Source: a virus
Taxonomy: Duplodnaviria > Heunggongvirae > Uroviricota > Caudoviricetes
Reading direction: 5' to 3' (one strand)
Virus record (IMG/VR): IMGVR_UViG_3300049825_000338
Coordinates: 20,600 to 84,599 of that record
DNA length: 64,000 bases
The number at the start of each line of letters is the position of its first letter. Within the stretch, counting starts at the first letter, position 1. The translations under genes were made by a program, and so were the position numbers. A model generated the notes under the pieces. The model ran no database searches. It was not told where the DNA came from and saw nothing but the letters and a program-made list of their open reading frames with translations. Shown piece after piece: positions 1-64,000 of this stretch.

Positions 1-453
1 GCTGTCTCCACGGTGGTGCCCCAGCAATTTACCAATCCATCGGACCCTATCTTGCTCACTAGTGGTGTTCCTAGAACCCACAGCGGGCGACCGGCTGGTG
101 TGGCCTTCAGGCTAAGCATCATCTGGGCTAGCCTGTCCTGTTCCGGGCCAGTGAGACCTGCACCGATCTCCGTAGCGCCTCTCACCACGCGAGCGACGGT
201 ATCACTCCATGTTTCTACCTTCCCATCCTCAGACGTGCGTGCGTAGTGCGTGTGGTGGATGAACTGGCCCAGCGGACCCCATGGAGTAGATGAGTTTGAC
301 ATAGTAGATTTTTGTACGAACCTTCTTTAAAGACGACGAAAGGACGTCTCGGACTGAGCCGAAACGCCCTTCTGGGGTAGTAGCCTATTCTACCGCAGGA
401 CACCGAATAATGTGACTGCAATTCTAGGAAACCCTTGTAGGATAAGGGTTAAA

Positions 454-666
454 TTATTCTAGACGACTAAGAGCTTCGTCAGCCGTGATATTCCCCAACG
501 GACTTCCGACTGTATCAAGCTCTTGCTGCCACTCTTCGTCAGACATTGTTACACGTGCCATAAGAGCGTCAAACTCGTCATAGTCTTCGTTGTCGTCAGT
601 CAGTGGACTTGGTACCATCTCACTCACAATCCTACCGCCTTCATTGTCTCTAGAGCGCCAAACCAC
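454..666 (-). CDS. hypothetical acidic protein; last gene of the leftward operon
   Basis: ORF overlaps upstream lipoprotein gene by 43 nt; followed by 7-bp perfect stem hairpin (aaccctt/aagggtt ~425-445). Confidence 0.35.
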   Translation of the reverse strand: MVWRSRDNEGGRIVSEMVPSPLTDDNEDYDEFDALMARVTMSDEEWQQELDTVGSPLGNITADEALSRLE

Positions 667-2999
667 TTGCCTGTTCTATCAGCATCGCTTGAAAGTCCTC
701 CACCGTAGTGTACCCAGATTAACGCTTGAAACTCGTGAATCTTCATACGAGAAAACTGGTCCGGATGTTGTGTCTTAAGCGTGTTCAAAGCGTTACGCGT
801 AATCTTTGTTGTGTCACGGAACATTCCATCGCCAGGAGCAATGTGGTCCTTAACTGATCCAGCGCCTCGTTGAAAGATGTCTTGAGCGGTGGCGGCTTTC
901 TTTGTTCCTTTGGAATCTAGAGTCAGTTCTTTCATCGAGCCTCGTGACCCTTTATTGTGAAGTGGCGAATTTCCAGCCATAACTCGATAATGCCAGGTCT
1001 GCCCGCTGAAAAAAGTACGCCCTGCCCTACGAAAATAAGCCGTACCGTTATCAAGATTAGGACACCACACGAGTCCGTCATAAAGTTCTTCCGTGACGGT
1101 AAGAGCATCAACATGAATTGGCCGTGGCTTCAGAATTGACACATGGATATCTCCGCTAGGTGACACGTACCGTTTGGTGTTGAATCCAGCAATTCCGGCT
1201 ATGGCGTCAATATTGTCGGCCGCTAAGGAATCTTTACCTGTCCAGACGCGATTATTGTTTTTTCTTGTTCGACCGTCACCTAGAATCGCTGTGTCCAGAA
1301 ATCCATCGGCCTCATCAGCCGTCATAGAAGCAATAATTTCTTCCTTGAGTATACGTCCTTGAACCGTCTTATGTGCGTACGAACCTTCAGTAAACGAATC
1401 TCGAATTGCCAGAGCAGCAGGCCCCCCAACGGTCATTGTAGCCACACAACGATCATCACGATACCCGTACGGCCCTTCTTTAATCACAAATTCATCCGTC
1501 ACAGCACCAATATCAGCAAGCATTGTGACGTACTTGTCGGCGTTCACAGTGACAGACTGTGAACGTGTGATCTTGTTGGGGGAATTCTTAGGGATTGATC
1601 CATCAGAATGAATCCAGCCTAGCAATCGCGCCATTTTGACTCCGCCAACAATGCCAACATTACGGCCAATCGGGGCGGCTGTGTGGATTACGCCACTTGG
1701 TGGCAAAGAGTGTGATGGAGTGCGGTCACGTCGAGATATTGGTCCTGGCATGCGACTAGATGAAGTTATCCAGTTGTGATTTTTGGTGCAAACAACGTCA
1801 AACCTTGGTGACTTTTCGGAATAGCGCTTGCCTGAAATACGAACTACGTTGCCTGGCTCAGCTTGTCCAACATACACGTAGTTTATTGCCTGCCATTCTC
1901 CAACTTTCGTTTTCATGTTATAAGTCAAAGCCATATCACCTGGAATAACCTCAAAATATTTCAGCCAACCGCGCTGTGTAAGTAGTTCTGTTTCGGTGTC
2001 AAAGCAGTCGTTGGTGCTTGAGTAGTCCTTGTTCGGATTGGAGATATTAGAGAAAAATGACGAGTACTTCGGTCCCGATATTGATTGTCGTGATGTCACT
2101 TCGCCACGAAGAACGGCTACAGCCTGCTTTACTTGAAGCGTTCCCTTAGATGTGAACCACGGAAACGGAGGAGCAACTTTGTACTGCTCTGATGCTGACT
2201 TAGTGCCTGCTACAGTTCGGTCATGCCACTCGTTAAACGATCCGTGAGCGCGTAGGGCGTTAATGCTGTAGGCCGCTTCTACGAGAGTGGCTGAGTCAAG
2301 GTCTTTTGTAGAGACCGACCCCTCTTTAAGCTTCCCTCCGCACAGACCGACTTTACCAACTGCCTTGACTGACTTGCCGCAGCGCCACTGCATAAACTCT
2401 AGGTGCTTGGCTTCAATCTTTAGGTCAACCGGGTTCTTCACAATCTCGGCTAATGCTCGCGCTGTTTCGATGTTGCCGTTCTTGACACCAGACCACAAAC
2501 GTCCAGCAGAAAGTGTAGTCGCAGCTGCAACAACCTGATCCATTGGAATGCCGGTATCCGCCGAAATTGCCTTACAATCTTGGTTGGCTATTGAGTACCA
2601 CTTAGAATTGAGGGTGCCTTGAGTGGCCACTGCCAGGTCCACAGCACCAGACTTAGGATTGATTCCCATGGCAAGTTGTCCAGCCACAACAAGATTCGCC
2701 TCATATGCCGCCTTGGAAGGGCCGATGTCGTTCCAGAGGGTCGATAGCTTTGTTTCGGCTCCCTCACTAAATTTCGTAAAGTCACCCGATTCGGTAAGAC
2801 CTTCTACGCTCATTGTGCCGTCTTCGTAGAGTTTTTTCTGAGACGTATCGGACAGTCCCGTGAACAGGAGCTTTAAATCGTCACTACTTGTGAGCGCCAC
2901 ACCTGATCCGTCGCTGCTTCCTCCCGTACCTCCCGACGTAGGAGGTCTACAGGCCGCTGAATGGCAAGCAAAGACTAGTGACTGACGTGCGGACAACAT
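624..2999 (-). CDS. lipoprotein with intein-like Hint domain and LAGLIDADG endonuclease motifs
   Basis: N-term lipobox LVFAC; internal Cys-start splicing block CFDTE..., TxxH block (TKNH), two LAGLIDADG-like motifs (LLGWIHSDGS, FLDTAILGDG), C-terminal block ending FFSGQ|T. Confidence 0.65.
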   Translation of the reverse strand: MLSARQSLVFACHSAACRPPTSGGTGGSSDGSGVALTSSDDLKLLFTGLSDTSQKKLYEDGTMSVEGLTESGDFTKFSEGAETKLSTLWNDIGPSKAAYEANLVVAGQLAMGINPKSGAVDLAVATQGTLNSKWYSIANQDCKAISADTGIPMDQVVAAATTLSAGRLWSGVKNGNIETARALAEIVKNPVDLKIEAKHLEFMQWRCGKSVKAVGKVGLCGGKLKEGSVSTKDLDSATLVEAAYSINALRAHGSFNEWHDRTVAGTKSASEQYKVAPPFPWFTSKGTLQVKQAVAVLRGEVTSRQSISGPKYSSFFSNISNPNKDYSSTNDCFDTETELLTQRGWLKYFEVIPGDMALTYNMKTKVGEWQAINYVYVGQAEPGNVVRISGKRYSEKSPRFDVVCTKNHNWITSSSRMPGPISRRDRTPSHSLPPSGVIHTAAPIGRNVGIVGGVKMARLLGWIHSDGSIPKNSPNKITRSQSVTVNADKYVTMLADIGAVTDEFVIKEGPYGYRDDRCVATMTVGGPAALAIRDSFTEGSYAHKTVQGRILKEEIIASMTADEADGFLDTAILGDGRTRKNNNRVWTGKDSLAADNIDAIAGIAGFNTKRYVSPSGDIHVSILKPRPIHVDALTVTEELYDGLVWCPNLDNGTAYFRRAGRTFFSGQTWHYRVMAGNSPLHNKGSRGSMKELTLDSKGTKKAATAQDIFQRGAGSVKDHIAPGDGMFRDTTKITRNALNTLKTQHPDQFSRMKIHEFQALIWVHYGGGLSSDADRTGKWFGALETMKAVGL

Positions 3000-3004
3000 T
3001 TCTA

Positions 3005-3604
3005 CTAGAGTAGCATGTCAGCAACTACGTAGGCGAGATCGGCCATTTCGACGTCGTTATGAACAACATTGTCAACGTCAATATTGGCAACTTCCAGTTC
3101 GCTGGCATGCCCATTAAGTGGCCCTGTCCCTGGTCGATCCACTCTCCAGAGAATACCACCAGCATAGCGAACGGCCTCACCCTCGTTTGGGAACCGCAAG
3201 TCAGCAATCACGGCCTTGGGAACCTTTATGGCCGCTTCGATTGTTCGCGTGACCCAGATTTTGTCTCCCAAAAGGTTTCTGCCTACATCAGTGCCCATAC
3301 GCTGCCATAGCTCGCGACATTCCTTGCCATAACCGACATGTCCTTTGGCAACCTCAACAGCCTCATCCATAGAATCTGCCATGAGCGAATTGAGAAAGTC
3401 CTGGTAGCGAACTCCAGAAGCTAGCAGGGGGTTAAGTACCCAAACACACTCTTTAACTAGGCCAGCGAATTTGAATTTAGTGAACCCGTGATCGTTAACA
3501 AGAATAGCCGCTACGGTATCCTTACCAGACCTACCGTAGCCCGTCAGACCAACGAGCACCGGCGCTCCATCTCGTGCTCGATGAGCAAGCGAATTGTTGA
3601 CCAT
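3005..3604 (-). CDS. deoxynucleoside monophosphate kinase (T4 gp1-like)
   Basis: GLTGYGRSGKDT P-loop; blockwise similarity to T4 gp1 (AGLVKE, LWQRMGTD, RVDRPG). Confidence 0.75.
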   Translation of the reverse strand: MVNNSLAHRARDGAPVLVGLTGYGRSGKDTVAAILVNDHGFTKFKFAGLVKECVWVLNPLLASGVRYQDFLNSLMADSMDEAVEVAKGHVGYGKECRELWQRMGTDVGRNLLGDKIWVTRTIEAAIKVPKAVIADLRFPNEGEAVRYAGGILWRVDRPGTGPLNGHASELEVANIDVDNVVHNDVEMADLAYVVADMLL

Positions 3605-4131
3605 GACGCAACTCGCTGCACATTAGGATGATCCGCAGCATCTCGATTCCACGTCTGATCAAACAAAATCACATTCGGGCACCCCGTGTCAGCAAGACTT
3701 ACGCAATTCTCTTTTTTGTCGTCAATAGCGAAGTCGAAACGGTGACCACCATCTTTGTGTTGCCCGAGGTCTGCTAGTTCTAGTTCATAGTCAAATTTGA
3801 AGTGAGCCGCCAGCCACGCCTCCGTGGCGGTCCGCACTTCCGGACGTCTTGCGGTGAGGAAGGTAACTTCAGCGCCTTTCTCGGCAAGAATGGTGAGATT
3901 CCTCACCGCACCAGATATGGGTTTACCAGCACTAAAGAATCGCGGGGTTCTGAGCCATTCCTCATACAATGTATAGCTGACATCCCAATCTTTCATGAAC
4001 GACCACTGCGTGGGCCAAGGCTTGTTGTATTCCTTGGTCAGCAACCCGATGAAGTCGTATACAACTCCATCACAATCAACTGCTAGCTTCACGTTTTTCC
4101 TCTCGTTTTTCACATTCGATACCGATACCAA
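3544..4131 (-). CDS. HAD-family 5'(3')-deoxyribonucleotidase-like phosphatase
   Basis: LAVDCDGVVYDF (DxDG HAD motif I), later motifs LTAR, FAIDDK. Confidence 0.6.
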   Translation of the reverse strand: MVSVSNVKNERKNVKLAVDCDGVVYDFIGLLTKEYNKPWPTQWSFMKDWDVSYTLYEEWLRTPRFFSAGKPISGAVRNLTILAEKGAEVTFLTARRPEVRTATEAWLAAHFKFDYELELADLGQHKDGGHRFDFAIDDKKENCVSLADTGCPNVILFDQTWNRDAADHPNVQRVASWSTIRLLIEHEMERRCSLV

Positions 4132-4489
4132 GTGCTTGTCGTTCAGGGTCTTTCAAGACCCTCCCGCACTTGTAGCAACACTTCGCTGCCCGTAGCTCGG
4201 TTTCCAGCTTACCGGCTAACGAGAGGTAGTAGTCAGAATCTTCCGGGTACATCTCTGCTGCCCGCTGCATTTTGTGGATACGTCGCGCCTTGCGAACGTT
4301 GTGCTCCTTCTTTCCCTTAGAGACGGCCTGCGCAGACGGGTCCGATTCCGTGTTCGATTGAGTACTCATCGGTGAGCGTCCTTCCGCAACAAATGCATTT
4401 GCCGTACAGTTTACCGTACGCTCCCGCTTCCTCCTTGGTAAGTTTCTTGGCAGCGCCGAGCTTTCTGACAGCACCCTGAGCAAACTCAA
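4076..4489 (-). CDS. small Zn-ribbon motif protein (CxxCGRxLxDxxxxxxGIGxxC); true start probably internal, near 4270
   Basis: C-terminal CYKCGRVLKDPERQALGIGIEC; 173-nt overlap with upstream gene disappears if started at the internal Met (MQRAAE). Confidence 0.4.
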   Translation of the reverse strand: MSLLRVLSESSALPRNLPRRKRERTVNCTANAFVAEGRSPMSTQSNTESDPSAQAVSKGKKEHNVRKARRIHKMQRAAEMYPEDSDYYLSLAGKLETELRAAKCCYKCGRVLKDPERQALGIGIECEKREEKREASS

Positions 4490-4793
4490 ACGTTCCTGTC
4501 TCGCTCAGCTTCTTGGCGTACAAGTGCCCTGAACCGTGCTTAGCCTGCTGGACCTTAAAGACTTCATCATCGAGGATATAGAACCCTTCAGTAACCTCCG
4601 TACGAGGAACAATTACCGGCTTGGCTGTTGTATGAAGCCGCTTAAGAGTCATCAAGAAGGTGTCGATGGCCCTAGAAGCATCTTCACGCGAAAGATCAGC
4701 AAGATCAAGCATGAACTCTGGCTCGAACTTTTGCATTTTCTGAACCAGGTCTTGAAGAAAGCTAATCTGCTTTGGCGTTGCAAAAGAGGTCAT
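4317..4793 (-). CDS. hypothetical protein with C-terminal Zn-ribbon motif (paralog of downstream gene)
   Basis: C-terminal CICCGRTLTDEYSIEHGIGPVC. Confidence 0.5.
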   Translation of the reverse strand: MTSFATPKQISFLQDLVQKMQKFEPEFMLDLADLSREDASRAIDTFLMTLKRLHTTAKPVIVPRTEVTEGFYILDDEVFKVQQAKHGSGHLYAKKLSETGTFEFAQGAVRKLGAAKKLTKEEAGAYGKLYGKCICCGRTLTDEYSIEHGIGPVCAGRL

Positions 4794-4824
4794 GAGGTCA
4801 TTATGCCCTATCTAGTCCCTCTTG

Positions 4825-5175
4825 TCAAGCAGAACTTGCTGCATCTTGGTAAAGATTTGCAATAGACAGACCCATCATAGCAATGTCGTGGTCCTCTTGA
4901 CCACCTGCGTCAAACAATATGGATGTTGCCAGCAGCGCCCCACCAAGTGCCTCGACGGTCAAGAGTCCTTGAGCAAGAAAGGCGTCTCTGACAGTGGCTC
5001 GGTATTGGTCGGCAATCGCTGTGAATTGGGGACTAGTCGTGTATCTGTCGGTCTCTAATGGCTCGGTTAATTCGCTTTCGGCAGGCGTACTTGGCTTGCT
5101 CTTTCTTCCGATCCACGAAAGTAGTTGCACGGTTGCGAATACCGTTGCGCATGTCTTCCAAAAGTTCTTTATCAC
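4825..5175 (-). CDS. hypothetical protein (competes with overlapping basic ORF 5033-5227)
   Basis: ORF only. Confidence 0.3.
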   Translation of the reverse strand: MIKNFWKTCATVFATVQLLSWIGRKSKPSTPAESELTEPLETDRYTTSPQFTAIADQYRATVRDAFLAQGLLTVEALGGALLATSILFDAGGQEDHDIAMMGLSIANLYQDAASSA

Positions 5176-5196
5176 GAAACCTCCTCGGCTTTCTGT

Positions 5197-5967
5197 TCAT
5201 CTTCGCTGACCTGTTACTGTTGTCCATGCACTGCTAACAGTTCGTTCAGCCTCATATGAGTCCATCCCTGCTTGAATAGCAGCCTTCACAGCCTCTCTAA
5301 GCCTATCAGAGCTAAGAACACCCGAAGCGATTAGCTCTGACAAAAAACAGGATTGCTTAAAGAGCGTGATATTGCGCGACCCTTCGGCCATCGCAGCCAA
5401 CGTACCAATAATGCCGTCAGCCAATTCAGCGACAATTGTTGACTCCGAACCAGAGAAAGTGCTCACGGTCACAGCACGTCTTGGCTTGTCCGAGTACCCA
5501 GGAATGCCTACATCGGGCAGACGAGCGATAGGTGCGTCTCTCACGATCTGGTACGTGCCCGCTGACGTGACCGAGCCAGGACCAACAACAAGGCCTCCCT
5601 CAGCTCTTACGTCGATACCAGGTTTCCACCCTACGCAAGACTGTCTCTGAACGACGTCACGAAAGTACAGGTGCCATCCTCCGCCTTCGCGTGGAGATTT
5701 AACGGTCAGTGTTTCTGGCCACTCATTCCACTCAGGTTCGTTGTCGTCGAAGTCGACAACAACAAGGCCACCACTAGGTGCACCGGTGGCTACGCCGATG
5801 TTGTAGTTAGGATTCGAAAAGTATGCGAGGGCTATCTGCGGAATCGTCGTCGCTGCCTGCCTCCAGCCCTTCTGAACTGGCTTCTTCCCCTCCAGTGGGA
5901 ACAGGGCCAGGCCGAGAGAGGTGAGTTTCGTGATGAGAATAGACAGCGAGGGCGATGCCATGATCAA
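5197..5967 (-). CDS. bifunctional DNA primase/polymerase (PrimPol) N-terminal domain protein
   Basis: KKPVQKGW and NIGVATGAPSGGLVVVDFDD motifs typical of Prim-Pol domain. Confidence 0.7.
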   Translation of the reverse strand: MIMASPSLSILITKLTSLGLALFPLEGKKPVQKGWRQAATTIPQIALAYFSNPNYNIGVATGAPSGGLVVVDFDDNEPEWNEWPETLTVKSPREGGGWHLYFRDVVQRQSCVGWKPGIDVRAEGGLVVGPGSVTSAGTYQIVRDAPIARLPDVGIPGYSDKPRRAVTVSTFSGSESTIVAELADGIIGTLAAMAEGSRNITLFKQSCFLSELIASGVLSSDRLREAVKAAIQAGMDSYEAERTVSSAWTTVTGQRR

Positions 5968-6099
5968 GTCCTGACGATTGGATGATGTCGTAGATTATAG
6001 CGGCTGCCGTAAGGACAAACACATCACTAGGACGCGTGGATAAATGACGATTAAGCTCTCCGTAAGCCATAACAGCTGCTGCTGTTACGCCCGAAATTG

Positions 6100-6456
6100 C
6101 TAGGCCTGGCTCTTCAACAGGCGAGAATGAATCGTCGGACATGATACCTCCAGAAATGTTCGTAGTTCTGGATCGCAATCTTTGTAGTTATCTGTGTCCC
6201 AACCAGGAAGGCCCAGACACTGCTCGAAAACATGACCAGCAAGACGAGACGAAATGAGCGGAGGATCACCACTAGCAAGTGACTCTTCTAGTAGTACTAG
6301 GAACGTCTTTGCCTGGTTCTTCGCTAACGACATCTCACCGTCGTAAACGATACTGAAAAGTTGGTTGCTCACCCGATGACCCATCCTAGTTCCTTCAATC
6401 CTTCCACAACATCCTTTCTGTGACCAAAGCCACCGACCACCTGCACGTGGCCCCAA
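6100..6456 (-). CDS. hypothetical protein (probable start at internal Met ~6384)
   Basis: ORF between helicase and PrimPol; full-length version overlaps the helicase 3' end by 88 nt. Confidence 0.3.
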   Translation of the reverse strand: MGPRAGGRWLWSQKGCCGRIEGTRMGHRVSNQLFSIVYDGEMSLAKNQAKTFLVLLEESLASGDPPLISSRLAGHVFEQCLGLPGWDTDNYKDCDPELRTFLEVSCPTIHSRLLKSQA

Positions 6457-7964
6457 TCACCATCATACCGGTGTGAACGGCCTACGGACTGAATTACTTG
6501 TGAACGAGTCTCTTCCCTCCACAGGACTTGGTCGGCAGTCTTAGGTGCGTTCTGCGGGACACGGCTAATCACGACCGAGCGAAGAAGCTCTCCCGGCAGA
6601 TCAACACCCGTTCCAGCACCAGCCAGGCAACCAACAATCATGTGGTTCCGATGATTCGCCTTGAACGTCTGAATGGCCTTGATACGATCAACACCGCTGT
6701 AGTAGCGCAGAACTGCTCGCGAAGCCTCTAGGGGCAACTGAGCGACCACTGCGTCAAGATCGTCGCGGCTCACGAACAACCCCATCAGCGCACCTCCCTT
6801 AGCAAACTCGTCAGCAAGAACTGCTGCCACGTTTGCGGCCCATGCAGCGTGTGCCTGACGCTGTGCTTGTGTGCCCTTTGACCACGCCCATGCTGGGCCA
6901 GCGATTTCAGAAACACGACTTGCCGAGACATCGAGACCTTCGAGCTTGACAAGTGAAGCGTCAAGACCAAGCTCTTGCACGTTGCGCTCGCTCAGCGTTC
7001 CCGACATCGCTACGACTTTGCGGCCAATCATCACGTCCGTCAGGTCAGCTGGAATGGTCAGAACTGTGCGGCGACCATCAGTATCAAACTGTGGGCGGCC
7101 CTTGCCCTTCATCGCTCCCATGAAGCGACGTGCGTGCTTGGCCATCTTGTGCTCATCATCGCTAGCCCATTTGACTACCAGCGCCATCGTCTCGTCCGGA
7201 CCTTCAGCAGCGATCTCGGCCTCCGCCTCAGTCACGTTGCGGTAACGAGGACGAACTACCAGCTGCACACCAAGAATGCTCTTCAGCGGCTCAACATCAG
7301 CATGACCTTCGTCCAGCACAATGAGGGCGTCATCAACCATGTTCTTGGCCCACTCAACGTAGCCGCCCAGACCAAGACCAAGCATCGTGGCGTTGGTGAT
7401 CACGACATCCGAGGCGATAGCCGTGTCACGAGCCTGCCACAACGGGCAGGCGCTCGCACGGCGGATCGAACAGTCTTCGCACGGCGATGAGGTAGTGTCT
7501 TCATCTTCCTCGGTCTCGTCGTCTTCCGGATCGCTCACGAGCGCCGTCACAGAATGATTGATGTAGATGCGAGGCTCTAGGCCGCTGCCAATGAACGTGC
7601 CGTTCTCGATCACGAACGCCCGCTGAGCGTCGGTCAACCCAGCGAGGCTGGGCGAGGCCTTCGGGCACCAGTAGTGGCTCTTGCCAACTAGCGTTGCAAT
7701 GGTTGCATCCGTGGCGTTCGACCAGGCGTCGATCTCGCTGGCGTATTGGCTGATCAGACCGTTGGAGTGCATGGCGATTATGCCCTTGCCATGAGCAATA
7801 GCTGCGGCCACGGCGATAAGGCTTTTGCCTACGCCCGTTGGGGCCATCAGAGCAATGTGACCATCCGAACCGTCAATCTCCGCCGCCGCCGCCGCCTGGC
7901 CAGGACGCACTTCGCGCCCCTGGTCTTCGCAGATAGCGGTGAGGACTTCAAGAGTTGTGGACAT
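6369..7964 (-). CDS. DinG/XPD(Rad3)-like ATP-dependent DNA helicase with Fe-S cluster domain
   Basis: Walker A APTGVGKS, DEGH box, four-Cys cluster (YWC...CEDC...C), C-terminal helicase motifs; consensus leaderless promoter immediately upstream. Confidence 0.8.
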   Translation of the reverse strand: MSTTLEVLTAICEDQGREVRPGQAAAAAEIDGSDGHIALMAPTGVGKSLIAVAAAIAHGKGIIAMHSNGLISQYASEIDAWSNATDATIATLVGKSHYWCPKASPSLAGLTDAQRAFVIENGTFIGSGLEPRIYINHSVTALVSDPEDDETEEDEDTTSSPCEDCSIRRASACPLWQARDTAIASDVVITNATMLGLGLGGYVEWAKNMVDDALIVLDEGHADVEPLKSILGVQLVVRPRYRNVTEAEAEIAAEGPDETMALVVKWASDDEHKMAKHARRFMGAMKGKGRPQFDTDGRRTVLTIPADLTDVMIGRKVVAMSGTLSERNVQELGLDASLVKLEGLDVSASRVSEIAGPAWAWSKGTQAQRQAHAAWAANVAAVLADEFAKGGALMGLFVSRDDLDAVVAQLPLEASRAVLRYYSGVDRIKAIQTFKANHRNHMIVGCLAGAGTGVDLPGELLRSVVISRVPQNAPKTADQVLWREETRSQVIQSVGRSHRYDGDWGHVQVVGGFGHRKDVVEGLKELGWVIG

Positions 7965-7970
7965 AGAGAT

Positions 7971-7999
7971 ATTATGCGCCTTCTGAGTAGAAAAGTCAA
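7971..7999 (-). promoter_or_regulatory. sigma-70-type promoter for helicase gene (leaderless)
   Basis: minus strand: TTGACT (7994-7999), 17 nt spacer, CATAAT (7971-7976), then 6 nt, then ATG at 7964. Confidence 0.55.
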
Positions 8000-8044
8000 G
8001 AGGTTGACCAAAGAAATCACGCCAATATCCTCAAACCTCGGGCT

Positions 8045-8230
8045 GCTCAACTAGCGGGCACCTCTAGACGTTTGCAACCGCCTAGCGCCTGGCTACTCGT
8101 GCCGACTGACGTAATGATCCTTCCGCTGTGCTCGTCTGCACACCAGGGTCTGGCCCTACAGCAATGGATTCTAACTCATCCGGCGCAGGATCATTATGTG
8201 ATTGATGGATACTGGCGTGATCTCTCCAGT
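8045..8230 (-). ncRNA. candidate non-coding RNA (~180 nt) transcribed from consensus promoter, no ORF
   Basis: promoter at 8237-8265 points into an interval with no ATG/GTG-initiated ORF >20 codons in any minus frame; predicted long-range 10-bp pairing UAAUGAUCCU/AGGAUCAUUA and local hairpins. Confidence 0.3.
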
Positions 8231-8236
8231 AACTAC

Positions 8237-8265
8237 AGTCTACTCCACCTTGCTCGCTGCGTCAA
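8237..8265 (-). promoter_or_regulatory. sigma-70-type promoter with no downstream ORF
   Basis: minus: TCTTGACG (8260-8265), 17 nt, TAGACT (8237-8242); palindrome GTGACGTACGTCAC 9 bp upstream. Confidence 0.45.
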
Positions 8266-8276
8266 GAGATATCTAT

Positions 8277-8290
8277 GTGACGTACGTCAC
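8277..8290. promoter_or_regulatory. GTGACGTACGTCAC palindromic putative regulator-binding site
   Basis: perfect 14-bp palindrome; same motif recurs at 23866, 29901 and in degenerate form at 21256, always 9 bp upstream of a -35 box. Confidence 0.5.
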
Positions 8291-8553
8291 TTACCTGGCA
8301 TGTAGTGCTTGCCTTTCGCAAGCGTTTTCGCAAGGTTTTTCAGCACGCGAGGGTTATGAGCAGCGCGAGCTTTAAGTACGTTGAGTCGGCCACCCTTACG
8401 CACGCCTATCCGAGAGTTAGAAATAGCCGCAGCCTTCTCTTTAGAGTAACCCTTCGATCTGAGAATATCGTACAGGTACGGCCATTTCAAAGAAGGTGAA
8501 CGCCCGTAGGCATTCACCTTCTTTGCTAACTCAATGGCTGACCGCTCTGGCAT
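8287..8553 (-). CDS. hypothetical basic protein
   Basis: ORF only. Confidence 0.4.
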   Translation of the reverse strand: MPERSAIELAKKVNAYGRSPSLKWPYLYDILRSKGYSKEKAAAISNSRIGVRKGGRLNVLKARAAHNPRVLKNLAKTLAKGKHYMPGK

Positions 8554-8565
8554 GAGACCATCTTA

Positions 8566-9594
8566 TCAGAACGTGATGTACCGTTTGCGCTTTGGTTGCC
8601 CAAACCCAATCGCAAGAGCACCCAGACCAGCCAGCATTGATCCAATTCCGATCATCAACATCATTGAGCTGCCGTCTGATCCTGTCTTAGGAAGTACTGA
8701 TCCGGAGTGAGGGTTTGGTGTGGGAGCTGTAGGAGGAGGCACACCGACTGTCGACACTGGAGGCAGCCCTACATCAACTGTTGTACTTGGTGCGGTGGCT
8801 ACCGTTGTAGTTGGTGCTGGAGCTGTTGATGTTGGGGCCGGGAGCGTGGTTGACGGGGCTGGTGCGGTTGTCGTGGGGGCAGGTGGCTGCGTTGTTGTCG
8901 GAACAGTCGATGTGGGCGGAGTGTCACAGTTTGTGCGTACAACATAATCCATCTCTTGACCGTAGTACATCACGGTGACGGTGTGATCCCCGGAGTTACG
9001 TTCGAAAGTAAAGACTCGCGTCTCGGTGGTGTTGGCAAGAACAACGATGGTGTCATACGTGCTGTCCTTACCATCAATCTCGATCATGAACACGGCGGCT
9101 TCGCCATTTTTTCCATGAGGCACTTCTAGAACGTTTGTAAGCTTTACTACGGCCTTACCGCAAGAAACTTCAACAGAATAGTTGGGATTAGCTGGAACCA
9201 GACTGTCGTCAATTGTTGTAGTTGACTCGTAGTCGTCGTCGTCATCATCAACCGTGGTGTCGGTGCCGTCGTCAGTTGACGGAGGAGTTGACTCGTGACC
9301 GTCGTCGTTACCGTCTGGACTTGTGGTTTCTGACTCTTCATCATCGTTCTCGTCGTTCGATGTTGACGGATAGGTCGGAGGAATGCTGACCGTTACAGGC
9401 GGATAGGTGGCCTCGTCGTCATCGTTCTTGCAGTTATCTTCACCATCGTTCTTGCTAGCGTAGAGACTTTCGCACTTGTCTGACGACTTCGGTGATTCGT
9501 CATTGCCTCTAAAGTTAGCAACCATGGATGACCCGAAGGACAGGGCTGTTGTAGCGACTACTGAGCTAATTACACGTTTGATCATGATGACCAC
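8566..9594 (-). CDS. LPXTG cell-wall-anchored surface protein (sortase substrate)
   Basis: N-terminal signal peptide, acidic D/E-rich region, Thr/Pro-rich region, C-terminal LPKTG followed by a hydrophobic segment and KRKR tail. Confidence 0.7.
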   Translation of the reverse strand: MVIMIKRVISSVVATTALSFGSSMVANFRGNDESPKSSDKCESLYASKNDGEDNCKNDDDEATYPPVTVSIPPTYPSTSNDENDDEESETTSPDGNDDGHESTPPSTDDGTDTTVDDDDDDYESTTTIDDSLVPANPNYSVEVSCGKAVVKLTNVLEVPHGKNGEAAVFMIEIDGKDSTYDTIVVLANTTETRVFTFERNSGDHTVTVMYYGQEMDYVVRTNCDTPPTSTVPTTTQPPAPTTTAPAPSTTLPAPTSTAPAPTTTVATAPSTTVDVGLPPVSTVGVPPPTAPTPNPHSGSVLPKTGSDGSSMMLMIGIGSMLAGLGALAIGFGQPKRKRYITF

Positions 9595-9597
9595 TAT

Positions 9598-9625
9598 ACG
9601 CTAGATTCTCGCTGGACGCAAGCAA
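9598..9625 (-). promoter_or_regulatory. putative promoter of LPXTG gene
   Basis: minus: TTGCTT (9620-9625), 16 nt, TAGCGT (9598-9603); AGAAATTGTAAAG element just upstream, as at the 43.1 kb and 43.3 kb promoters. Confidence 0.35.
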
Positions 9626-9643
9626 CTTTACAATTTCTTGCCA

Positions 9644-10906
9644 TCAGGAAGACAACTCCATGTCCGGAACGTCGGCCTCAGCAGCCAGGCCCTCACCCAC
9701 GCGGAACGTCAAACCCTTGTGCTTCAAGGCATAGGTACGACCCTCTGGCGTCTCAACACGGGCAACCACGCCCTCGATAGGATGCGACTCGTCTAGAGGG
9801 TCCGGACCATCAAAATACACCTCAGCAATCTTAACTGTATAATGAGGATCAGCAGCTTCGTGAATGTGCCGAGCAATCTCTCTGACGTGAGGAACGCCGA
9901 GCTGCGCAGCACGATGCTTGACCTGCGGCCATGAAAGCTCTACAGAAACAGGAGCACCGAAAGCGTCTTCGGTTGTCTGTGTGACTCGGTAGATGTACAC
10001 ACCAATCGAGCCATCAATCTGGCCGTACTTGTAGGTAACACCATCGCCCCACTTCTTAAAGTCCTTCGTATCCTTGAAGTTGTGTCGACCCATGATCGGG
10101 CTGTCCTGAGCCGTGTAACCGACAATCTCGTAGTAGACGATCTCGCCCTTGTGAAGCTTGCCATCGAACAACGAAGCTGCTCGCTTGCGGAATGATTCGT
10201 CCAGGTAGTAGCCAGGGCCGTCAAACTGGTCAAGCACCGTATTACGCGTACCGGTCAAGTACATCCATTCAAACGACTCCGCTGACTTCGTCGGTCGTCG
10301 AAAAAGCTTCTCGATGAGTGTGCGCTTCTCTGTGCTCTCAACCTTGTCGAGCACGTGGCCTGTTCGGCCGCTGGTGCCGTGCATCTTGTGCGTGAAGTAC
10401 ACCATCGAGCCGTCAGGAATCTGATCGAAGTAGTAACCTAGCTGTTCGGTGTCAAAATGCTTCGCAAAGAACGGATTTGACCGTCGAAGCTTGTGATCAT
10501 TCGGACCACCAGCTGCCTTAGTCTTCGGTACATGCTTGAGGCACACTTCGTGACCATTCAATTCCGTGAATATGTCACCGGACTTCAGTGCTGACAGATC
10601 GTAGCCTGTGTAAGCGAGCGATGACAATGGTGCAATGTAGCCGTCAGATGACTCGCCACGAAACTTCTGTGGGCGAACGCGCAACGAGTCGGGGAAGTAC
10701 CCGCCGTCCTTGGACCGTAGCCTGTTCTCGGTTGCATACTCATCGGAGACTGCTAACTCCGAAGAGAAAAAGACGACAAGCTCACCGTCTGTCGTGTCCA
10801 GCCCGACAACAACCTGAAAGCCGCCCACCTGAGCGAGCTTCAGTCGGTCTGCATTTGGGTGCGGACGAATCGACGCCTGTGTAATGAATGCTCCGTGCGT
10901 TGTCAT
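9644..10906 (-). CDS. RNA ligase with N-terminal tRNA-binding (OB-fold) domain
   Basis: HPNADRLKLAQV (tRNA-binding domain signature), KMHGTSGR resembling ligase motif I (KxDG variant); adjacent phosphoesterase genes. Confidence 0.55.
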   Translation of the reverse strand: MTTHGAFITQASIRPHPNADRLKLAQVGGFQVVVGLDTTDGELVVFFSSELAVSDEYATENRLRSKDGGYFPDSLRVRPQKFRGESSDGYIAPLSSLAYTGYDLSALKSGDIFTELNGHEVCLKHVPKTKAAGGPNDHKLRRSNPFFAKHFDTEQLGYYFDQIPDGSMVYFTHKMHGTSGRTGHVLDKVESTEKRTLIEKLFRRPTKSAESFEWMYLTGTRNTVLDQFDGPGYYLDESFRKRAASLFDGKLHKGEIVYYEIVGYTAQDSPIMGRHNFKDTKDFKKWGDGVTYKYGQIDGSIGVYIYRVTQTTEDAFGAPVSVELSWPQVKHRAAQLGVPHVREIARHIHEAADPHYTVKIAEVYFDGPDPLDESHPIEGVVARVETPEGRTYALKHKGLTFRVGEGLAAEADVPDMELSS

Positions 10907-11565
10907 GATGCTCTCTTTCGTGCAATAGAAATTTCTTTGATCAATTCTTGCAAGCTTAACGGCCCTTCGATCCAGCTGTCAACTCCAACGTGAAATGAAT
11001 TCATATCGTCATGGGCGACTTGGCCGTGAGTGTGCCCGTGTACCAAAACGGTTCCGTCTCTGAAGTCCTCGCGCTTTGGGTACCACTTCGCGATGTCGTA
11101 ACCTCGGTCAGCGTCGTCGTGATCTGGAGTGCCAAACCATGGAAAGTGACTGAAAATGGTGCCCTCCAATTCAGGAGCGATAGTGACACCGGCCATAATT
11201 GTAGGGTGGATGGTGAACGTACCTTCGTACAACTCACGAGCACCTTTAGCTCGTTCGGGATTCTTGTGTTGTGCTGCTGGGTGAACGTTGTCGTGGTTGC
11301 CTGGAATCAAGTGCTTGATTCCGTTCAAGTTCTCAGCCATCCATGGAATCGACACAGACCGAGTACCCATAGCGGCATCGCCCACGATCCAGATGTGGTC
11401 GTCCTTACCGACAACTCTATTCCAGGCTGTTTGCAGCACGGCGTTATGTGTCTCGACAGTGCCATCAAACATAGCTCCCTGACGAAATTTCTCAGCCAGA
11501 TTGGTGTGAAAGAAGTGCGTATCACTCCAGAAAAACGTGTTCATAGGGTTACACTCTACCCGCAA
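10903..11565 (-). CDS. calcineurin-like metallophosphoesterase
   Basis: DTHF, GDAAMG, GNHD, GHTHG motifs. Confidence 0.7.
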   Translation of the reverse strand: MRVECNPMNTFFWSDTHFFHTNLAEKFRQGAMFDGTVETHNAVLQTAWNRVVGKDDHIWIVGDAAMGTRSVSIPWMAENLNGIKHLIPGNHDNVHPAAQHKNPERAKGARELYEGTFTIHPTIMAGVTIAPELEGTIFSHFPWFGTPDHDDADRGYDIAKWYPKREDFRDGTVLVHGHTHGQVAHDDMNSFHVGVDSWIEGPLSLQELIKEISIARKRAS

Positions 11566-11577
11566 AACCTAGATATG

Positions 11578-12357
11578 TCAAGTGCTGTACAGAAACTGAT
11601 TCAACGTAACAATCGTGTCGAGAACCGTGTCAAGAACTCTGGCAGAACTGTGAAGCGTAACGCCCTGGCTTGACTCAGCCAAGCCGGTGCAGTGAAAGCC
11701 GTCTACATTGTAATCTTCGTTCATATGCCAGTGACCATGGACAAGTCGTTCAGGTCTGATTTCGTTTAGGCACTGGCGAATGAGGTTCTGCCCTGCCCTG
11801 CTCCCCTTACGGTGCTGCTCGGGGATTCGACTCTGAAAGTCGTCATGACCGTACTTATGAAGTACCAGGCTTACCGGTGCTTCGTGAGTCAGTAGAATGT
11901 GCGCTCGCTTGCCACGAACAAACTCAAGCGAGCTAGGCGAAACAACCTCTTCATCAAAGTAGGAGTGCCCAAGAGAGCGCATGTCACGATCGATGGAATA
12001 GGCACCACCAATGGCGATTATGTCCGTCTCATTCCAGCGCCATGCGCCGTGACGAGGCACAAACTGTGTGCCTTCGACGTCCACAAACGGACCTTCTTCC
12101 AGAAGATAGCCCGAAAGAGACTTCCAATCTTCGTGATTACCCGGCAACCAGAAAAGTGCTACACCGGTTTTGGACTGCTCTTGCCTGGCTACGGAGAGAA
12201 AACGCTGACCAGCTTCGTTACGTGGCCAATATCCGAAATCGCCCATCTGAAAGATGGCATCAATGCCGCTGTCTTGCGCAACCTTGAATGCCGACAGCAG
12301 AGCATAGGTGTCACAGTGAGTGTCACCTAGAAGGAGTACGAAGCGAGGGTCGGTCAT
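11578..12357 (-). CDS. calcineurin-like metallophosphoesterase
   Basis: LLGDTHCD, MGDFGYWP, GNHEDW, LLTHEAP motifs. Confidence 0.7.
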   Translation of the reverse strand: MTDPRFVLLLGDTHCDTYALLSAFKVAQDSGIDAIFQMGDFGYWPRNEAGQRFLSVARQEQSKTGVALFWLPGNHEDWKSLSGYLLEEGPFVDVEGTQFVPRHGAWRWNETDIIAIGGAYSIDRDMRSLGHSYFDEEVVSPSSLEFVRGKRAHILLTHEAPVSLVLHKYGHDDFQSRIPEQHRKGSRAGQNLIRQCLNEIRPERLVHGHWHMNEDYNVDGFHCTGLAESSQGVTLHSSARVLDTVLDTIVTLNQFLYST

Positions 12358-12371
12358 CAGTCTAGTCTACT

Positions 12372-13016
12372 TTAAACGCTTTGGTTTGTCAACTCACTGA
12401 TGCGAACGGATAGTAGCCAGTCGTTAATGGTGCTGTAGTCAGGAAGTTCGTTTAGGCGGGATGCATAACTAGTCACCTGCTCAAAGAGACTCCGAACCGT
12501 CGAGATATCGGCATTGCGACAAAAGTCAATCTGTGCGTCTGTCAGTGCCGGGGTGATTGTTCCCCAGTAAAGAAGTGACTGTAGCTGTAGTGACAGACGA
12601 GCAGCATGGCGCAACAGCTTGGGATCGTCCTTACCGACGCGTGCGTAGCGGATCAGTTGATTGTTGATGTACCCCTTGTATGCTCTCACAGCTTCATTAC
12701 TCAAAAAACAGTGACGAAGCTCAACTAATTCAACTCCGGTCTTTGTCAGCGTCTCGTGAGACGGCAGCCACAGTACTTCATTGACCGTTGGATTACCTTT
12801 CAAAGCTAGAGCGCAAAATCGGCCTAACTCGTGATACGTTGTGTCAAACGGCTCGTGACTTTGAATACTCACGTTCTTGTCATACTCAATACCAAGAACT
12901 TTTCGCGTCGGCGCAAGCTGAACTTCTATATAATCATAATCGGAGTCGGGTGTCTCTAATCCGTAGGCACGTGAACCCACCAAAGCCTTAAGAATCGTGA
13001 TCATGGTGAAGCGCAA
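12372..13016 (-). CDS. nucleotidyltransferase-fold (Pol beta-like) protein
   Basis: LVGSRAYGLETPDSDYDY matches G[SG]x(9-13)DxD NTase motif. Confidence 0.5.
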   Translation of the reverse strand: MRFTMITILKALVGSRAYGLETPDSDYDYIEVQLAPTRKVLGIEYDKNVSIQSHEPFDTTYHELGRFCALALKGNPTVNEVLWLPSHETLTKTGVELVELRHCFLSNEAVRAYKGYINNQLIRYARVGKDDPKLLRHAARLSLQLQSLLYWGTITPALTDAQIDFCRNADISTVRSLFEQVTSYASRLNELPDYSTINDWLLSVRISELTNQSV

Positions 13017-13173
13017 TATACCGTGTCTGTTGCGTCGTTGTCACGCTGATCTACGCAAACGTAGCGACCTAGAAATGTGGCCAGTAGACGTGCAGACAAC
13101 ATAGCGTGCACTTCGATCATAGTCTTTAGTAGCAGGATCGGTCGACGCTTGCCCGTTGTCCACACATCATAAA

Positions 13174-13455
13174 TCACTTTACAAGAACCTTCTGCTTGTA
13201 CGTCTTCAAACCGTAATGCACTTGAAGAGCGTCTTCGACGGTTTCGGCCGTTCCTCGTTCAGAGCACGTAGCCATAATCTGCATCGAGATGTTTGCCGGG
13301 TCAAGACCGCTACCTGTCAACGTGTCCTGACGCTTACCAGCAACGGCAGCGCGATGAGACCAAAGACGCTTTTTCGGATGTTCCGTGACCCCGATGTAGG
13401 CTGGTTGACCGTTAATGATTCCGGAATGTACTGCGTACACATAAAATTGCTTCAC
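13174..13455 (-). CDS. GIY-YIG nuclease domain protein (catalytic domain only)
   Basis: FYVYAV...YIGVTEHPKKRLWSHR. Confidence 0.6.
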   Translation of the reverse strand: MKQFYVYAVHSGIINGQPAYIGVTEHPKKRLWSHRAAVAGKRQDTLTGSGLDPANISMQIMATCSERGTAETVEDALQVHYGLKTYKQKVLVK

Positions 13456-13757
13456 TTGTTTGCCAACTCTCTGATTGAAGGGTTTGCCCCAGATATTCCT
13501 AGGTGCTTATGAACGGCTTTTCTAAGCCTCCTGGTATAAAGTGTATGTCTGTCAAAGGGATGAGGATTATCCAGATAGGTCATGTATCCACAACGAACTT
13601 TTAAGTCACCAAGATCAAATTGCCAGAACCTGTTATCGTTGTCGCCATAAAGTCGTTTAAAGTTTGTTGCGCGACCGGCCTTAACTCCGCTAACTACAAC
13701 GGAATACCACCAAAGTCCTCGTGCTTTCGATTTCTCAATTCGGATACCTTCAGCCAC
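13452..13757 (-). CDS. hypothetical protein (ATGA-coupled to GIY-YIG gene)
   Basis: ORF; start/stop overlap. Confidence 0.4.
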   Translation of the reverse strand: MAEGIRIEKSKARGLWWYSVVVSGVKAGRATNFKRLYGDNDNRFWQFDLGDLKVRCGYMTYLDNPHPFDRHTLYTRRLRKAVHKHLGISGANPSIRELANK

Positions 13758-15213
13758 GGAGACGTTCTCTGATCTTGTCTAGCGTGTTGTCTTCGGCATA
13801 GTCCATCGAAATCAAACTGTCTACGAACGCTGGTCGAAGAAGATCGCGTGTAGACGACTCCTGCTCTTCTGGAGATAGGCCATCATTCAGAACGAGTTTG
13901 CCGTTCTCACGAGTCACCGTCAAGAATCCAGTTGCAGACTTCTTCAGGCCGTCATCAGTCACTGGGTCTTTGGCAAGAAAGTGAATCTTTCCGTTGATCT
14001 CGGCTGCTGTAGCCTTCATGGCCCACCCGAACGTATCGCGAGTTACGTACTGGTATGTGTAGCTGCCAATACCGAGCACAACTTCTGGAGCGTAGCCAGC
14101 GGACTGAAGTCGAGCAAGAATTTCTTGCGCTCGATCAAACGTAATGGCGTCTCCATAAATCACGCCAACCTTAGGATTGAGCACTCTGTAACCTTGAGTG
14201 TTCGTTGTGCTTCCAAATACTTTGTCAAGAAGACGGACAACGCCTTTCGATTCATCAGAATCAGCAGGTGCGTCAGGATCACCGCAAATGATCTTTACCG
14301 GGTCGCCACTGTCAGGACGGATCACGAGCTTGCCGTCACGAGCCTCAATTTCTTCCTTAAGGTCAGGAAGAATGTTGTTGATCACGTTCCACAAGTCCCA
14401 AGTGTCAGAAACAACCGAGACAATCCCAGAAGGGTACAGGTGCAAAAGTCGATTGAATGTCTCTCGCTCGTCCATTTTTGATCCAGCGCACATCACTGAG
14501 TGCTCGGTAGCAGCCACTGAGCCACCGATGAGTCCTTGACCGTCGTAGTAGTGCTCAAGCAGCTTGATTGCTGGGATGGTGTCCGTGCCCGTAAAGCTGA
14601 GAAGGTGGCCAGCGCCTGAGATAGCGGCGCTTTCTGGACTGGACATGCCGCGGAAACTGAAGTCATGACCTTGCCACTGCACGAACTCTGGTGCTACACC
14701 GGTAGCGGCTGCGCTACGGTCAAACAACTTTCGGTATCTGTCCGCAGTCGTAGCTGACGTCGATGGCAGCCACAGGACGCTGGACAGCAGCGTCTCGATA
14801 TAGTTGGTCAGCCAGAAGAACTCTGGGTCAGTATTTTCGACCGTAAGAACGGGAACCCTCATCGGCACTCTCGTGCCCTCGTCCAAAGCCATGATGGCAA
14901 TCGGAAGACGTTGCAACTTATGCAGTGCTTCGATGTGGTCGACGCCGATATTGTTGGGTCCGAGGTAGCTATCCAAGAACTCGCGATACTCCGCAACCGC
15001 TACGTCACAGGGGGTATCGAACCATTCATTGAACTCGTCAACAAGATACTTCTGCATGAAATAGCGAAGACCAAAGAACACAATCTCGTCAACACCCTCA
15101 ATGCGTGATCCTCGCGGCGTCAGGTTAGAGTAGACAAACGTCGTTCCTTCTGGATACTGACGACGGTGGTCTACCTTGTAGCCGTCAGTTAGCAAGATTG
15201 CTGGTGTGTTCAC
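13750..15213 (-). CDS. nadV: nicotinamide phosphoribosyltransferase (NAMPT)
   Basis: LLTDGYKVDH, VENTDPEFFWLTNYIETLL, GHDFSFRG, VVSDTWDLWN match NAMPT family blocks. Confidence 0.85.
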   Translation of the reverse strand: MNTPAILLTDGYKVDHRRQYPEGTTFVYSNLTPRGSRIEGVDEIVFFGLRYFMQKYLVDEFNEWFDTPCDVAVAEYREFLDSYLGPNNIGVDHIEALHKLQRLPIAIMALDEGTRVPMRVPVLTVENTDPEFFWLTNYIETLLSSVLWLPSTSATTADRYRKLFDRSAAATGVAPEFVQWQGHDFSFRGMSSPESAAISGAGHLLSFTGTDTIPAIKLLEHYYDGQGLIGGSVAATEHSVMCAGSKMDERETFNRLLHLYPSGIVSVVSDTWDLWNVINNILPDLKEEIEARDGKLVIRPDSGDPVKIICGDPDAPADSDESKGVVRLLDKVFGSTTNTQGYRVLNPKVGVIYGDAITFDRAQEILARLQSAGYAPEVVLGIGSYTYQYVTRDTFGWAMKATAAEINGKIHFLAKDPVTDDGLKKSATGFLTVTRENGKLVLNDGLSPEEQESSTRDLLRPAFVDSLISMDYAEDNTLDKIRERLRG

Positions 15214-16129
15214 GGTGGAACCTTTCGATTAGATTAGCAATTGAATACGTGCGAGTTACGTTCACGTTTGGATGAGCATACGAGTCTGTCGTAAGAATAT
15301 GTGTGTACCGTTTCAGTAGTTCTGATGTGCCTTTCGAAAAGATACCATGAGATACCCACAGCGACAATGGCACTCTACCGCCAACTATGTCAGCAAGACC
15401 ATGAAATGTTGCACCACCATCACAGATATCGTCAACAACAAGCCCGTTAGTGACGCCTTCCGGAATAGCGAGAGACTCGTACCCAGTGATACTGCCGGTG
15501 TCGAAGTTTCGTTTCTTTATTCCGTAGCTCACTTTCTTAATCCCTAGGAATTCTGCAAACGCTTCGGCGCGACCTACTGCCCCATGATCTGGAGTAATGA
15601 CCCAATCAAACTTTGGCATCCATACTTCAGCCTTTGCCAGAACTTCGTGAGCGCTGTAGACAACAACGTTTTTGTTCCAGTTATGAAGCCAATTCAGTGA
15701 ATGAGGATCAAACACGCCGACATAATCGCAAGCGTCCATGAAGTAATCCATGATGATGGAAGCCGTATCGGGCGTTCCATTTTGTTGACGATCCTGACGT
15801 CCTCCGTAGATATACGGAATGAATGCAGAGACGTAGGCACCAGCACCAACCAAAGCATCTACCAGCAGCATCGACCGAAACATACATGATGTCGAACTAT
15901 GGTCAACAACCAACGTCATTTCAAGTCCAGCAAACTTCGGTGGATCAGTCAACTGCACCTGCTGTGCTCCATCAGGAAAAACAAACTCGGCGTACCACGA
16001 CTGATCTGTCTGATACAGGATCATAGCACTGAACGATTTAGGTAAAGTAGACCAGCGCACAGCAACACTCCAAGGATCAGCACTACCGCTCCCATGGCCA
16101 ACGCCCGCTGCTAGCGAGTCCGACAACAC
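15185..16129 (-). CDS. prs: ribose-phosphate pyrophosphokinase (PRPP synthetase); likely start at MILYQT (~16024)
   Basis: IPYIYGGRQDRQ (Prs hallmark) and VVDDICDGGATF PRPP-binding loop. Confidence 0.8.
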   Translation of the reverse strand: MLSDSLAAGVGHGSGSADPWSVAVRWSTLPKSFSAMILYQTDQSWYAEFVFPDGAQQVQLTDPPKFAGLEMTLVVDHSSTSCMFRSMLLVDALVGAGAYVSAFIPYIYGGRQDRQQNGTPDTASIIMDYFMDACDYVGVFDPHSLNWLHNWNKNVVVYSAHEVLAKAEVWMPKFDWVITPDHGAVGRAEAFAEFLGIKKVSYGIKKRNFDTGSITGYESLAIPEGVTNGLVVDDICDGGATFHGLADIVGGRVPLSLWVSHGIFSKGTSELLKRYTHILTTDSYAHPNVNVTRTYSIANLIERFHREHTSNLAN

Positions 16130-17612
16130 TAGGAATCAGATCAAGAATCTGATCCGAAAATCCGCCGACAACAAAGCGGTTATGTGAGCCATGCTGGGCA
16201 TGGGCAACTGCGTATCCGGCGACATTCCATGTGACTACAGGAACGTTAACGATGCTGGTATCTCTAACCGACGTCTGCTCATCTGTCAAGATGATAACCA
16301 GATCGTACCTGCCTCGTCGGAATGCTTCTGACGTGCAGTGCCACGTGTCAGTGCCGCCGTTAGGACGGAACCATCCAGAATTCACGACACCTAGAACAGA
16401 CTGTGTGTCGAGATGAGCGTTCTTCTGTTCACGAAGAAGGCGAGTATCGTAGCTCACGATATCGGCTGACTTAGCTCGTCTAGCAAGTGTAACTGCAAAT
16501 AGTCCTGCAACCTGCGATCTCGTAGGAGACGTTCCCCGGCTGTCGTTTCCGACGCGTGTGCCCATAGAGCCAGAGCAGTCAACCATAATAAGAACGTTCT
16601 TGTTGATTAACGGAAGGTTCTTCACCGACTCTTCTAACGCATCGTTCAACGGCTGCTTGAAGCGATCGCTCTTTGTGTTCATGTACGCAGACAAGAAGCG
16701 ATACGGAAGCTGCTTGGACTTAGCTACTTCTTCAGCGTTTGCGATTCGGGCTGCCGCCTTAGCAAGTTCTTTAACGGGAACGTGAGCGTCTTCTAGGTTG
16801 CGCAGGTTGCGCAGAAGCGCCATGTAGCCTAGCTCTGGAACTAGTGCAGACCATGCAGACGCATCCAGGCCTCCAGGCAGCCATGAACCAAGACGTTCCC
16901 ATGAGAAGCCAGCCGACACGGCCTCGTCTAGCCGTGCACGTCGCTCAGCTGCTGGAATGCTCTGAAGATTCAGAACTTGAGAAATTCGTCCTAGCTCTTC
17001 GGGAGTACTTACGGCATTACGTCGTCGATCAAGCGCAAACTTGAACAGCGCAGACTGCTTCTCTGTTGACGGTATAGGGTGCACAATCTCGATGACGTCA
17101 CCGAACCGCCAGCCCTTATTAGAGCCGTCGTAGCGAAGCAACGCGTTCTCTGTGTACAGGCGTTTCACAGCATCACCAATGCCGCGCTTTAGCGCCATTG
17201 GCATCTGGCGACCGTACTGGCTGAACCAGTAACCGAGCATTTCTCCCGGCTCGTCAGCGCGCTGAAGAACGGAGTTAACAACCGAACGAGCGTTCGGTCC
17301 CTTCATCCGAGCGTACTCTGCTGCAATGACAAGCGAGGCCGAACGAATGTTTGCCTCATTGCGGAGCCACTTCACGAACGGAGCAATCCATGACGGATCA
17401 CACCTACTCACCAATGTCGCAAGACGATCAAGCTGGTCAGCGCCGCTTTCGTAGAACTGATCCTTGAGGAGTCCGGATACGGCCGTCAGAAACAACTCTG
17501 TTTGAGCAGTGTTCTCGAATCCTAGTCCGCCTTCAAACGTCTGTACTCGGTTGGTTGTTGATGCCAGTAGTGCTGGCCGCGCCTTGGCTGGTGTGTTACT
17601 GAATCGTGCCAT
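16083..17612 (-). CDS. rsr: Ro60-like TROVE domain protein with C-terminal vWA domain
   Basis: alpha-helical TROVE-like N-terminal ~340 aa (QFYESG...IAAEYARM), then vWA MIDAS motif VLIMVDCSGSMG and downstream T/D motifs. Confidence 0.6.
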   Translation of the reverse strand: MARFSNTPAKARPALLASTTNRVQTFEGGLGFENTAQTELFLTAVSGLLKDQFYESGADQLDRLATLVSRCDPSWIAPFVKWLRNEANIRSASLVIAAEYARMKGPNARSVVNSVLQRADEPGEMLGYWFSQYGRQMPMALKRGIGDAVKRLYTENALLRYDGSNKGWRFGDVIEIVHPIPSTEKQSALFKFALDRRRNAVSTPEELGRISQVLNLQSIPAAERRARLDEAVSAGFSWERLGSWLPGGLDASAWSALVPELGYMALLRNLRNLEDAHVPVKELAKAAARIANAEEVAKSKQLPYRFLSAYMNTKSDRFKQPLNDALEESVKNLPLINKNVLIMVDCSGSMGTRVGNDSRGTSPTRSQVAGLFAVTLARRAKSADIVSYDTRLLREQKNAHLDTQSVLGVVNSGWFRPNGGTDTWHCTSEAFRRGRYDLVIILTDEQTSVRDTSIVNVPVVTWNVAGYAVAHAQHGSHNRFVVGGFSDQILDLIPSVVGLASSGRWPWER

Positions 17613-18457
17613 TAGTAATCGTCGTCCTCATCTTCCCGATCTTCGTACTCGCTGTCATCGTAACCCCAACCGTCATCGTCGTCTTCTTCAGACCACACAG
17701 CTGGCCAGATGTAGACCTCTGCGACTTCTTGCTTGATCTCACCTACAACCTCGTAGCGCCACGTGCGGCCCTTGCTGTAGTTGTAATCGTCCGGAATGGA
17801 TACGACATCGGCGGGATTGATCTTCACAACCATCACGCGTGCCCCGCCAAAGCTCTTCAGGTAGTTCTTAGAGCAGAAGTGCAGACCAGTTGAGCAGTGG
17901 TTGCGTCGATTGTCATCCACCTCTCCCCGATTCATCTGAACCGTCTGGCCGATGCTGTTGTCGATCGTTCCGGTGTAGCAGTCGGTGTAGTCATCATGGA
18001 CCTTCTTGAAGGCCAAGAAGTGCCCGTCAGGAGTGATCGGAAGACCAGCAACCTCCAGGAAGTCGTACAACTCGTCACGAGCCGCTACGAACGGGTTGCG
18101 GTACAGATTGGTTATGAACTTGACCCACGCCGCAACGTCCAGACCTTCGTTGATGATTTGGAGTACTCGGTCGGTGAGCGTTGTGTGGACTGGCTCGCCG
18201 TCGTAGTAAACACCGCTGGTGGTTACCGTCAGTTCACCCTCAGGCAAGAGGATCATCGTGTCAGGCAGGCTGCTAAAGGCATCAGCGATGCTCTTGGCTG
18301 GACTGGCCAGCCCGACTAGGTATTCGATGTCCGGGTTCGGGTTACGCAGCGCTTCTAGAGCGTTCTCGAACGCCATCGTACCGGTTTCGATCGAGTGGCT
18401 GTTAAAGTCGTTGTCAAAGAACGTGAGAGTGTTCGATGTGAGGAGATAGTTGATCAT
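17612..18457 (-). CDS. hypothetical protein with poly-acidic C-terminal tail
   Basis: ORF; TAATG stop/start overlap with rsr-like gene; tail EEDDDDGWGYDDSEYEDREDEDDDY. Confidence 0.5.
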   Translation of the reverse strand: MINYLLTSNTLTFFDNDFNSHSIETGTMAFENALEALRNPNPDIEYLVGLASPAKSIADAFSSLPDTMILLPEGELTVTTSGVYYDGEPVHTTLTDRVLQIINEGLDVAAWVKFITNLYRNPFVAARDELYDFLEVAGLPITPDGHFLAFKKVHDDYTDCYTGTIDNSIGQTVQMNRGEVDDNRRNHCSTGLHFCSKNYLKSFGGARVMVVKINPADVVSIPDDYNYSKGRTWRYEVVGEIKQEVAEVYIWPAVWSEEDDDDGWGYDDSEYEDREDEDDDY

Positions 18458-18489
18458 TTGAAAGTTCCTTCCCTTTGTTAATAGATAGC

Positions 18490-20472
18490 TTACTGGCTGA
18501 CTTGGTTTGTGACAACTTGATTGAGAGAATTTTTCCAGGCGATGTACGCAGCCACCTCGTCATCGTGACCGTTGCTGAACAGAAGCGGATAAGTGTTATG
18601 GATGGTGGACAGTACTTCCTTGGACATCGTGTCCACGTCCCAGTAATTCACCATAAATCCTGCGAATCGGTCATCATCTTCACCAAGATCGCTGAAGATT
18701 GGGTGATCCATCACTGTTTCCAGTAGCGCCGGATACCGGTCAAGCTGTGCAACAACCTGCGACCTTGCCCTATGACGAAGAACCACGTCCTTGTATTTCT
18801 CTGACGTAGCGCTGAGCGCCTCACTCCAGTGACGACTTTCTGGTAGACCCAGCTTCCTCACCTCGGCTGGTGTGTAGTGCTTGACCTCTAGAGTTGGGTG
18901 GTCGATACTAAGAACGTTCCACTCCGAACCTGACGGGCTGTCCTGGTGACGTTTGCTGCGACTCTGGTTGGCCCAAAAAAGGTCAGGGTTACTCAAATCA
19001 AACGTCGGTTTAGGACGCTTAGGTGTCGTGGATGCCTGACGAACCTCCTTTGGCTTCTTGGGTAGGTCGTCAAAGTTGATGATATTCTCATCCGGAATAC
19101 GCGCCTCGGTCTTAATCTTGTCCATATCACTATGCGAGCCAACCAGCAAAAAATCATCTCTATGGCGAGAAGATGGATAGTTGAACGTGAGAGTGGTGCG
19201 TACTCCCTTACTTCCTGTTGGAATGACAATGAACTTGTGCCGCAGACGTCGTTCGATATAGACTCTGTGATCACAAGGTACGGAGTAGGTCGGGAACACC
19301 GGACCCTTGGTAAATCGACTAGCGTAGGTAGGATCATGGTCAAGCGCCACATCAATACTATCGATCAAAGGGGCACCACGGTAATTGAACGTGTTACGGG
19401 CCAGACCAAAGTTCTGTACTGTGTCGTACCAGTAGAACGATGCGTCTACGACTGAGCTACAGGCGTCCAATTTGTCTTGAATGTGGCTGATCACCGAAGC
19501 ACGAGCGTCAGTGATGGCATCCCGAACCGCTACGATGCTCTGCTCATCGTATGAGAAGTCTTCACGAGAGGCCGTCACGTCGATCGACCCAATCGGAACA
19601 TCAATGACCACAGCAATTCTGTGCACTCGCAAAGAGTTTTGAAGAACCGAACTCTTTGAAATTGGGTAGATCACGCAACCTTGACGAATGTACGTGCCCT
19701 CATCCAACTCAGACGTTGCCAGCAATATCCGAACGTTGTCGACGTGCAGAATCTCTTCCGGCTCTGCAAAGTTCATGCCTTCGACAGCTGGCACAGGAAA
19801 GAACCCGTTAAGAAAGCGTCGTGCTGCTCGTGCAAACTCGTGATAGTCGCCGTGCTTGATTGAAAGCTTCACCTCGACACCTTGTGGCTCCGAGCAGTCC
19901 TCTTCACCCGCAAGCGTCAGCGCCGGAACGCCGCTGTTTTCGATGAACGCCAAGTAACTGCGTACTCGCGTTCCGTCGTAGCAACGAATCGCAAACTGAT
20001 CGGTGTAGGAGAAAGGCGACTTAGAGCCGAGACCGAGCATACCTACCTGGTCGTTGGTGCTTTCCTTTGACGAGCCAAACAACGTTGTGTACAGCGTGGT
20101 CACGGTCTCGTGATCCATGCCGGTGCCGAAGTCGCGAACACCGAACACAGGATTTAGTGCTGTAGGAACTGTAACCTCGAACGGCACGTCAGCCTTGCCT
20201 GCGGCTACGTGCGAGTCGAATGCGTTAGAGCACAATTCTCGCACGATTGCGCCAGGCTTGTCAGAGTAAAGCTTGTCCACGAGTGTGCGGAAGGCCTTAC
20301 CGTTCGCTTCAATCGTGAATGACTTCACGGTTCCGGTCATGTTCGACTCAAGAACGGTGGTGTCTGCGTTGCGGGGGATCATGATGTGACCTCTTCTGTC
20401 AGGTTGAACTGAGCGTAGTAGGGTGATGTGTCGTGAACTTTTCCTTCGGGACCGAAGACGCCATAGCACCAT
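18490..20472 (-). CDS. GHKL-family ATPase (HSP90/MORC-like); probable start at 20382 (ATGA overlap with upstream gene)
   Basis: N-box RELCSNAFDS, G1 box VRDFGTGM, G2 box GMLGLGSKS. Confidence 0.6.
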   Translation of the reverse strand: MVLWRLRSRRKSSRHITLLRSVQPDRRGHIMIPRNADTTVLESNMTGTVKSFTIEANGKAFRTLVDKLYSDKPGAIVRELCSNAFDSHVAAGKADVPFEVTVPTALNPVFGVRDFGTGMDHETVTTLYTTLFGSSKESTNDQVGMLGLGSKSPFSYTDQFAIRCYDGTRVRSYLAFIENSGVPALTLAGEEDCSEPQGVEVKLSIKHGDYHEFARAARRFLNGFFPVPAVEGMNFAEPEEILHVDNVRILLATSELDEGTYIRQGCVIYPISKSSVLQNSLRVHRIAVVIDVPIGSIDVTASREDFSYDEQSIVAVRDAITDARASVISHIQDKLDACSSVVDASFYWYDTVQNFGLARNTFNYRGAPLIDSIDVALDHDPTYASRFTKGPVFPTYSVPCDHRVYIERRLRHKFIVIPTGSKGVRTTLTFNYPSSRHRDDFLLVGSHSDMDKIKTEARIPDENIINFDDLPKKPKEVRQASTTPKRPKPTFDLSNPDLFWANQSRSKRHQDSPSGSEWNVLSIDHPTLEVKHYTPAEVRKLGLPESRHWSEALSATSEKYKDVVLRHRARSQVVAQLDRYPALLETVMDHPIFSDLGEDDDRFAGFMVNYWDVDTMSKEVLSTIHNTYPLLFSNGHDDEVAAYIAWKNSLNQVVTNQVSQ

Positions 20473-20609
20473 CCCGTCCGGCGAGCGAGCGCCTGCGCTT
20501 CGATGATTGCCTCATCCTTGGAGTCGATCGTGCGGGCATTGAATGTGCGATAAAAGCCGTCACCGCCGTTGTCATCGGTGTAGGTGACAATCTTGATTGT
20601 GTAACTCAT
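20379..20609 (-). CDS. hypothetical small protein, first gene of the GHKL/rsr/NAD-salvage operon
   Basis: consensus leaderless promoter 20616-20644. Confidence 0.5.
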   Translation of the reverse strand: MSYTIKIVTYTDDNGGDGFYRTFNARTIDSKDEAIIEAQALARRTGWCYGVFGPEGKVHDTSPYYAQFNLTEEVTS

Positions 20610-20615
20610 AAGCTA

Positions 20616-20644
20616 AGCTTACTCTTCCTCGTTCAAGATGTCAA
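20616..20644 (-). promoter_or_regulatory. sigma-70-type leaderless promoter
   Basis: minus: TTGACA (20639-20644), 17 nt, TAAGCT (20616-20621), 6 nt, ATG 20609. Confidence 0.55.
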
Positions 20645-20671
20645 GGACTTCTTTGCGCTCAGCAAACATGG

Positions 20672-21208
20672 TCATGATGACGCCATCGTTGCGTGAGCGG
20701 TGCGCCAGGAAGTGATGCGTCGATGGTTGAAAGTCGGAACCATGCTGGCCTTGTGCTTCTTCCAGCCTGTAAACGTGTAGCTCTTGTGCTCGTAGCCTTC
20801 AACCTGAAGATCGGTGCCAATCAGGCTGTCATCCAGGTCTTTCACCTTCAGCGGCCACTTTGAGCGATAGTCCTCAACTTGCTTGCGCCACTCAACGGCG
20901 TACTGGCTACGGCCCTCGATCGACGGGCGCAGATTCCAGATGGAGTCGGGCACATCAAGTTCACCCGGACCCATGACCTCGTCCACAACCTTGACGCTGT
21001 TCCAGGTCTCACCGTACTGCTTGTATGAATGCACGAGACACACGGCGAGGCCTGTGTTCTCTTTGTGCTCGCCGTACTTGAAGATGACCCAGCAGGTCTT
21101 GTAGCCGTTCGACGATGCGCCCCACGAGCGCTTGATGATGTTTTCAGCGCCACCAAACTCTGAATTGATCAGGTCTGAGGCGTTTTGTGGTGATGCGGTC
21201 CAACCCAT
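20672..21208 (-). CDS. hypothetical protein
   Basis: ORF with consensus leaderless promoter. Confidence 0.5.
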   Translation of the reverse strand: MGWTASPQNASDLINSEFGGAENIIKRSWGASSNGYKTCWVIFKYGEHKENTGLAVCLVHSYKQYGETWNSVKVVDEVMGPGELDVPDSIWNLRPSIEGRSQYAVEWRKQVEDYRSKWPLKVKDLDDSLIGTDLQVEGYEHKSYTFTGWKKHKASMVPTFNHRRITSWRTAHATMASS

Positions 21209-21214
21209 GAGTTA

Positions 21215-21243
21215 AGTATGCGCCTTTGTTAGAGGAAAGTCAA
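21215..21243 (-). promoter_or_regulatory. sigma-70-type leaderless promoter with upstream palindrome-like site
   Basis: minus: TTGACT (21238-21243), 17 nt, CATACT (21215-21220), 6 nt, ATG 21208; TGACCTACGTCAC at 21256-21268. Confidence 0.55.
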
Positions 21244-21295
21244 GAAGTTTGTGTATGACCTACGTCACACCTCGTGCTTACAACATTTGAACATA

Positions 21296-21730
21296 TCAGT
21301 CATGAAAAATCGCTCCCGTTGTCCGAGACAGGTAATCACCCGTCAAAACAAACTTCTCGTACATATCCATGATTGCCCGCTCCGGGACAACTCGCTCACG
21401 TGCGGTGTTGCGAGCCAGGCACAGAGCAAGGGGCGTATCGAAGACGTGATAGGACACTCTTGCTTCCCGTGCAAGCGCCAAGTTACGCAGGTCGGAGCGA
21501 ACCTTAGGTGACAGGTTCGTGTCCGCACTGACGACCGTAGACCCGTTAGAGATGGCGTCGGCAATTCGTTGGTTACGAATCGCAACAACCTTTTTCTCAT
21601 CACGAGGCCAAACGGCGTCAATCTCTTCGCGTATATCGTCCCGTGTGACGGTCAAATATCCAGTCGTCTCCGCCCACGTTGACTTGCCGCTCGCTGGCAG
21701 TCCGATCGTAATTATCAGATGTCCCGGCAT
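21296..21730 (-). CDS. polynucleotide 5'-kinase (T4 Pnk kinase-domain-like)
   Basis: IITIGLPASGKSTW P-loop, RDD, VVSADTNLSP, HVFDTP, blockwise like T4 PNK N-terminal kinase domain. Confidence 0.7.
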   Translation of the reverse strand: MPGHLIITIGLPASGKSTWAETTGYLTVTRDDIREEIDAVWPRDEKKVVAIRNQRIADAISNGSTVVSADTNLSPKVRSDLRNLALAREARVSYHVFDTPLALCLARNTARERVVPERAIMDMYEKFVLTGDYLSRTTGAIFHD

Positions 21731-21986
21731 CTGCGGTCTCCTCTGCGTCTTGTATCGCTAGCTGAAGTGTTTTGGCAAGCGATGTTGTTGTTGAAATTGG
21801 ATCGTGATCTATCAAAGATAGATCGTCATTCGTTGTGAAATCTGAAAGAAACGCCAAATTAATCAATGGCGGGGTAAGGCGAGTCAGGATGGCCACAAGC
21901 ATCGAAGCTTCTTCAATCGTCATTGTAACCGATACGTTGTAGCCGTCAATAACTACATGCGTTCGATGCTCGGTTTTGTGCTGCAT
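21618..21986 (-). CDS. hypothetical protein
   Basis: ORF only; overlaps the kinase gene by 113 nt, so the reading or start may be wrong. Confidence 0.3.
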   Translation of the reverse strand: MQHKTEHRTHVVIDGYNVSVTMTIEEASMLVAILTRLTPPLINLAFLSDFTTNDDLSLIDHDPISTTTSLAKTLQLAIQDAEETADAGTSDNYDRTASERQVNVGGDDWIFDRHTGRYTRRD

Positions 21987-22140
21987 CAGCGACCATCCAA
22001 GCCAACAAATGGCTGGTTTGTCTCGTCATCGGTAAAGAAGCCGATCGTGTGAAGAAGTCCTTCGGCACCAAGGTAAACCTCAGCTACTCCATAGCCCTCA
22101 TCTTGAATTGCCTGCAACTTGAAGATCAACTCGTTCACTG

Positions 22141-22623
22141 TCATGGCTTGCCTTTCTTTGGTCTACCAAGGTGAATACCTTTGGCTTTTGCTGCGGCCAT
22201 ACCGGCCTTCGTGCGTTCTACGATGATCTCTCGCTCAAACTCTGCAACAGCCGAGAGAATTCCCGCTACTAGCTTACCGACCGGTGTGCCCAAATCAACC
22301 TGAAGATCAAGAACGCTGAGAGACCAGCCGTTGCCCTGGAACTCTTCCAGAAGAGTGGCAAAGTCCTTGACTGAGCGCGACAACCGATCAAGCTTGGCAA
22401 CCACAACCCCGTCTGCCTCTCCACGGCGAAGCATAGACAGCGCCCTCTGTAGCTCAGGGCGAGCCTCAGCACTTTTGCCCGAGGCGGCTTCGGTAATGTG
22501 ACCAACGATGTCGTGCTCATTCAACTGACTCCAGAGTCCAATCTTATGCCACTGTGCGTCGAGACCGTGGCCATCCTCGGCTTGGTCGAACGTTGAGACT
22601 CGCGTGTAAGCAATATAGCGCAC
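22141..22623 (-). CDS. serine recombinase (resolvase/invertase) catalytic domain, lacks HTH domain
   Basis: YIAYTRVSTFDQ with catalytic Ser, ends at GRPKKGKP where HTH normally begins. Confidence 0.6.
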   Translation of the reverse strand: MRYIAYTRVSTFDQAEDGHGLDAQWHKIGLWSQLNEHDIVGHITEAASGKSAEARPELQRALSMLRRGEADGVVVAKLDRLSRSVKDFATLLEEFQGNGWSLSVLDLQVDLGTPVGKLVAGILSAVAEFEREIIVERTKAGMAAAKAKGIHLGRPKKGKP

Positions 22624-22774
22624 TAAACGATGTCCTCGTTGCCGATTAGGACGTAGCCGTCTTCGATCACGATGTACTCAACGGGAAAGTCCCTGTAGAA
22701 GTTACCCATAAAGACCTCGACGTTACCTATTGCGTACTTGATCTGCCATAATGCCTGGATTGCGTCATCAATGG

Positions 22775-23053
22775 TCATGGACGCACGCCCATCACTTCAG
22801 CTGCGGACAACAACTCCCAACGGATAGCGTCAAACGAGACCACCACGGTATTGGTCTTGCCGCGAGCCTCGTTGGCTGCTGTATTGCACGCAGGAAACGA
22901 CTGGCCCCACTCGCTGTAGTCCACAAAGAACTCGGCAGTTGCGCCGCAGCGAGCATTCTCGTGCAGGCCTCCGTGATTCAGGACGCACTTTGCCTGCCCT
23001 GTGATGGCTGTGATCAGGAGAGCGGTCTTGTTGAGCGACTCGTTGTTGTTCAT
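22775..23053 (-). CDS. hypothetical protein
   Basis: consensus leaderless promoter 23060-23088. Confidence 0.5.
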   Translation of the reverse strand: MNNNESLNKTALLITAITGQAKCVLNHGGLHENARCGATAEFFVDYSEWGQSFPACNTAANEARGKTNTVVVSFDAIRWELLSAAEVMGVRP

Positions 23054-23059
23054 GAGGTA

Positions 23060-23088
23060 AGCTTACTCCAGTTGTGTGAGAGTGTCAA
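23060..23088 (-). promoter_or_regulatory. sigma-70-type leaderless promoter
   Basis: minus: TTGACA (23083-23088), 17 nt, TAAGCT (23060-23065), 6 nt, ATG. Confidence 0.55.
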
Positions 23089-23456
23089 GAAGAATCTTTG
23101 ATCCAATTACCAAACAGTTCCATTTCTTCGTCATTACGCAACACACCTAGCTTGCGAAGACGGAAAAATTGTTCGTGTGAAAGAAACGAGGCAGCCGTCT
23201 CAAACGTTTGGCCGTCATAATCTGGGTAATATCCTCCAACGGTGCATGACAGGTCTTGATTGCAGTTGTAGTCGAACTCATCGTTGACGAAGGCCTCAAT
23301 CAGTGGTCGCATGGCCGTAAAGTCGCAGGAGCGCACCATATCGTGCGCTTCATGCAGCCCAAGATTCGTTACCTCCCGTAGGTACTTGATTGCCAGAACG
23401 CGTTGGCCGTGAATTGTCTCCTCAATGATCGCCAGCAAATGCTCAGCGGCAGTCAT
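23085..23456 (-). CDS. protein with ribosomal L7/L12 C-terminal-like segment
   Basis: LAIKYLREVTNLGLHEAHDMVRS resembles L7/L12 CTD ([22 protein letters not shown]). Confidence 0.4.
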   Translation of the reverse strand: MTAAEHLLAIIEETIHGQRVLAIKYLREVTNLGLHEAHDMVRSCDFTAMRPLIEAFVNDEFDYNCNQDLSCTVGGYYPDYDGQTFETAASFLSHEQFFRLRKLGVLRNDEEMELFGNWIKDSS

Positions 23457-23677
23457 CAGTCAGCGTCCAAAGCCGTGAGAAACTGAACCTCGGCCATCGT
23501 CAGATGGCGCTGTGCAGCTTCTAAATGCTCAGCGTTGCCGGTGCTCTGGAACCTCCACACGGATGTCATGGCAGAAACGGCGCTGCGCTCAGCGTCAGGA
23601 TTACCAACCCTCAAGGAAGCGAGACGGTAGGTGCGTGCGTCACGCTCAAGCTTTGCTGCGGTCTGTGTAATGTTCAT
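23456..23677 (-). CDS. hypothetical protein
   Basis: consensus leaderless promoter 23684-23712. Confidence 0.5.
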   Translation of the reverse strand: MNITQTAAKLERDARTYRLASLRVGNPDAERSAVSAMTSVWRFQSTGNAEHLEAAQRHLTMAEVQFLTALDAD

Positions 23678-23680
23678 GGC

Positions 23681-23818
23681 CTAAGTATGCGCCTTCTCTG
23701 AGAGGATGTCAAGAGATTTCTTTGACATCTGGATGCGAGCAGTCACAGCGTCTGTAGACGGATGGCTCCAAACATCAAGTTGGGCGGTTCTTGGGGGAAG
23801 AGTAGGGACGTAACTCAT
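23681..23818 (-). CDS. possible 45-aa micro-ORF (not in ORF track)
   Basis: ATG 7 nt after the TATGAT of promoter 23826-23854. Confidence 0.3.
   Translation of the reverse strand: MSYVPTLPPRTAQLDVWSHPSTDAVTARIQMSKKSLDILSEKAHT
23684..23712 (-). promoter_or_regulatory. sigma-70-type leaderless promoter inside an inverted repeat
   Basis: minus: TTGACA (23707-23712), 17 nt, CATACT (23684-23689); -35 lies in the inverted repeat ATGTCAAGAGA / TCTTTGACAT. Confidence 0.55.
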
Positions 23819-23825
23819 AAAGACA

Positions 23826-23854
23826 ATCATAAGCTTTGTGCAAGCAACTGTCAA
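23826..23854 (-). promoter_or_regulatory. sigma-70-type promoter with upstream palindrome
   Basis: minus: TCTTGACA (23849-23854), 17 nt, TATGAT (23826-23831); GTGACGTTCGTCAC at 23866-23879. Confidence 0.5.
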
Positions 23855-23875
23855 GAGGCGAGTATGTGACGTTCG

Positions 23876-24148
23876 TCACGTTGTCTTGTCGTTGTGCCAT
23901 TCGGTGAAACGGTCGTACTTTACTTCCGAACGAGACGTGACCACATCCTGGCTCATGTCATGAGTATCCATCACAAACGAAATGGCTGCCAACACGTCAG
24001 CAGATTCCTCCTCAAGACGCTGCTTGAGAAGTTTCGGATTGTCATCCGGATGATCGCCCAGACCGTAAGCAAGCACCTTGCCGACCACCTGAAGAAGCTC
24101 TCCGCACTCTTCAACCAGCTTAGCCATGCCGTTGTTGCTCATCGTCAT
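23876..24148 (-). CDS. mazG: MazG-like nucleotide pyrophosphohydrolase
   Basis: VEECGELLQ and RLEEESADVL (EExxD/E) motifs in a 90-aa all-alpha protein. Confidence 0.6.
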   Translation of the reverse strand: MTMSNNGMAKLVEECGELLQVVGKVLAYGLGDHPDDNPKLLKQRLEEESADVLAAISFVMDTHDMSQDVVTSRSEVKYDRFTEWHNDKTT

Positions 24149-24420
24149 ATCGCTGGACTCTCATTCAGGCTGTTCTTGAACATTCGATACAGATCGTAAA
24201 TCTCTTTGCAAGACGGACACACAGGCATGCCTTCGGCATTCTTAGACGGAACCCACGTGTAGCCACACAGCGCCTCTATCGGGAATCCGGAGATGCGCGC
24301 CTCTAGCACGAGACCAGCGGCCGATTGTCCTGGTTTAGTGCGAACGATGTGAGCGCACTTAGCTGGATCGGCCGTCGTTGTTTCTTCAACAGTTGGTGCT
24401 TCAAGAAGTGCTGTACTCAC
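24145..24420 (-). CDS. hypothetical Cys-containing protein (possible Zn ribbon)
   Basis: CGYTW...CPSC. Confidence 0.4.
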   Translation of the reverse strand: MSTALLEAPTVEETTTADPAKCAHIVRTKPGQSAAGLVLEARISGFPIEALCGYTWVPSKNAEGMPVCPSCKEIYDLYRMFKNSLNESPAI

Positions 24421-24562
24421 TGGTCCTCGGTCATAGTAGTGCGTCTCGCCCTGTCCACTTTGATCAACGTAGAGAGGATATCGGCTGCATCTTCGAGCGG
24501 TTCACTCCACTTCCACGAGAACTTCCTGGCCTCTTTGGCCGCTCTCCAAAGAAGTTCTGTGC

Positions 24563-24898
24563 TCATAAGACAAGATTTCCGGTTTCTGTAAGTTCGTAGG
24601 TGCCTGGTAGTGTTCCCCAGTAGTCAAAGTCATCAGATAGACGTTTCGTCCACGCTTTGGTGTACTCACATCGAAGCAAAGCGTCAGGGCCAGCAAGGCG
24701 TTCGCAAATCGGGTGTTGAATGACCCACCCGTCTCTGTCGATATCAATCATATGATGCCTGTCACGAAGTACGACTAATAAGTGGTCTGCGTCGGTAATT
24801 ACGTCTTCCTGGTCGTGTCCTGTTGCAATGAGAATCTGCTGAAGACGGCTAAAAGCGTCAACAAGATAACTAAACGACTGTGGCTCCGGACTCGTCAT
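24563..24898 (-). CDS. hypothetical protein
   Basis: ORF, start overlaps the phosphatase stop. Confidence 0.4.
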   Translation of the reverse strand: MTSPEPQSFSYLVDAFSRLQQILIATGHDQEDVITDADHLLVVLRDRHHMIDIDRDGWVIQHPICERLAGPDALLRCEYTKAWTKRLSDDFDYWGTLPGTYELTETGNLVL

Positions 24899-25572
24899 TA
24901 GACCATCACCGTTGTGAACGTGTAATTATCCGGTGCGCCCTTGCTCTCACAAAGATCAGCTAACCGAGCGTTGACGGCTTGCGGAGTGCGTTCGCTGTCA
25001 CGAATAACCTCCTCAATCTCCGTGTCGGTTGAATAGTTGAAGAGACCGTCAGTCGCCAAGATAAGCAATTCGCCGTCATGAAGTTCTAGGCCTCCATGAT
25101 GACCTACCTCCATAAGATAGCCGAGGCATGACGTCAAAATGCCGTTATGATCTTCGTGATCCTGTGTCAGCCGCATCAGAACATCATGATCGGTGTAGAT
25201 ATAGATGCGCGAGTCTCCCGCCCACGCAACGTCAAGAACATTAGTCTCGCTGAGACGAGCAATGACCATAGTCGTGCCAGGAAACCCAGTCAGGCGTCCG
25301 TGAGGGTTCAGCTTCTCAACCTCTGCATTCGCCTGCTGCACAACAAACTCCAAATCAGCTTGGGCGTCATTCGTCATTATCATCCACGTAGATGCTGCTG
25401 CATCTTGGCTGGCGACGTCCCCCTGCGGGTGACCGCCTAGACCATCAAACACCGCCCACCAGCGAGCACCGCTACAGTGTGAATCCTCTTGCGCCTGACG
25501 TCGTTGGCCAATGGCGGTTGTTGTGTGGTAAATCACAACATGAAGTCTACGACGGACGACCGATTCCGACAA
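24898..25572 (-). CDS. PP2C-family Ser/Thr protein phosphatase
   Basis: WAVFDGLGGH, DGLFN, C-terminal DN motif typical of PPM/SpoIIE phosphatases. Confidence 0.7.
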   Translation of the reverse strand: MSESVVRRRLHVVIYHTTTAIGQRRQAQEDSHCSGARWWAVFDGLGGHPQGDVASQDAAASTWMIMTNDAQADLEFVVQQANAEVEKLNPHGRLTGFPGTTMVIARLSETNVLDVAWAGDSRIYIYTDHDVLMRLTQDHEDHNGILTSCLGYLMEVGHHGGLELHDGELLILATDGLFNYSTDTEIEEVIRDSERTPQAVNARLADLCESKGAPDNYTFTTVMV

Positions 25573-26005
25573 CTTTTTCCCAACGAACTTTGGAAATTTT
25601 TACAACAGAACCGCTATTTGGGGCATGCACCATTTGATCATTACCTATGTAGAGCGCTACGTGATGATTGAATAGGAGCAGGTCACCCGGACGAGCATCC
25701 GATTTGGCAACGTGCTTTACGGCGTTATACTGTCTTCGAGATTGGTGTGGTAATGACACTCCCGCTTCGCCCCATGCGTACTTGGTGAGACCTGAGCAGT
25801 CGAACGCCTTCCCGGGAGACTCAGCGGCGAAGCGGTAATGCACACCGAGCTGGCTGAGTGCTGCCTGAACAGCAATATCAGCTTTAGAAGTGCTGCGAAT
25901 CTCAGACGACTCACTCTTTACCAATAGGTCATTTGGATCATTTGGAAGCTGGCAAGCCGACAGAGAAACGAGCGCGACAAGGCCGATAAGGGATTGTTTG
26001 AGCAT
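25547..26005 (-). CDS. NlpC/P60 family cell-wall peptidase lipoprotein
   Basis: lipobox LSAC; FDCSGLTKYAW (catalytic Cys), HHVALYIG (His). Confidence 0.75.
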   Translation of the reverse strand: MLKQSLIGLVALVSLSACQLPNDPNDLLVKSESSEIRSTSKADIAVQAALSQLGVHYRFAAESPGKAFDCSGLTKYAWGEAGVSLPHQSRRQYNAVKHVAKSDARPGDLLLFNHHVALYIGNDQMVHAPNSGSVVKISKVRWEKVVGIGRPS

Positions 26006-26084
26006 TCACTACTCTACCACACTTCTGTAACAATTGTAACATTCAGAGGAGAAGACTTACTTCGGCTATACTTAAAGGAGTCAA

Positions 26085-26336
26085 ATGAATAAGATTGCTC
26101 CCTCTAAACCTTCAATTGTTGTGCTGTCGCTAGGCGTGGTGGCTACGCTACTTTACACGAAAGCGTTATCACCTGAAGTAACTACACCAATGCTTACAAT
26201 GATTATTGGGTATGCCGTGGGTAAAGATGAGAATCCTCCGGTAGCAGCACCAAAAATTCCTAAGACGGAAGCAACTATAGCTTCCTCGGAATCATCTAGA
26301 CCAGTTGCTCCAATAGGTAAGGGTAACAGTCAGTAA
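26085..26336 (+). CDS. small membrane protein (holin-like candidate), plus strand
   Basis: strong SD AAAGGAG 8 nt upstream, hydrophobic segment, divergent from peptidase gene. Confidence 0.45.
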   Translation: MNKIAPSKPSIVVLSLGVVATLLYTKALSPEVTTPMLTMIIGYAVGKDENPPVAAPKIPKTEATIASSESSRPVAPIGKGNSQ

Positions 26337-26590
26337 AATCTGATCACGTTGTCGTCATCACCGACGTTAACGACCTCTGTAATTCCTTCGATGCGCGATA
26401 TCAAAATTCGTTCTATACCCTCTTTCAGGGTAACAGCACTGAGTGAACATCCTACGCAGGCACCAAGCAACTCTACCGTTACAACTCCAGTATCCTCGTC
26501 CACTGACACAAGCGTCATATCTCCGCCGTCCATCTGAAGGGCGGGGCGGATGACTTCGATGGTCTCTTCAACTCGTTCGGTGAGTGTCAT
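26330..26590 (-). CDS. NifU-like (Nfu) Fe-S cluster domain protein
   Basis: IRPALQMDGGDMTLVSVD...GACVGCSLS...TLK pattern of NifU C-terminal domain. Confidence 0.6.
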   Translation of the reverse strand: MTLTERVEETIEVIRPALQMDGGDMTLVSVDEDTGVVTVELLGACVGCSLSAVTLKEGIERILISRIEGITEVVNVGDDDNVIRFY

Positions 26591-26600
26591 ACTTCCAATA

Positions 26601-27107
26601 CTAGATGGAACAGATCATCAACTGTGGCCCGCCAAGAATCGAATCTTCGGCAAGCTGAAGCGTCTGAATAACCTCACTCCATTCCAGGCCACCAATCCCT
26701 GCGCCAATGCGTGGGATGTAGAGGAAGTCGATGCCGAACCCAAACCGCTTGTTGATCGAGTCTAGGCTGGACAAGGCGTTGATCGTTGCATCTCTAATCG
26801 CCTGCTGCTCTGCAAAGGGACCAGGCTCCACCTGAGTGATCATATTGAACACCAACGGAGACTCTGGAGTAACGCCTGCCGGATTGCCGTCATGCCATTG
26901 CACAACTTGACCGAGATTGACGGCTCCATTGCGGCACTGGTCGGCGTAGTATTCGTAGCATGTCGGGTATAGCTGACGAACCTGGCGAGCAAACCCCGCC
27001 CCCATCATTCCGCGAGCGTTGCAGCCATGCGCAAACGCACGCGGCCTGAAGTCAAACAAATTCCCAAATACCTCAATCAAGAGGATTCTCCGTTCCCATG
27101 TAGTCAA
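26601..27107 (-). CDS. macro domain (ADP-ribose binding/processing) protein
   Basis: HGCNARGMMGAGFARQV resembles the macro-domain N..GGGV loop. Confidence 0.6.
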   Translation of the reverse strand: MTTWERRILLIEVFGNLFDFRPRAFAHGCNARGMMGAGFARQVRQLYPTCYEYYADQCRNGAVNLGQVVQWHDGNPAGVTPESPLVFNMITQVEPGPFAEQQAIRDATINALSSLDSINKRFGFGIDFLYIPRIGAGIGGLEWSEVIQTLQLAEDSILGGPQLMICSI

Positions 27108-27771
27108 CCATCTTGCGCATCTTTGTGATAGCGCCGTCGTATTTACGACGAACCATCTCTCCGGTTATCTGCATCTGTGCTCCGATGTCTTTGAAGATCA
27201 TACCGGACGAACGCATACTGACAACCAGACGCTCTTCAGGAGTAAGATGCTTGAGCAATGGTGAAAGCGTGGACTTGAAAGATGTGTCGCTAGAAATAGA
27301 ATCACTTTCGTCGTCGACAGAGCCAAATATAGTGTAAGGCATCCTCTCCAACGATCGACTAGAACGAAGTGACGCAAGAGTTCTGATAGCCTCTGACGGG
27401 TTATCGTCGTACTTCATTTCGTGATTGACTCTAGCGTTCAACTCGTCGCCCAGAATGATGTTGGCCGTTTTACGAATAGCCTCCTGAATCTCGTTGCGAA
27501 CCCAGATCGAAGCATACGTCGAGAACTTGATTCCACGAGACGGATCAAAACCCTCAATAGCTCTAATCAGACCAATAACCGCAGCCTGCTCCATATCCTC
27601 ACCGTGTTTGCTGTACAGAGCGTGCTTACGCGCCCAGCTGATTGCTAGCTTATGGTTGTGCAGCACAAGCGTGTCACGAATCGATCGATCGCGTGTGGTG
27701 TAAAACTCCTTGAGCAGACGCTCCTGATCTGCAAGCGCCAAAACATCTCGTGCCTTTACCATGATCGCCAT
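27073..27771 (-). CDS. RNA polymerase sigma factor (sigma-70 family, SigB/F-like)
   Basis: region 2 (FSTYASIWVRNEI), region 4 HTH (LTPEERLVVSMRSSG...IGAQMQITGEMVRRKYDGAITKMRK). Confidence 0.75.
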   Translation of the reverse strand: MAIMVKARDVLALADQERLLKEFYTTRDRSIRDTLVLHNHKLAISWARKHALYSKHGEDMEQAAVIGLIRAIEGFDPSRGIKFSTYASIWVRNEIQEAIRKTANIILGDELNARVNHEMKYDDNPSEAIRTLASLRSSRSLERMPYTIFGSVDDESDSISSDTSFKSTLSPLLKHLTPEERLVVSMRSSGMIFKDIGAQMQITGEMVRRKYDGAITKMRKMVDYMGTENPLD

Positions 27772-28214
27772 CCTTCTTTAACTGGTTGAGTAACTGCGAA
27801 TGTGCTGTCTAAACCTTGCGATGTGTAGCTGTCGGACAACAGAACCGCATTATGGATTCCAAAGTATGCCTCGACAATATCAATGTGCCAACCTCTGAAA
27901 CTCTTGCCATGCGATTCTTTGCCCCCACCATTCAAGATGTGGGCTAGCTCGTGCGTGACTACATACATGTGCGCCCCGTCAGCGTAGGCGATTTCATCAA
28001 TGCCATGAAAGGCAATACCTTCACCGGACGTCCCCCAAACCGTCTGACGAACGGTCACCTGTACGTCACCTTTCATCTTCCACCACATCCCTGACGTGAT
28101 CTCTTTCGTCAATTCCAGTAGGCGGTCGTGAGGGAGCCACTCGAAAAGAATTGACTCGTCTCTAAATGCCTCTGACTCGGCGTGGTAAACAAGGAATTGA
28201 TCGGGATCATTCAT
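27756..28214 (-). CDS. putative HExxH zinc metallopeptidase-like protein
   Basis: YVVTHELAHIL. Confidence 0.4.
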   Translation of the reverse strand: MNDPDQFLVYHAESEAFRDESILFEWLPHDRLLELTKEITSGMWWKMKGDVQVTVRQTVWGTSGEGIAFHGIDEIAYADGAHMYVVTHELAHILNGGGKESHGKSFRGWHIDIVEAYFGIHNAVLLSDSYTSQGLDSTFAVTQPVKEGWRSW

Positions 28215-28440
28215 TAGGAACGATTCCTGGGCACGTAAACCATGTGATCATCTGCGTTCGTGTGACCGTACTACCACTCATTTCGATAGTCGTTCGATGC
28301 TTTTCATACCATAGATGAGGCTCATGATCTTCAGCAGTCTCGATAGGAAAGCGATTCAATGCGTCATTCGATTGTGAGCAGTGAAGAGACCTCATTTCTC
28401 TAACTAGTGGTGTGTTTTTATTTTTTGCAGTCCAGTTCAC
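28207..28440 (-). CDS. hypothetical protein
   Basis: ORF only. Confidence 0.35.
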   Translation of the reverse strand: MNWTAKNKNTPLVREMRSLHCSQSNDALNRFPIETAEDHEPHLWYEKHRTTIEMSGSTVTRTQMITWFTCPGIVPNE

Positions 28441-29141
28441 GCTGTCAGTTCCTTCTTATTGGCGAGAGGAGCGCGAGATGTGTTGGCGTTTGTGCCGTCT
28501 TCGTATCCTGCATTAAACCCAGCCATAGAAGAAAGACGAATACGTGAAGCTGTCGTGAAATTTCGTTTCCGATAAGCGGCATCAACCTGCTTAGAGCGCT
28601 CCACAAAGACTAAAGCGGTAGAGATAGACTGTTCTGGCGTGGTCTCCTGTTCAGCGATGCGAGACGCCTCCTGAAATCGAGTTGCAATTGCTCTCGCAAA
28701 CCCTATTAGATAGGATTGACGAAACGCACGGGCATGCACGTTTGGACTTGTTTTATATGACGCCTGAGTCAGCGCCTCATTCATCAGCATCTTGCCGAGA
28801 GAGATCGAGCGCTCAGCGTCAGATTTGAATCCGAAGATCGAAACGTCCTTACCTTCTGGTTTGGTGTACCACCAGACACGGCACGAGTAGGCTGAGGCAA
28901 CTGAAGACAGAATTTGAAGTAGTGGACGAGCATACCCACCTGCCACCATACCAAACTTGTAATCAGCTAGGGGGTCTTTACGCTCAATATCAAGCTGAGC
29001 CATAACAACACGATGGCGTGCCATAAGCGCTAGCGCTTTTGCTTCAAAGGTCTCGCGCTCAACGTCGGATGTGTGACTGTGATTGGCAAGCCTCCACAGT
29101 TTTTCGATCTTGGAGACAATGATATCAAGTTCATCGCTCAT
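28437..29141 (-). CDS. hypothetical phage protein (DUF2786-like N-terminus)
   Basis: KIEKLWRLANHSHTSDVERETFEAKALALMARH. Confidence 0.4.
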   Translation of the reverse strand: MSDELDIIVSKIEKLWRLANHSHTSDVERETFEAKALALMARHRVVMAQLDIERKDPLADYKFGMVAGGYARPLLQILSSVASAYSCRVWWYTKPEGKDVSIFGFKSDAERSISLGKMLMNEALTQASYKTSPNVHARAFRQSYLIGFARAIATRFQEASRIAEQETTPEQSISTALVFVERSKQVDAAYRKRNFTTASRIRLSSMAGFNAGYEDGTNANTSRAPLANKKELTA

Positions 29142-29142
29142 C

Positions 29143-29571
29143 TTACCGCACCCAGTAAACGTAGCGGCCGAGACGAATCGCTGTGTAGTTATCCTTAAAC
29201 AGCTGATCAGCCGCCTCGGCCCAGTCGATAGTTGAGAACGGCCAAACGCTGAAGTCGGTATCGTGAATTTCTTCAGCCATGTCGCGGGCGTAGATAGCTG
29301 TATACCGGTCGTTGATCAGTGTTGCACCGTACTCCCAGTCGTCGCTGTACTGCGCCGCTTCCTCAGCGAATGCTTGCAGTTCGCTCAAGGACTGAACGCT
29401 GTCTTGATCAGCCTCGTCACTATCGAGCCATTCACTGTAGCTCATCGGAACAATGTACGACTTAGTAAGGCGAGTATCGTAATCAACATACTCACTACGA
29501 AAATCGGCCTCAAGTGAGTCGATCTCTTCGATGATTTCTCTGCTGTCGATGGTGTCTTGGTTCCAGTTCAT
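29143..29571 (-). CDS. hypothetical acidic protein
   Basis: consensus leaderless promoter 29578-29606. Confidence 0.5.
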   Translation of the reverse strand: MNWNQDTIDSREIIEEIDSLEADFRSEYVDYDTRLTKSYIVPMSYSEWLDSDEADQDSVQSLSELQAFAEEAAQYSDDWEYGATLINDRYTAIYARDMAEEIHDTDFSVWPFSTIDWAEAADQLFKDNYTAIRLGRYVYWVR

Positions 29572-29577
29572 GATGTA

Positions 29578-29606
29578 AGCGTAGTCCTTTGCGTCGAGAA
29601 TGTCAA
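29578..29606 (-). promoter_or_regulatory. sigma-70-type leaderless promoter
   Basis: minus: TCTTGACA (29601-29606), 17 nt, TACGCT (29578-29583), 6 nt, ATG 29571. Confidence 0.5.
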
Positions 29607-29859
29607 GAGGTAATTCTGAAGAGTTTCAGAAACACGTCGCCCAACTACTCCGTTCGCTTTACCCTCCTCCTATCGTGGCCACTCCAGGGATGCTCTCAAG
29701 CTTGCGTTTCGATGGTGGCACTGCGTCTATCGCTGTAATCAGCCTCCCCTCCACCACCTTCATGAGCCTTGCAGCCGTAGGGCGTTTCATCGGGTGCCTT
29801 TCACGTTACCTAGCAGGTCGGCGTGCTTCTGAAACTCTTCAGTTGTTCTTACAGACATC

Positions 29860-29942
29860 ACTGTAGTCCTACTGACCAACAAAGTCAAGCAGAACATGAC
29901 GTGACGTGCGTCACTTGACAAGTGACATAAAGAGAGTAAGAT
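29860..29942. promoter_or_regulatory. divergent promoter pair flanking a central GTGACGTGCGTCAC palindrome
   Basis: plus: TTGACA (29915-29920), 16 nt, TAAGAT (29937-29942), 6 nt, ATG 29949. Minus: TTGACT (29883-29888), 17 nt, TACAGT (29860-29865). Palindrome 29901-29914 between them. Confidence 0.5.
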
Positions 29943-29948
29943 GATCTC

Positions 29949-30224
29949 ATGAAAGACCTCTCCTACAAGCAAATCTCCGACACCTGCGCATGGTTTGCGG
30001 CGAACGCCACCAATACCAGCGCCATGTCATGCGTACGAGACGCCTTCAACTGCCTTCGCAGCATCGACCACGGACACTACTTCCCGTTCTACCAGGACGT
30101 AGCCGAGGGTCTGCCGCAGTCATGGACGCAATCCGCTGCCGCATGGCTGGTCAAGGCCGCACAGCACGAGTTTGGCTTCAACGTTCCCGAAGCTCTGAAC
30201 TATCTCAGGCCGGTGACACCGTAA
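29949..30224 (+). CDS. hypothetical protein, lone plus-strand gene driven by divergent leaderless promoter
   Basis: promoter as above. Confidence 0.5.
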   Translation: MKDLSYKQISDTCAWFAANATNTSAMSCVRDAFNCLRSIDHGHYFPFYQDVAEGLPQSWTQSAAAWLVKAAQHEFGFNVPEALNYLRPVTP

Positions 30225-30630
30225 TCCCAACCTGCTTCATACGCGGCGTTGTTGTTGTCCACCTAGCCTGATCCTCGTTGGCCTCAGCTAACGAGGCATA
30301 CGTGTACTCAAGAACCCGAACTACACGAACACGATCTTTAGTGGAAGGCGAAGACGGCGCAAAGTAGGAGCGTCTCCACTCAGCTACCTTGAACTCTTTT
30401 TCGGCTGCTGTTACATGCTCATGCCAGGCTAGATGTGGAGTGACTCTGATTATCATGTCATGTTCGCCTAACGTGCGGTCGCGAAACCGTCCGTAAACAA
30501 CGTCCTGATATGAATACGTCTTAGTTGTGACACCGTAGGCGTTCAGCCACTCGCTGTTGTCGTCAATCCACCGCAAGGCATCACGATGCGCTCCGCCAAC
30601 AACGTGGTAAACAATCGGCTTGTTGTTCAC
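30205..30630 (-). CDS. hypothetical protein
   Basis: ORF only. Confidence 0.4.
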   Translation of the reverse strand: MNNKPIVYHVVGGAHRDALRWIDDNSEWLNAYGVTTKTYSYQDVVYGRFRDRTLGEHDMIIRVTPHLAWHEHVTAAEKEFKVAEWRRSYFAPSSPSTKDRVRVVRVLEYTYASLAEANEDQARWTTTTPRMKQVGITVSPA

Positions 30631-31128
30631 TTAGAACCTTATCTTGTGTAGATAACTCATTGTAGGGCCGCGCTCAGTGAGCTTACCGCCTTGACTTGCT
30701 ACAGCAATCTCATCATTGAACGGGACAAAGAGTGTAGTCTCAAGAGCAGCAGCGACCGTCAGAGGCGACAGTGCCACGTCAGGCTCGTCTAGGACATAGA
30801 CCTCCGGGGCATTGTGCGCACGAACAACGTATTTTACAGCGTTAGCAAGCGCCAAACCGCAAGGACGCACAACTAGCCGAGCTTTTGAACGCTCCGTTAT
30901 TTGCTTCGGTGATCTAATGACTCCAGCGTCCACGATGATGATGTCCTCTTCTCCATCTGTGGATGCACCGTTAGGAAGCTCTCCCAAGATTCTTACAAGA
31001 TCACCAGACCCCGTAAGGTCGTCAATGCGGACAGCCTTACCCTCTCCCGTTGCCTGGATGACGTGCATAGCCGCTAACGTTGACGTGCCCTGACCACCCT
31101 TAGCCGAAAAATATACGTATTCAATCAT
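30631..31128 (-). CDS. ParA/MinD-like P-loop protein with degenerate Walker A
   Basis: FSAKGGQGTSTLA (lacks the signature Lys), DIIIVDAG Walker B-like. Confidence 0.3.
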   Translation of the reverse strand: MIEYVYFSAKGGQGTSTLAAMHVIQATGEGKAVRIDDLTGSGDLVRILGELPNGASTDGEEDIIIVDAGVIRSPKQITERSKARLVVRPCGLALANAVKYVVRAHNAPEVYVLDEPDVALSPLTVAAALETTLFVPFNDEIAVASQGGKLTERGPTMSYLHKIRF

Positions 31129-31514
31129 TGAAACTCCTCTAGGTAGTATGTCATGTCTTGACCGTCCTTAAACACAACAACGTTCATGTTCGCACCCATC
31201 TGTCTCACTATGTGAGATGAGACCTTCCGAAGAGCATCAGAATTCAGCCACGAAGTTGAATACCAGATCGTAGCATCATCCGGCGTAGGTTCGGTGCCGT
31301 CTACAAAGAACGTCACCGAACCATCTGAACCAATAGCTACTGCTCTGTTTGTGTACTGGTTTGGCTGTTCCTCAAGCTTCTGAAGATCAAGAACGGTGTC
31401 GGTGTCGTGGCTCCAGATCAGTCGTTGCGTGCCGTAACCTCGCATAGTCGCTACTACAGCTGAATCAATCAGATCGGTAGGTGACTGAAGCCACCTCGGC
31501 TTTTTGAACCTCAT
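31125..31514 (-). CDS. hypothetical protein
   Basis: ORF only. Confidence 0.4.
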   Translation of the reverse strand: MRFKKPRWLQSPTDLIDSAVVATMRGYGTQRLIWSHDTDTVLDLQKLEEQPNQYTNRAVAIGSDGSVTFFVDGTEPTPDDATIWYSTSWLNSDALRKVSSHIVRQMGANMNVVVFKDGQDMTYYLEEFQ

Positions 31515-32464
31515 TTCGGAACTTGGCTCACAAGAACCTGAGAGCCAGCCGGAATGTAGACTGTATTAGCCTTCTCAAGTGCTTCAATCTGCTTCAGCGT
31601 CAGCAACTCCGGTGTAAGGCTTGCTGTGATGATGGCGTTAGAATCTGCTTCGCCCTGAGCGGCGATGACCTTAGCCTTGGCATCCGTCTCAGCCACCTTA
31701 CGACGCGTCTCGGCCTCCGTTACCTGGGTCTTCTGTGTGATCTCCGCCTGTAAAGCCTGTTCACGAGCCTTCGCACGGTCGCTGATCGCTGAAGCGAGCA
31801 CAGGGTCTGGCGCAACATTACGCACGTTCACCGTATCAAGACGAAGACCGTACTTCAGCAGTCGCTTAGCAAGATCGGCTTCGATTTCAGTGCGAATAGC
31901 TTCACGCTGCGAGGTGTAGCCTTCCTCAGCGGTGAACTTGGCAAACACAACACGAACGGCCTCACGAGCTTCCGGACGAACCAGGCGTTCACGAATTCCG
32001 GTCTCACTGCCAACAAGACGGAACAGAGCCGAAGCGGACTTCTCTTCAATGAAATAACGAATCGTGATGTCGACGCGCATCTGATAGCCGTCCGACCCAC
32101 GAACCTCTATAGCGTCCTTTTTGGCTCTGTCGCCTTCGTCCAGAACATCCAGCATCGAAGATTCCTGAACGCGAGTTGAAAACGTGTTGATCGACGTCCA
32201 CGGTGCAGTCAGATGGAACCCAGCGCCCTTAGCCTGACCGATCGACCCGAACGTAGTAGGGATACCGACCGTGTTCGACGGAACGATACGAACCGTCGAA
32301 AATCCAAGTAGTAGGACCGCCAAGATGGCTAGAGGAATAGCTGCAAGCGTGGCAATCTTTTTCTTCTCTGTTCCTCCATACGTCTTGCCTGTCAGGACTC
32401 GTGAAACGCCAAAGAATGAAAGCGCTGCGATAAGAAAGATGACTCCTAAAACAAATCTAATCAT
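31511..32464 (-). CDS. SPFH/Band-7 (stomatin/prohibitin-like) membrane protein
   Basis: N-terminal TM helices, VRIVPSNTVGIPTTFG...PW start of SPFH fold, long coiled-coil C-terminus. Confidence 0.65.
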   Translation of the reverse strand: MIRFVLGVIFLIAALSFFGVSRVLTGKTYGGTEKKKIATLAAIPLAILAVLLLGFSTVRIVPSNTVGIPTTFGSIGQAKGAGFHLTAPWTSINTFSTRVQESSMLDVLDEGDRAKKDAIEVRGSDGYQMRVDITIRYFIEEKSASALFRLVGSETGIRERLVRPEAREAVRVVFAKFTAEEGYTSQREAIRTEIEADLAKRLLKYGLRLDTVNVRNVAPDPVLASAISDRAKAREQALQAEITQKTQVTEAETRRKVAETDAKAKVIAAQGEADSNAIITASLTPELLTLKQIEALEKANTVYIPAGSQVLVSQVPK

Positions 32465-32478
32465 GGTAATGTGACTCC

Positions 32479-32973
32479 TCAGTCGTGTTCAAACTCGGAA
32501 ATATGGACAATTAGCTCGGCTCCAGGAGCATCGCGCGTGATAACGACAGACGCATGGTCTCCAAAAGCAGACCGAAAAGCATTCTCAAGTGGATGTCGGC
32601 TGATGGCATCCCGCAACTCTCTGGCTCTGATATTAGGAGGAGCGTATCCCTTCAGGTAGTCGACGGAGAAGTACAAGACGTCGTCGGTGGAGTCGTCGTT
32701 GTATCGCAGGTCAAGCTCGTTGTCATACCCTGCAAAAATGGCCATCTCGGCATAGTCATCTTCTTTGGCTTCACCCTTAGGAACGAACGACCAGATATCG
32801 TTAACACTAAATTCACACGGGTCACCGTCGTTAAAGTACGGTGTGTACTGCTTCCATCCGATAATGTTGGTGTTGAGGATATTCATCACCTCAACCAGAA
32901 CCTCATTCAAGGCCTCCTGAGAGAGCGCCTTGATCTGCTCCTGAAGAGCTTCAATCTTTGATAGTGCGGACAC
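32479..32973 (-). CDS. hypothetical protein
   Basis: ORF only. Confidence 0.4.
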   Translation of the reverse strand: MSALSKIEALQEQIKALSQEALNEVLVEVMNILNTNIIGWKQYTPYFNDGDPCEFSVNDIWSFVPKGEAKEDDYAEMAIFAGYDNELDLRYNDDSTDDVLYFSVDYLKGYAPPNIRARELRDAISRHPLENAFRSAFGDHASVVITRDAPGAELIVHISEFEHD

Positions 32974-33316
32974 TGTGTTTTCCTTTCTGTGGTGACAGTC
33001 TTTCGGCGTATTCCAAAGGAATCATCTCGCAAATCTCGGACACGGAAGGAATCCTGCCCAGGTCTTCAAGAATATGGTCCTCCAGAACTTGACGAACATC
33101 AACCACTTTACCGGCGCTGTTCGTAAATGTGCGTCCAAAAACCTGAATGGCAATAAACGGACCCATGCTGTTGTGCAGAAGAGCGCGATGACGCATGTCA
33201 GCATGACCGGCCTTGGTCTGATCTAGAAACTCGTGAATCTCCAGATATTCTTCCCAAGTGCCTCCGTACTTTCGGGCACTACGATGGGCGTGATGCGTGG
33301 GCTTACTCATCACCAA
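32951..33316 (-). CDS. hypothetical protein
   Basis: ORF only. Confidence 0.4.
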   Translation of the reverse strand: MVMSKPTHHAHRSARKYGGTWEEYLEIHEFLDQTKAGHADMRHRALLHNSMGPFIAIQVFGRTFTNSAGKVVDVRQVLEDHILEDLGRIPSVSEICEMIPLEYAERLSPQKGKHSVRTIKD

Positions 33317-34008
33317 CCGCTATTCGTTGCAGGGAGGTATACCTGAGACTGACGTCTGATCTTCGGACCACCCGAACGAGGGCCAGGATTGAACGTCAGA
33401 CGTGCAAACCAGCGCCAGCCAGTTGATTCGGCCGGTACAGCACGATGAAACGAATGCTGATCAAACGCAACGATTCGACCAGACTCAACACGGAATGTTT
33501 CGCTATCATCTTCAGACTCAATGGCCTGATTCCAGTAACGATAAATTGGAGCGTCGGTGGGCACCGGCCACGGTACAGAAACATTCTCACCTCGGCACAC
33601 AAACTCAGTCAGCGAACCTGTAGGCGCATCAAGAGCGTCAACCACAACGGCGTACATTTCTCGTTCAGGATTAGGAAGATTGATTCCAGATGTGTAGTCG
33701 GGCTGTCCGTCAAATCCTCGGTCAACATCATCATGATGCCACCCAGGAATTGCCGGGTACCAGCCGCGCATCAGCATATGCGAACGAGTATCTAGCGACC
33801 ACGGTGCTGTTCGCAATAACTCATCTAGCCGCTTGTTTGCTGTCAGTTCAGCAATAAATTTGCGCGCCAACGAATACGGCTTAATGTCGTCCTTTGATGT
33901 AAAATTGAAGAACATCGTCTCGTCTTCAATCTGCCTTGCCGTTGCATGCAACCTACCATCAAATGGTAAATAGTTGGTATACTGCCGAAACTTCATGGCA
34001 TCACACAC
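33310..34008 (-). CDS. possible 2OG-Fe(II) oxygenase-like protein
   Basis: WHHDDVD (HxD) ... HSFHRAV ... RWFARLTF (R) spacing; weak. Confidence 0.25.
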   Translation of the reverse strand: MCDAMKFRQYTNYLPFDGRLHATARQIEDETMFFNFTSKDDIKPYSLARKFIAELTANKRLDELLRTAPWSLDTRSHMLMRGWYPAIPGWHHDDVDRGFDGQPDYTSGINLPNPEREMYAVVVDALDAPTGSLTEFVCRGENVSVPWPVPTDAPIYRYWNQAIESEDDSETFRVESGRIVAFDQHSFHRAVPAESTGWRWFARLTFNPGPRSGGPKIRRQSQVYLPATNSGW

Positions 34009-34208
34009 GTGATAGCGCCAGGCGAGTGAACCGGAGTACCGCCGCGACTGATACAGTCCTTCTCCTTAATCTTGCCACACATAGCAAAGCTGAGCACGGC
34101 AACAATAAAGAGAATAATCCACGTAAACCAGCCAGGGCCGGTTTTTTCCTTAGGTGGCTTCTTGAATCCGTAAACAAGCTCGTTTTTCTTGTCTCGTCGC
34201 TTACTCAT
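33993..34208 (-). CDS. small membrane protein
   Basis: single TM segment. Confidence 0.35.
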   Translation of the reverse strand: MSKRRDKKNELVYGFKKPPKEKTGPGWFTWIILFIVAVLSFAMCGKIKEKDCISRGGTPVHSPGAITCVMP

Positions 34209-34789
34209 TATGACCTCCTAAATGACAGCTTAACCGTGTCGAACAGAATTTGCAAGTCCAACTTTAAAGACCAGTTGTCAACATAGAACAGGTCCAGTTC
34301 CTCATACAGCTCAAACGATGGATCATGATGGCCATGAACCTGCCACAAGCCTGTGATACCTGGCAGAACTTGCTCACGTCGGCGCAGATCAGGCGAAAAC
34401 TGAACAACCTCAGAAGGCACGGCGGGCCGCGGGCCAACAAGACTCATCTGACCAGCCAGAACATTGATCAGCTGTGGAAGCTCATCAATATTGAGCCGAC
34501 GTATGAGTCTGCCGATCGGAGTCACTCGTGGATCATTCTCGATCTTGAACAGTGGGCCATGACGCTCATTTAACTCCATCAACTCAGCAAGATGAGCCTC
34601 GGCGTCAGGAACCATCGACCTAATCTTAATCATCGAGAACAACGAACCGTGAAGACCTACGCGCCTTTGAAAGAAAAACGGATCGTGCCAATCAGAAACC
34701 CACACCAGAACGAGAACTACCAGCATCAACGGACTGAGACTTATGAGAAGAAAGGAAGAAAGAATGATGTCTAGCGCCCGCTTACGCAT
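34208..34789 (-). CDS. polyprenyl-phosphate sugar phosphotransferase (bacterial sugar transferase, PglC/WbaP C-terminal-domain type)
   Basis: N-terminal TM helix, KFRSM-like KIRSM, DPRVTPIGRLIRRLNIDELPQLINVLAGQMSLVGPRP. Confidence 0.7.
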   Translation of the reverse strand: MRKRALDIILSSFLLISLSPLMLVVLVLVWVSDWHDPFFFQRRVGLHGSLFSMIKIRSMVPDAEAHLAELMELNERHGPLFKIENDPRVTPIGRLIRRLNIDELPQLINVLAGQMSLVGPRPAVPSEVVQFSPDLRRREQVLPGITGLWQVHGHHDPSFELYEELDLFYVDNWSLKLDLQILFDTVKLSFRRS

Positions 34790-35171
34790 TTATCACCGCT
34801 ACCGGCTTGTTAACCTTCCGAGCATAATTGACCGTTGACCACGTACCGCCAGTCTTCCGACTCTTGCTAGGTGTAGCAATCATAAAGTCTGAAGCATCCA
34901 CGATGTCCTTATTGCGATCCAAATACGGCCTCTCAACCTCAAGAACGTCGGCCTCACAGAACGCACGAAGCTTCGGGTCGGACGGAGGATGCCCTACCGT
35001 AAAGTACCCAAGTTGCTTAGCGAGCTTATGAGCGTATGCGTCAGCGCCCACACAGTCACCGTGATGGAATCGAGCACCGCTGACAAACAGTGCCTCAAGA
35101 AAAAAGCCTAGCTGAATAGCTTGAGCCTCTGTTACACCTTCGCGTGATCCAGTAAATCCTACGTTAATCAC
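34782..35171 (-). CDS. SLOG/LOG-like Rossmann-fold protein (YpsA/DprA-like)
   Basis: GFTGSREG ... HHGDCVGADAYAHKLAK. Confidence 0.4.
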   Translation of the reverse strand: MINVGFTGSREGVTEAQAIQLGFFLEALFVSGARFHHGDCVGADAYAHKLAKQLGYFTVGHPPSDPKLRAFCEADVLEVERPYLDRNKDIVDASDFMIATPSKSRKTGGTWSTVNYARKVNKPVAVINA

Positions 35172-35187
35172 AACTTACAGCCTACTT

Positions 35188-35370
35188 TCACAGCTTGCAT
35201 CCTAAAAAGTCAACGACCTTGCCATAAGCGTCCTGAGTGAAGATGGGAGTACCGAAGTCCTCTTCAATGCAGACCCGAATCTGTTCCTCGTCAGTGTAAT
35301 CAGGTCTGTCGTCGTCACCGCACGCTACTGCGGAGAAACTCAGTACCAGAGCAAGGAAAAAACCCTTCAT
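35188..35370 (-). CDS. small lipoprotein
   Basis: lipobox SAVAC. Confidence 0.4.
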   Translation of the reverse strand: MKGFFLALVLSFSAVACGDDDRPDYTDEEQIRVCIEEDFGTPIFTQDAYGKVVDFLGCKL

Positions 35371-35717
35371 TTCACTTCCTCAAGATTCTTAATGTTTGGA
35401 TAAGTAGACGTGCAACCGAACCGCCACCCATACGATGTGATCCTATAAACTCGGCCTTCACGGATGCGTCCGTAAATGTCAGACGAGTCGAATCGTCCAA
35501 TCACCAACGAGTCCGTCAGCTTGAACGTCCCGGCTTCAGTAAACACGAGGTACTGGCACTTAACCTGCCCAGTTGAATCCGAATCACAGACTCGTTCTTT
35601 ACTGATTACCTCGGTCGTAACCGTCTCCTCCTTGAAGTAGCTCGGCGCTACAAAAAGCGCAACCACTACGACAACGGCAATAAGGGCTGGAACGACTCCG
35701 ATACGCGATCCTCTCAT
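35367..35717 (-). CDS. membrane-anchored hypothetical protein
   Basis: N-terminal TM. Confidence 0.4.
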   Translation of the reverse strand: MRGSRIGVVPALIAVVVVVALFVAPSYFKEETVTTEVISKERVCDSDSTGQVKCQYLVFTEAGTFKLTDSLVIGRFDSSDIYGRIREGRVYRITSYGWRFGCTSTYPNIKNLEEVK

Positions 35718-36109
35718 GGCAAGAGCCGATAATTGCTGACAAGTCTTTCAAGAGAAGCAACGCCTACCGAACTAAACCCCAGTTCCTCACCTTGGTCCGA
35801 CGTGTTCCAGTTATATGGAGAATCGTGCACGACCTGAAGCTCATCGAGAAAACTTCTACTTACATTCGTAACGACCTGACCGTACATTATAAGCTTTCCA
35901 ATCACAGAATCATCCGCCTCATCGAACGACTTAGCAGCGTCATCGTCATCAATCAGAATACCGATGGCGCACTTTCTGCCGTCGTGACCGCGATAAGCAC
36001 ATCGCGACTTGTCAGGTGACATAGAACGTCCGGTCATGGCCGCAAGATGCGCCGAGACCTTATCGAACGCCTCTTGTTCTGTCCGCACGTTTAGTGTGAC
36101 TGGTTCCAT
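35714..36109 (-). CDS. hypothetical protein
   Basis: ORF only. Confidence 0.4.
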   Translation of the reverse strand: MEPVTLNVRTEQEAFDKVSAHLAAMTGRSMSPDKSRCAYRGHDGRKCAIGILIDDDDAAKSFDEADDSVIGKLIMYGQVVTNVSRSFLDELQVVHDSPYNWNTSDQGEELGFSSVGVASLERLVSNYRLLP

Positions 36110-36381
36110 TCCTTAATCTCCTCTTCAGTAGCAATGTACATGGTCTGACGACCTTTGCCGTTGTCGGGACTGACAAACATTCGGGCGAACCTGCTTGCAA
36201 AGCTTGCTTTCAGCGCCTCGCCCTTAGCTCGCTGCTCGTCAGTAAGTGCAGCAAATGCCTCCTGCGCCCTAACCTTTGCCCAACGAGCCGCCGCCATGGA
36301 TGTAGCAACAACATCCTTAGACTCTCGCGCCTTCTCAAGCGCAAGAATCGCAAGAGCTTCGTCGTTGCTGATCAAGGTCAT
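36091..36381 (-). CDS. hypothetical protein
   Basis: ORF only. Confidence 0.35.
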   Translation of the reverse strand: MTLISNDEALAILALEKARESKDVVATSMAAARWAKVRAQEAFAALTDEQRAKGEALKASFASRFARMFVSPDNGKGRQTMYIATEEEIKEWNQSH

Positions 36382-36599
36382 GGCTATATCCTACTTGCTC
36401 AGTCAAGGAATGTCAACAACTAACTTCTACAACTCTGTGAAGTACTCGATAGAGACTAGTTTGTTGTCCACAATCTCAAGTATTGGATCAAACTCTTCTT
36501 GACCACAAAAGATGAGCGGCTCGGCCGTCCCCAGAATGTCTGAACCCTCCCACAGAGCCGACATGATCTCTTCAGTTGTGACCTCAATCGTGCGCTTTC

Positions 36600-36905
36600 T
36601 CATGTCACGTATTCCAAGACCGAAACGGTAACAGTTAGGTACTCATTTGACCAGCCTTCACGGGGGCTGTTATTAGGATTAGCATGTCCCGAAACCATAA
36701 TCCTGGCAGTTTTCCAGTTATGGCCGAGTGCATCAGTCATAAATCCGGCAGCAATCGCAGCATCTTCAACAGCATTGATCGACTCGAAAGACGTTCCATG
36801 CTCTGCCTGACTGCTTAGTGAGCTTCTATGAAATTCGCGGCGGATGGAATCCGAAAGATCAGGCACATCCTCGTATGTTACGGTTAGGTTGAATGAGTAA
36901 CTCAT
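36600..36905 (-). CDS. hypothetical protein
   Basis: ORF only. Confidence 0.35.
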   Translation of the reverse strand: MSYSFNLTVTYEDVPDLSDSIRREFHRSSLSSQAEHGTSFESINAVEDAAIAAGFMTDALGHNWKTARIMVSGHANPNNSPREGWSNEYLTVTVSVLEYVT

Positions 36906-36908
36906 GAC

Positions 36909-37202
36909 TCAACACTCTAAGGTGACAGGATCGACATTGCAACTTAGCATTTCAGATAACTGCTCAATCGTGACCTCAAACTCCCCAACCAGCTCGACCG
37001 GCTGAATGATCGGAGGAAGCGGCCTGCTTGTGGTAGTAGATTCCGAAACAACTATGGACGTTGTCGGTGTGGGCAGTGGTCTAGACGGCGGTCCAAGAAG
37101 CGGTAACGTCGGCTTGTCAGCACCGCTAGAGATAGAACAGGACGCCACCAACAATGCAGCCGCTGTTAGAGCGTAGAGCCTTGAAGCACGGCGGTTGCCC
37201 AC
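36909..37202 (-). CDS. lipoprotein, Pro/Thr-rich
   Basis: lipobox LVASC. Confidence 0.45.
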   Translation of the reverse strand: MGNRRASRLYALTAAALLVASCSISSGADKPTLPLLGPPSRPLPTPTTSIVVSESTTTSRPLPPIIQPVELVGEFEVTIEQLSEMLSCNVDPVTLEC

Positions 37203-38041
37203 GACGTTGCTGTTCCGTTCTTGGTCACTAACGAATACGTACCGAAATTTGGATCATAATTAGGAACCGTGCTATACGGATTGACGCCACCAAAGATCAA
37301 GAAACTGTCACAGCCGTAATTACGTAGTGATCGCATATCGGACTTGATCTTTGTGGCCGACGTGACCCATGAGTGATTCAAGGCATTGACAGCACACATC
37401 AGATGATTCACTCTAAGATTGAAGTGGTCGGCCAGCCATAGCGCTGAATTGATATTGTATTCGTCAAAACTCAAGTGATAGACGTGCTCAGGCATAGACG
37501 CAAGCGCTGGGTCGATGGCCCACGGCAGATGATTACTGAATGGACCAACGCCCAACTGAGGAACCACGTAGGCCATCATGACCTGCCAGCGATGAACCAG
37601 GACTGACCACTCCGGACCATTCGGATCAAACTCGTCGCCCATATCAAACGCTCGCACCCAGGCAATGTGTGGACGCCAGAACTCAATCGCTGCGTTACGC
37701 GTTGCCGGATCGTCTGACCAGATACGGGCATCGTAAACAATCGTCTTCATTCCAGCGTTGGCGTTGATTACCGTCAAATACAAGTACCCAGTAGGGTCAA
37801 TGTATCGCTGCCCTGGAAACGCTGGCGAATACGTCGACCAGTTTGGGGGCATGCATGGGCCGAACGTTGCATCAATACCGCCTGACGCCGCTAATGCGTT
37901 TGCCTTTCGCTGGGCGTACGGATCAGCGGGATGTACTCCACAAAACGCCCACGTCTCGGCAGGCGGTCTGACCGCTGATACCGAGACAGTAGGTGACCAT
38001 ACGGACAATGCGATAAGTAGTAGTGCAAGAAGTTTCTTCAT
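37166..38041 (-). CDS. secreted protein of unknown function (adjacent to lysin)
   Basis: signal peptide MKKLLALLLIALSVWSPTVSVSA. Confidence 0.5.
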   Translation of the reverse strand: MKKLLALLLIALSVWSPTVSVSAVRPPAETWAFCGVHPADPYAQRKANALAASGGIDATFGPCMPPNWSTYSPAFPGQRYIDPTGYLYLTVINANAGMKTIVYDARIWSDDPATRNAAIEFWRPHIAWVRAFDMGDEFDPNGPEWSVLVHRWQVMMAYVVPQLGVGPFSNHLPWAIDPALASMPEHVYHLSFDEYNINSALWLADHFNLRVNHLMCAVNALNHSWVTSATKIKSDMRSLRNYGCDSFLIFGGVNPYSTVPNYDPNFGTYSLVTKNGTATSWATAVLQGSTL

Positions 38042-38059
38042 AACGAAGAATACTACCGG

Positions 38060-38857
38060 CTACGGCCAGAGTTTAGCCCAAGTCTTTGGGCCAACCACGC
38101 CATCGATCGTCAAACCACCGATAGCGGTCTGCCACGCCTTGACTGCTATCTCTACAGTCTGGTCAAGGTACCCCTCAGTGCCAATTTCGGCACCGTCACG
38201 GATCAACCCGGCGCGCAGCCAGCGAACAGCGTCATACTCTCCAGGAGAACCGGACCCTGATCCAAGGCGAAGCGTGTACGTCTTAGCTGCCGCAATCCCA
38301 GCCGCCAAATCTGGAAGAGGCTCTGGAACTGGTTCGGGGGTAGGAGGATTCTCAAAGTCAAGAACTGCCTGAGGAAGATCATCTCCAGCAACATAGCGCC
38401 AGTGCCAGCTTTCAGACTGAGCCTCGGCCGAAAAACCAAACGTAGCCGCAACCGCAATAAGCCACGTCACAAACCCTAGATAATCGGGCATGTTCGTAGC
38501 AAAGTCAATAGCTAGACCCAGACCGTGATTGCTTGTGCCCGGAACAGCTGCCATGGCGGTACGCGGCTTCTGCCAATACGTGCGTCCGTTCCAAACTTTC
38601 TTTGGACGACCTGGCAACGGAACTCGCGTGTATCGAGACTGAAACAATGCAACTTGCTGGTCATATGTCCGATATGTTCCTGTAGCAGACACTTGAAACC
38701 CGCTAGTGGCAATCAGCGCCTCAAGCGCACGAGCCGCTAGGTGATGCATCTTGAACGGATGAATGCTGAGATAACTCATCAACCCGTCAGAAAGACGGCC
38801 GTTAGGCGCTCCAACTAGGTCAGAAGGAGGGGTAAGAGGAAGAACCGGTAAAGCCAT
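38060..38857 (-). CDS. endolysin: M15 (VanY-like) peptidase with C-terminal peptidoglycan-binding domain
   Basis: YRTYDQQ, VPGTSNHGLGLAIDF (LAS metallopeptidase), C-terminal DGVVGPKTWAKL PG_binding_1 motif. Confidence 0.75.
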   Translation of the reverse strand: MALPVLPLTPPSDLVGAPNGRLSDGLMSYLSIHPFKMHHLAARALEALIATSGFQVSATGTYRTYDQQVALFQSRYTRVPLPGRPKKVWNGRTYWQKPRTAMAAVPGTSNHGLGLAIDFATNMPDYLGFVTWLIAVAATFGFSAEAQSESWHWRYVAGDDLPQAVLDFENPPTPEPVPEPLPDLAAGIAAAKTYTLRLGSGSGSPGEYDAVRWLRAGLIRDGAEIGTEGYLDQTVEIAVKAWQTAIGGLTIDGVVGPKTWAKLWP

Positions 38858-39056
38858 GTGACCCAGTGTAGTTCACAGGTTTACCGGCCCTTGACCCTCC
38901 TCACAGTCACCTTACGCTTACCGATGGCGTGTCTCGACTCAACCGAATGAAGCGGGCACGTTGGATCATCCATTGCCGGAATGTCTCCGTCGTCAAAGCG
39001 CTCACACAGGCAGTCACCATGAACTGCACACCATACGGCCGTTAGACCGGAACAGT

Positions 39057-39263
39057 TCACCTCTTACGGCCCTCAAAGATGTTGATGACATGACCAACCA
39101 GAAACGCCAGGACAATCAGCCCCCAGAAACCGAGAAACAGCCTCCAAAAGATGGCCCATGCCAGCACAATCATAGCGATACCAAATCCTGTCGTCAGCGC
39201 TACAGCAGTTCCAACTACGAGAACCAGTAACCCGGTGATAATCTTCTCAGCTGGAGTCTTCAT
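39057..39263 (-). CDS. holin candidate (2-3 TM, basic C-terminus)
   Basis: 68 aa, hydrophobic helices, ends EGRKR; just upstream of lysin block. Confidence 0.5.
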   Translation of the reverse strand: MKTPAEKIITGLLVLVVGTAVALTTGFGIAMIVLAWAIFWRLFLGFWGLIVLAFLVGHVINIFEGRKR

Positions 39264-39547
39264 GAAGGATCGTTCACAAATTCCAGCATCGCAACCTCAT
39301 AGGCGTCCAGCGCTTCTTTGAGACGGTTGCCTCGGGCAACCAGATACTCCAGACGATTAACTTGGTTGTACGCCATAGCAAGAGCTACGAGCAGGTAGTC
39401 CTTGCTAGCGTCCGCTGCCAGCGTCTCAACCAAGTCCGATGCTCGGTCATCTGCCTCAAGATACGGCACAGCCACCCGCTCCGCAAACTCTCGCCAATTC
39501 GTGTAGTGCTTTTGACGTTCTTCGAGATTCACTGCGCCTTCTCCCAC
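39260..39547 (-). CDS. hypothetical protein
   Basis: ORF only. Confidence 0.4.
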   Translation of the reverse strand: MGEGAVNLEERQKHYTNWREFAERVAVPYLEADDRASDLVETLAADASKDYLLVALAMAYNQVNRLEYLVARGNRLKEALDAYEVAMLEFVNDPS

Positions 39548-39759
39548 ATCTTCAGCATGTCCTGCTCAGTAGACGGCAGCTGACTCTGAAACGGAAGCTC
39601 GTTGCTCCACGCCATCGCCACACCAAACAAGCTGAGTAGGCCCGCCGTAAGGTCGCTGTGATGACCCACTGTCAGCACTTTGCCGGTGGTCGTGTCGATA
39701 GCCACAGACCAGTCGCCAGACCAGAAGATGATTCCTACGTTTGCGGGATTGATAGTCAC
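39529..39759 (-). CDS. hypothetical protein
   Basis: ORF only. Confidence 0.35.
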   Translation of the reverse strand: MTINPANVGIIFWSGDWSVAIDTTTGKVLTVGHHSDLTAGLLSLFGVAMAWSNELPFQSQLPSTEQDMLKMWEKAQ

Positions 39760-39919
39760 TTGTGCTCCTTTATGTTAGATACTGCTTCTGCCATGCTGCT
39801 GAACGACTTGATGAATCGCTCGCCGCTATTGACGGGGTTGAAATAGACCCTACACGTGTCGTCAGACATGATGTCAATACGGTGATCACCGACAACCACG
39901 AGACTCATTCTCTCCCTCT

Positions 39920-40114
39920 TCATGACGGGTTAAGGACCATCGGGAAGTGCATGTCGAGAGTCTGCTGACGACGCAGCATCTCTTCCTGAGCCAGTACTGT
40001 GAAGACATGCCACGCCTGCTTGCGCTCACTGTCACGAGCAGCCTCGGCCTCAAACTCGAAACGTGCCTCGGCAAGCTCGGTGAGCAGAAGGTCAAGAGTA
40101 AGTGTGCGGTTCAT
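39920..40114 (-). CDS. hypothetical protein
   Basis: consensus leaderless promoter 40121-40149. Confidence 0.5.
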   Translation of the reverse strand: MNRTLTLDLLLTELAEARFEFEAEAARDSERKQAWHVFTVLAQEEMLRRQQTLDMHFPMVLNPS

Positions 40115-40120
40115 GAGGTA

Positions 40121-40149
40121 ATCTTACTCCTTGTTGGCTCAGATGTCAA
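40121..40149 (-). promoter_or_regulatory. sigma-70-type leaderless promoter
   Basis: minus: TTGACA (40144-40149), 17 nt, TAAGAT (40121-40126), 6 nt, ATG 40114; CAAAGAAA element upstream. Confidence 0.55.
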
Positions 40150-40828
40150 GGCGTTTCTTTGAAACTTCTACAGCAGACGAGGACACGTCAATACCTACGA
40201 ACCTCCGCCCATGCTTCAGCGCAGCAGCGCCAGTAGAGCCGGACCCACAAAACGGATCAAGCACCAAGTCACCTGGTAGTGTGTGTGCCAGCACAAACGG
40301 CTCGATAATTTCAATCGGTTTCTGATTAGGGTACCCGACCCTATCAGGATGTGTGTTCGACATCGTGAAATCCCACACTGAGCCAGAAGGCTTATCCTCT
40401 GAATACCCAGGCTTAGGCGCAAGACGCTTGGCTCTCGGTACGGCGCTACCGTCAAACAATCCGGACTCTTCGGTTTTTGTGAACGTCAACAGATTGTTGT
40501 GGCGCACCGGCCACCATGACGTGCGCGGCCGACCCAGCCCAAACTCCCAGATTATTTCGCCCCGGTACGTCCACCAACAATCCTGCATGAATGATGTAAG
40601 GTCAGTAGCCAAACGATAATCACAGCATACAACGATTGTGCCATTCTCGTTCATTGCTGGAAGACACGCCTTAAGTACGTTCAGCACGTATGACGTGTCA
40701 AACGGATCATAGAATTCGTTGTCGCCCTGCTTCTGTACCTTGCCAGTGCCGTACGGCGGATCGGTCCACAACAGTCTGACGTCTGACAAGTCCTTAACTG
40801 CTTCCAGAGCGTCACCCAAAATAATCAT
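40139..40828 (-). CDS. DNA methyltransferase (beta-class N6-adenine/N4-cytosine; DPPY type)
   Basis: WTDPPY (motif IV) near N-terminus, LDPFCGSGSTG (motif I) near C-terminus. Confidence 0.8.
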   Translation of the reverse strand: MIILGDALEAVKDLSDVRLLWTDPPYGTGKVQKQGDNEFYDPFDTSYVLNVLKACLPAMNENGTIVVCCDYRLATDLTSFMQDCWWTYRGEIIWEFGLGRPRTSWWPVRHNNLLTFTKTEESGLFDGSAVPRAKRLAPKPGYSEDKPSGSVWDFTMSNTHPDRVGYPNQKPIEIIEPFVLAHTLPGDLVLDPFCGSGSTGAAALKHGRRFVGIDVSSSAVEVSKKRLDI

Positions 40829-40901
40829 GAGTCGCCTCGTAGAAGTGTGAGAAGCTCTTCCTCTTGCTGATATTGCGCATCCCGTGCTGCCCTGCGCTTG
40901 C

Positions 40902-41069
40902 TCACCTGGTCATGCCACTTGTGGATGCGTATCTGCGCCTCGCGAATGGCTGCTGGAGGGCGATTAAGCTCCGCTCCCGCCTGAGACCAGAAAGCACCTG
41001 ACCCATGTGACGAACGAGACCAGCTAAATCAGCTACAGCCTGCTCAAGAGCCTCAAAGTCTTCAGTCAT
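40902..41069 (-). CDS. hypothetical 55-aa protein (trimmed from 96-aa ORF)
   Basis: leaderless promoter 41077-41105 placed 7 nt upstream of internal ATG. Confidence 0.4.
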   Translation of the reverse strand: MTEDFEALEQAVADLAGLVRHMGQVLSGLRRERSLIALQQPFARRRYASTSGMTR

Positions 41070-41271
41070 GGTGACCACTCTACAGACTTCAGCGGTAAAG
41101 TGCAACATGCAAATCGACAGATACGCCGAATGCGACGGATGCGGATGTCGCATATACAGCAGCGACGCTGGCGCTATTCTCCAACTAATCAAAGACGCTG
41201 GCTGGTCGTGGAGCAGATGTCCGGATTGCTACGAACTCGCTTGCGGTAGAATACAGCATGAGAAACCCTAG
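41068..41271 (+). CDS. Cys-rich small protein
   Basis: CDGCGC...CPDC...C. Confidence 0.35.
   Translation: MVTTLQTSAVKCNMQIDRYAECDGCGCRIYSSDAGAILQLIKDAGWSWSRCPDCYELACGRIQHEKP
41077..41105 (-). promoter_or_regulatory. sigma-70-type leaderless promoter
   Basis: minus: TTGCAC (41100-41105), 17 nt, TAGAGT (41077-41082), 7 nt, ATG 41069. Confidence 0.45.
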
Positions 41272-41491
41272 TAACTTCGAAGTCGGTTTTCTGGCTCTAA
41301 CGAGTTTCATGTTTGTCGCTGCCATTGTTGGCGGTGTCTCATGGGCCATAGGCGTTCGTCCGTGGGCGGCACTGGTTGGAGTACTAATTGGGTGTGCACT
41401 TCTTGGGCTTTGCTGGCCTCTTGGGTGGCTGCTCAAGCGATGTGGTAGCAAGATCGGTACCCGAACCACTACTCAGACGGGGCCAAAATGA
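41258..41491 (+). CDS. small membrane protein
   Basis: two hydrophobic helices. Confidence 0.35.
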   Translation: MRNPSNFEVGFLALTSFMFVAAIVGGVSWAIGVRPWAALVGVLIGCALLGLCWPLGWLLKRCGSKIGTRTTTQTGPK

Positions 41492-41694
41492 TTGGTAACA
41501 CAGAGTCTGGCATGTTCATACAGTGCACATGTGGCAAACGATCCGAAGCTTCGGACGGCGTGAAGCTACTTGAGGTAGCTAAATCTGAACGATGGGCGCT
41601 CATCAGGCACTCAGACAGCTACGAACTAACCACCGAATGTCTGGATTGCTGGACAGATGGACTAATTGAGAGCGTGTCCGAAAATGCGGACTAA
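41488..41694 (+). CDS. Cys-rich small protein
   Basis: CTCG...CLDC. Confidence 0.35.
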   Translation: MIGNTESGMFIQCTCGKRSEASDGVKLLEVAKSERWALIRHSDSYELTTECLDCWTDGLIESVSENAD

Positions 41695-41929
41695 GTGGGG
41701 ATGGCAGGCACTACTGCCGTGGGGAGATCACCACTTCAAAGAAGGTGTCTACTCGGCAGCAAGAGCCGTGCGATTCCGTAGTCCTAAGCACGGATGGTTC
41801 GCAACCGGCATAAACGTGCCAGAAGCTGGACGCATACACTGGGGGCCGTTTGGCAAAGTGCGGGCAGTGATTGACTGTGTTCGGCTTGTGCGGAAAGCTA
41901 ACCGTGATCGCCCGTCTTGGGTTAATTGA
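41666..41929 (+). CDS. hypothetical protein
   Basis: ORF only. Confidence 0.3.
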   Translation: MRACPKMRTKWGWQALLPWGDHHFKEGVYSAARAVRFRSPKHGWFATGINVPEAGRIHWGPFGKVRAVIDCVRLVRKANRDRPSWVN

Positions 41930-41930
41930 C

Positions 41931-42422
41931 TCAGAGTACGGGTTGAACAGACTCCAGAAAACCGACGTAAACGATCGATCGGCCACGAGTCCACGAGCAC
42001 TGCAACACGATGCGCCGAGCCGCTGGATCAAGGCCATAGATAAGTTCAGCGGGCGGGTCTTGAGACGTCACGGTTCTGGTGGCAATACGATACGTGAACA
42101 CCTGGTCATAGGAATTGATGTTCACCGTTTGCCCAGCACGGAGACGTGGGAGCTTACGGAACGGAGCACCGTGACTCGAACGATGACCGGCCAGCCAGAC
42201 AGTACCGACCTCGCCAGGAGCCACAGCCGGTGACCAGCCGTCAAACAAGGTGACGCTACCAGCATCAATTGATTCCTGGTCACCTACGTAGATGTCAGCG
42301 CCGAATCGAAGCGACGGAATCTCCAAGTACCAGTCGGTGGTATTTGAAGAAGCGGAAGCCGGAATGCTTGTAGCTATCGGTAACAGGATTACAGCCAGAA
42401 AGACACACAAAGCTTTCATCAC
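41931..42422 (-). CDS. sortase-family transpeptidase
   Basis: signal peptide; VWLAGHRSS (His), RIVLQCSW (Cys), TRGRSIVYVG (Arg) in SrtA-like order. Confidence 0.6.
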   Translation of the reverse strand: MMKALCVFLAVILLPIATSIPASASSNTTDWYLEIPSLRFGADIYVGDQESIDAGSVTLFDGWSPAVAPGEVGTVWLAGHRSSHGAPFRKLPRLRAGQTVNINSYDQVFTYRIATRTVTSQDPPAELIYGLDPAARRIVLQCSWTRGRSIVYVGFLESVQPVL

Positions 42423-42573
42423 TCAGTTTCTCCGTATTCAACCTTGCCGCCGAACACGGCGAGGGCGTAGTTGACCTGTTCCCAGATAGACGCAGAATGC
42501 GGGGTGTTGATCAACTCGCGTAGCTCGTCTTCAGTCAGGAAGATTGGAAACGTGACGTCTTCTTCATTGAGGT

Positions 42574-42783
42574 TCATAGCATGTCTTCTTTCAGTAGGGT
42601 GTCTAACAGGATAACAACTTGGCGTGCACTAGCCGTCTTGACGGTTGCTGAGCATTCTTGACAGCCAATAAAGAACACGACACTGACGTCGTGCAGATCA
42701 GAAAGACCGCCAGCAGGAATAGAGGTGCCTAGGGTGTAATCCCAAGACAGATCGTCAGAGCCGCAATCAGGGCATGTGATCAT
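42574..42783 (-). CDS. Zn-ribbon small protein
   Basis: CPDC ... CQEC. Confidence 0.4.
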   Translation of the reverse strand: MITCPDCGSDDLSWDYTLGTSIPAGGLSDLHDVSVVFFIGCQECSATVKTASARQVVILLDTLLKEDML

Positions 42784-42937
42784 GACAGACCTAACGCCTT
42801 GCGCAGTCGCTCAAGCTGATCGCCATCCATTGACTTGGCAAGCTCGATCAGCATCTCACCCGTCAACGTCACCTCCGGACATGGAAAGATGTGTGGTGAT
42901 ACGTCAAGGTCTACATGCGCATAGGACTTGGGCATGC

Positions 42938-43114
42938 TCATGACATACCCGACCGGACAAAGAAGCGGTCACGGTCGAAGTGAGAGTCAGCGCACAAAAG
43001 AGCGGACGCCACGTACTCAACCGCCCGGTCAAACGATGGTGCGTGTGAATCCTCTCCATCCTCACGGGCGAACCAGAAACCGTCAGCAATGGCGTCGTAG
43101 GTGTCTTGTGTCAT
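42938..43114 (-). CDS. hypothetical 58-aa protein (track ORF trimmed to ATG 43114)
   Basis: leaderless promoter 43122-43150; the track start is a TTG that is the first half of the -35 hexamer. Confidence 0.4.
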   Translation of the reverse strand: MTQDTYDAIADGFWFAREDGEDSHAPSFDRAVEYVASALLCADSHFDRDRFFVRSGMS

Positions 43115-43121
43115 GAACAAC

Positions 43122-43150
43122 ATCTTACCAGACTCAGCCAGCCGTGTCAA
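43122..43150 (-). promoter_or_regulatory. sigma-70-type leaderless promoter
   Basis: minus: TTGACA (43145-43150), 17 nt, TAAGAT (43122-43127), 7 nt, ATG; AGAAATTGTATAAA element upstream. Confidence 0.55.
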
Positions 43151-43175
43151 GTGGTTTATACAATTTCTTCGGAAT

Positions 43176-43325
43176 TCAGGGTCGGCTCACGAACGGCCCG
43201 TACGCCTGTACCAACTCAAAGAAGCCGCTCTTCAGAAGAGAATCTCTTGTTCTGAGAGCCTTTACCTGCTCCTTTGTCAAAATCTCTGCTTCAACAGTCT
43301 CAGCTTTGAGAATCTCTGTGGTCAT
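43176..43325 (-). CDS. 49-aa micro-ORF not in track
   Basis: promoter 43332-43360 (TTGACA, 17 nt, TATACT, 6 nt, ATG); ORF MTTEILKAETVEAEILTKEQVKALRTRDSLLKSGFFELVQAYGPFVSRP. Confidence 0.4.
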   Translation of the reverse strand: MTTEILKAETVEAEILTKEQVKALRTRDSLLKSGFFELVQAYGPFVSRP

Positions 43326-43331
43326 GCCTCC

Positions 43332-43360
43332 AGTATACCACCACCTACTGAAGTTGTCAA
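43332..43360 (-). promoter_or_regulatory. sigma-70-type leaderless promoter
   Basis: as above; AGAAATTGTACAAA element upstream. Confidence 0.55.
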
Positions 43361-43731
43361 GTCAAGATTTGTACAATTTCTCTCGTTTGGCCTGGTAGAT
43401 GAGGTGGGCACCGCCATACCAGGGAGGGGGCCAAAAACCGAAACCTGCTGAAACAACTACCCCCCTTGCTCATGTGTATAATCTGAACAGGTTCAATTTT
43501 TGCATCATTAGTCATCTCAACGCGCTGTTGATCTGCTGCGCTGCTCCGCCCCTGGTAGGGCATAGCGCCAGGTCACATGAGGCGAGAGGCCTAAAGGGTT
43601 CCCTTTCTCACATACTGAGATTACCACTCAATGTGAACAGAACACTTGTTCTATTATAGAACGCTGCGTCAGCCTCGTACACTGTACGACTAGGTGCGTT
43701 GCGCTATCAGGTGCAACCAGTTAGTTGCACA

Positions 43732-44052
43732 TCACGTTCTAGGAAAGATCACCGCTGTGTCGAGTAGATTCAGCATTACCCTGATCACTGACTCAAGCGT
43801 TCTGTCCTTCTCGCGTCCTGCCAACCACAGTAGTACAGTCAGGGCATCACGTATCTCAGTGTGATCCTCTGCATTCTTCAGTTGTGCCAGTACTTCTGCA
43901 ATGTCAGTGTCACGAGTGCTCGTGATGACGGGGGCTGTAGAAACCCACACAGAACCAGCATGTCGGTCAGGTGGTGGATTGCGGTACTCGTAAGTGATTG
44001 GTGGAGAAGGTGTTATGGCTGCCGTTGCTGCTGTATTGCTCATACTTCTCAC
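43732..44052 (-). CDS. hypothetical protein
   Basis: ORF only. Confidence 0.4.
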   Translation of the reverse strand: MRSMSNTAATAAITPSPPITYEYRNPPPDRHAGSVWVSTAPVITSTRDTDIAEVLAQLKNAEDHTEIRDALTVLLWLAGREKDRTLESVIRVMLNLLDTAVIFPRT

Positions 44053-44070
44053 TTTACTTCACACTGAACG

Positions 44071-45345
44071 TTAGGGAAGCGTGAAGTAAGAAACTACACA
44101 GAATCCTGGATGACAGCGGCTAGCAAACAGTTGCCAGTTTGCGGCTGTTATAACAGGTATAGGCGTGGTGTTGGCGTTCAATACTCCAGTAGCCACAAAG
44201 AACGGTGACGTAGACGGTGCTATAGTGAAGCCGTTTGTAAATTGCTGAACAGCGCCTATACCTAGTGGTGCTCCGTGCCTGCCTGAAATAGCTCCATCTT
44301 CACTAAGTGATTCTGTAATAGAGCGTAGTGCCCCGCCTGTAAGAACAGCTGGGTCACCAACTAACGCACCAATCTTGCCAGAAGCACCACCAATAAACCC
44401 TCCACCGCCACCTGGAGATTTAAGTTCCATAGTTCTTGCAAGTGGAACATTAATAAACGTCTGCATACGTCCACCACTTCCTCCATTAGTGGCAGTACCG
44501 TTTATGGGAGGATTGAATGTTGTGTTTCCTGTGAAAGCGCTAGTTGAAACAACAACGGGCGGAAATCCGTATGCGGGAGGAGAGCTTTGTGAAGAAAAGA
44601 AATGACGATTTAACGAGTAAGACGAAAGGGAATCAAATTTAGAAGGGTTTGCTAAGTTTGAATTGAAGAGAAAGTTCTCCGATAATACCGAAAAATTTCT
44701 GTTCCATGTAGGACTTGCTGAAAGCCCACCCTGCCCTCCAGCTATAAGAATGACTTGTCCGTTCAACCGAAGAACGCTACGACCAAAGCCGCCAGTTGAT
44801 AAGACGTCTCGTGAAACTGCGCCAAACCCGGCTACAGTCCAAGCCGATACACTCCCATCACCACCGTTTCCAAGACCATCACCACCTCGCCCGCCAAGTG
44901 GGCCACCATATGCTCCGTTTGCCCATCTAGCAGGTTCACCTAGGGCAACTTCCAACACATCACCATCAAAGACGTTGACCAGCGCTCTCACCGAACCGTG
45001 ATTTTCATTCGTGACAACCGTATCAGATCGCGTGCTTCGGTAAGCCCCTGTAAGATAAACACCGATAGTTGGCACACCAAGTCGCGTAGCTAGCGACGGA
45101 ACAGGTATTTGCTGCCACTGCACTGGGCCTGAAAAAGTTGCAGCACGGTGGCTAGTTACTGGAACAACAGTCGTAGGAGGAGCTGCGGGAGTCATTGCCA
45201 TACCGGCACTCATTCCGCCCGAACCTGGAGTTAAAATAGGTCCGGGGGAGGGAGGAATTGGTACTCCTGTAAAACTGAAAGAGTTTACTGCCGGAGTTGT
45301 GATTACCTTGTCTAGATCAGGCCAGCGACCCGAAAAGATCGCCAT
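44071..45345 (-). CDS. glycine-rich protein (minor-tail/fibre-like)
   Basis: multiple GGxGG runs (GGRGGDGLGNGGDG, SPGGGGGFIGGASG) as in actinophage glycine-rich minor tail proteins. Confidence 0.45.
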   Translation of the reverse strand: MAIFSGRWPDLDKVITTPAVNSFSFTGVPIPPSPGPILTPGSGGMSAGMAMTPAAPPTTVVPVTSHRAATFSGPVQWQQIPVPSLATRLGVPTIGVYLTGAYRSTRSDTVVTNENHGSVRALVNVFDGDVLEVALGEPARWANGAYGGPLGGRGGDGLGNGGDGSVSAWTVAGFGAVSRDVLSTGGFGRSVLRLNGQVILIAGGQGGLSASPTWNRNFSVLSENFLFNSNLANPSKFDSLSSYSLNRHFFSSQSSPPAYGFPPVVVSTSAFTGNTTFNPPINGTATNGGSGGRMQTFINVPLARTMELKSPGGGGGFIGGASGKIGALVGDPAVLTGGALRSITESLSEDGAISGRHGAPLGIGAVQQFTNGFTIAPSTSPFFVATGVLNANTTPIPVITAANWQLFASRCHPGFCVVSYFTLP

Positions 45346-45450
45346 TACAGTTGTTCGTCGTTGAGATCATCTTCAAAGACAGCAAGAAGAGCCTCTTCAA
45401 CAAAGGCGTCTTTCTCTTCGTCAGTCATATCATCCCAGTTGTCGGGTACC

Positions 45451-46620
45451 TTAAACACTTCTGTCTCCTCCGGTTCCTCCGGTGCTGATTAGCTCGCCTG
45501 TATGGAGAGCAAAGATTGCGATCTGATCTTCGGTTTTGGCGAATAAAACAGCGTCGGCGCGTTTGTTCGTCGGGAATACAGCCGTCACATTCACTTCTAG
45601 TTTACCGTCATCTGGGTTGTGCCAGCCACCTACCCCGACTGTGGCACCTTCAATCTTTATCGCCATTGCTGCGTCGATTCGCTCTCTAACCGCTTTCACC
45701 ATCGCTGGTTTCGGCCGGGGACCGTCGAACGAGTCGGCAGCAAGAAAGAGTCGATCTGACCCGCCAAGCGCCACGGCAAATCCTTCCGTGATCGGCTCTA
45801 GGCTAGGGACAGCGAGCGTGAAACCTGAATCCGGCTGTGCCAGTGGGTCAGTTGCCCGACTTTCTGGAGACCGCGCAAACCGACCCGCTGAATCGTGGTT
45901 CTTGTTGTAGAACGCTTCACTTTCAACTTCGTCATCACTAATTGAACCAACAACAGCCTTCTTTCGTGGGCGACTCGATGCAGCAAATAGAGGAACGTTC
46001 AGTAGTTCATCATACGTAACTTCACCGCCAGCTATCGGATTTCCTTTGGCTAAAGCGTCTCTAGTTGCGTCAGTCCAATGTCCAACACTACTTCCTGACT
46101 GAAAGTACGCTCCAAGCTTTGAATAAAACGGCTTAGCTGTGCCGATAGCGCTATAAACAGCAAGATCAAAGTCAAGTGCAGCAGCAGTCTTAGCTACTTC
46201 CGTAAGAGCCTGCGTACCATGACCTTGCCTCTTATCCAACATTCTCATGTCTGTGATAGCGACTTGTTTGCTGGTTCTGCTTATCTGAAATTGCACCCCG
46301 CCACGAACTTGTCCTTCGGCGTTACGCACAACAACGACAGAATTACCCATCCAACTTTGAAAGATGTGGCGAAGAGGGTTCAGTTCCTCTATTCCTTGAG
46401 CATCTAGTTCCTTGAGAATCGCCTTTCTCTCACGCTGAATATCGCCACGAATAACCGAAATAGTGCCGCCACTGGAAGCAAACCGGCCTTTCTCGTCGTG
46501 ATTCTTGTTGTAAAATTCTTGTCCGTCTAAGCCAACAAGTTCAGTGAAAGATTCGTGCAAAATCTGAACATCATTTCTAGACCACCACGAAAGAGGCTGT
46601 TCGATTCCTAGAACGCTCAT
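45451..46620 (-). CDS. multidomain polyvalent-type protein: GNAT acetyltransferase domain plus unknown domain, two FYNKNHDxxGRF linker motifs
   Basis: QEFYNKNHDEKGRFAS and EAFYNKNHDSAGRFAR; GNAT-like RQGHGTQAL. Confidence 0.55.
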   Translation of the reverse strand: MSVLGIEQPLSWWSRNDVQILHESFTELVGLDGQEFYNKNHDEKGRFASSGGTISVIRGDIQRERKAILKELDAQGIEELNPLRHIFQSWMGNSVVVVRNAEGQVRGGVQFQISRTSKQVAITDMRMLDKRQGHGTQALTEVAKTAAALDFDLAVYSAIGTAKPFYSKLGAYFQSGSSVGHWTDATRDALAKGNPIAGGEVTYDELLNVPLFAASSRPRKKAVVGSISDDEVESEAFYNKNHDSAGRFARSPESRATDPLAQPDSGFTLAVPSLEPITEGFAVALGGSDRLFLAADSFDGPRPKPAMVKAVRERIDAAMAIKIEGATVGVGGWHNPDDGKLEVNVTAVFPTNKRADAVLFAKTEDQIAIFALHTGELISTGGTGGDRSV

Positions 46621-46802
46621 TGATAAATGCCCTTAGCAGCAAACTCGTCAAGACGTCGGTCTACCGCAAAGTCTCCGAGAATCAGACGTGCGTCCTCAAG
46701 CGAGGCAACAGTTATCGACTCGCCACTAGTCCACAAACGACGCGCTTCCTCTGCCGATAGCGCTGAGGATTCGTCAATCGTCATTGTAGGTAGTAAGTTC
46801 AC
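46617..46802 (-). CDS. hypothetical small protein
   Basis: ATGA-coupled ORF. Confidence 0.35.
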   Translation of the reverse strand: MNLLPTMTIDESSALSAEEARRLWTSGESITVASLEDARLILGDFAVDRRLDEFAAKGIYQ

Positions 46803-48658
46803 TCTGATTCCTTTACGAGCACTGCCTTCAACATCTTACCAGTGATCTTCGCTGCAACAGCACGGTGGTGTCCAGAGAGAATTACTCTGCGTCCATCTGC
46901 CTTCTCATAAACGACCGGGTATGTGTTACCTGCCTGATGAGCGTCAGCAAACGTCTTACCAGTACGTTCGTATTGACCTGTTGTGTAGTGCTGCACTCCC
47001 GACTTAGTGACCCACGGCTGCGTGGCGTGTAGGTTGTCGGTCGGAATGTCAACTAGCCGAGGAGTCTTGACGGCTGCTTCGACCTTCGCACGATCGAACA
47101 GAGGTTCTGTTTTCTTACGTCCAATCGACGGAAATGGTACGGGTACCTTGTCGTGGTGAGCAAATAGCTTCTCAACTCCGGGGTGATCCTTAGCAGGAGA
47201 CTTAATTACTCGGTGAATGGCCTGAGTCATTGTCTCGGCGTTATCTGCGGGCTTCGTGAACCTTGTCTTGACTACTCGGCTAGCCTCTGGAAAGTAGTTA
47301 CGCCCAGACGTGAACTTGCCTTCGGCATCGTGATTTTTGTTGTAGAAGTCATCTGCATCAAGAATCACAAATGAATCAATTGTTTCTTGAATGAGTGATG
47401 CAGTCACCTGAATACCAGCAAAGACAAGAGAATCGGGCATCAGTGCAATTTTCTGAACAGGAAAACGTCCAGTCTCATGAACTACAGCGTTCTGCGCTTC
47501 TGTCTCAGTTGCCAGCGCTCTGATAGCGCCACGACTCTTGAACATCTCGGAGTGAGAAACGTAAGCCGCACGTTCTCCATGACGATCAAACCCTCGGCCG
47601 GTGGCAGCGTGACCGAACACATCATGAACGGCGCGAAACATGTCATTTTCCTGATCGGTAAAGAACGTGTGACTTCCCGTCACTGCCGTCTTCATCACCT
47701 TGATCGTGCCCGCTTCAACGTCGGCAGTCATCATCTTGGCTGTTCGGTATGGGTCGTATGAAACAAACTCGACCTTGATTCCCTTAGACGTCATAAAATC
47801 AAACTGCTGTTTCACTTCACCAGCAAGTGCTCGATACGATGGGTGCGCCGATGGATCATCAACAGGCATAGCTTCATACGCCTTAGCCATCTTTGAGCGT
47901 AGCTCGGCGGGAGCCATTATTTCATCCCAAGCACCTTCAGATCGTTCGGTGCTCTGCGTGTACGCATCCCGAATTTGACGCGCTCGTGCTGATCCAGTCA
48001 CATCTTCGATTACTTCTGGATTGGCTACGTTTACGTCAGAGGCAGTGAACCGACCCTTTGCGTCATGATTCTTATTGAAGAATTCATCAGAACCTTGATC
48101 GAGCGACCAACGCCCATTTGACGTGTGGTAGATGTGGTACTGAGCAAATAGATTGTCATCAGCCACCACAAACTCATTTGTCTGAACTACAGATAGGGTC
48201 ACTTTCTCGGCACCCTGACGACTCGTTAGCGTATTCACGATACCTTGAAACATAGGCTTCTTCATGTAGTCACCTTCACGTCGATACGATTTGTCGCTGA
48301 TCTGGATTAACCGATCAAACCTCAGATACGACTCACGACCTGTCTTATCCCACTTGCCTTCACCGATGCTCACTCGGCCAGGTCCAGACTTCGACGTTAG
48401 TTGAAGTGCAACTAGATTCTTGCCGTCAGCGGTACGGCCGATAATCAGCACAGGACGATCCTTGCTTTGCGAAGCGTCTTCTTGAAACGGAACGCGTGCC
48501 CACACCACTTCGCCTGGATCAGCGTGACCGTCTGGATATCGTGGGCGGTAGGCAATCTTGATATTAGAGAACGACACATCAGGAAGAGCTGTCGATCCTG
48601 ATGTAGTAGTGAACCGACCTACGTTGTCGTGAGCCTTGTTGTAGAATTCGTCATCCAT
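46799..48658 (-). CDS. multidomain polyvalent-type protein: MazF/PemK-like, unknown and ParB-like nuclease domains separated by three FYNKNHDxxG[RK]F motifs
   Basis: DEFYNKAHDNVGRF, DEFFNKNHDAKGRF, DDFYNKNHDAEGKF. PGEVVWARVPF...RPVLIIG (PemK-like). YPVVYEKADGRRVILSGHHRAVAAKITG (ParB GxxR/HHR box). Confidence 0.6.
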   Translation of the reverse strand: MDDEFYNKAHDNVGRFTTTSGSTALPDVSFSNIKIAYRPRYPDGHADPGEVVWARVPFQEDASQSKDRPVLIIGRTADGKNLVALQLTSKSGPGRVSIGEGKWDKTGRESYLRFDRLIQISDKSYRREGDYMKKPMFQGIVNTLTSRQGAEKVTLSVVQTNEFVVADDNLFAQYHIYHTSNGRWSLDQGSDEFFNKNHDAKGRFTASDVNVANPEVIEDVTGSARARQIRDAYTQSTERSEGAWDEIMAPAELRSKMAKAYEAMPVDDPSAHPSYRALAGEVKQQFDFMTSKGIKVEFVSYDPYRTAKMMTADVEAGTIKVMKTAVTGSHTFFTDQENDMFRAVHDVFGHAATGRGFDRHGERAAYVSHSEMFKSRGAIRALATETEAQNAVVHETGRFPVQKIALMPDSLVFAGIQVTASLIQETIDSFVILDADDFYNKNHDAEGKFTSGRNYFPEASRVVKTRFTKPADNAETMTQAIHRVIKSPAKDHPGVEKLFAHHDKVPVPFPSIGRKKTEPLFDRAKVEAAVKTPRLVDIPTDNLHATQPWVTKSGVQHYTTGQYERTGKTFADAHQAGNTYPVVYEKADGRRVILSGHHRAVAAKITGKMLKAVLVKESE

Positions 48659-49100
48659 TCTTGGAGTGTCCTGTCTGCGTTATGATTACATTCTCGGTTG
48701 TCATTCCGATAACATCGAGCTTTTCATGGACTGATTGAATCAAGACATTAAGCATTTCAACCTGTAGTTCCGTTCTGGACATTTTGTCAGATAATGATGA
48801 TCCACCATTAGGAAACACCTGCTTACGAATATCTTCGGTCTCTTCTTTAATAACCGTTCTGAATTTGTTTTCGATTCCTGTATTAATTGGCTTAATAAAT
48901 AATCTTGAAAAACTTCTCATTACCCACTGAGTTGGTTTAAATGCCCAAAGAGCTGTGATTGCTCCAGCAATAACAGCAGCAGCCAAAAGAATAGTTCTGA
49001 TCTGGTCCCATGTAGAGATGGCGACAATCACTTGAGAAACTTCTTTACTCGTTTGAATGCCCGTCGAGCGATTGGATGATTCGGATCGACACCTTCCCAC
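48651..49100 (-). CDS. membrane protein
   Basis: one TM segment. Confidence 0.4.
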   Translation of the reverse strand: MGRCRSESSNRSTGIQTSKEVSQVIVAISTWDQIRTILLAAAVIAGAITALWAFKPTQWVMRSFSRLFIKPINTGIENKFRTVIKEETEDIRKQVFPNGGSSLSDKMSRTELQVEMLNVLIQSVHEKLDVIGMTTENVIITQTGHSKNG

Positions 49101-49345
49101 GGTGAAGTACCATCACCATGAATGAAAAATCCTGTAGACACCAAAAATTCTGGGTCCGGATAATACATAGTCATGTGGTACCCACGAGGGTTTAGAAGCT
49201 CAGCGTTCACCAACCAGTGAAGTCCGAGGTTGTTAAATTCAGCCCACGGCATGTAGCTTTCGACATTGCCTTCAAACATCGGGTGAATGACTTCCGGTAC
49301 ATAAAGATCAGAGATGATACACCGCCTCGTAGTCGGGTGTCTCAT
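49028..49345 (-). CDS. hypothetical protein (probable internal start)
   Basis: fills the 49101-49307 gap; overlaps both neighbours if full length. Confidence 0.3.
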   Translation of the reverse strand: MRHPTTRRCIISDLYVPEVIHPMFEGNVESYMPWAEFNNLGLHWLVNAELLNPRGYHMTMYYPDPEFLVSTGFFIHGDGTSPWEGVDPNHPIARRAFKRVKKFLK

Positions 49346-50111
49346 CGAATTGACCGGTCATAAGGTCTTTGCCAAACCACGAGTGTGACCGTCCTGCGTC
49401 TCGTTTGCCGATTGATGCAAAGTGAATCGGCTGCACGTCTGCACCGTCACGGACTGCCTGAAGAACTGCGTCTAGGTCGTTCTTTGTTCCTTGCGAAAGG
49501 TACTGACGATTCTCGCTACCATACTTTTCAAACACCTCAGCCACGTTAGTTCTATCAATGTTGTCCCTAAACCTAAACCCGGCCTTGGCCCAGGCGTACG
49601 GTCCAACAGCACCAGCACCTGTCGAAGAAGCATAGACTTCGATGTCGTTCACACCGGCTTCGTGATAGAACTTCAGTGCTTTAGCATTTATGGCGGTACC
49701 TATGCCTTTTCCTTGCATAGTTAAGTAGTTAATTGACAAATAATCGTGTGAAGCAATAAGCTTTCTTGTCTGTGAATCAACCATAATTCGTCGCTTAAAT
49801 TCACCTATTGGTGCCCCATCCTTATCACTGATTACTCCACTAACCGCAAAGCTGTGCCCAATACTTTCTCTAAACACTACTGCTTTAGCACTCCATTCGT
49901 TATTTGTCTGGGTAAAGGCTTCAGCAATTTGAATTTCAGTTAATTTATCAAACTGTCTGAATACGTTTCGTCCAGATGAAGAGGAGGAAGAAATAGGAGA
50001 AATAGGTACATCACTACCAGGAAGTGAGCCTCCGCTGCCCGTAGGGGGAGGAGCGCAGGTTGACGAATGACAGGCGAAACTAAGAGACTGAACTACGTGC
50101 AACATCAGCAA
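49308..50111 (-). CDS. lipoprotein with GNAT acetyltransferase domain
   Basis: lipobox SFAC with leader paralogous to gene 624-2999; MQGKGIGTAINAKALKFYHEAG GNAT motif. Confidence 0.55.
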   Translation of the reverse strand: MLMLHVVQSLSFACHSSTCAPPPTGSGGSLPGSDVPISPISSSSSSGRNVFRQFDKLTEIQIAEAFTQTNNEWSAKAVVFRESIGHSFAVSGVISDKDGAPIGEFKRRIMVDSQTRKLIASHDYLSINYLTMQGKGIGTAINAKALKFYHEAGVNDIEVYASSTGAGAVGPYAWAKAGFRFRDNIDRTNVAEVFEKYGSENRQYLSQGTKNDLDAVLQAVRDGADVQPIHFASIGKRDAGRSHSWFGKDLMTGQFDETPDYEAVYHL

Positions 50112-50610
50112 TCCGCGCTTCGACCGCAGCGAGTAGAGCTGCCATTTCAGAGGGACTTTCAGACGGAAGAATTATCTCCAGTTCAAGAGGAAACGAGACT
50201 GTCAACGGTTCAGCAAGAGGAACCGAGTAACGACCGAAGTCACCATCCGCCCATACTTCCATGCGGTCAAATTCAATGGAAGTCGGCATCGTACCAGTGT
50301 ACTCGTCTTCACCGTAACTCAGGGACAGGTGCGGCAGCCACTCAGGATGCTCCGATTCACAAAGATCGGCTACAGCCTGACGGTAAATGTCAGCCTGTTT
50401 CGGGTCAAGATAGACGACTTCAGCGGCCCATTTGCCCTCTCCAAGCTGCCCGGTTCCGACCACTGAGAGTGATCTTTTAGGAAGGGTTGGCGCAAGCGCT
50501 CCGACTCGTTGACACCACGAAGCGTAACTACTTTCTGTGGTATTTTCACTGTACGCTAAGGTCATGTGCCCTTCACCGATAGCGTTGGTCGGTACTAGTG
50601 CGATGATCAC
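50080..50610 (-). CDS. 2H phosphoesterase (LigT-like cyclic phosphodiesterase/2'-5' RNA ligase family)
   Basis: two H-x-[TS]-x motifs, HMTL and HLSL, ~88 aa apart in a 176-aa protein. Confidence 0.55.
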   Translation of the reverse strand: MIIALVPTNAIGEGHMTLAYSENTTESSYASWCQRVGALAPTLPKRSLSVVGTGQLGEGKWAAEVVYLDPKQADIYRQAVADLCESEHPEWLPHLSLSYGEDEYTGTMPTSIEFDRMEVWADGDFGRYSVPLAEPLTVSFPLELEIILPSESPSEMAALLAAVEARIADVARSSVS

Positions 50611-50889
50611 TGACTCGCAGCTTTCGCTTCGTCTGACGCCTCAACGTCGGCCCAAAGAGCAATGTCGGCAAACACCTGTTCCCAGTCTACGAGATCGGCG
50701 TCAAAGTCGCCAAAGTCCTGGTCATCCTCATCGGCAGCACCCATAAGGTCTGCCAGCACCTGGTCGTCAGAAATGTTCGTCATGACTCAAGTCTACCTTG
50801 CCGAGCGTGGATTCTGCACCACCGACCCGAATCGGGTCCAAAATCTCCGGCATACACCTCGGTACAGGCTGGGCACGTCGTTGTCTCGG

Positions 50890-51246
50890 TCATTCTTCCA
50901 AGTCTACCCACTGGCTTCGATCGTTCAACACCTGAGTTCTGATGTTTTTCGGATTCATGGCTTTCTCAACCAGCGACTCAACAGACGGCCGACCCGCAGC
51001 CAGTGCTACAGCCGTACGAAACCACGCTTTCCATTCAGGAGTCTCGCGTAGACGCTGGAACGCAGCAGTCTTGTTTCGGTGTTGCTCACGGCTGTCTGTC
51101 GCTTCGCCAACAGCACCAGAAGCTCGGTGAACAAGCCGAACACCGGTATGCGATTTGTTGCGATGCTGTCCACCGGCACCCGAACCACGAATATGCGTCT
51201 CGTCAAAGTCTTTCGCTGTGATCGTCAGAATCAGTTCTCGGCTCAT
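50890..51246 (-). CDS. GGQ-motif peptidyl-tRNA hydrolase domain protein (ArfB/release-factor-like)
   Basis: RGSGAGGQHRNKSHTGVRLVH matches the ArfB GGQ block; DSREQHRNKTAAFQRL follows. Confidence 0.75.
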   Translation of the reverse strand: MSRELILTITAKDFDETHIRGSGAGGQHRNKSHTGVRLVHRASGAVGEATDSREQHRNKTAAFQRLRETPEWKAWFRTAVALAAGRPSVESLVEKAMNPKNIRTQVLNDRSQWVDLEE

Positions 51247-51305
51247 GCGGTCTCATCATAGCACTTTCCAGGGTCGAAGCGCTTAGAATCGAAAATAGAG
51301 GCCTC

Positions 51306-51647
51306 TCAGGTGTCTGTAGCGGTGGTCTCAATCGAGTCCGTTTGGCGCTTCGCTCGGTTTCGCTCTAGACGCTCGATCATGATCTCGGCTTCACGGTCCA
51401 CGCTCAGATCAACGTGTACGTTCGTTGACCGTGTCTCTTTGATTTCACCGACGCCGACGAGAGCAAGAATCTTTACAGCGGCGGCAAGACGCACAGCCTC
51501 GCTGTCACCGAGTTCGCTCAACTCTACGAGCGTGCGCACGGCTTTGTCAGCGTGACCAGACAGTTTGGCTCGTAGATCGTTTCGTTTCAGTTCTAGAGCA
51601 AGGGCAGTATCTTCGTTGAGCGCTGGCAGGGCCATGATGCTGATCAT
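51306..51647 (-). CDS. hypothetical protein, first leftward gene (likely starts at second ATG 51635)
   Basis: TATGAT (51643-51648) 7 nt upstream of second ATG. Confidence 0.45.
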   Translation of the reverse strand: MISIMALPALNEDTALALELKRNDLRAKLSGHADKAVRTLVELSELGDSEAVRLAAAVKILALVGVGEIKETRSTNVHVDLSVDREAEIMIERLERNRAKRQTDSIETTATDT

Positions 51648-52037
51648 AGCACATCACTGACTTTCTGTGATTTATGCTGGTCACGACACGAATTTTTTCG
51701 TTTTACCACGACACGTCGACGTTTTCTGAAACCCGTAACTGATTTTGAAACTTTCAAAAACCTTAAGACCCTTAAGAAATAAGACATATATAGTACAGTT
51801 ACATAAGTTACATAAGTTACATAGATATATAAGCCTACATGACTACATAAAGGTCTAAAGCTCTCATGACGCTCTCGTGTACGTATAGCTTTATTTTCAA
51901 CTTGAAACCTCCTTTTTTGTAACTGGCAAAAAACGGCCGTCTAGCAGGTACGATGCATTTCTCAGTTACAAAAAGGCGTTGCAACTCTGCAAAATTACGG
52001 TGCTTTTCTGCCCCGACGGGGGGTAAAGTGACGTTGC
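51648..52037. promoter_or_regulatory. divergent AT-rich control/putative origin region with iterons
   Basis: three tandem 9-bp gttacataa/g repeats (51798-51824) plus two further TACAT copies to 51850; direct repeats cacgacacg (51682-51690, 51707-51715); palindrome acgtcgacgt (51713-51722); GC hairpin ccccgacgggg (52011-52021); strand switch. Confidence 0.5.
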
Positions 52038-53912
52038 ATGACAACCACATCCACGACGCAAACGCTCCCTTCGGCTGCCCATCTGGTCGCCGCCCTTCTC
52101 ACGGCTATGGCTGCCGACACACCCGACACGGACAAGGTGATGGACCTCGATCGGCAACTGGCTACGCTAGACGCTTCCGCAGACGCTCCGATCAGCCTAC
52201 CGCTGTTCCTTCACTGGAAAGAGTCCATGAAGGAGCTTTACTCCAAGGTACCTTCCATGGATGCGAACGGCAAGCCCACCGAGTCTCCGTCGCTGAAGCA
52301 GATTCAGACCGACATCGACAACGCCGAGCTTGTTCTTCGATCCGTAGTCTTCGACGTTTCCGCAGGTAGACGATCACTGCTCGCTCAACTCAGGGACTCT
52401 GGCACTCACGTAGAGTTTGCTGAGTCCATCATCACGGAACCGCAAACAGCGGCGCTTCTTGTCGCCGCCACGGGCGTCTCGTACCCGACCGATAAGGTCA
52501 AGCCCTTGCGCAACTACGTAAAGTCGTTCGTGCGCGAATGGCAGAAGAACGACCGCCCGATAGCTCAGGTTGGCGGCTACCGCGCTGTGTGGTCTGATCG
52601 GGGTGAGTTCCTACTGTCTCGCAAGCATCTACAGCACATGCCCTCCGAGCAGGCACGTGAAGACGCTCGTACGGCATTCAAGGAGATTCTGGAAGAGTTC
52701 ATCAAGCAGTGTGACCGAAAGGCTCCGACTGAGGATGGTGACAACACAGTCAACGCACTGAACGGACTTCTGGTACTCGGCGCAGCGTGGGCGTGCCCAT
52801 TCTTCGATCAACTCACTACGACCACTCTGCGTGGCGCTTTATGGCATATGTGGGGCAACTCGGGCAAAGGCAAGACCGTCTTTATCGACCTAATTCACTC
52901 ACTCTGGGCGGCGGATGTTCGGAGTACGTGGGACACCACGGTGGCTGGTCTCACGTCGGCGCTTGCCGAAAGTCACCTGATTCCGTACTGCATGGACGAG
53001 GGTGGGCGCATTGATGAAGACAAGCTCTCTGAGATGATCTTCTCAATCGGTGACGGCACCGAGCGTACGCGCAGCACGACATCGGGTAGGGCCAAGGAAA
53101 AGAAAAGTTGGCGAACGATGGTGTTCTCGTCGGGTGAGTCTCAGCTAGAGACAGCGTCTGGAGCAGACGGCGAGACACGCCGAATCATCAACATCCCTAT
53201 GCCGGTAGCCGATTTGCACACAAATTCGGTCATCATGGGCTACCTGGCCCGCAATCATCGGCTGTTTCCGGTTCCTACCGCCGATATGCGCACCCGCATG
53301 ATCTTGATGTACCGCAAGTTTCACACGATCCTGTCCGAGACGTACGCTAGCAGATCATCGTCTAAGGCTCGTGGCGTTACTGAGGCGCGTATTGCCATGG
53401 CGTCCATGGCCTGCGCTGGCGTCAACTTGATGTTTGAGTTTGCTGGCGTTCTGCCTCCTTCGATTGGAGCGCTTGTCGATCACGTCGGTGCTCATATCAG
53501 GGACGTGGCCGAAGAAACGGAATCTCGTCTTGAGACACGAGTGTGGGATATTTTCAGCGCTTTCTTGGACGCTCATAGTGCTCAATGGAACTTCGACGCC
53601 AGTTCCGATCCGCAAAGTCCTCACACCTGGTTCGGTGTGTTCCACGAACGGAACACGCCGTATAGATTCCGACGAAACATCAAAAATGACACACTATCTC
53701 TAGATAAGACGTCCTTTCAGTTATGGCTAGAGTCAACAGGCAACCAGAAGAATCTGTCCAACCTCGTCAAGAACTGGTCTCGCGATGGTCTCGTGACAGT
53801 CAGTCCAGGCCGCAGGTGGCACGCCGTAAAGCTCGACGGAGTGACGGTTGACTGCTTGACTGTGAATATAAGACGTTTAGGAGTCGGAACGTCTTCAGAC
53901 GGTACAGTGTGA
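52038..53912 (+). CDS. SF3 helicase / P4-type primase C-terminal domain protein
   Basis: P-loop GNSGKGKTVF within a D5/P4 primase-helicase-like context. Confidence 0.5.
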   Translation: MTTTSTTQTLPSAAHLVAALLTAMAADTPDTDKVMDLDRQLATLDASADAPISLPLFLHWKESMKELYSKVPSMDANGKPTESPSLKQIQTDIDNAELVLRSVVFDVSAGRRSLLAQLRDSGTHVEFAESIITEPQTAALLVAATGVSYPTDKVKPLRNYVKSFVREWQKNDRPIAQVGGYRAVWSDRGEFLLSRKHLQHMPSEQAREDARTAFKEILEEFIKQCDRKAPTEDGDNTVNALNGLLVLGAAWACPFFDQLTTTTLRGALWHMWGNSGKGKTVFIDLIHSLWAADVRSTWDTTVAGLTSALAESHLIPYCMDEGGRIDEDKLSEMIFSIGDGTERTRSTTSGRAKEKKSWRTMVFSSGESQLETASGADGETRRIINIPMPVADLHTNSVIMGYLARNHRLFPVPTADMRTRMILMYRKFHTILSETYASRSSSKARGVTEARIAMASMACAGVNLMFEFAGVLPPSIGALVDHVGAHIRDVAEETESRLETRVWDIFSAFLDAHSAQWNFDASSDPQSPHTWFGVFHERNTPYRFRRNIKNDTLSLDKTSFQLWLESTGNQKNLSNLVKNWSRDGLVTVSPGRRWHAVKLDGVTVDCLTVNIRRLGVGTSSDGTV

Positions 53913-53915
53913 ATT

Positions 53916-54158
53916 ATGAACTGCAAAGACTGCGCCTTCTGGAAATCGAACGACGATGAAACCGTTGGTGATTGCCGAGTTCACGCTCCAGTAGCCCATA
54001 TCCTTCCTGTCCTGGATGCGTTTGGTAACCCAGGTCTACGGACGGAGTCGATGTTTCCGCAGACTCGACCAGACATCTGGTGTGGAGAATACAAGAACCG
54101 AACCGACTACGCTGTTCAGGGATTAATTGAAAACTTATCAAAGGAATCAGTAAAGTGA
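53916..54158 (+). CDS. hypothetical Cys-containing protein
   Basis: ORF only. Confidence 0.4.
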   Translation: MNCKDCAFWKSNDDETVGDCRVHAPVAHILPVLDAFGNPGLRTESMFPQTRPDIWCGEYKNRTDYAVQGLIENLSKESVK

Positions 54159-54568
54159 ACGCAGAGCTACTTCTTAAAGTTGCCGATTTGATCGAACAGA
54201 CAGACCGCTTTGATCTCAACCATTTCTTCTGTAAGAAGACCGGAGAAGATGAGAACGGCGGTCTCTTGACGGATTGTGGTACTACTGGCTGTGTAGCTGG
54301 ATGGGTTAACGCCACTATAGGAGTGCCGTTTAATGACGACCTTGACTACGGCAACACCGAACGAGCCGCCGAAGCGCTTGGTATTGATGAAGACTTAGCA
54401 GATGACAGACTCTTTTACGCTTGCCGAGGGAGTATCTGGGCCGAAGTAATGGATGAATTTGGCTGGGAAGACGACGGAAACGGCCGAGTTGATGACTGGT
54501 CAGGAATTACATCATCACAAGCTGCCGAAGTGCTGCGTAGACTTGCAGACGGAAGACTGACGCTGTGA
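54155..54568 (+). CDS. hypothetical acidic protein
   Basis: coupled ORF. Confidence 0.4.
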   Translation: MNAELLLKVADLIEQTDRFDLNHFFCKKTGEDENGGLLTDCGTTGCVAGWVNATIGVPFNDDLDYGNTERAAEALGIDEDLADDRLFYACRGSIWAEVMDEFGWEDDGNGRVDDWSGITSSQAAEVLRRLADGRLTL

Positions 54569-54954
54569 GAGACCTACCACCAAACGCCATTATGCCAAAA
54601 GGTAAGGACCGTCCAATCTGGCTCCGCAAGTTGCGCGACAAGCGTTCTCGGATGATCAGAGGCGAGTGGCTGCTGGCTGGTACTTACGGAGGATCGACTG
54701 CTTACCAGATGGCGCTGAGAAACAACAGCTTTAGGCGGTTTCCAGAATGTGAGCTTGCCTACAAGCAGCTCTCAGGAGATGAGCAAGAGCTTTGGGTTCG
54801 CTATCGGCCGCTAGCTACTGACTTGGCTGCCCTTCTTCAAGCTCACGTTGATGGTCTTGAAGAGATTGTTGACCGTATAAAGGCAATTGTAGAGCCGCTA
54901 GCTGATGATGAAGATCAGCCGGAAACTATCAAGGCAATTATAGCAGCTCTATAG
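54565..54954 (+). CDS. hypothetical protein
   Basis: coupled ORF. Confidence 0.4.
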   Translation: MRDLPPNAIMPKGKDRPIWLRKLRDKRSRMIRGEWLLAGTYGGSTAYQMALRNNSFRRFPECELAYKQLSGDEQELWVRYRPLATDLAALLQAHVDGLEEIVDRIKAIVEPLADDEDQPETIKAIIAAL

Positions 54955-54966
54955 GTAGAGTCAACT

Positions 54967-55206
54967 ATGTTCACATTCGCCATACAATCAGTTAGTGGCC
55001 ACATTTCTTACTTTGACTCATCTCGGGTAGTTTCTTTTGTAGAAATAAAGGACGAACCCGACAAGGTGATAGTAGTTATGGATAACGGAACATCGGAACC
55101 GGTGTTTGTGGGCATTGAAGCTTCTCCAGCAGTCTTTTACAGAACTCTTCAAATGAGGTCTAGATTTCTCAACGATGTGCCTATTCTCAAGGAAGTGACA
55201 CTATGA
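54967..55206 (+). CDS. hypothetical protein
   Basis: ORF only. Confidence 0.4.
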   Translation: MFTFAIQSVSGHISYFDSSRVVSFVEIKDEPDKVIVVMDNGTSEPVFVGIEASPAVFYRTLQMRSRFLNDVPILKEVTL

Positions 55207-55916
55207 CACTTTTTCCAGTGTTAGACCTTTCTTCGGATAACTTCGTTCAAGAACCACTTCTGGACAATGCCATCAAGCAGGCCAGACTGCACCGCACTTT
55301 GGCCGAGTCTCGGTCGGCGTCGGCGGCATCCGATCAGATCAGAATTCTCGCTGACGAAGCGCTGCGAACTGAAAGACACATTGTTGCCGGTGATTCACAC
55401 AACAATACTCTCTGGATGTACGGCGACGTCAACATGGACAAGACGCGTATGATCATTGCCGATCTGAACGCACGACACCGTATTGATCCTACAGCCGATC
55501 TCACGCTTTATGTGTGCTCTGAAGGAGGCGACATTATTGCTGGCCTGGCACTGTACGACCAGCTGAAGGCGCTTCAGGCAGCGGGTCACCACCTGACCAC
55601 GATTGCTACCGGAATGTGCGCCAGCATGGGCGTACCGATCTGGTGTGCTGGTGATGTTCGGCTGATGGGCGACAACTGCACGTTTCTACTTCATCAACCA
55701 AGTCTCGGTTCCGAGGGAACCTTAGGTGAATTGTATGATACAGTGGAATTAGCTGAACAGCTTTACAGTCAAATTCTAGACATCCTTGCCAGCACTTCGG
55801 AGAAGTCGGCTCGATCTCTTAGAGCCTTGATTAAGCGTAAAGACCTCTGGCTCAGTGCTAAAGACATGGCCGAATATGGATTCGGTCAGCTATTATCGGA
55901 AGGATTACCCCTATGA
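55203..55916 (+). CDS. clpP: ClpP-family (S14) serine protease
   Basis: SEGGDIIAG, GMCASMG (Ser), LLHQPS (His) in ClpP order. Confidence 0.8.
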   Translation: MTLFPVLDLSSDNFVQEPLLDNAIKQARLHRTLAESRSASAASDQIRILADEALRTERHIVAGDSHNNTLWMYGDVNMDKTRMIIADLNARHRIDPTADLTLYVCSEGGDIIAGLALYDQLKALQAAGHHLTTIATGMCASMGVPIWCAGDVRLMGDNCTFLLHQPSLGSEGTLGELYDTVELAEQLYSQILDILASTSEKSARSLRALIKRKDLWLSAKDMAEYGFGQLLSEGLPL

Positions 55917-56545
55917 CAAAGACACACCACGTATTTATCATTGACACAAGCGGCTCGATGATCACCCACATTTCGGCAGCTCAAGAGTTTCTCGACTCTA
56001 GAATGATTGAGTTGCCAGAGGGAGATTCGATCACTATCGGCACGTTTTCGGACGACTACACATCACGGATTGAGTACACTCGCAAAGCTAACGTCAATGA
56101 GTTGGCCACGGCTCCGCTTCGTGCGGGCGGTATGACGGCTCTTCGTGACGCTGTAGGCATCGGCATTGACCGAGTTGGCCGAGTGCTTAGGCAGCTTGAC
56201 GATCGTCACCGGCCAGCTAAAGTTCTTTTTACAGTCTTCACTGACGGAGGAGAAAACTGTTCGCGTCGGTACAGCAGCCACCAATTGCGAGAAATGATTC
56301 ATCACCAAAAGGATAAGTACAGTTGGGACTTCATGTTTATCGGCCCTCGCGGCGACGCCGCCCCACTTGACTGGCTTGACCAGGAGGATGCGGCGTTCTA
56401 TGTTCCGTCGTGGTCAGCTACGACGGTACTTCGGTCGCTAAACACGACATATTCTAATGTGTACACAGGCGCTGATTTTTCGGCTAGTCGAAGCACGTTG
56501 TCAAACACTTTAGCGCAGGATCAGCCACAAGAGGTTGCGTTGTGA
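55913..56545 (+). CDS. von Willebrand factor A domain protein
   Basis: FIIDTSGSM MIDAS, GGMTALRDAVG, FTDGGEN. Confidence 0.65.
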   Translation: MTKTHHVFIIDTSGSMITHISAAQEFLDSRMIELPEGDSITIGTFSDDYTSRIEYTRKANVNELATAPLRAGGMTALRDAVGIGIDRVGRVLRQLDDRHRPAKVLFTVFTDGGENCSRRYSSHQLREMIHHQKDKYSWDFMFIGPRGDAAPLDWLDQEDAAFYVPSWSATTVLRSLNTTYSNVYTGADFSASRSTLSNTLAQDQPQEVAL

Positions 56546-56856
56546 AGTTTGTTCGAGTGCCTGCATTCGTAACGTTACCTGACGGTACTCATCTAGGAAG
56601 TTCGGGATCAACACCAGCTAAGGTCTTTTTGCATAGTGACGACACGCTTGAGGTGTACACGCAAGATGCTCAGTCTGCACCGATTGTCTTGTCGTTCTCG
56701 GCTAAGCTGTCCGAGGAGTACACAGGCGGGTTTAACGCAGCGGTAGCTATGTTCAAAACTGTTGACGGCATCGTTGACGTGAGAGTCGGGCCAGGATGTT
56801 CGTGCGGGTTTGCTATCAAGGCGTTTGCACCCGCTCCTCACGTTGAAGAGGAATAG
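56542..56856 (+). CDS. hypothetical protein
   Basis: ORF only. Confidence 0.4.
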   Translation: MKFVRVPAFVTLPDGTHLGSSGSTPAKVFLHSDDTLEVYTQDAQSAPIVLSFSAKLSEEYTGGFNAAVAMFKTVDGIVDVRVGPGCSCGFAIKAFAPAPHVEEE

Positions 56857-57034
56857 TGAACAGTTACGGAGAATACCAGGAAGCACAGATTGATGCCATG
56901 AATCGGTTGTTTGATGATCCTTCAAAACTTGTTCATCAGTTCACCATTTTAGCTACTCGTTGGACGACGCGCAAGTCTCGGCTTCGTCGTGCTCTGGATG
57001 AGATGTCTATCATGGCGGGATTTCCGTAAAAAAC

Positions 57035-57355
57035 GTGAAACAGACGTTCATCTTCCCGGACATGAAGGGTATGCCGAAGTGGCCTGAGATGTGTAAGCGG
57101 TCAAGCAAGCGGTCTAATGGGCTGCCGTGCGAGAAGCCCGCTATTCCGGGTGGCTACGTGTGTCGTTGGCACGGCGGTAACGTCGGCCGAATTCGCGAGG
57201 CTGCATGGTATCGGTATGTTACGTGGGTGGTAACTGGCTGTCCTGAGCACCGTTTTTACGATGTTGCCATGAAGGGTTTGACGCGTCACCTGCTCATGAA
57301 CACGAAGTTAACTGATGAGCAGATGCTTAAGCTCGCAGATTTAGTTCTCGGCTAG
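57035..57355 (+). CDS. hypothetical Cys/His-containing protein
   Basis: C...C....C.WHGG. Confidence 0.4.
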   Translation: MKQTFIFPDMKGMPKWPEMCKRSSKRSNGLPCEKPAIPGGYVCRWHGGNVGRIREAAWYRYVTWVVTGCPEHRFYDVAMKGLTRHLLMNTKLTDEQMLKLADLVLG

Positions 57356-57689
57356 TCACGAACACCGTAAGATGAAGGTCATGAAGGAAGTGTTATTGCT
57401 CATCGGGGCTGTGGCTGCTGGAGTGGTTATAGGAGTTTGGGGGTTCTGTATATGGATGATGACCAAGTTCAGGAACTGAGGCCGAGAGAACTAGATGATG
57501 AACAATTGATCGTTCGTCTTCTTTCGACCAGCGATCACGCTTCTTCACTGCTGACAAGTCTCGGCTTTGTTAGCGCCGCCATCAATTTGGAGGCTGCTGT
57601 TGCAGAGATAGTGATTCGTTACGATGATTTTATGAGCAAAAGAGGATGGCGTTGATGGACGTCTCAACCTATAAATCAGGGAACGAAAA

Positions 57690-58037
57690 ATGTTAGCGAC
57701 TAATCCGTGGAAACCGTTGAGGTGGGTGCAGGTAGGTGACCCCATTCCGGAAATTTACACCGATGACAGCACCAAGATTTGGCGTATTCTCACGCCAGTT
57801 CGCGGTCTTGAGAATGAGAAGGCCATACGAATGAACGCCCCTGGTAACCCGGACGAGTTCAATCCTTGCCTGATATCCAGCCCACCTATGGAACACGCCG
57901 ACGATCACGGAGGATATTCGTATTCGATCATTGCTAGCCAGACAGGCTGGCTCTGCTTTCAAGAAGTAACCGTACCCGATAAGGCCACCTTTGTCGGTGA
58001 CCTTCCTCTAAGACCAGGATTTTGGCCTAATTTATGA
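57690..58037 (+). CDS. hypothetical protein
   Basis: ORF only. Confidence 0.35.
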   Translation: MLATNPWKPLRWVQVGDPIPEIYTDDSTKIWRILTPVRGLENEKAIRMNAPGNPDEFNPCLISSPPMEHADDHGGYSYSIIASQTGWLCFQEVTVPDKATFVGDLPLRPGFWPNL

Positions 58038-58477
58038 GTACCGATTGGACAGTTCATCAGCGTATGGTGATGAAGTTCGCAAACTCTGCAAAACGCAAGT
58101 ATCACACACGACTAGGGTCTCAATCAGTTGAGGATATTTCTCAGTCGCTGTGGGCCATTGCGCTACCGAAGCTTGATAAGTATGACCCTACGTTGGCGGC
58201 TGAGTCGACGTTCATGTGGCGTGTCTTGTCAGGGGCCGTATCAAATCTGATACAGCGAAAGGAGTTCAACCTTGATCACTTGACAAGCCAGTTTGACCTT
58301 TCATCGGACCCTGTATTTGAGGACACGTACAGTACGTCTTACGGTGACGTTACAAGCGACCGAGTTGCAAAGATGATTATGGACGGCCACTCGGTAACGG
58401 CAACGCGCAAGTCTCTCAACTTGACTGTGAAGCAGATGGATGCAGCGTTCACGCAGATTAGAAAGAGCTACGAATGA
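58034..58477 (+). CDS. sigma-70 region-2-like domain protein
   Basis: VEDISQSLWAIALPKLDKYDP...FMWRVLSGAVSNLIQRK. Confidence 0.4.
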   Translation: MSTDWTVHQRMVMKFANSAKRKYHTRLGSQSVEDISQSLWAIALPKLDKYDPTLAAESTFMWRVLSGAVSNLIQRKEFNLDHLTSQFDLSSDPVFEDTYSTSYGDVTSDRVAKMIMDGHSVTATRKSLNLTVKQMDAAFTQIRKSYE

Positions 58478-58962
58478 TTCCGGTGCAGGCAAAGAACGGA
58501 GCGATCTTTAACTGGGAGGATGTTTCGGCATACCTGGTTGAAGACGACGTTGCGGTTGTCTATTTGAAGTCGGGAATGCGATTTGAGCTGACCGAAAAAG
58601 TTTCGGACGCTCAGGAAAAACTTACTCGGCTAGCTGACACCATCCAGTCACATATCGCTGGCGGTGTGCAAATAGTCTTTGGTGATCCGCCTGAAGCTCA
58701 ACACTCGATTCGTCCTGCTCGATGGACTGTTTCAGAGATGACAACACTCTTACGGGACGACGCTACAATTTATGCTTACGTAAGGGCATGGGATTCTCCT
58801 GATGACTTAGTGATCAATCTTTACGTTGAAGATTCGGTCTCGGAAGACGAGCGAGATTTGGTAAGGTCTATTGCAGAAGAGTTAACCGGTGGTCAAGTTA
58901 GAGTTCTGACATACGTACCGAGTCTGACTCGGCTGAGTTACTACGATTGGGAGTCATCATGA
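58474..58962 (+). CDS. hypothetical protein
   Basis: ORF only. Confidence 0.4.
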   Translation: MIPVQAKNGAIFNWEDVSAYLVEDDVAVVYLKSGMRFELTEKVSDAQEKLTRLADTIQSHIAGGVQIVFGDPPEAQHSIRPARWTVSEMTTLLRDDATIYAYVRAWDSPDDLVINLYVEDSVSEDERDLVRSIAEELTGGQVRVLTYVPSLTRLSYYDWESS

Positions 58963-59273
58963 ATCCGCCACACAAGCACGGAACACTGAAGCGAGCAAAA
59001 ACTTGCGGCTGCATGGCGTGTTCCTATTGCAAAGACGGTAGGGTGTTCGAAGGGCCAATGTCTTGGCCGCTCAAGCCGCTGTTGTGGGCGATGGGTAAAG
59101 GAAGTCTAAAAGAACTAAAGGAGCTTTGTGGCGAAGAAACCGTCAAGCGCTGGGAGCAAGAAGGCCTCACGGAAATCGACTCGGACGAAGTTGCGATCCG
59201 TATCGCTCGTAAACACCCCTTTGAAGTCTGGCGTGGATGGATACAAGCCGGTCTCGACCCTTTGGAATCCTGA
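58947..59273 (+). CDS. hypothetical Cys-containing protein (overlaps alternative ORF 59128-59481)
   Basis: ORF only. Confidence 0.35.
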   Translation: MGVIMNPPHKHGTLKRAKTCGCMACSYCKDGRVFEGPMSWPLKPLLWAMGKGSLKELKELCGEETVKRWEQEGLTEIDSDEVAIRIARKHPFEVWRGWIQAGLDPLES

Positions 59274-59751
59274 GCACGAGCACGTAGGTAAGTGGGTTCG
59301 GACGCCGAAAGCTAAGGGTAAGCAGTTCATCGTCATGGCCGTTCACAAAGAACGTGATGAAGTTTCGGTTTATGGCGGTGACAAGAACCAGAATGGACAT
59401 CAGTCTTTCAGAACGTTCTTCTTAAGCGACCTGGTGTTTCTACCGACGAAGAAGGTAGCGAGAAAGCTGGAGGACGCATGAGGAAAAATACAAATCCACC
59501 ATTTTTTGTGGTGCACACTTCTGATGGAGTACGGCACGAATTTATTACCCCTGTAGAATGGCAGGTACGTTCGGACGGTGTATTACGCGTAACACCGCGT
59601 GACGACAATAGCTATTTCTTCGTTGTGCGTAACGTGGTGTGGTGGGGATGATGAGTAGAAGCAGATCGAGTTGGCTGACTGAGTTTGTTGTGATGGTCAT
59701 CATTCAGCTATTGCTGATACTCGGCATAGCCTGGCTCATAGCTAATCATCT

Positions 59752-60030
59752 GTGGATAGGTGTTCCAGTTGCTGCCCTAACTGTCTGGGCGATTTTCAAG
59801 TACGAACAGATGCCGTAATGGAGGCATTAGTTGTGGCACTCACTGCGCTTCAAGTTGACGCCATCATGTCAGTTCACCGATTCGGTGAAGAGACGTTTGA
59901 TAACGAGGCCCTTGCCGACCTCTTTGGGGTTTACAGTGTCACTGACGTTATACTGGTTGATGATAGACGGGTTCAGGTTGTGTATGTCCCTGGCTTCAAG
60001 CCGTTTTCCCGTATTGCTCTAGTAGATTGA
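59752..60030 (+). CDS. hypothetical protein
   Basis: ORF only. Confidence 0.35.
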   Translation: MDRCSSCCPNCLGDFQVRTDAVMEALVVALTALQVDAIMSVHRFGEETFDNEALADLFGVYSVTDVILVDDRRVQVVYVPGFKPFSRIALVD

Positions 60031-60037
60031 AAAAAAC

Positions 60038-61804
60038 ATGTCAATTCTTGAGGCCGATCTTCACTTTCTGGATTCGGTAGATAAGGTTGCCGACTTCTTG
60101 ACGTGGCTTCACTCGGATCACGCCATGCTCGCTGTTGACACGGAAACAAACGCCAAGCACTGGGCGCGTGGTGGTAAAGTTCGACTTTTCCAGATTGCCG
60201 ACCATAAGCAGGGGTGGGCTATTCCGTTTGATGGACATAGAGCGTTGTGCAAGCACGCTCTCGATTGGTGGACTGGTCCGTTTATCTTCCACAACGCTAA
60301 GTTCGATGTCATCTTCTTGATGCACGAGCTAGGTTGGAAGCCTCAGTGGGCAAACATCCACGACTCGTTTCTGGCCTCTAAAGTGATCAACGAGTTCGGT
60401 CACCATGGTCTGAAGCCTCTCGGCACGTGGAAGGTTCATCCGGCTGCGGCTGCTGGTCAAGGAGCACTAGAGGCAGCGTTTGACAAATATGGATGGGACT
60501 GGGCTACCGTCCCACTTGACCTTCCTGCATATTCTATCTACGGAGCATTCGACACGGTACTTACTGTGTACCTGTTCGAAGAGCTGATGAAACAACTGAA
60601 CGCCGATGAGGGGTTCATGCGTGCCTATCTGATCGAGCAGGGCAGCATCGAAAGCGTCTGTAAAGTTGAGATGCACGGCATCACGGTAGACCCCGACTAC
60701 ATAGCGGCGAAGACCGGCGACTTACGGGTAGAAGCCGATGAGATCGCTAAGCAGGTACGCGAGCAGTACGGTGATGAGTGGTCTATTTCGTCCAACAACT
60801 CGATGTCGGCTCTGTTAGTTCGTGAAGGTGTGCCGCTGTACGAGCGTACGCCTACAGACAAGTTCAAGATGAACAAAGACGTTGTTGCCGAGTTCGAAAA
60901 CTTCCATCCGCTTGTCGGGATGATGTCCACGTTCCGGAAGAATAACAAGATCATCTCCACGTACTACGACGCACTGATGGAGCTACGAAATGCCGACAAT
61001 CAGGTGTTTGCTGAGTTTCGGCAGTGTGAGGCCGACACTCTGCGCATGTCTGTCGCCAATCCTCCCTTCCAGCAGATTCCGAGTCGGTCTGAGAAAGGTA
61101 AGATGGTTCGGCGTTCGATCGTAGCGCCACCAGGCCAGAAGCTGATTGCGGTTGACTTGGCACAGATCGAGTTCCGTATCTTTGCGCACCTTGCTAATGA
61201 CCCTGGCTTGATTCAGACGATCAGAGACGGCCTAGACATTCACTCGTTTGTGGCTGCTAAGGCGTTTCGCACCGAGGCACCGACAAGCAAGCAGCGTGCG
61301 GAAGCGAAGAGCGTAGTTTTCGGATCGCTCTATGGTGCAGGCGCACGTAAGATCGCTCACACGCTTGGCTACACTGAGGAAGACGGCCAGGTCGTGTACG
61401 ATTCTGTGCACAACGCCTTTCCTACAATGAAACGATTCTCTAAGGGTGTCGAGCAGGAAGCGAAGCGCCACAAGCGTAACGGCTTAGTCAGCGCTATCTC
61501 GATGTACGGTAATCGCCTGACGATCGGTGAAGACGACGCTTACAAGTTGACGAACTACATGATTCAGTCTCCAGCAGCTCTACTGTTCAAGGAATGCCTG
61601 CTGCGCGCCAGTGCCTGTGGTCTGTCTGACTTTTTTACTAACTTCGTGCATGATGAGTTGGTTGTGTCTGTTCCGGATGACCACGAAACCATCCGAGAGG
61701 TATCAGCTATTCTGCATGATTGCTTCTCTGATAGCGAACTTATGCGAGTGCCGGTAACATGTGAGGTGTCCGCACCTTCTGATGACTGGAGTCAATGTAA
61801 GTGA
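60038..61804 (+). CDS. polA: DNA polymerase I (family A) with 3'-5' exonuclease domain
   Basis: Exo I LAVDTETN; motif A VDLAQIEFRIFAHL; motif B RAEAKSVVFGSLYGAG; motif C FVHDELVV. Confidence 0.85.
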   Translation: MSILEADLHFLDSVDKVADFLTWLHSDHAMLAVDTETNAKHWARGGKVRLFQIADHKQGWAIPFDGHRALCKHALDWWTGPFIFHNAKFDVIFLMHELGWKPQWANIHDSFLASKVINEFGHHGLKPLGTWKVHPAAAAGQGALEAAFDKYGWDWATVPLDLPAYSIYGAFDTVLTVYLFEELMKQLNADEGFMRAYLIEQGSIESVCKVEMHGITVDPDYIAAKTGDLRVEADEIAKQVREQYGDEWSISSNNSMSALLVREGVPLYERTPTDKFKMNKDVVAEFENFHPLVGMMSTFRKNNKIISTYYDALMELRNADNQVFAEFRQCEADTLRMSVANPPFQQIPSRSEKGKMVRRSIVAPPGQKLIAVDLAQIEFRIFAHLANDPGLIQTIRDGLDIHSFVAAKAFRTEAPTSKQRAEAKSVVFGSLYGAGARKIAHTLGYTEEDGQVVYDSVHNAFPTMKRFSKGVEQEAKRHKRNGLVSAISMYGNRLTIGEDDAYKLTNYMIQSPAALLFKECLLRASACGLSDFFTNFVHDELVVSVPDDHETIREVSAILHDCFSDSELMRVPVTCEVSAPSDDWSQCK

Positions 61805-62262
61805 CCTATCCCTTCCCTACCGACCCGAAGCAGATGTGGACGGCAACGGATATAGCTGCGCTTGTCTGCACACGAATTTCTTCGGGCGACTGGCGCGCTA
61901 TAACAGCGGTCGCTGTTGTGCTAGCCGAGAGCCGAGGCAACCCGCTTGCGCTGGGCAAGTTCATTATAAGGCCCGGTCATCCGTCTCACCTTTCGCTGGA
62001 CGTCGGCATGTTTCAGCTGAACACGTACTATCAGATGTCTGTGGACCCATACCCATCCGTTCCGAGAATCACGTGGGCCGACGCAGTTGATCCTTTTAAA
62101 GCGTGGGAGCATGTGTGGAAGTTAATCAACGTCTGGCGTACCGGCTGGAGCTATAACTGGACAGGATGGACTGCGTTCAAGACCGACTATTATCGGCAGT
62201 TCATTACCGAGGCTTACTTAGGTATGGCCGCATACAGGAAGATTGAGACAGGAGCACCGTGA
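61801..62262 (+). CDS. possible lytic transglycosylase-like (SLT) domain protein
   Basis: LAESRGNP ... DVGMFQLNTYY resembles the ES...GLMQ...Y SLT motifs. Confidence 0.35.
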   Translation: MTYPFPTDPKQMWTATDIAALVCTRISSGDWRAITAVAVVLAESRGNPLALGKFIIRPGHPSHLSLDVGMFQLNTYYQMSVDPYPSVPRITWADAVDPFKAWEHVWKLINVWRTGWSYNWTGWTAFKTDYYRQFITEAYLGMAAYRKIETGAP

Positions 62263-62588
62263 ACGAAGAGGTAAAGCAGCAGTGGATAACTGCCTTAAGG
62301 TCTGGAAATTACCCCAAAGGACGAGGGAAGCTTAGAGGCGTTGACGGCACATTTTGTTGCATGGGCGTTCTGTGCGATCTGTACGACTCAACTAGGTGGC
62401 TAGTGATCGACGGATACAACGTCATGCACTACGAACGGCCTAATAATCACCCTTCTACACACATCGCACCTCCCGAAATTGAAAGGTGGGCCGGTTTGCA
62501 CACAATTAATCAAAGCGTTCTAGGCGTTCTCAATGATGCCAGTGACGACTTTGATTCCGTAATTGTCTGGATAGAAAGCAACCTATGA
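62259..62588 (+). CDS. hypothetical protein
   Basis: ORF only. Confidence 0.4.
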   Translation: MNEEVKQQWITALRSGNYPKGRGKLRGVDGTFCCMGVLCDLYDSTRWLVIDGYNVMHYERPNNHPSTHIAPPEIERWAGLHTINQSVLGVLNDASDDFDSVIVWIESNL

Positions 62589-62729
62589 CCTACGTAATGA
62601 ACAAGACGTATAACGGCAACGTGCAAGATATTTTGCTGCTGATTCAAGACGTTGATGCACGAAAGGCGTCAACGTTTGAGATCGTATGCAAAGATGGCAC
62701 AACCGTTTCAGTGACGTGGGATCGAACGA

Positions 62730-63179
62730 CTAGCCCTGCAACTGTGACGGTTTCAGGAGACCCTGAGTTAAGCAATACAATCCGAGATGACGTGCAGCGT
62801 CGTTCGCGTGACTTCCCTTCGTGGCCTTCCACCAACCGAGACGCTTTAAAGCAGGATCAGGAAGCAGTTTCTTTGCGGATACGGGAAGCTGCAATACAAG
62901 AGACAAACCGGATTTTTGGCAAAGATACTCAACTGCCCCGATAACTCTCATCGGCTCATACGCTGGTGCCTTCTTGGCAGTAGCCTGATTGATAGTGAAA
63001 CGCTCACAAATGACTACATCGACTGAAGGTTCTACAAGTGATTCTTCTAGGAGCGATTCGACAAACGAGACCGCTTCGAATACACCGGAGACTTCTCCGC
63101 TTTCTACGGTAGAGTTATCCCATATCGCCCATCCAGTGACTAGTCCTGGGTCTATAGCAAGCAGCTTCCCACTCATCAT
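62730..63179 (-). CDS. RuvC-like Holliday junction resolvase
   Basis: LLAIDPGLVTGWAIWD (Asp), VVICERF (Glu), HANDAARHLG (Asp/His). Confidence 0.65.
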   Translation of the reverse strand: MMSGKLLAIDPGLVTGWAIWDNSTVESGEVSGVFEAVSFVESLLEESLVEPSVDVVICERFTINQATAKKAPAYEPMRVIGAVEYLCQKSGLSLVLQLPVSAKKLLPDPALKRLGWWKATKGSHANDAARHLGLYCLTQGLLKPSQLQG

Positions 63180-63225
63180 GCAAAAGATCGTAGCCGACTA
63201 TAACCCTTCCACCGGAAGAATCGAG

Positions 63226-64000
63226 ATGGATTCGGGGTGGCTTGTGAGCAAAGACGCTCTGTCTCTTGCGGGTCTCCACTACAACGCCAAGTCTAAGCTT
63301 TGGACTACTCCATTCAACTGGGTCACCGCCCGTCGTATTCGGTCTCTCTTTGGTGAACGCCTGGAGGTCACCGAACGTCTTGCCGACAAGGCCTCTAAGG
63401 ATTACGCCGAGTGGATTTATCCGTCGTTACAGGCTCGTACAGACGCCTCTACAGACCCGAAGCTTCCTGCAACACTGTTTGAGTATCAGAAGCGAGGCGG
63501 ATCGTTTCTATTGGCCGCTAAGCGTGCTGTGTTAGCCGACGCCCCTCGCGTAGGTAAGTGTGGCTCCGTGATTGCTGCGGCTGAGTTGGGTGATCTGTAC
63601 CCGATGATCTGGATCGGCCCTAAGTCGACGCTTATTTCGGCCGAACGACAGTTCAAGGCTCACGTTCCTCATCGAACGACAAAGCAGCTTGACGGCACAC
63701 CGGCAAAGCGCCGTAAGGAGCTTGAGAAGCCGGTTGACGTTCTGTTCATGTCGTACGAGGTTGCTGTATCACATTCACGTCTAGCGTCATACGGCTCTGT
63801 CCGCATGAAGCGTTGTCCGGACTGCGGCGGGGTGGCTGGAGGCGATGACGAGATCACGGCAGCTAAGTGCCAGGCGCATAGCAAGGAACTAAACGCTATC
63901 CACTTCAGGCTCACCGTTGTAGACGAAGCTCACAACCTAGCTGATCCGAAGAGCATTAGAACGAGAGGATGCTGGGCAATAGCGGATCAGACAGAATACG
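63226..64000 (+). CDS. SNF2/Rad54-like SF2 helicase, N-terminal part (continues past window end)
   Basis: manual translation: LFEYQKRGGSFLLAA (motif I/Q region), VVDEAHNLADP (DEAH box); no stop in window. Confidence 0.6.
   Translation, partial: MDSGWLVSKDALSLAGLHYNAKSKLWTTPFNWVTARRIRSLFGERLEVTERLADKASKDYAEWIYPSLQARTDASTDPKLPATLFEYQKRGGSFLLAAKRAVLADAPRVGKCGSVIAAAELGDLYPMIWIGPKSTLISAERQFKAHVPHRTTKQLDGTPAKRRKELEKPVDVLFMSYEVAVSHSRLASYGSVRMKRCPDCGGVAGGDDEITAAKCQAHSKELNAIHFRLTVVDEAHNLADPKSIRTRGCWAIADQTEY

Follow-up and report, generated by a model that had tools for sequence, protein, structure and literature searches.

Llp of phage T5 is a phage-encoded, surface-exposed lipoprotein that confers superinfection exclusion. 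Ltp of S. thermophilus TP-J34 is likewise a surface-exposed superinfection-exclusion lipoprotein (PMC3952083), and SasX is an LPXTG protein carried on a staphylococcal prophage (PMC7047976). All three are phage products that are exported to the host surface and anchored there, as is predicted for the LPKTG protein described here, and the payoff proposed for Ltp and Llp (exclusion and progeny protection) is the same as that suggested below for this protein. The two lipoproteins are lipid-anchored, whereas the LPKTG protein is predicted to be wall-anchored. SasX is phage-borne LPXTG cargo anchored by a host sortase, but it is a colonisation factor on a temperate element, whereas the LPKTG gene lies on a lytic-type phage. 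Ltp, Llp and SasX come without a phage sortase homologue, unlike the present phage, which encodes one.

The nearest cultured phages are Microbacterium phages of about 190 kb, which like the present phage are large, of lytic type and associated with actinobacterial hosts. Proteins from three of them (Zooman gp245, A3Wally gp278 and Pumpernickel gp243) share with the LPKTG protein a homologous, Cys-bounded beta-sandwich module (35-42% identity by tblastn; 41% for Zooman gp245 by BLASTP), which was also found in P0005, a metagenomic LPRTG protein (38% identity). The Zooman and A3Wally proteins have a signal peptide, where the LPKTG protein has a signal-peptide-like N-terminus, and all three share its C-terminal arrangement of a Pro-rich stalk followed by a tripartite sorting signal. 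They are, however, longer (609-862 aa, with several extra domains), they lack the acidic head of the LPKTG protein, and in place of LPKTG they carry LAxTG, a motif of the class E type: the Zooman, Pumpernickel and A3Wally proteins end in LAATG, LATTG and LAQTG, each followed by a membrane segment and a basic tail. Phage wall-anchored proteins of this kind are at present annotated only as 'membrane' or 'hypothetical'.

The phage genome and its LPKTG protein

The window analysed here is a 64 kb stretch of the viral record IMGVR_UViG_3300049825_000338. In silico analysis established the gene structures and fold, homology and residue equivalences, and the occurrence of the genes in phages and bacteria. 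The window encodes rIIA/rIIB, NAMPT, RNA ligase, PolA, a primase and a ClpP-like protease, and genes for the large terminase and WhiB lie just beyond its edge. A second assembly of the same genome, a Logan contig, is circularly permuted and 105,914 bp long. The window is part of a lytic-type actinophage genome of about 106 kb, and these genes bear out the lytic type proposed in the initial annotation. Megablast of window positions 38-46 kb against the deposited phage collection gave no match. Both ORFs named in that annotation are present where it had placed them, on the minus strand and 32 kb apart. The first has the following features.

8566-9594, minus strand: ORF of the LPKTG surface protein, 342 aa from GTG at 9594 (translation, TIGR01167)
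9514-9594, minus strand: signal-peptide-like N-terminus, MIKRVISSVVATTALSFGSSMVA (read from sequence)
9199-9513, minus strand: acidic low-complexity region, aa 28-132 (32% Asp/Glu, pI 4.05)
8926-9198, minus strand: beta-sandwich module, aa 133-223, seven strands, bounded by Cys145 and Cys223 (AF2, tblastn)
8698-8925, minus strand: Thr/Pro-rich stalk, aa 224-299 (57% Thr+Pro)
8680-8694, minus strand: LPKTG sorting motif, aa 301-305 (sorting-signal scan, TIGR01167, translation)
8566-8679, minus strand: hydrophobic membrane segment, KRKR-containing tail and stop codon (scan, translation)

The ATG at 9585 (Met4) is a likelier start than the GTG at 9594. Judged by eye, the N-terminus looks like a signal peptide, with a basic KR, a 13-residue hydrophobic core and small residues ahead of the presumed cleavage site. 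In the public JGI annotation the gene begins at Met24 (319 aa), which would leave the product without this segment; biologically, the longer ORF makes more sense. Two Cys residues, Cys41 and Cys55, lie inside the acidic region, and the mature protein has a net charge of about -35. The seven-stranded beta-sandwich, which contains an SGDH motif, was modelled by AF2 with a pLDDT of 83.5. Foldseek returned only generic FN3/Ig-like matches for it (E of 1.5e-3 or higher), and the module fold therefore gives no functional clue.

LPKTG is followed by 37 residues that form a hydrophobic segment and end in KRKRYITF, so that all three parts of a sorting signal (LPXTG motif, hydrophobic segment and basic tail) are present. 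The TIGR01167 model (LPXTG_anchor) scored 24.6 bits against a cutoff of 15.9, and the Pfam model Gram_pos_anchor (PF00746) scored 16.2, under its cutoff of 20. When every ORF of 60 aa or more in the six frames of the 64 kb window was screened with a lenient pattern, no further convincing tripartite signal was found, which indicates that LPKTG is more than a chance match. The sole other ORF to pass, with LSVSG at 51995-52210, was rejected as unconvincing. A second sortase substrate was found neither in the window nor in about 21 kb of flanking genome. Translation verified the layout first proposed for this protein, from acidic stretch through Thr/Pro stalk, LPKTG and membrane segment to KRKR, and on its sequence the 8566-9594 product is a well-formed LPXTG sortase substrate.

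Such a protein would be exported by the Sec route, cleaved between Thr and Gly of LPKTG and joined to peptidoglycan by the housekeeping sortase of the host, presumably the default enzyme. Anchoring would display the acidic head (about -35) and one beta-sandwich on the outside of the infected cell, raised on a Thr/Pro stalk of about 75 residues. The payoff might be the masking of wall receptors, giving superinfection exclusion, and progeny that are kept from adsorbing to wall debris; the roles suggested initially (superinfection exclusion, adhesion and decoy display) are likewise conjectural. No sortase gene was found in the three Microbacterium phages by tblastn with two queries, one from the present sortase family and one of class E. 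Since their homologous LAxTG proteins occur in phages with no detected sortase, a host sortase alone probably suffices to anchor the LPKTG protein as well.

Fold and active site of the sortase-like protein

The second gene encodes a compact protein whose features are listed here.

41931-42419, minus strand: sortase-fold protein, predicted to be exported, 162 aa from ATG at 42419 (Pfam, AF2, Foldseek)
42348-42419, minus strand: signal-peptide-like N-terminus, MKALCVFLAVILLPIATSIPASA followed by S (read from sequence; low pLDDT over residues 1-25)
42183-42185, minus strand: codon of His79 (LAGHRSSHG), in a near-invariant His column that corresponds to SrtA His120 (alignment)
41994-42002, minus strand: Gln140-Cys141-Ser142, with Ser142 in the SrtA Cys184 column and Cys141 in the Thr183 column
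41976-41981, minus strand: Arg147-Ser148, with Ser148 in the conserved Arg column and Arg147 one residue earlier

The ORF spans 41931-42422; a GGAG lies about 10 nt upstream of the ATG at 42419, and this ATG overlaps the stop codon of the small gene before it. The signal-like segment runs up to ASA, with SS after the presumed cut and no linker before the catalytic domain, and the protein is presumably exported. It matched the Pfam Sortase profile (PF04203) at 46.6 bits (cutoff 26.6), over profile positions 1-88 of 125 only, and TIGR01076 (sortase_fam) at 28.6, under the cutoff of 39.35. The AF2 model had a pLDDT of 92.1 and a pTM of 0.81. All of the top 50 Foldseek matches were sortases (E down to 1.2e-11, TM 0.63-0.77), among them SrtA (7f87) and SrtE (5go5, 5go6 and 5cuw) with E near 1e-11 and TM near 0.7. 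The 41931-42419 product is thus predicted by its model to have the eight-stranded sortase beta-barrel fold.

Class E sortases recognise LAXTG (PMC5148588). Their solved structures (SrtE1/SrtE2 of S. coelicolor, 5cuw, and 5go5/5go6 of S. avermitilis) have the same beta-barrel as the phage protein at TM of about 0.7, and 5cuw is its best sequence match among solved structures (E = 9e-9). Class E is also its best NCBIfam model, both are actinobacterial in origin, and the His motif LAGHR..HG.PF is common to the two. The phage protein is nonetheless far smaller, with only about 135 aa in its domain and three residues in its beta7/beta8 hairpin, and it lacks a post-signal linker; its catalytic Cys and Arg columns both hold Ser, and the substrate carried by the phage is LPKTG rather than LAXTG. 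The class E model NF033747 scored only 47.8 bits against a cutoff of 160. Seven relatives from the compact family behaved similarly: the class E model scored best for five of them, but six reached only 27-59 bits, far under the cutoff, and P0216 gave no match. LPxTG, not LAxTG, is also the motif of substrates that adjoin compact relatives. Assignment of the phage protein to classes A-F or GN was rejected in a profile check, as no curated model reached its cutoff.

Residue equivalence was established from a gap-free 124-residue alignment (121.7 bits) to an HMM of 103 canonical-Cys relatives, on which SrtA was also placed. The initial annotation had read a canonical His/Cys/Arg triad in this protein. 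Only His79 falls in its expected column, where 140 of 141 relatives have His and the AGH of SrtA aligns. The catalytic Cys of the TLxTC motif (SrtA Cys184) is needed for transpeptidation (PMC5148588), and Ser142 occupies its column in the phage protein; among the 141 relatives this nucleophile column is Cys in 103, Ser in 36, and Ala and Ile in one each. Cys141 occupies the column one residue earlier, which is Thr in 126 and Cys in eight of the 141. The family Arg column (Arg in 116 of 141) contains Ser148; it is presumably equivalent to SrtA Arg197, at the start of beta8, as the alignment of SrtA to the family HMM ends before its Arg197. The protein thus aligns without gaps over 124 residues that include the Cys/Arg region, but both columns hold Ser and the canonical triad was not recovered. 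Judged by these columns, the protein is not a canonical sortase, and with Ser in place of the essential Cys it may be no working sortase. Given this catalytic anomaly, an automatic 'sortase' label for 41931-42419 is not to be trusted outright.

Cys141 is the sole Cys of the mature domain. DSSP assignment of the AF2 model gave a hairpin of strands 135-143 and 147-160 in which Ser142 is paired with Ser148. Side-chain orientations of Cys141 and Arg147 were derived from strand alternation and the hairpin pairing, and these place Cys141 on the Trp143/Ile149 face, probably in the core. The spacing between Cys141 and Arg147 is six, as in a canonical Cys-Arg pair, so a local register slip could restore a working pair. 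Cys at this -1 position appears in at least three separate places of an NJ tree, always on a Ser background, and could represent a relocated, functional thiol. The QCSWTRGR segment is kept in the four closest relatives.

Relatives, origin and genomic setting

The sortase-like protein is 66-71% identical to bacterial proteins (66% to P0002 and 71% to P0003). P0003 lies on a bacterial chromosome fragment of 65% GC with genes for a histidine kinase, a CDF transporter and WXG100 proteins. All eight matches in the genome collection were to Ilumatobacteraceae or other Acidimicrobiia, and scans of metagenomes and genomes returned only distant relatives (28-52% identity). The homologues point to a bacterial origin of the protein, and the gene would have been captured from the host lineage. 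Bacterial homologues of this closeness could instead reflect a chimera of host DNA and a phage contig, or the ORF might be a chance one. Both were rejected, with the identical gene found at the equivalent position of the second, circularly permuted 105,914 bp assembly. GC3 is 0.55 in the phage gene and 0.75 in the bacterial homologue, which indicates a gene adapted to the phage rather than a chimera with 65% GC bacterial DNA; with the start codon overlapping an upstream phage gene and a highly confident fold prediction, the chance of an artefact is negligible. Gene neighbourhoods are not conserved with the bacterial homologue. The small membrane protein encoded downstream in L002 has no phage counterpart, and no LPXTG gene adjoins that of P0003.

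Compact LLQTC sortases of Acidimicrobiia (Ilumatobacteraceae and Acidimicrobiales MAGs; P0018, P0021 and P0195) belong to the same family, as seen in the gap-free alignment at 121.7 bits, and share with the phage protein its size, the short hairpin and an invariant Gln before the nucleophile. They keep Thr-Cys and Arg where the phage protein shows Cys-Ser and Arg-Ser. At the N-terminus they carry a membrane anchor and then a Pro/Thr/Ala linker, in place of which the phage protein has just a short signal that looks cleavable. Some of them (L004, L005, L006, L013, L014 and L018) directly adjoin LPSTG, LPRTG or LPATG proteins. These compact LLQTC sortases of Acidimicrobiia are uncharacterised.

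The phage protein belongs to the clade with Ser in the nucleophile column (36 of the 141 relatives), many members of which have lost the conserved Arg entirely. No LPXTG substrate was found beside the QTS relatives L003, L010, L019, L020 and L025-L027. Ser-column proteins were found in the present phage, on four IMG/VR contigs and related metagenome contigs (68-69% GC), and on a phage-like contig of 44% GC. Neither the phage protein nor its clade alignment detected relatives in scans of IMG/VR, where a divergent QTSLPGG group comprised the only such proteins found. On unrelated viral contigs, similar proteins without the catalytic Cys occur among early or replication genes, with no LPXTG gene in the readable sequence.

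Replacement of both the Cys and the Arg, with fold and His kept, would suit a pseudo-sortase that binds LPXTG signals or lipid II as a trap or competitor, and so blocks the display of host proteins or pili or holds the LPKTG protein at the membrane. If so, disturbed host display, for example of a phage receptor, would lead to superinfection exclusion. The clade members devoid of this Arg and the recurrence of proteins without the catalytic Cys among early or replication genes on unrelated viral contigs are consistent with this reading. The substituted position is, however, nearly always Ser (36 Ser against one Ala and one Ile) and the neighbouring Gln and Thr/Cys are conserved, which argues for a chemical role over a dead site. 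We consider a pseudo-sortase quite unlikely.

Strict conservation of Ser across a diverse clade, together with the nearly invariant His, is what would be expected of a wall-acting enzyme in which Ser142 and His79 form the nucleophile pair of a hydrolase or transpeptidase for peptidoglycan stem peptides or other exported proteins, with no relation to the LPKTG protein. A sister protein, P0009, has a PG_binding_1 (peptidoglycan-binding) domain fused to the sortase-like domain, and clade members L010, L019 and L020 form the N-terminal part of longer proteins (about 600 aa); both fit such an enzyme. The conserved sortase Arg is thought to stabilise the transition state, but its column in the phage protein lacks it. 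No acidic residue was identified as a third member of the site, and literature searches turned up no sortase-fold enzyme reported to use Ser as its nucleophile. Overall, a Ser enzyme of this kind appears very unlikely.

The genomic setting of the sortase-like gene is as follows.

42419-43150, minus strand: four small genes whose stops and starts overlap, immediately upstream of the sortase-like gene (gene calls)
42938-43150, 42780-42941, 42574-42783 and 42419-42577, minus strand: the four small genes individually (same calls on the Logan contig)
43332-43360, minus strand: strong sigma-70-like promoter match ahead of the small-gene cluster, TTGACA, 17 nt spacer, TATACT, with TG, 11/12 (consensus match only)
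43122-43150, minus strand: second sigma-70-like match, 10/12 (consensus match only)

The sortase-like gene is thus the last of a five-gene cluster with overlapping stops and starts, and is probably expressed early, as the final gene of this small-gene cluster. The number of promoter matches is not above that in shuffled sequence.

Sortases were also sought in other viruses. PHROGs contained no sortase relative of the phage protein, and tblastn of 50,697 deposited phage genomes with the phage protein and a class E sortase as queries gave no match. A SrtA query matched only unannotated records, mostly short (the longest of 94,579 and 160,453 bp), including a 4.5 kb record with S. aureus srtA at 99% identity, and these records are presumed to be host DNA. 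The text library held no paper with a phrase such as 'phage-encoded sortase'. To our knowledge, sortases have been treated as strictly cellular enzymes. The view that a pairing of sortase and substrate is rarely annotated in phages agrees with these results: no relative of the protein was found in PHROGs, and no convincing phage-borne sortase in the 50,697 genomes.

Relationship of the two genes

The phage had initially been thought to bring its own sorting enzyme for its own substrate. This idea is weakened by the Microbacterium phages, whose LAxTG homologues occur with no sortase found. That the two genes form a unit is likewise disfavoured, as they belong to different gene clusters, 32 kb from each other, and Ser-clade relatives do not adjoin LPXTG substrates. 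What stands of the proposed phage sortase is a presumably exported sortase-fold protein of apparently bacterial origin; its Cys and Arg columns are non-canonical.

A functional pairing of the two proteins is possible. In a dedicated pair, an active sortase would use Cys141, His79 and Arg147 after a one-residue register slip and would specifically anchor the LPKTG protein, whatever the level or specificity of the host sortase. The clear sortase fold is compatible with such an enzyme, as are the canonical spacing of six, the recurrence of Cys at -1 on a Ser background and the conservation of QCSWTRGR in the four closest relatives; canonical members of the compact family adjoin LPXTG substrates, and the phage substrate has LPxTG where class E hosts use LAxTG. 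The gap-free alignment nonetheless puts Ser in both catalytic columns, and hairpin pairing groups Cys141 with Trp143 and Ile149, probably in the core. Furthermore, 32 kb separates the genes, which are not co-transcribed; the substrate has relatives in phages with no detected sortase gene, and the bacterial homologue P0003 lacks an LPXTG neighbour. Taken together, a dedicated pair is unlikely.

The reading that we favour, with a probability of about 0.5, is that the actinophage genome carries two separate cell-envelope accessory genes: one for an LPKTG substrate anchored by the host, and one for a captured, non-canonical, exported sortase-fold protein with a different function at the wall. The most likely activity of the latter would be a wall-directed function unlike classical Cys-dependent LPXTG sorting. 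It may act through Ser or a relocated Cys, or may bind its substrate without turnover.

With a sortase homologue and a sortase substrate both carried by one phage, the question arises of whether lytic phages rewrite the covalently anchored surface proteome of Gram-positive hosts, and whether they do so for exclusion, progeny protection or adhesion. Wall-anchored proteins are repeatedly encoded by large lytic actinophages, including Microbacterium phages that are tractable in the laboratory. A broader proposal, which we put forward tentatively and regard as unlikely, is that Ser-for-Cys sortase-fold proteins form a recurrent, undescribed class of phage accessory proteins that reprogram the wall-anchored surface of infected Gram-positive cells, and that the present one acts together with the LPKTG protein as a portable kit for surface remodelling; such a class would imply transpeptidation by a non-canonical nucleophile (Ser142 or the relocated Cys141) or the trapping of sorting signals. 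The Ser clade is sizeable and occurs on several unrelated viral contigs. If active, it would represent a second type of nucleophile in the sortase fold; if inactive, its members would be conserved pseudoenzymes that are useful to phages.

The phage genome and its gene content

The gene content supported the earlier description of a lytic-type phage; this is a new, large, lytic-type actinophage. The window (GC about 51%, no tRNA genes) encodes rIIA and rIIB, NAMPT with a PRPP-synthetase-like protein, an RNA ligase with phosphoesterases and a nucleotidyltransferase, a dNMP kinase, a Prim-Pol, a DUF927 primase/helicase, PolA, a ClpP-like protease, and a VanY and PG_binding_1 wall hydrolase. A class II ribonucleotide reductase, a WhiB-like gene and the large terminase lie immediately outside it, and no integrase was found in the readable parts of the genome. 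The 105,914 bp Logan contig SRR35533331_34691 (loci L021, L022 and L039; window position = Logan position + 7177, with wrapping at the end) matches the 106,011 bp JGI contig in circularly permuted form, so the genome is about 106 kb and probably complete; it probably has terminal redundancy or a circularly permuted organisation. Among deposited phages, those of Microbacterium with ~190 kb genomes (Zooman, Big4, A3Wally and Pumpernickel) come closest, with PolA only 32% identical, and no deposited phage matched at the nucleotide level.

Several other genes were observed in the window. In an NAD salvage pair (13750-16129), the nicotinamide phosphoribosyltransferase gene (phrog_448, E = 1.8e-183) overlaps a ribose-phosphate pyrophosphokinase-like gene. 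An RNA-repair-like cluster (3544-4131 and 9644-13016) comprises the RNA ligase, two phosphoesterases and the nucleotidyltransferase, with a polynucleotide-kinase/NT5C-like gene further downstream. A 118-aa protein (50890-51246, minus) consists solely of an RF-1 domain (Pfam 62.3 bits) and resembles ArfB-type peptidyl-tRNA hydrolases, which is unusual in a phage. In a 619-aa protein (46799-48658, minus), a PemK/MazF-like toxin domain (Pfam 28.6 bits, cutoff 23.1) forms the N-terminus and is joined to phrog_3170, a domain whose function is unknown. The ClpP-like protease gene (55203-56545, plus) sits in the replication region, not in a head-assembly module, and overlaps at its end with the start of a gene encoding a weakly VWA-like protein.

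Other envelope-directed genes in the window
38060-38857, minus: VanY-type peptidase with PG_binding_1, probably an endolysin, located 3 kb from the sortase-like gene
61801-62262, plus: SLT_3 lysozyme-like protein, adjoining PolA
31511-32464, minus: membrane-anchored SPFH/Band 7 protein

A predicted wall-anchored protein and its relatives in cultured phages

Both ORFs named in the initial annotation were found on the minus strand, and the layout described there for the LPKTG protein was recovered in full: signal-like N-terminus, acidic stretch, Thr/Pro stalk, LPKTG, hydrophobic segment and KRKR.

Features of the LPKTG protein
8566-9594, minus: ORF, 342 aa
9514-9594, minus: signal-like N-terminus, MIKRVISSVVATTALSFGSSMVA
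aa 28-132: acidic low-complexity region, 32% Asp/Glu, pI 4.05
Cys145 and Cys223: limits of a module between acidic region and stalk
aa 224-299: stalk, Thr+Pro = 57%
aa 301-305 of 342: sorting motif LPKTG
C-terminal 37 residues: tail with hydrophobic segment, KRKRYITF at the end

The part predicted to be wall-linked after maturation has a computed net charge of about -35. The LPXTG anchor model TIGR01167 scored 24.6 bits (cutoff 15.9), and a shorter Pfam anchor model scored slightly under its cutoff. A six-frame scan of all window ORFs of at least 60 aa gave no second convincing sorting signal, which argues that the LPKTG signal is not a chance motif. Judged by its sequence, the protein fits the definition of an LPXTG wall-anchored protein. 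The public gene call begins at Met24 (319 aa) and would lose the signal-like segment; the longer ORF is the sensible one. An upstream GTG or ATG start would be needed for export. A gap of 49 bp separates the gene from the preceding RNA ligase gene, and a consensus scan found no promoter match at it.

The Cys-bounded module (aa 133-212) shares 35-42% identity with proteins of Zooman, Big4, A3Wally and Pumpernickel, which the deposited annotation labels merely 'membrane protein' or 'hypothetical protein'. Three of these relatives, all of them large putative surface proteins, were translated.

Microbacterium-phage relatives and their C-terminal sorting motifs
L001:1783-4368: Zooman gp245, LAATG
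L023:2607-4433: Pumpernickel gp243, LATTG
L024:2283-4487: A3Wally gp278, LAQTG

A Pro-rich stalk and a class E-type sorting signal with membrane segment and basic tail were present in all three, and a signal peptide in Zooman gp245 and A3Wally gp278. Such LAXTG signals are well documented for class E sortases (PMC5148588). The metagenomic relative P0005 carries the same module immediately ahead of a Thr/Pro stalk and LPRTG. The module was modelled as a seven-strand beta-sandwich (pLDDT 83.5) with generic FN3/Ig-like structural neighbours only, which would suit a spacer role and do not point to a function. Predicted wall-anchored proteins thus recur in large lytic actinophages, and LPXTG cargo on a prophage is already known from SasX (PMC7047976).

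A tblastn search of 50,697 phage records with the phage sortase-like protein and a class E sortase as queries found no sortase gene, and the Microbacterium phages with LAxTG proteins must therefore rely on a host sortase. The simplest assumption is that a host sortase anchors the LPKTG protein too. Several unannotated 'phage' records (among matches H32-H45, the two longest of which measure 94,579 and 160,453 bp) carry host srtA at 99% identity, for example the 4.5 kb 'Staphylococcus phage SA 1298 Kay'; such short records are probably host DNA under phage names.

A sortase-fold protein with serines in two catalytic columns

The sortase-like gene (41931-42419, minus) encodes 162 aa from its ATG, with GGAG upstream; its start and the stop of the gene before it overlap. 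The N-terminus is signal-like, ending ASA/SS. The Pfam Sortase model scored 46.6 (threshold 26.6), matching profile positions 1-88 of 125 only. An AlphaFold model built with 89 homologues (pLDDT 92.1, pTM 0.81) had best structural matches that were all sortases, namely L. rhamnosus SrtA (7f87), Streptomyces SrtE (5go5/5go6/5cuw) and T. fusca SrtE, with E about 1e-11 and TM about 0.7. The best solved relative by sequence is SrtE1 (E = 9e-9). No curated sortase class model came near its cutoff for this protein (class E, 47.8 vs 160) or for seven tested relatives.

An exhaustive search returned 682 relatives, and the matches in genome collections were all from Ilumatobacteraceae or other Acidimicrobiia. 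Family members are compact: the domain spans ~135 aa, the beta7/beta8 hairpin is very short, and the consensus around the nucleophile reads RILLQTCxGxxxRLLVHG. S. aureus SrtA and the phage protein were aligned to an HMM built from 103 canonical-Cys members only. SrtA LTLITC aligned on the family LLQTC, and phage residues 32-155 aligned without gaps (121.7 bits), placing RRIVLQCSWTRGRSIV on erilLqTCegaaqrllv. By this gap-free alignment, Cys141 corresponds to SrtA Thr183 and Ser142 to SrtA Cys184; the column of Arg147 is variable. The canonical His/Cys/Arg triad initially proposed was thus not borne out, with Ser142 in the Cys column and Ser148 in the family's conserved Arg column. The sortase assignment stands for the fold, the Pfam score and the catalytic His, but not for Cys and Arg; because these two defining residues are off-column, the protein was classed neither as a genuine sortase nor as a class E enzyme.

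Over 141 full-length relatives, the nucleophile column holds Cys in 103 and Ser in 36, and the preceding column Thr in 126 and Cys in 8; Arg occupies its column in 116 and His in 140. Gln-Thr-Ser in place of Gln-Thr-Cys is strictly conserved in about a quarter of these relatives (36/141; P0009-P0246, loci L003, L010, L019 and L020), some of which form the N-terminal domain of ~600-aa proteins. No description of such a sortase-fold clade was found in the literature searched.

The phage protein may be a sortase with a shifted cysteine. Cys141 is the sole Cys of the mature domain, its spacing from Arg147 is six residues, as in canonical enzymes, and Cys at position -1 occurs in at least three separate places in a neighbour-joining tree, always on a Ser background; a relocated nucleophile is possible for these reasons. 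DSSP assigned strands 135-143 and 147-160 in the AlphaFold model, with a three-residue turn between them. Their pairing would set Ser142 opposite Ser148 on the face of the canonical Cys and Arg, and Cys141 would share a face with Trp143 and Ile149, probably in the core. The protein may also be a Ser-dependent enzyme, or a non-catalytic binder. P0009, sister of the phage subclade, has a peptidoglycan-binding domain (PG_binding_1) fused to the sortase-like domain, suggesting that members of the clade continue to act at the wall. Canonical LLQTC relatives often directly adjoin LPSTG, LPRTG or LPATG proteins (L004, L005, L006, L013, L014 and L018); no LPXTG neighbour was seen beside QTS relatives at the examined loci (L003, L010, L019, L020 and L025-L027).

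The closest homologues are P0002 (66% identity) and P0003 (71%). P0003 lies on a bacterial fragment of 65% GC, between an upstream histidine kinase gene and a small membrane protein gene, with CDF transporter, inositol monophosphatase and WXG100 genes further along. GC3 is 0.55 for the phage copy vs 0.75 for the bacterial gene, and the phage value matches other phage genes. An assembly chimera was rejected on this ground, and the gene is taken as resident and adapted.

Phage-borne sortase-fold proteins do occur, as Ser-bearing copies were found on several viral contigs. A QTSLPGG group, which keeps the His, has Ser in the nucleophile column and lacks the Arg, is present in contigs of 68-69% GC that are crowded with small ORFs and encode ParB-N, Tet/JBP dioxygenase, HNH, replication initiator and helicase loader proteins. 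The gene was also found in four IMG/VR viral contigs, one of 60.7 kb.

Viral or phage-like contigs with Ser-bearing copies
L035-L038: IMG/VR UViGs 3300027743_000429, 3300027675_000189, 3300009168_000205, 3300027743_000005
L028:6001-6462: other copy
L030:8001-8489: other copy
L033:3864-4265: other copy, with lipoprotein-type signal (LALVALTSC)

The lipoprotein-signal variant lies on a 44% GC contig with helicase/HNH genes on one side and dCMP deaminase, PD-(D/E)XK exonuclease and Sak4-like genes on the other. The Ser-bearing copies, predicted to be exported and lacking a conserved Arg, are on unrelated viral or phage-like contigs, amid replication and early-type genes; in L030 the following gene encodes a 162-aa secreted protein. 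All phage-borne sortase-fold proteins found here lack the canonical cysteine, and no LPXTG protein was found in the readable parts of the Ser-bearing viral contigs. No PHROGs family matched the phage protein, and literature searches for a phrase like 'phage-encoded sortase' and for broader keywords returned nothing relevant. To our knowledge, a sortase-fold gene together with a sorting-signal protein in one lytic phage genome is rare and apparently undescribed.

Expression context and the gene pair

The LPKTG and sortase-like genes are 32 kb apart, as first described, and are not co-transcribed. The sortase-like gene is the last of five genes with overlapping stops and starts (cluster 42419-43150). 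Two sigma-70-like promoter matches, one at 11/12 positions with an extended TG, were located at the first gene or a short way upstream; they are compatible with early transcription by host polymerase, as consensus-only matches whose count is not above that in shuffled sequence. Between minus-strand genes, three overlapping plus-strand ORFs (41258-41929; 77, 68 and 87 aa) end one base from the sortase-like gene's stop codon. The first has two membrane segments, and only the third is also called on the Logan contig.

After export, the LPKTG protein would be attached to peptidoglycan by a sortase, in the simplest case that of the host, and would hold out a strongly acidic head at the end of a long stalk. 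Judging by analogous proteins, the phage probably benefits because wall receptors are hidden, which would hinder superinfection and keep progeny from being lost on wall debris. T5 Llp is one of two analogues for such a role. The other, Ltp, is lipid-anchored (PMC3952083). The sortase-like protein, probably exported, is host-derived and belongs to a non-canonical clade; its dedicated pairing with the LPKTG protein is conceivable, and we consider it unlikely. The two genes are a real, unusual gene pair, for which the Microbacterium phages, a laboratory-tractable case of phage-encoded wall-anchored proteins, may serve as a proxy.

Follow-up and report, generated by a model that had tools for sequence, protein, structure and literature searches.

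Phage and bacterial systems that unite an ATP-dependent RNA ligase, a Pnk-type kinase, a phosphoesterase and RlaP (RNA ligase-associated Pol-beta) were described by Burroughs and Aravind in 2016, here as represented in later papers (via PMC7824862, PMC6514570, PMC12776372). In these accounts 3' healing is followed by 5' phosphorylation, nucleotide restoration by RlaP and ligation, and TROVE/Ro, 2H, NAD-salvage and RF-type rescue factors are associated with the systems. The combination of ligase, Pnk, phosphoesterase, RlaP and TROVE is an established predicted RNA-repair scheme in jumbo phages (PMC7824862). Phage T4 counters PrrC by the heal-and-seal logic of Pnkp and Rnl1, which repair the tRNA anticodon loop. 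Healing of RNA 2',3' ends by a metallophosphoesterase (MPE) also has precedent, as the binuclear MPEs of CthPnkp (Clostridium thermocellum, Pnkp-Hen1) and lambda phosphatase act as 2',3'-cyclic phosphodiesterase and phosphomonoesterase (PMC2190708, PMC3675462).

Here, we analyzed a 64,000-nucleotide stretch of a tailed-phage genome (the window). The four consecutive genes of the original prediction are confirmed at the stated coordinates; all lie on the minus strand, in the order RlaP, MPE2, MPE1, ligase (Table 1). Their spacing is operon-like: the ligase start overlaps the MPE1 stop by 4 nt (ATGA) and the remaining two junctions are gaps of 12 nt and 14 nt, an arrangement that points to co-translation. 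A standalone kinase gene lies 8.3 kb from this operon, and genes for a 2H and a GGQ protein are located about 37 kb away. Catalytic motifs are intact in all five enzymes (the four cassette proteins and the kinase), which together probably form a phage RNA break-repair system for end healing and sealing.

Table 1. Genes discussed in the text, with positions in the window.
Feature	Position	Strand	Length	Basis
RlaP nucleotidyltransferase	12372-13016	-	214 aa	PF10127
MPE2 metallophosphoesterase	11578-12357	-	259 aa	PF00149
MPE1 metallophosphoesterase	10903-11565	-	220 aa	phrog_547
RNA ligase	9644-10906	-	420 aa	PHROG 968
Standalone polynucleotide 5'-kinase	21296-21730	-		AAA_33, phrog_505, T4 Pnk match
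2H phosphoesterase, LigT/ThpR-like	50080-50610	-		PF13563 (sub-threshold) and motifs
Standalone RF-1 (GGQ) domain protein	50890-51246	-		PF00472, phrog_3122
Ro60/TROVE and vWA RNA-binding protein	16083-17612	-		PF05731, vWA_Ro60, phrog_850

The component families and the order of steps are those of the Burroughs and Aravind systems, as far as these are covered in the papers cited above. The difference from the arrangements represented there is in healing, which is divided here over three small individual proteins (kinase-only, aq_1665-type MPE, Dbr1-like MPE), with no kinase-HAD or kinase-HD fusion. Relative to T4, the kinase is homologous to the T4 Pnk domain, whereas the DxDxT/HAD phosphatase domain is missing, the ligase is Rnl5-like, and RlaP and two MPEs are added. 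As in CthPnkp, a P-loop 5'-kinase and an ATP-dependent ligase accompany the MPE; however, CthPnkp is one three-domain polypeptide working with the Hen1 methyltransferase, and the phage has separate proteins with MPEs of other subfamilies. No Hen1 was recognised in the phage (TIGR04075 score 21 bits, cut-off 750).

The ligase matches PHROG 968 ("RNA ligase"; E 2.6e-52), and its Pfam PHA02142 OB and RNA_ligase domains both score slightly under the gathering score. Across an alignment of 41 sequences, motifs I, III, IV and V are invariant (K174-x-H176-G177, E255, E378-G379, K395-x-K397). The nucleotidyltransferase lysine on which the original prediction hinged is thus in place as K174 of motif I, and it aligns with K170 of Naegleria NgrRnl in the family profile. 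When the AF2 model (pLDDT 88.6) was searched against the PDB with Foldseek, the 13 best matches were all NgrRnl, end to end (E 2e-16 to 4e-14; full-length TM-score, normalised to target, 0.63-0.73). An N-terminal OB domain precedes the adenylyltransferase domain, as in NgrRnl and Deinococcus DraRnl, and sequence and model together predict an ATP-dependent, Rnl5-like enzyme for the sealing step. The ligase is in the Rnl5-like, nick-sealing class and is not an Rnl1-type ligase sealing anticodon loops. Its supposed tRNA-binding domain is really the signature OB domain of Rnl5-type ligases, and the likeness to tRNA_bind/EMAP folds is structural only. Although the motif I lysine and motifs III, IV and V of DraRnl and NgrRnl are kept, identity to these enzymes is about 16-18%, the phage protein is ~80 aa longer, and its motif I reads KxHG, as in T4 Rnl2, in place of KxDG. 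It also falls under the cut-off of TIGR02306, the DraRnl family (59.7 bits, cut-off 151; E 2e-16), and belongs to a phage-rich clade (PHA02142/phrog_968) for which we found no characterised member in the literature.

The Rnl5 enzymes characterised to date close nicks in duplexes and have no charted physiological role. DraRnl and NgrRnl need RNA only on the 3'-OH side of the nick, and without DraRnl the irradiated genome is reassembled with a delay, an effect on recovery from DNA damage and on no known RNA pathway (PMC5397189). These properties would suit a cassette that works on nucleic acids at DNA instead of repairing RNA. The ligase would then close nicks with ribonucleotides at the end of the 3'-OH strand, as in RNA-primed or ribonucleotide-patched phage DNA, and the kinase and phosphoesterases would clean DNA or RNA ends in replication or when restriction has caused damage. 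Genes for a Prim-Pol, helicases and a DNA polymerase are present in the window, the ORFs scanned gave no recognisable DNA ligase, and T4 Pnk-type kinases act on DNA 5'-OH ends too. However, the neighbours of the cassette are Ro60, NARP1-like and rII genes, not replication genes, and the MPE1, MPE2 and kinase trio also pairs with a ligase of the Rnl1 type, the classic tRNA-repair family. RlaP provides a further argument for RNA. The phage protein matches PF10127 (E 1.4e-21, 77.8 bits, cut-off 23), and the family signature can be read from its sequence (G14-S15 and S25-D26-x-D28). Biochemical work on Pseudomonas RlaP indicates that such enzymes add 1-2 NMP to RNA 3'-OH ends, that RlaP is needed to restore aminoacylation of over-damaged tRNA, and that it acted only on RNA among the macromolecules tested (PMC12776372). 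We propose that the phage RlaP adds 1-2 nucleotides to resected RNA 3'-OH ends, and we regard a role at DNA as unlikely.

MPE1 matches phrog_547 ("phosphoesterase"; E 3.6e-38) and has no match in a Pfam search. Its family profile aligns over the full length with the solved MPE aq_1665 (1xm7; E 6e-28), and the metal ligands D15, H17, D63, N90, H91, H140, H178 and H180 are invariant, so that MPE1 is predicted to belong to the aq_1665 family. We examined its distribution, and that of the other partners, within 10 kb of the ligase at 85 ligase homologue loci, which dereplication at 80% ligase identity reduces to 40 lineages. MPE1 occurs in 18 of the 40 lineages and immediately precedes the ligase in 13 of the loci listed, which are not dereplicated. 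It is found beside short Pnk kinases at 24 of 29 loci and beside kinase-HD fusions at none of 20 (Fisher p 2e-9); after dereplication the figures are 14/17 and 0/10 lineages (p 3e-5). Since MPE1 accompanies short kinases and never the fusions, it would fill the slot of the phosphatase domain. We therefore propose MPE1 as the partner of the kinase, a healing enzyme that removes 3'/2'-phosphates.

The kinase itself matches AAA_33 (E 1.2e-21), phrog_505 ("polynucleotide kinase"; E 3.8e-25) and the T4 Pnk kinase domain 1ly1 (E 3.3e-11), in agreement with its prediction as a T4-Pnk-like 5'-kinase. The P-loop GxxxxGKS (K16, S17) and R-D31-D-x-R34 align with T4 K15, S16, D35 and R38. The protein is, judged by these residues and matches, a T4 Pnk kinase-domain homologue without the phosphatase domain.

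MPE2 matches Metallophos (PF00149, E 1e-10). Mre11/SbcD-type DNA nucleases, the identity that would speak against repair, fit neither MPE, both being short and closer to other families; MPE2 reaches Mre11/SbcD sequences only at E 0.06-0.09. MPE2 is closer to the RNA debranching enzyme Dbr1, aq_1956 and Lmo2642, and its nearest solved relatives are phosphodiesterases acting on RNA or cyclic nucleotides. MPE2 thus appears phosphodiesterase-like, and we propose that it is a 2',3'-cyclic phosphodiesterase or a 3'-end trimming enzyme. We know of no assayed aq_1665-type MPE and no assayed relative of MPE2. Upstream of Rnl5-like ligases, RlaP is followed by MPE2-like genes whose similarity to MPE2 is distant (a search of a small database gave E 7e-6 to 1e-2). 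Closer homologues are located in two Rnl1 loci, L091 (MPE1-HNH-MPE2-kinase-Rnl1) and L092 (MPE2-kinase-x-Rnl1), and the kinase of L091 is 39% identical to the one described here. Because MPE2 homologues sit in these loci, the healing trio can be said to travel with a ligase of a different family.

The structural neighbours of MPE2 include the cyclic-nucleotide phosphodiesterases Lmo2642 and Rv0805, and some phages, such as Optimus and Gilson, carry its closer homologues without an adjacent ligase. One or both MPEs, together with the distant 2H protein and a Macro-domain protein, might accordingly destroy nucleotide immune signals or by-products rather than heal RNA ends. Their targets would be cyclic oligonucleotides (CBASS, type III CRISPR, Pycsar), cADPR-type Thoeris signals or ADPR-phosphates, and the MPEs would adjoin the ligase only through a shared counter-defence gene island. 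A NARP1-type Prs-NAMPT pair lies ~0.7 kb upstream of the operon, and a Macro domain gene is in or near the same gene block. However, the phage phosphatase known to extend NARP1 belongs to the Macro-domain proteins and not to the MPEs (10.64898/2026.01.28.702374). MPE1 adjoins the kinase and is complementary to kinase-HD fusions, and independent lineages have MPE2 beside a kinase near an Rnl1-type ligase. The 2H gene is present as predicted. Its product matches PF13563 under the gathering score (E 3.6e-5) and has both HxT/S motifs, H15-x-T17 and H94-x-S96, without change from six distant relatives, two of which give weak Acb1 Pfam matches. The family profile matches Acb1 at E 1e-3, about 100-fold worse than LigT-type structures (1vdx, E 1e-5; 1iuh, 5.5e-5), so that these comparisons lean toward LigT. 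All told, we consider destruction of immune signals improbable.

Returning to RNA repair, an RlaP-like gene is found within 10 kb of the ligase in 23 of the 40 lineages (45/85 loci), and a kinase in up to 27 (short form 17, long form 10). The cassette might instead be a loose collection of accessory genes without a joint pathway, brought together by mosaic shuffling in the early/accessory region of large actinophage genomes. A GIY-YIG homing-endonuclease-like gene lies just upstream of RlaP, in relatives the cluster is broken up by HNH genes, the kinase differs widely from phage to phage in its order and distance, and 8 of the 40 lineages have none of the partners within 10 kb. The start/stop overlap and short gaps argue for co-translation instead, and the partners recur at two unrelated ligase families, with the dereplicated complementarity of kinase and MPE1 noted above. 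This recurrence supports a tie between two families of RNA ligase and the partners MPE1, MPE2, short kinase and RlaP, and with it a functional link among the cassette genes; chance assembly seems very improbable.

In the repair pathway that we propose, MPE2 would open the cyclic phosphate or trim the 3' end, and MPE1, replacing the phosphatase domain of bifunctional Pnkp enzymes, would then take off the remaining 2'/3'-phosphate to leave a 3'-OH. This division of labour between MPE1 and MPE2 is one that we infer. The standalone kinase would phosphorylate the 5'-OH. RloC-type "smart" ribotoxins remove a nucleotide as well as cutting, and RlaP would place 1-2 nucleotides on the 3'-OH after such loss. 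The ligase, adenylylated on K174, would seal the 3'-OH/5'-PO4 break, probably in a nick-like, base-paired context. The substrate would be RNA, possibly tRNA cut by a host toxin, and the cassette would serve counter-defence by mending RNA cut by host defence nucleases. The earlier analogy with T4 Pnkp/Rnl stands as one of function, given the intact ligase lysine, the non-Mre11 MPEs and the gene-neighbourhood statistics, but does not extend to homology of the ligases, as this one is Rnl5-like and not Rnl1.

Many genes in the block around the cassette relate to counter-defence or translation (rIIA/rIIB, Ro60/TROVE, Prs-NAMPT); the original prediction mentions neither these nor the Macro domain gene. 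The Ro60/TROVE gene is co-directional with the cassette in this block, and its product (PF05731, E 8.4e-13; vWA_Ro60, E 2e-4; phrog_850, E 1.9e-45) shares 33-40% identity with proteins of Arthrobacter, Streptomyces and Gordonia phages annotated as "Ro-like RNA binding protein". The window yielded no Y RNA, and no tRNA genes were found in the ~72 kb inspected. Ligases of the same family (29-39% identity) occur with polynucleotide kinases in phages GiJojo (Streptomyces), DirkDirk (Mycobacterium cluster E) and vB_BcoS-136 (Bacillus), the last two with a NAMPT-type gene in the same region. GiJojo carries Ro-like, RNA ligase, RlaP and Pnk genes, with a PnuC transporter gene adjoining the kinase. 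Those phages differ in having long Pnk proteins and often large tRNA arrays, whereas this phage has a kinase-only protein and two MPEs, with RlaP-MPE2-MPE1-ligase in one operon. Cultured actinophages are routinely annotated with each of these components, and the suggestion that the repertoire is unusually broad for one phage is not supported. The RNA repair kit is real, and represents a variant of a repair system known from many phages and common in actinophages.

The 2H and GGQ proteins are possible extras, with putative membership in the cassette pathway. The 2H protein, possibly a cyclic-phosphate hydrolase, is a near-orphan in a search of 5.8 billion proteins, and the GTG start of its gene shares a GTGA overlap with the stop of a 58-aa ORF upstream. 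The GGQ protein matches PF00472 (RF-1, E 5e-17) and phrog_3122 (E 1.1e-25), and G25-G26-Q27 is read from its sequence. The gene and its GGQ domain are therefore as predicted, but identity as ArfB does not hold: the ArfB model gives 36 bits against a cut-off of 100 over residues 7-41 only, and the C-terminal tail is acidic, not basic. The protein may be a codon-independent peptidyl-tRNA hydrolase for stalled ribosomes, and homologues of it are found in 228 phage records, the majority from mycobacteriophages.

The best explanation for the repair genes of this phage, and one we consider likely, is a heal-and-seal RNA repair pathway. Four genes run head to tail as an operon encoding an RlaP-type nucleotidyltransferase, two metallophosphoesterases (MPE2 and MPE1) and an RNA ligase, with junctions of 14 nt (RlaP/MPE2) and 12 nt (MPE2/MPE1) and an overlap of the ligase ATG with the MPE1 stop codon (ATGA). 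A sigma-70-like site directly upstream of RlaP (13044-13015) is a candidate only, such matches carrying no functional weight. In the proposed pathway the metallophosphoesterases would turn 2',3'-cyclic-phosphate or 3'-phosphate ends into 3'-OH, a separately encoded kinase would generate the 5'-phosphate, RlaP would put back lost nucleotides and the ligase would close the break. We infer that diesterase work falls to MPE2 and monoesterase work to MPE1; the counter-defence purpose and the identity of the damaged RNA are put forward on the same terms. RNA-cleaving toxins (anticodon nucleases, MazF-type enzymes and colicin-like ribotoxins) are one of the main arms of antiviral defence in bacteria, which phage RNA repair counters. 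The locus is compact and well preserved and its catalytic motifs are all intact, so that it offers a clean protein set for biochemistry.

Features of the repair operon, its surroundings and other genes discussed
Feature	Position	Strand	Remarks
Thr/Pro/Asp-rich protein, 342 aa	8566-9594	-	directly downstream of ligase
RNA ligase, 420 aa	9644-10906	-	fourth in transcription order
MPE1, 220 aa	10903-11565	-	third in transcription order
MPE2, 259 aa	11578-12357	-	second in transcription order
RlaP-type nucleotidyltransferase, 214 aa	12372-13016	-	first in transcription order
GIY-YIG protein, 93 aa	13174-13455	-	between NAMPT-like gene and RlaP
ORF, 101 aa	13452-13757	-	between NAMPT-like gene and RlaP; missed by database gene caller
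NAMPT-like gene	13750-15213	-	overlaps Prs-like gene by 29 nt
Prs-like gene	15185-16060	-	upstream of NAMPT-like gene
Ro60/TROVE + vWA RNA-binding protein	16083-17612	-	same block as repair operon
rIIB	17612-18457	-	phrog_609, E 8e-62
rIIA	18490-20472	-	phrog_612, E 3e-106
Pnk-type kinase, 144 aa	21296-21730		
Serine recombinase, resolvase domain only, 160 aa	22141-22623	-	adjoins kinase
PP2C-type protein phosphatase	24898-25572	-	
Macro-domain protein	26601-27107	-	PF01661, E 3.5e-6
Sortase-domain protein	41931-42422	-	PF04203, E 3.5e-12
619-aa protein	46799-48658	-	N-terminal PemK/MazF-like domain (PF02452, E 1.7e-6; phrog_1936); central phrog_3170
2H protein	50080-50610		
Very acidic ORF, 58 aa	50607-50783	-	between GGQ and 2H genes; no family match
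GGQ protein	50890-51246		
ClpP protease, then vWA protein	55203-56545	+	

The ligase matches PHROG 968 'RNA ligase' (E 2.6e-52), and Pfam places PF21189 (PHA02142-OB) at residues 12-94 and PF09414 (RNA_ligase) at 169-388, both slightly below threshold. Pfam, the AlphaFold (AF2) model (pLDDT 88.6, pTM 0.84) and Foldseek agree on an OB domain at the N-terminus and an adenylyltransferase domain at the C-terminus, the order that Rnl5 requires. The N-terminal domain had originally been taken for a tRNA-binding domain; it is instead the signature OB of Rnl5, and the PheRS-B2, MetRS-C and Arc1p-C folds are weakly resembled in Foldseek. Across 41 homologues (40-63% identity), K174-x-H176-G177 (motif I), E255 (III), E378-G379 (IV) and K395-x-K397 (V) are invariant. 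Single-sequence PDB searches with the ligase, MPE1, MPE2 and RlaP returned noise or marginal matches only, and family profiles were needed; that of the ligase found the RNA ligase of Naegleria gruberi (NgrRnl), with K174 opposite the known nucleophile K170. The nucleotidyltransferase lysine on which the original prediction hinged is therefore in place. Foldseek searches of the model against the PDB gave NgrRnl as all of the top 13 matches, over the whole length (E 2e-16 to 4e-14; TM-score 0.63-0.73, normalised to target), followed by REL1 and T4 Rnl2 at about 1e-4. The protein is not an equivalog of the DRB0094 family, since TIGR02306, the model for the Deinococcus ligase DraRnl, scores 59.7 bits (E 2e-16), short of its cut-off of 151, and aligns to residues 10-186 only. 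Given the structural match to NgrRnl and this sub-cut-off score, the ligase is, as judged from sequence and predicted structure, an Rnl5-like enzyme of a separate phage-rich clade, related to but distinct from the DraRnl family. Its homologues occur in 375 phage records and number 2,502 proteins in a large protein database.

Sealing by Rnl5 enzymes depends on Mn2+. Those characterised so far seal duplex nicks in which the 3'-OH end is RNA, their role in the cell being uncharted (PMC5397189). A DNA-side role for this nick-sealing ligase is a less likely rival explanation. The ligase shares its operon with RlaP, a family that owes its name to gene linkage with RNA ligases (PMC12776372). The RlaP assignment is strong (PF10127, E 1.4e-21, 77.8 bits with the cut-off at 23) and the Pol-beta signature is present as G14-S15 and S25-D26-Y-D28 (GS + DxD). 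RlaP-like genes were found in 45 of 85 ligase loci compared, the GS...[ST]DxD signature being retained in 44 of these 45 hits. Addition of one or two NMPs to an RNA 3'-OH has been shown only for RlaP enzymes from Pseudomonas, which were required for restored aminoacylation of tRNA with missing nucleotides; RlaP has been suggested to be an antidote against 'smart' ribotoxins, RloC among them (PMC12776372).

The two metallophosphoesterases belong to different types. MPE1, for which Pfam gave no hit, matches phrog_547 (E 3.6e-38), and its 18-sequence profile aligns at positions 2-180 with residues 3-193 of Aquifex aq_1665 (1xm7; E 6e-28). The metal ligands D15, H17, D63, N90, H91, H140, H178 and H180 are all invariant, and with this full-length homology and complete metal-binding motifs MPE1 is of the aq_1665 type. 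The structural-genomics entry 1xm7 was deposited as 'hypothetical protein aq_1665', and we found no functional study of an aq_1665-type enzyme in the literature. MPE2 has a PF00149 match and a model with pLDDT 92.1. Its 28-sequence profile matches Dbr1 best (4peh, E 2.7e-5), an enzyme that debranches RNA lariats, and does so along almost the whole length; Mre11 and SbcD reach only E 0.06-0.09. Enzymes of the Mre11/SbcD type combine the metallophosphoesterase core with a capping domain (over 330 aa in all) and a Rad50/SbcC partner. Both proteins are too short for the capping domain and have no adjacent Rad50/SbcC, so the second objection anticipated by the original prediction, that they are ordinary DNA nucleases, does not apply. 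Signal degradation by the phosphoesterases is likewise a less likely rival. The healing of RNA 2',3' ends by metallophosphoesterases has direct precedents in Clostridium thermocellum Pnkp and the lambda phosphatase (PMC2190708, PMC3675462).

The kinase proposed for the repair pathway matches the T4 Pnk kinase domain (1ly1, E 3.3e-11), its P-loop GxxxxGKS, D31 and R34 aligning with T4 K15/S16, D35 and R38. It has the 5'-kinase domain in common with T4-type Pnkp but not the C-terminal phosphatase domain: no DxDxT (HAD) 3'-phosphatase domain was found in the protein, which ends with the kinase domain. The same order of kinase, small ORF and serine recombinase occurs in a related viral locus, L006. 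The bacterial Pnkp-Hen1 system, a single kinase-MPE-ligase polypeptide with adjacent Hen1, differs from the separate genes seen here; TIGR04075 gives 21 bits where 750 would be needed, and the scanned ORFs gave no Hen1-like hit.

The strongest evidence for the role of MPE1 comes from comparison of 80 viral ligase-homologue loci, two metagenomic contigs and three phage records (85 loci), in which every ORF up to 10 kb from the ligase homologue was searched with iterated profiles. Pnk-type kinases occur in 46 of these loci and MPE1 homologues in 42. The kinases fall into short (134-199 aa, kinase only) and long (299-346 aa) classes, and in all three long kinases tested an HD phosphohydrolase domain follows at the C-terminus. 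Those beside Rnl5-like ligases (L009, L010 and L072) are kinase-HD fusions rather than T4-style kinase-HAD proteins. MPE1 is immediately adjacent to the short kinase in 24 of 29 loci and never to the long kinase (0 of 20; Fisher p 2e-9). Among 40 lineages dereplicated at 80% ligase identity the figures are 14 of 17 and 0 of 10 (p 3e-5). This complementary distribution suggests that MPE1 provides the 3'-phosphatase function present in cis in kinase-HD and kinase-HAD fusions, and from it follows a direct and testable prediction of what aq_1665-family proteins do. As in our phage, the ligase lies directly downstream of MPE1 in 13 listed loci.

In about 29 of the 85 loci, genes of about 250-280 aa with weak similarity to MPE2 are found 0.5-3.5 kb upstream of the ligase, and in 11 loci such a gene, again weakly similar, follows RlaP at about 0-620 nt. 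Closer homologues (36-40% identity) were found in two other phage contigs, L091 and L092. The first has the order MPE1, HNH, MPE2, short kinase and Rnl1-type ligase (PF09511), its MPE1 and kinase being 36% and 39% identical to ours; the second has MPE2, short kinase, one unassigned ORF and Rnl1-type ligase. Mere co-location in an accessory island is an improbable rival, and some MPE2 homologues, such as those in phages Optimus and Gilson, have no ligase nearby. However, that the short kinase, MPE1 and MPE2 travel with ligases of two families argues, at the level of gene order, for a shared RNA-end-healing role over chance adjacency. A further reading, which we think rather improbable, is that these three proteins form a distinct end-healing module that replaces bifunctional Pnkp in many phages, is interchangeable with Rnl5- and Rnl1-like ligases, and contributes through MPE2 an activity absent from T4 and Clostridium Pnkp. 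Candidates for this activity are a 2',3'-cyclic or 2'-5' phosphodiesterase, a 2'-phosphatase, or trimming that prepares ends for RlaP; if the reading is true, it would let the phage mend breaks made by 'repair-defying' nucleases.

The components and the overall scheme have already been described (PMC7824862, PMC6514570, PMC12776372), and the toolkit is less exceptional than the 'unusually broad' one first claimed, each component being routinely annotated in cultured actinophages. What is modestly new is the three-protein healing module, the way its distribution complements that of kinase-HD fusions, and what this predicts for the function of aq_1665-family proteins; otherwise the finding mostly confirms earlier comparative-genomics predictions. 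The operon also offers three uncharacterised pieces, namely the phage PHA02142/Rnl5-like ligase clade, the aq_1665-type enzyme and the Dbr1-like enzyme.

Two further genes had been counted as part of the toolkit, a 2H phosphoesterase and a GGQ protein, and we found no evidence linking either to the ligase operon beyond their presence in the same genome. The 2H protein is a near-orphan for which a word-indexed homologue search returned only the protein itself. An exhaustive search gave six weak relatives, all matching PF13563, against which the motifs H15-M-T17 and H94-L-S96 are invariant; these confirm the motifs, not the subfamily. With two HxT/S motifs in a predicted 2H fold, the protein appears to be of the LigT/ThpR type: its profile matches the LigT-type structures 1vdx, 2fyh and 1iuh (E 1e-5 to 5.5e-5), and PF13563 scores 24.3, slightly under the cut-off of 27. 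Acb1 is matched by the profile over the C-terminal motif only (E 1e-3 to 5e-3), and the Acb1 model PF23474 gave no hit to the protein at E<=0.01. The GTG start of the 2H gene overlaps the TGA stop of the upstream 58-aa ORF (GTGA), which favours the long frame over the shorter database gene call. The GGQ protein is a standalone RF-1 domain (E 5e-17) with G25-G26-Q27. ArfB is recognised by a GGQ domain, a basic C-terminal tail with which it probes the empty mRNA channel, and an equivalog score. Here NF006718 aligns to residues 7-41 and reaches only 36 of the 100 bits required, and the tail is acidic, the last 30 residues having a net negative charge; the label 'ArfB-like' was thus dropped. Homologues are common in mycobacteriophages (228 records), where the genes can adjoin tRNA arrays and a tmRNA gene. 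Neither the 64-kb window nor the adjoining 10 kb past its right end yielded a tRNA or tmRNA gene, whereas the related actinophages GiJojo, EniyanLRS and Gilson have large tRNA arrays around Ro-like, RF-1 or RNA ligase genes.

Upstream of the operon lies a co-directional block of rIIA, rIIB, Ro60, Prs-like and NAMPT-like genes that the original prediction overlooked. The Ro60 gene is directly downstream of rIIA/rIIB, and L006 too has a rIIA-rIIB pair near its ligase. Annotated Ro-like proteins appear in 94 phage records, some of them from actinophages with RlaP, ligase and Pnk genes as well. No Y RNA or YrlA for Ro60 was found in the 64-kb window at the Rfam gathering threshold or at E<=5, and the uncalled gaps 13017-13173 and 13456-13749 fold like shuffled sequence (z -0.6 and +1.1). 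An apparent gap at 15214-16082 was rejected as a Y RNA site because the region is the Prs-like gene. The phage NAD+ reconstitution pathway NARP1 counters NAD-depleting defences. Its two-gene layout, Prs-type Adps then NAMPT-type Namat (10.1101/2024.02.11.579819), is also that of our Prs-like and NAMPT-like pair, and Bacillus and Mycobacterium phages, too, have NAMPT genes close to their RNA ligase homologues. The Macro-domain protein could process ADP-ribose derivatives, either ADPR-1''P (as NARP1-AP does) or by-products of 2'-phosphate removal. We ruled out the metallophosphoesterases as the NARP1-extending phage phosphatase, since that enzyme is a Macro-domain protein.

MazF-kind RNases leave 2',3'-cyclic-phosphate/5'-OH ends, and the occurrence of a MazF-like RNase domain (in the 619-aa protein) in the same phage as an RNA repair kit is notable. 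Homing-endonuclease traffic in such regions is suggested by the GIY-YIG gene near RlaP and by the HNH genes that break up the equivalent clusters of L005 and L091. Megablast of positions 9000-16000 against the INPHARED phage collection gave no nucleotide match, and proteins identical to those of the window come from a metagenomic contig of about 106 kb; the phage is known from metagenomes only. The closest relatives of its DNA polymerase and many other proteins are in actinobacterial phages (~30-40% identity). Together with a gene content that includes rIIA/rIIB, lysin-like, sigma-factor and DNA-replication genes, this points to a large, uncultured, probably actinobacterial phage. The Thr/Pro/Asp-rich protein encoded next to the ligase carries at its C-terminus a sortase-anchoring signal made up of LPKTG, a hydrophobic segment and a KRKR tail.

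What the first reader, a model, noticed from the sequence alone, without database searches (positions are those of the whole stretch)
16083..20472. Operon coupling a Ro60/TROVE-vWA protein to an HSP90/MORC-like GHKL ATPase, an acidic-tail protein and NAD+ salvage genes
Gene order from one leaderless promoter at 20616-20644 is: 76-aa gene, GHKL ATPase, acidic-tail protein, TROVE-vWA, PRPP synthetase, NAMPT, 101-aa gene, GIY-YIG. Ro60 orthologs (Rsr) bind Y RNAs and act with RNA-repair or decay enzymes. Their co-transcription with a GHKL ATPase and PRPP/NMN synthesis is not an arrangement I know. It may be a phage module that senses or repairs damaged RNA while rebuilding NAD+ pools depleted by abortive-infection systems. 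The GHKL protein has an intact N-box, G1 and G2 boxes, so it is predicted to be catalytically active.
Basis: partly seen in the sequence, partly recalled or inferred. Interest (0 to 1): 0.7.

Follow-up and report, generated by a model that had tools for sequence, protein, structure and literature searches.

The report
Phage operon of known counter-defence genes
The genes are real and probably co-transcribed, but they are three already-known phage accessory modules (rIIA/rIIB, a Ro60-like RNA-binding ring, and the NARP1 NAD+-rebuilding enzyme pair) that happen to sit side by side in one uncultivated phage, so this is not a new coupled machine.

Summary
On the minus strand a promoter at 20616-20644 directly abuts the ATG of a 76-aa gene. 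It belongs to a 13-member TTGACA-N17-TANNNT family (1.3 expected by chance). Eight tightly packed genes follow, down to 13174.

The labels need correcting:
- The "GHKL ATPase" is rIIA (33% identical to T4 rIIA, E 5e-39).
- The "acidic-tail protein" is rIIB (40% identical to T4 rIIB, E 4e-44).
- "PRPP synthetase + NAMPT" is NARP1, that is Adps + Namat. The best solved match is SPβL1 Namat (511 bits, against 227 for true NAMPTs), and the ADPR-PP clamp residues are kept.
- The TROVE-vWA protein is a genuine Ro60 orthologue (predicted-fold TM 0.62-0.73 to every Ro60 structure).

The coupling is not conserved. rIIA/rIIB lie within 10 kb of the TROVE gene in 0 of 88 other loci, and NARP1 does in 2. 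A related 114-kb phage carries all three modules, but its rII pair lies about 8 kb beyond NARP1.

One real oddity remains. 69 of 90 loci have a YrlA-like RNA just upstream of the Ro gene, and this phage shows none in 71.8 kb.

Best reading: a lineage-specific counter-defence and RNA-repair island. Interest is low to moderate.

The parts
20616..20644 (-). Leaderless sigma-70/sigma-A-type promoter, TTGACA-N17-TAAGCT, with the ATG of p76 starting 6 nt after the -10 element
   Evidence: Member of a 13-site family against 1.29 expected by chance. In 11 of the 13 sites an ATG lies 6-8 nt after the -10 element. Sequence read.
20379..20609 (-). p76, first gene of the unit. Small protein of unknown function, translationally coupled to rIIA by an ATGA overlap
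   Evidence: No Pfam, PHROG or NCBIfam hit. Only 9 relatives among 1.84 billion representatives, six of them proteins of about 70 aa. No similarity to T4 rIIA.1.
18490..20382 (-). rIIA homologue, 630 aa, with an N-terminal GHKL-type ATP-binding domain
   Evidence: phrog_612 RIIA 2.9e-106. BLASTP to T4 rIIA: 33% over 276 aa, E 5e-39, with N-box, G1 and G2 aligned. 2926 phage records hold homologues. Weak hits to HATPase_c, HSP90 and sacsin models.
17612..18457 (-). rIIB homologue, 281 aa, with a lineage-specific acidic C-terminal tail (residues about 247-281)
   Evidence: phrog_609 7.6e-62. PF26926 Phage_T4_rIIB in the precomputed annotation. BLASTP to T4 rIIB: 40% identity, E 4e-44; the alignment ends before the tail.
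16083..17612 (-). Ro60/Rsr orthologue: TROVE HEAT-repeat ring plus a vWA domain with a MIDAS motif (D345, S347, S349, T421, D444). Its start overlaps the rIIB stop (TAATG)
15185..16060 (-). Adps-like protein: a Prs-family enzyme read as the ADP-ribose pyrophosphokinase of NARP1
   Evidence: phrog_619 1.9e-48. Scores far below every NCBIfam Prs cut-off (76.6 bits against 113). Closer to phage homologues (112 bits, Gordonia phage) than to any solved cellular Prs (at most 40.5 bits). The RQDR motif, the catalytic Lys in 'IKKR' and the VVDDICDGGAT loop align to E. coli Prs. The gene overlaps Namat.
13750..15213 (-). Namat-like protein: nicotinamide ADP-ribose transferase of NARP1, a NAMPT-family enzyme
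   Evidence: Best PDB hits are 9W5X/9W5W, the SPβL1 Namat (2.9e-152, 510.7 bits), against 227 bits for true NAMPTs. Residues that are R40, F392, Y396 and R306 in the published structure are R, Y, Y and R here (PMC12774641).
13452..13757 (-). p101, an ORFan ORF overlapping the Namat stop
   Evidence: Matches only itself among 5.8 billion proteins. No family hit.
13174..13455 (-). Small stand-alone GIY-YIG nuclease domain, 93 aa. Last tightly coupled gene of the unit
   Evidence: PF01541, 22.9 bits against a cut-off of 22.6.
12372..13004 (-). RlaP-family nucleotidyltransferase ('RNA repair pathway' Pol-beta family). It lies after a 169-nt gap, with a possible promoter of its own (GTGACA-N18-TATATT)
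   Evidence: PF10127 1.4e-21. phrog_388. Promoter-like site. Sequence read.
9644..12357 (-). Flanking RNA-repair genes: metallophosphoesterases 11578-12357 and 10903-11544, each behind its own leaderless promoter, and an RNA ligase 9644-10906
   Evidence: phrog_1649, phrog_547 and phrog_968 RNA ligase 2.6e-52; Metallophos, PHA02142 OB and RNA_ligase. Promoters at 12392 and 11581.
21296..21730 (-). PNK-like P-loop kinase (AAA_33), upstream of the promoter and so in the preceding transcription unit
   Evidence: PF13671 1.2e-21; phrog_505 polynucleotide kinase 3.8e-25.

Best explanation
This is a transcription unit of about 7.4 kb in an uncultivated phage of about 106 kb that probably infects Actinobacteria. 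A host-type leaderless promoter at 20616-20644 drives eight close-packed genes. They string together three independently mobile, individually known phage accessory modules.

1. rIIA-rIIB. These are homologues of the T4 rII pair, which protects infection from membrane-acting abortive-infection systems such as lambda RexAB. The biochemical mechanism is still unknown.
2. A Ro60/Rsr orthologue. This is a HEAT-repeat ring with a vWA/MIDAS domain. It binds misfolded or damaged RNA and, in other systems, is tethered by Y RNA to exoribonucleases such as PNPase.
3. NARP1. Adps pyrophosphorylates ADP-ribose, and Namat joins the product to nicotinamide. This rebuilds NAD+ after host NADase defences have cleaved it.

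An ORFan and a small GIY-YIG nuclease follow. RNA-repair genes flank the unit: a PNK-like kinase upstream, and an RlaP nucleotidyltransferase, two phosphoesterases and an RNA ligase downstream.

The modules most likely act in parallel, as a counter-defence and damage-control island, and not as one physically coupled machine.

Shown here: the identity of each part, the promoter family, and the lack of conserved linkage. Inferred: co-transcription, the enzymatic specificities, and the counter-defence role in this particular phage.
For: Identities:
- rIIA and rIIB.
- Ro60.
- NARP1: together with bioRxiv 10.1101/2024.02.11.579819 (Adps next to Namat in 97% of the Adps clade; NARP1 in 4.3% of phages) and PMC12774641 (clamp residues).

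Transcription unit.

Independence of the modules:
- Among 80 IMG/VR TROVE loci plus 8 others, with up to 10 kb each side, 0 have rIIA/rIIB and 2 have Adps+Namat.
- Among 34 Namat loci, 29 have Adps, 1 has rII and 0 have TROVE.
- The related phage SRR21686407_13118 carries TROVE, Adps-Macro-Namat and rIIA-rIIB, but its rII pair starts about 8 kb past Namat.

The island reading: the same kinds of genes cluster in other combinations elsewhere.
- PNK, RNA ligase, Adps, Namat, NTase and Ro in Gordonia phage Neville.
- Adps, Namat and PNK, with an RNA ligase further on, in Mycobacterium phage Wigglewiggle.
- Adps, Namat, two small genes, rIIA, rIIB, an endoRNase and PNK in Escherichia phage mistaenkt.
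- An anti-defence gene (pCARD) has been reported beside rIIAB in Acinetobacter phage 133 (PMC10312443).

Actinophage affinity: the DNA polymerase's best hits are phages of Microbacterium, Actinomycetia and Gordonia, at about 32% identity.
Against: - No transcript data exist, so read-through from upstream promoters or internal starts cannot be excluded.
- Tight translational coupling of rIIB to the Ro gene (a 1-nt overlap) is what one would also see for interacting partners.
- Three lineages place Ro near NARP1 and RNA-repair genes, so some functional link between those is not excluded.
- The Ro gene lacks the cis-encoded Y RNA that most relatives have, so its mode of action here may differ from the textbook one.
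- The activities of Adps and Namat are inferred from homology and conserved residues only.
- The loci sampled are the 80 best IMG/VR hits, not an unbiased census.
Confidence: 0.7

Rival explanations
1. One reading: an integrated module in which the Ro60-like protein, the GHKL ATPase and the acidic-tail protein together sense or repair damaged RNA, while the NAD+ genes refill the pool, so that the gene linkage reflects physical or functional coupling.
For: The genes are tightly packed behind one promoter, and the rIIB stop overlaps the Ro start. RNA-repair genes flank the unit.
Against: The GHKL and acidic-tail proteins are rIIA/rIIB, which occur in about 2900 phage records while the TROVE query matched only 94. 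rII lies near TROVE in 0 of 88 other loci. The related phage with all three modules keeps them apart. Most Ro genes instead sit beside YrlA-like RNAs or tRNA arrays.
Confidence: 0.07
2. A narrower functional link. Ro60, NARP1 and the RNA-repair enzymes (kinase, phosphoesterases, ligase, RlaP) form a recurrent actinophage 'RNA damage plus NAD+ depletion' repair cluster, and rIIA/rIIB is an incidental insertion.
For: The same gene set lies within about 10 kb in Gordonia phage Neville. TROVE, Adps, Macro, Namat and a phrog_388 NTase lie together in L008. NARP1 with PNK and an RNA ligase in Wigglewiggle. RlaP-like NTase near TROVE in 7 of 89 other loci.
Against: Only 2 of 88 TROVE loci and 0 of 34 Namat loci show Ro-NARP1 proximity. 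That is close to what a 4.3% genome frequency of NARP1 could give by chance. Gene order differs in each case. No mechanism links the chemistries.
Confidence: 0.18
3. The two NAD+ genes are a classical salvage pair, true PRPP synthetase plus true NAMPT, making NMN. NAD+ synthesis would then be completed by a host or phage NMN adenylyltransferase.
For: Both proteins belong to the Prs and NAMPT superfamilies. Published Namat retains some PRPP-dependent NMN synthesis in vitro (PMC12774641).
Against: The NAMPT-like protein scores 511 bits to Namat against 227 bits to NAMPTs and keeps the adenine-clamp aromatics, where NAMPT has G and K (PMC12774641). The Prs-like protein falls below all Prs family cut-offs. 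No Nmnat or NUDIX family appears in the precomputed Pfam lists of the two loci read. Adjacency of Adps to Namat is the NARP1 signature (10.1101/2024.02.11.579819).
Confidence: 0.05

Closest known systems
T4 rIIA/rIIB (the classical rII locus; protects against RexAB-type abortive infection)
   Same: An adjacent rIIA-then-rIIB gene pair. The rIIA N-terminal GHKL-like domain is 33% identical to T4's, with the same N-box, G1 and G2. The rIIB C-terminal domain is 40% identical.
   Different: Both proteins are shorter (630 and 281 aa, against 725 and 312). The rIIA C-terminal half does not align. rIIB carries an extra acidic tail of about 35 aa. The pair sits in a phage with actinophage affinities, behind a leaderless promoter.
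NARP1 (Adps + Namat) of phages Bas63 and SPβL1
   Same: A two-gene Prs-like/NAMPT-like operon with overlapping genes. Namat scores 511 bits to the solved SPβL1 enzyme and conserves its clamp and catalytic residues.
   Different: Adps is divergent (at most about 38% identity to any phage homologue). A Poa1p-like Macro protein, a candidate Adpp, is encoded about 11 kb away and not inside the operon as in NARP1-AP.
Phage Ro60 homologues: Thermus phage phiLo φRo60, the actinophage 'Ro-like RNA binding protein', and CcrColossus
   Same: Full-length TROVE plus vWA architecture and fold. 40% identical to the protein of Arthrobacter phage Atuin. 9KOP is the best solved match.
   Different: Those genes have Y-RNA-like genes immediately upstream or sit in tRNA arrays (PMC12135203; PMC4201824). 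Here the gene abuts rIIB, and no Y-RNA-like or tRNA gene was found in 71.8 kb.
Felix O1-like (Ounavirinae) early region, for example Escherichia phage mistaenkt
   Same: NARP1, rIIA, rIIB and a polynucleotide kinase lie within about 8 kb on one strand.
   Different: The order is Adps-Namat-x-x-rIIA-rIIB. There is no Ro60 gene, and the phages are unrelated and infect Proteobacteria.

Membership tests
rIIA | Sequence homology to T4 rIIA | tested here: met
   BLASTP E 5e-39, 33% over 276 aa. phrog_612 2.9e-106.
rIIA | N-terminal GHKL/Bergerat-type ATP-binding motifs (N-box, G1, G2) | tested here: met
   The motifs align with those of T4 rIIA. The generic models hit only weakly: HATPase_c 18.2 bits against a cut-off of 26.4, and HSP90 NF010683 at 2.5e-7. 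ATPase activity could not be tested.
rIIA | Immediately followed by rIIB on the same strand | tested here: met
   A 32-nt gap containing a Shine-Dalgarno sequence.
rIIB | Homology to the T4 rIIB C-terminal domain (PF26926) | tested here: met
   BLASTP E 4e-44, 40% identity. PF26926 in the precomputed annotation. phrog_609 7.6e-62.
rIIA/rIIB | Protects phage growth from a RexAB-type exclusion system | not testable with these tools
   Needs phage genetics in the unknown host.
Ro60/Rsr (TROVE) | TROVE HEAT-repeat ring domain | tested here: met
   PF05731 48.7 bits against a cut-off of 23. Profile against 2NVO covers positions 20-452 at 1.3e-16. Full-length fold match with TM 0.62-0.73 to 13 Ro60 chains.
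Ro60/Rsr (TROVE) | C-terminal vWA domain with a MIDAS motif | tested here: met
   DxSxS (D345, S347, S349), T421 and D444 are invariant in the 26-sequence alignment. vWA_Ro60 scores 21.7 bits, below its cut-off of 27.7. The fold hits include integrin I domains.
Ro60/Rsr (TROVE) | Partner Y RNA (YrlA-like) encoded within about 4 kb on the same strand | tested here: not met
   No Rfam hit at the gathering threshold or at E<=5. The covariance model R1 scores 22-49 bits upstream of the TROVE gene in six other loci (CcrColossus, BRock, Neville and three metagenomic contigs). Its best score in the window is 6.2 bits, and it finds nothing in the next 7.8 kb. nhmmer finds nothing. There are no tRNAs. 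About 34 kb of the genome could not be read.
Ro60/Rsr (TROVE) | Binds structured or misfolded RNA | not testable with these tools
   Needs RIP-seq or EMSA.
NARP1 | Namat: a NAMPT-family enzyme with the ADPR-PP selectivity clamp (aromatics in the SCH helix, Arg in the SCL loop) and the catalytic Arg | tested here: met
   In the alignment to 9W5X, R40 aligns to R37, F392 to Y, Y396 to Y, and R306 is conserved (PMC12774641). 511 bits against 227 bits for NAMPTs.
NARP1 | Adps: a divergent Prs-family protein encoded next to Namat | tested here: met
   The genes overlap. The protein falls below all Prs cut-offs. The catalytic Lys and the ribose-phosphate loop are kept. Placement in the Adps clade by phylogeny was not done.
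NARP1 | Makes NAD+ from ADPR, ATP and nicotinamide | not testable with these tools
   Needs an enzyme assay.
NARP2 (Nampt + Nmnat) | A phage-encoded NMN adenylyltransferase accompanies the Nampt | tested here: not met
   No such family appears in the precomputed Pfam lists covering window positions of about 7.2-27.6 kb and 50-71.8 kb. The rest of the genome was not scanned.
GIY-YIG homing endonuclease | A GIY-YIG catalytic domain joined to a DNA-binding domain | tested here: inconclusive
   The catalytic domain barely passes (22.9 bits against 22.6). The protein is only 93 aa, with no room for a DNA-binding domain.

The most novel reading that the evidence does not exclude
The Ro60 orthologue works here without a phage-encoded Y RNA. 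It would be made in fixed ratio with rIIB through the overlapping stop and start codons, as part of a counter-defence programme. For example, it might capture the host's own Y RNA/PNPase machinery, or sequester damaged or signalling RNAs produced by RNA-targeting abortive-infection systems. The repeated appearance of Ro, NARP1 and RNA-repair genes together in actinophages would then mark a real functional guild.
Probability: 0.1. Interest if true: 0.6.

Novelty: new member of a known kind. Interest (0 to 1): 0.25.

Why it matters
It corrects an attractive but mistaken reading. What looked like an unprecedented Ro60-GHKL-NAD+ machine is a concatenation of rIIA/rIIB, a Ro60 orthologue and NARP1. 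The case still has modest value.

- It adds a divergent actinophage-type example of rII and NARP1.
- It shows that counter-defence and RNA-repair genes keep re-assorting into the same neighbourhoods in unrelated phages (Neville, Wigglewiggle, Felix O1-like). That is a usable guilt-by-association handle for finding new anti-defence genes such as p76.
- It gives a natural example of a phage Ro60 gene without its usual cis-encoded Y RNA.
- It provides a clean, statistically strong family of leaderless promoters for an uncultivated phage.

Tried and rejected
- Megablast of the 7.5-kb region against 50,697 phage records found nothing, so the phage has no close cultured relative.
- Rfam at the gathering threshold and at E<=5 over the window gave only three chance-level hits: sR30, sR28 and Xist.
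- The 10-mer TGATCTCGGG, conserved in the Y-like RNAs, and the T-loop motif occur no more often than chance in the window.
- I suspected that the 641-aa and 294-aa genes upstream of TROVE in L008 were rIIA/rIIB. PHROGs show that the first is a primase and the second has no match. The real rII pair of that phage lies further along the contig.
- p76 has no similarity to T4 rIIA.1.
- p101 was considered as a NARP1-embedded accessory like RyDEP or Adpp. It has no RyR or Macro hit and no homologue at all.
- A metagenome scan with rIIA for close relatives of this phage returned only two distant loci, so conservation within the lineage could not be tested beyond a near-identical strain (L003).
- A look-up of the 791-aa protein, meant to extend the sequence leftwards, failed.
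- The first HMMER job for p76 was lost and had to be rerun.
- rIIA and rIIB have no solved-structure relatives detectable by sequence.
- The intergenic gaps of the window show no structured RNA, apart from a probable terminator at 62589-62729.

Full report
**What is there.** Nearly all ORFs between positions 1 and about 52,000 of the window lie on the minus strand. The only correction concerns the GHKL gene. It starts at 20382, where its ATG overlaps the stop of the 76-aa gene as ATGA. The PHROG alignment starts at residue 31 of the longer ORF, and an independent gene call on a near-identical contig gives 630 aa.

**Source.** The window comes from a phage contig of about 106 kb, seen in a Logan assembly (SRR35533331_34691, 105,914 bp) and in a JGI contig of 106,011 bp. 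It has no close cultured relative. Its DNA polymerase is only about 32% identical to those of Microbacterium, Actinomycetia and Gordonia phages.

**Promoter and operon.**
- The site at 20616-20644 (TTGACA-N17-TAAGCT) is one of 13 matches to TTGACA-N16-18-TANNNT in the window. Chance expectation is 1.29, and none of 100 dinucleotide-preserving shuffles reached 13.
- Eleven of the 13 are on the minus strand. In 11 an ATG that opens an ORF of at least 45 aa lies 6-8 nt after the -10 hexamer. This is the signature of leaderless transcription, which by general knowledge is common in Actinobacteria.
- The next members downstream on this strand are at 12392 and 11581, in front of the two phosphoesterase genes. 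Relaxing the -35 by one mismatch adds only one site, inside the Adps gene.
- The internal junctions are overlaps or short gaps with Shine-Dalgarno sequences.
- No convincing intrinsic terminator lies inside the unit.

Co-transcription of p76 through GIY-YIG, and perhaps RlaP, is therefore well supported by sequence. It has not been demonstrated.

**Identity of the 'GHKL ATPase' and the 'acidic-tail protein'.** They are rIIA and rIIB.
- PHROG hits are 2.9e-106 (RIIA) and 7.6e-62 (RIIB).
- Direct BLASTP to T4 gives 33% identity over the N-terminal 276 residues of rIIA (E 5e-39). rIIB gives 40% identity (E 4e-44).
- Homologues of each occur in about 2900 of 50,697 phage records, with the same taxonomic spread.
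- The rIIB homologues listed by the protein search all carry PF26926.
- The acidic tail lies beyond the end of the T4 alignment and is lineage-specific.
- rIIB is known as an anti-RexAB protein that can itself trigger gasdermin defence, and an anti-defence gene has been found beside rIIAB in Acinetobacter phage 133 (PMC10312443).
- Neither protein has a solved relative.

**Identity of the TROVE-vWA protein.**
- Pfam TROVE passes its cut-off.
- The protein aligns nearly end to end with φRo60 of Thermus phage phiLo (9KOP/9L5Y, 1.7e-21; PMC12135203).
- A profile of 26 clade members hits 9KOP (4e-60), human RO60 (4e-18), Xenopus Ro60 1YVP (8.5e-17) and D. radiodurans Rsr 2NVO (1.3e-16).
- An AlphaFold2 model (pLDDT 87.2, pTM 0.83) has all 13 top Foldseek hits on Ro60 structures, with TM 0.62-0.73 over the full length, 1YVR included.
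- The MIDAS residues are invariant.
- 94 phage records hold relatives, and those in actinophages are annotated 'Ro-like RNA binding protein'. The closest is Arthrobacter phage Atuin at 40%.

**Identity of 'PRPP synthetase + NAMPT'.** This is NARP1.
- The NAMPT-like protein's best solved matches are 9W5X/9W5W (2.9e-152, 511 bits), against 227 bits for genuine NAMPTs. Those entries are Namat of phage SPβL1 (PMC12774641).
- In the alignment the clamp residues R40, F392 and Y396 and the catalytic R306 correspond to R, Y, Y and R here. The paper's clamp mutants, F392G and Y396K, replaced the two aromatics with glycine and lysine.
- The Prs-like protein overlaps Namat and scores below every NCBIfam Prs cut-off. 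It is nearer to phage homologues than to any solved cellular Prs. It keeps the catalytic Lys and the ribose-phosphate loop.
- Osterman et al. showed that such pairs make NAD+ from ADPR and nicotinamide through ADPR-PP, occur in 4.3% of phages and defeat NADase defences (10.1101/2024.02.11.579819).

**Is the linkage meaningful?** I fetched 80 IMG/VR loci encoding TROVE relatives, with up to 10 kb on each side, plus eight others, and searched them with all the window proteins.
- None has rIIA or rIIB.
- Two have Adps+Namat: a metagenomic phage (L008) and Gordonia phage Neville.
- Conversely, of 34 Namat loci, 29 have Adps, one has rII and none has TROVE.

L008's phage (114 kb) is the only relative I found with all three modules. 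Its TROVE is at about 16 kb and its Adps-Macro-Namat at about 19-21 kb. Its rIIA-rIIB is at about 30-33 kb, some 8 kb past Namat. The rIIB-Ro juxtaposition is therefore private to this lineage.

The same classes of genes do re-assort as neighbours elsewhere:
- PNK, RNA ligase, Adps, Namat, NTase and Ro in Neville.
- Adps, Namat and PNK, with an RNA ligase further on, in Mycobacterium phage Wigglewiggle.
- Adps, Namat, two small genes, rIIA, rIIB, an endoRNase and PNK in the Felix O1-like phage mistaenkt.

In the window itself the unit is flanked by a PNK-like kinase, an RlaP nucleotidyltransferase, two metallophosphoesterases and an RNA ligase. The simplest account is an accessory counter-defence and RNA-repair island whose members act in parallel.

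**The Y RNA question.** In relatives the Ro gene sits in tRNA arrays (Atuin and BRock) or has a tRNA-like element 100-190 nt upstream on the same strand.
- Aligning these regions revealed a conserved, often tandem, ncRNA.
- An HMM of it hits 75 of 90 loci. In 69 the hit is upstream, on the same strand and within 1.5 kb, with a median gap of 41 nt.
- A covariance model built from 16 copies finds the element upstream of the TROVE gene in distant phages that were not used to build it: CcrColossus 49 bits, L006 45, BRock 37 and Neville 32. This matches the published YrlA family, reported for 22 phages including CcrColossus (PMC4201824; PMC12135203).
- In the window the best score is 6.2 bits (E 0.7), with filters off. 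There is nothing in the next 7.8 kb. No tRNA is present, and there is almost no non-coding space.
- About 34 kb of the genome could not be read with the tools.

The absence of a cis-encoded Y RNA is the one feature that sets this Ro gene apart.

**Verdict.** Every part is a new, divergent member of a known family. The combination is new, but there is no evidence that it is a functional unit.

Noticed in passing
window minus strand, -35 hexamer starting at 43360, 43150, 40149, 36416, 29606, 23854, 23088, 20644, 12392, 11581, 10982; plus strand at 29915, 49733: A family of 13 promoters, TTGACA-N16-18-TA[AG]G[AC]T, against 1.3 expected by chance. In 11 of them an ATG lies 6-8 nt after the -10 element. 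The phage therefore appears to transcribe many units as leaderless mRNAs from host-type promoters.
   Followed up: partly
L014:9755-9997, L006:7776-7917, L010:11421-11547, L009:8688-8827, L002:7739-7869 and about 65 other loci: A conserved, often tandem, YrlA-like/tRNA-like ncRNA lies immediately upstream of the TROVE gene in 69 of 90 loci. ARAGORN miscalls many copies as short tRNA-Ser, tRNA-Asn or tRNA-Ile. Rfam's gathering scan of six related loci reported only tRNA and tmRNA.
   Followed up: partly
window 26601-27080 (-): A Macro-domain protein that is 31% identical to the Macro gene embedded in L008's Adps-Macro-Namat. It also matches yeast Poa1p ADPR-1''-phosphate phosphatase (6LFQ, 2e-5). 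It may be an unlinked Adpp, which would extend NARP1 to NARP1-AP (bioRxiv 10.64898/2026.01.28.702374).
   Followed up: partly
window 9644-13004 (-) and 21296-21730 (-): A split RNA healing-and-sealing set: a PNK-like kinase, an RlaP nucleotidyltransferase, two metallophosphoesterases and an RNA ligase with a PHA02142 OB domain. It resembles a phage tRNA-repair pathway aimed at anticodon nucleases.
   Followed up: partly
L095 (Escherichia phage mistaenkt) 9779-18038: In this Felix O1-like phage NARP1, rIIA, rIIB, an endoribonuclease and a polynucleotide kinase are contiguous. I found no paper that comments on this neighbourhood.
   Followed up: no
window 17612-17720 (-): rIIB ends in an acidic tail of about 35 residues (SEEDDDDGWGYDDSEYEDREDEDDDY) that T4 rIIB lacks. 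The alignments to the closest phage homologues also end before it.
   Followed up: no
window 13452-13757 (-): p101, wedged between Namat and GIY-YIG, has no homologue other than itself among 5.8 billion proteins. It is either a very young gene or not a gene at all.
   Followed up: yes
L133 504-4009: In a metagenomic phage whose rIIB is 52% identical to this one, five tandem ADP-ribosyltransferase (ADPrib_exo_Tox) paralogues lie about 1 kb upstream of rIIA-rIIB.
   Followed up: no
window 62589-62729 (+): A strongly structured 141-nt gap (MFE z about -4) between convergent genes, probably a bidirectional terminator.
   Followed up: no
window 22141-22623 (-), and about 51.0-51.4 kb (L091:853-1209): A small serine recombinase (resolvase N-terminal domain, 160 aa) and an RF-1-domain protein (118 aa, peptidyl-tRNA-hydrolase-like) are encoded in the same early gene block.
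   Followed up: no
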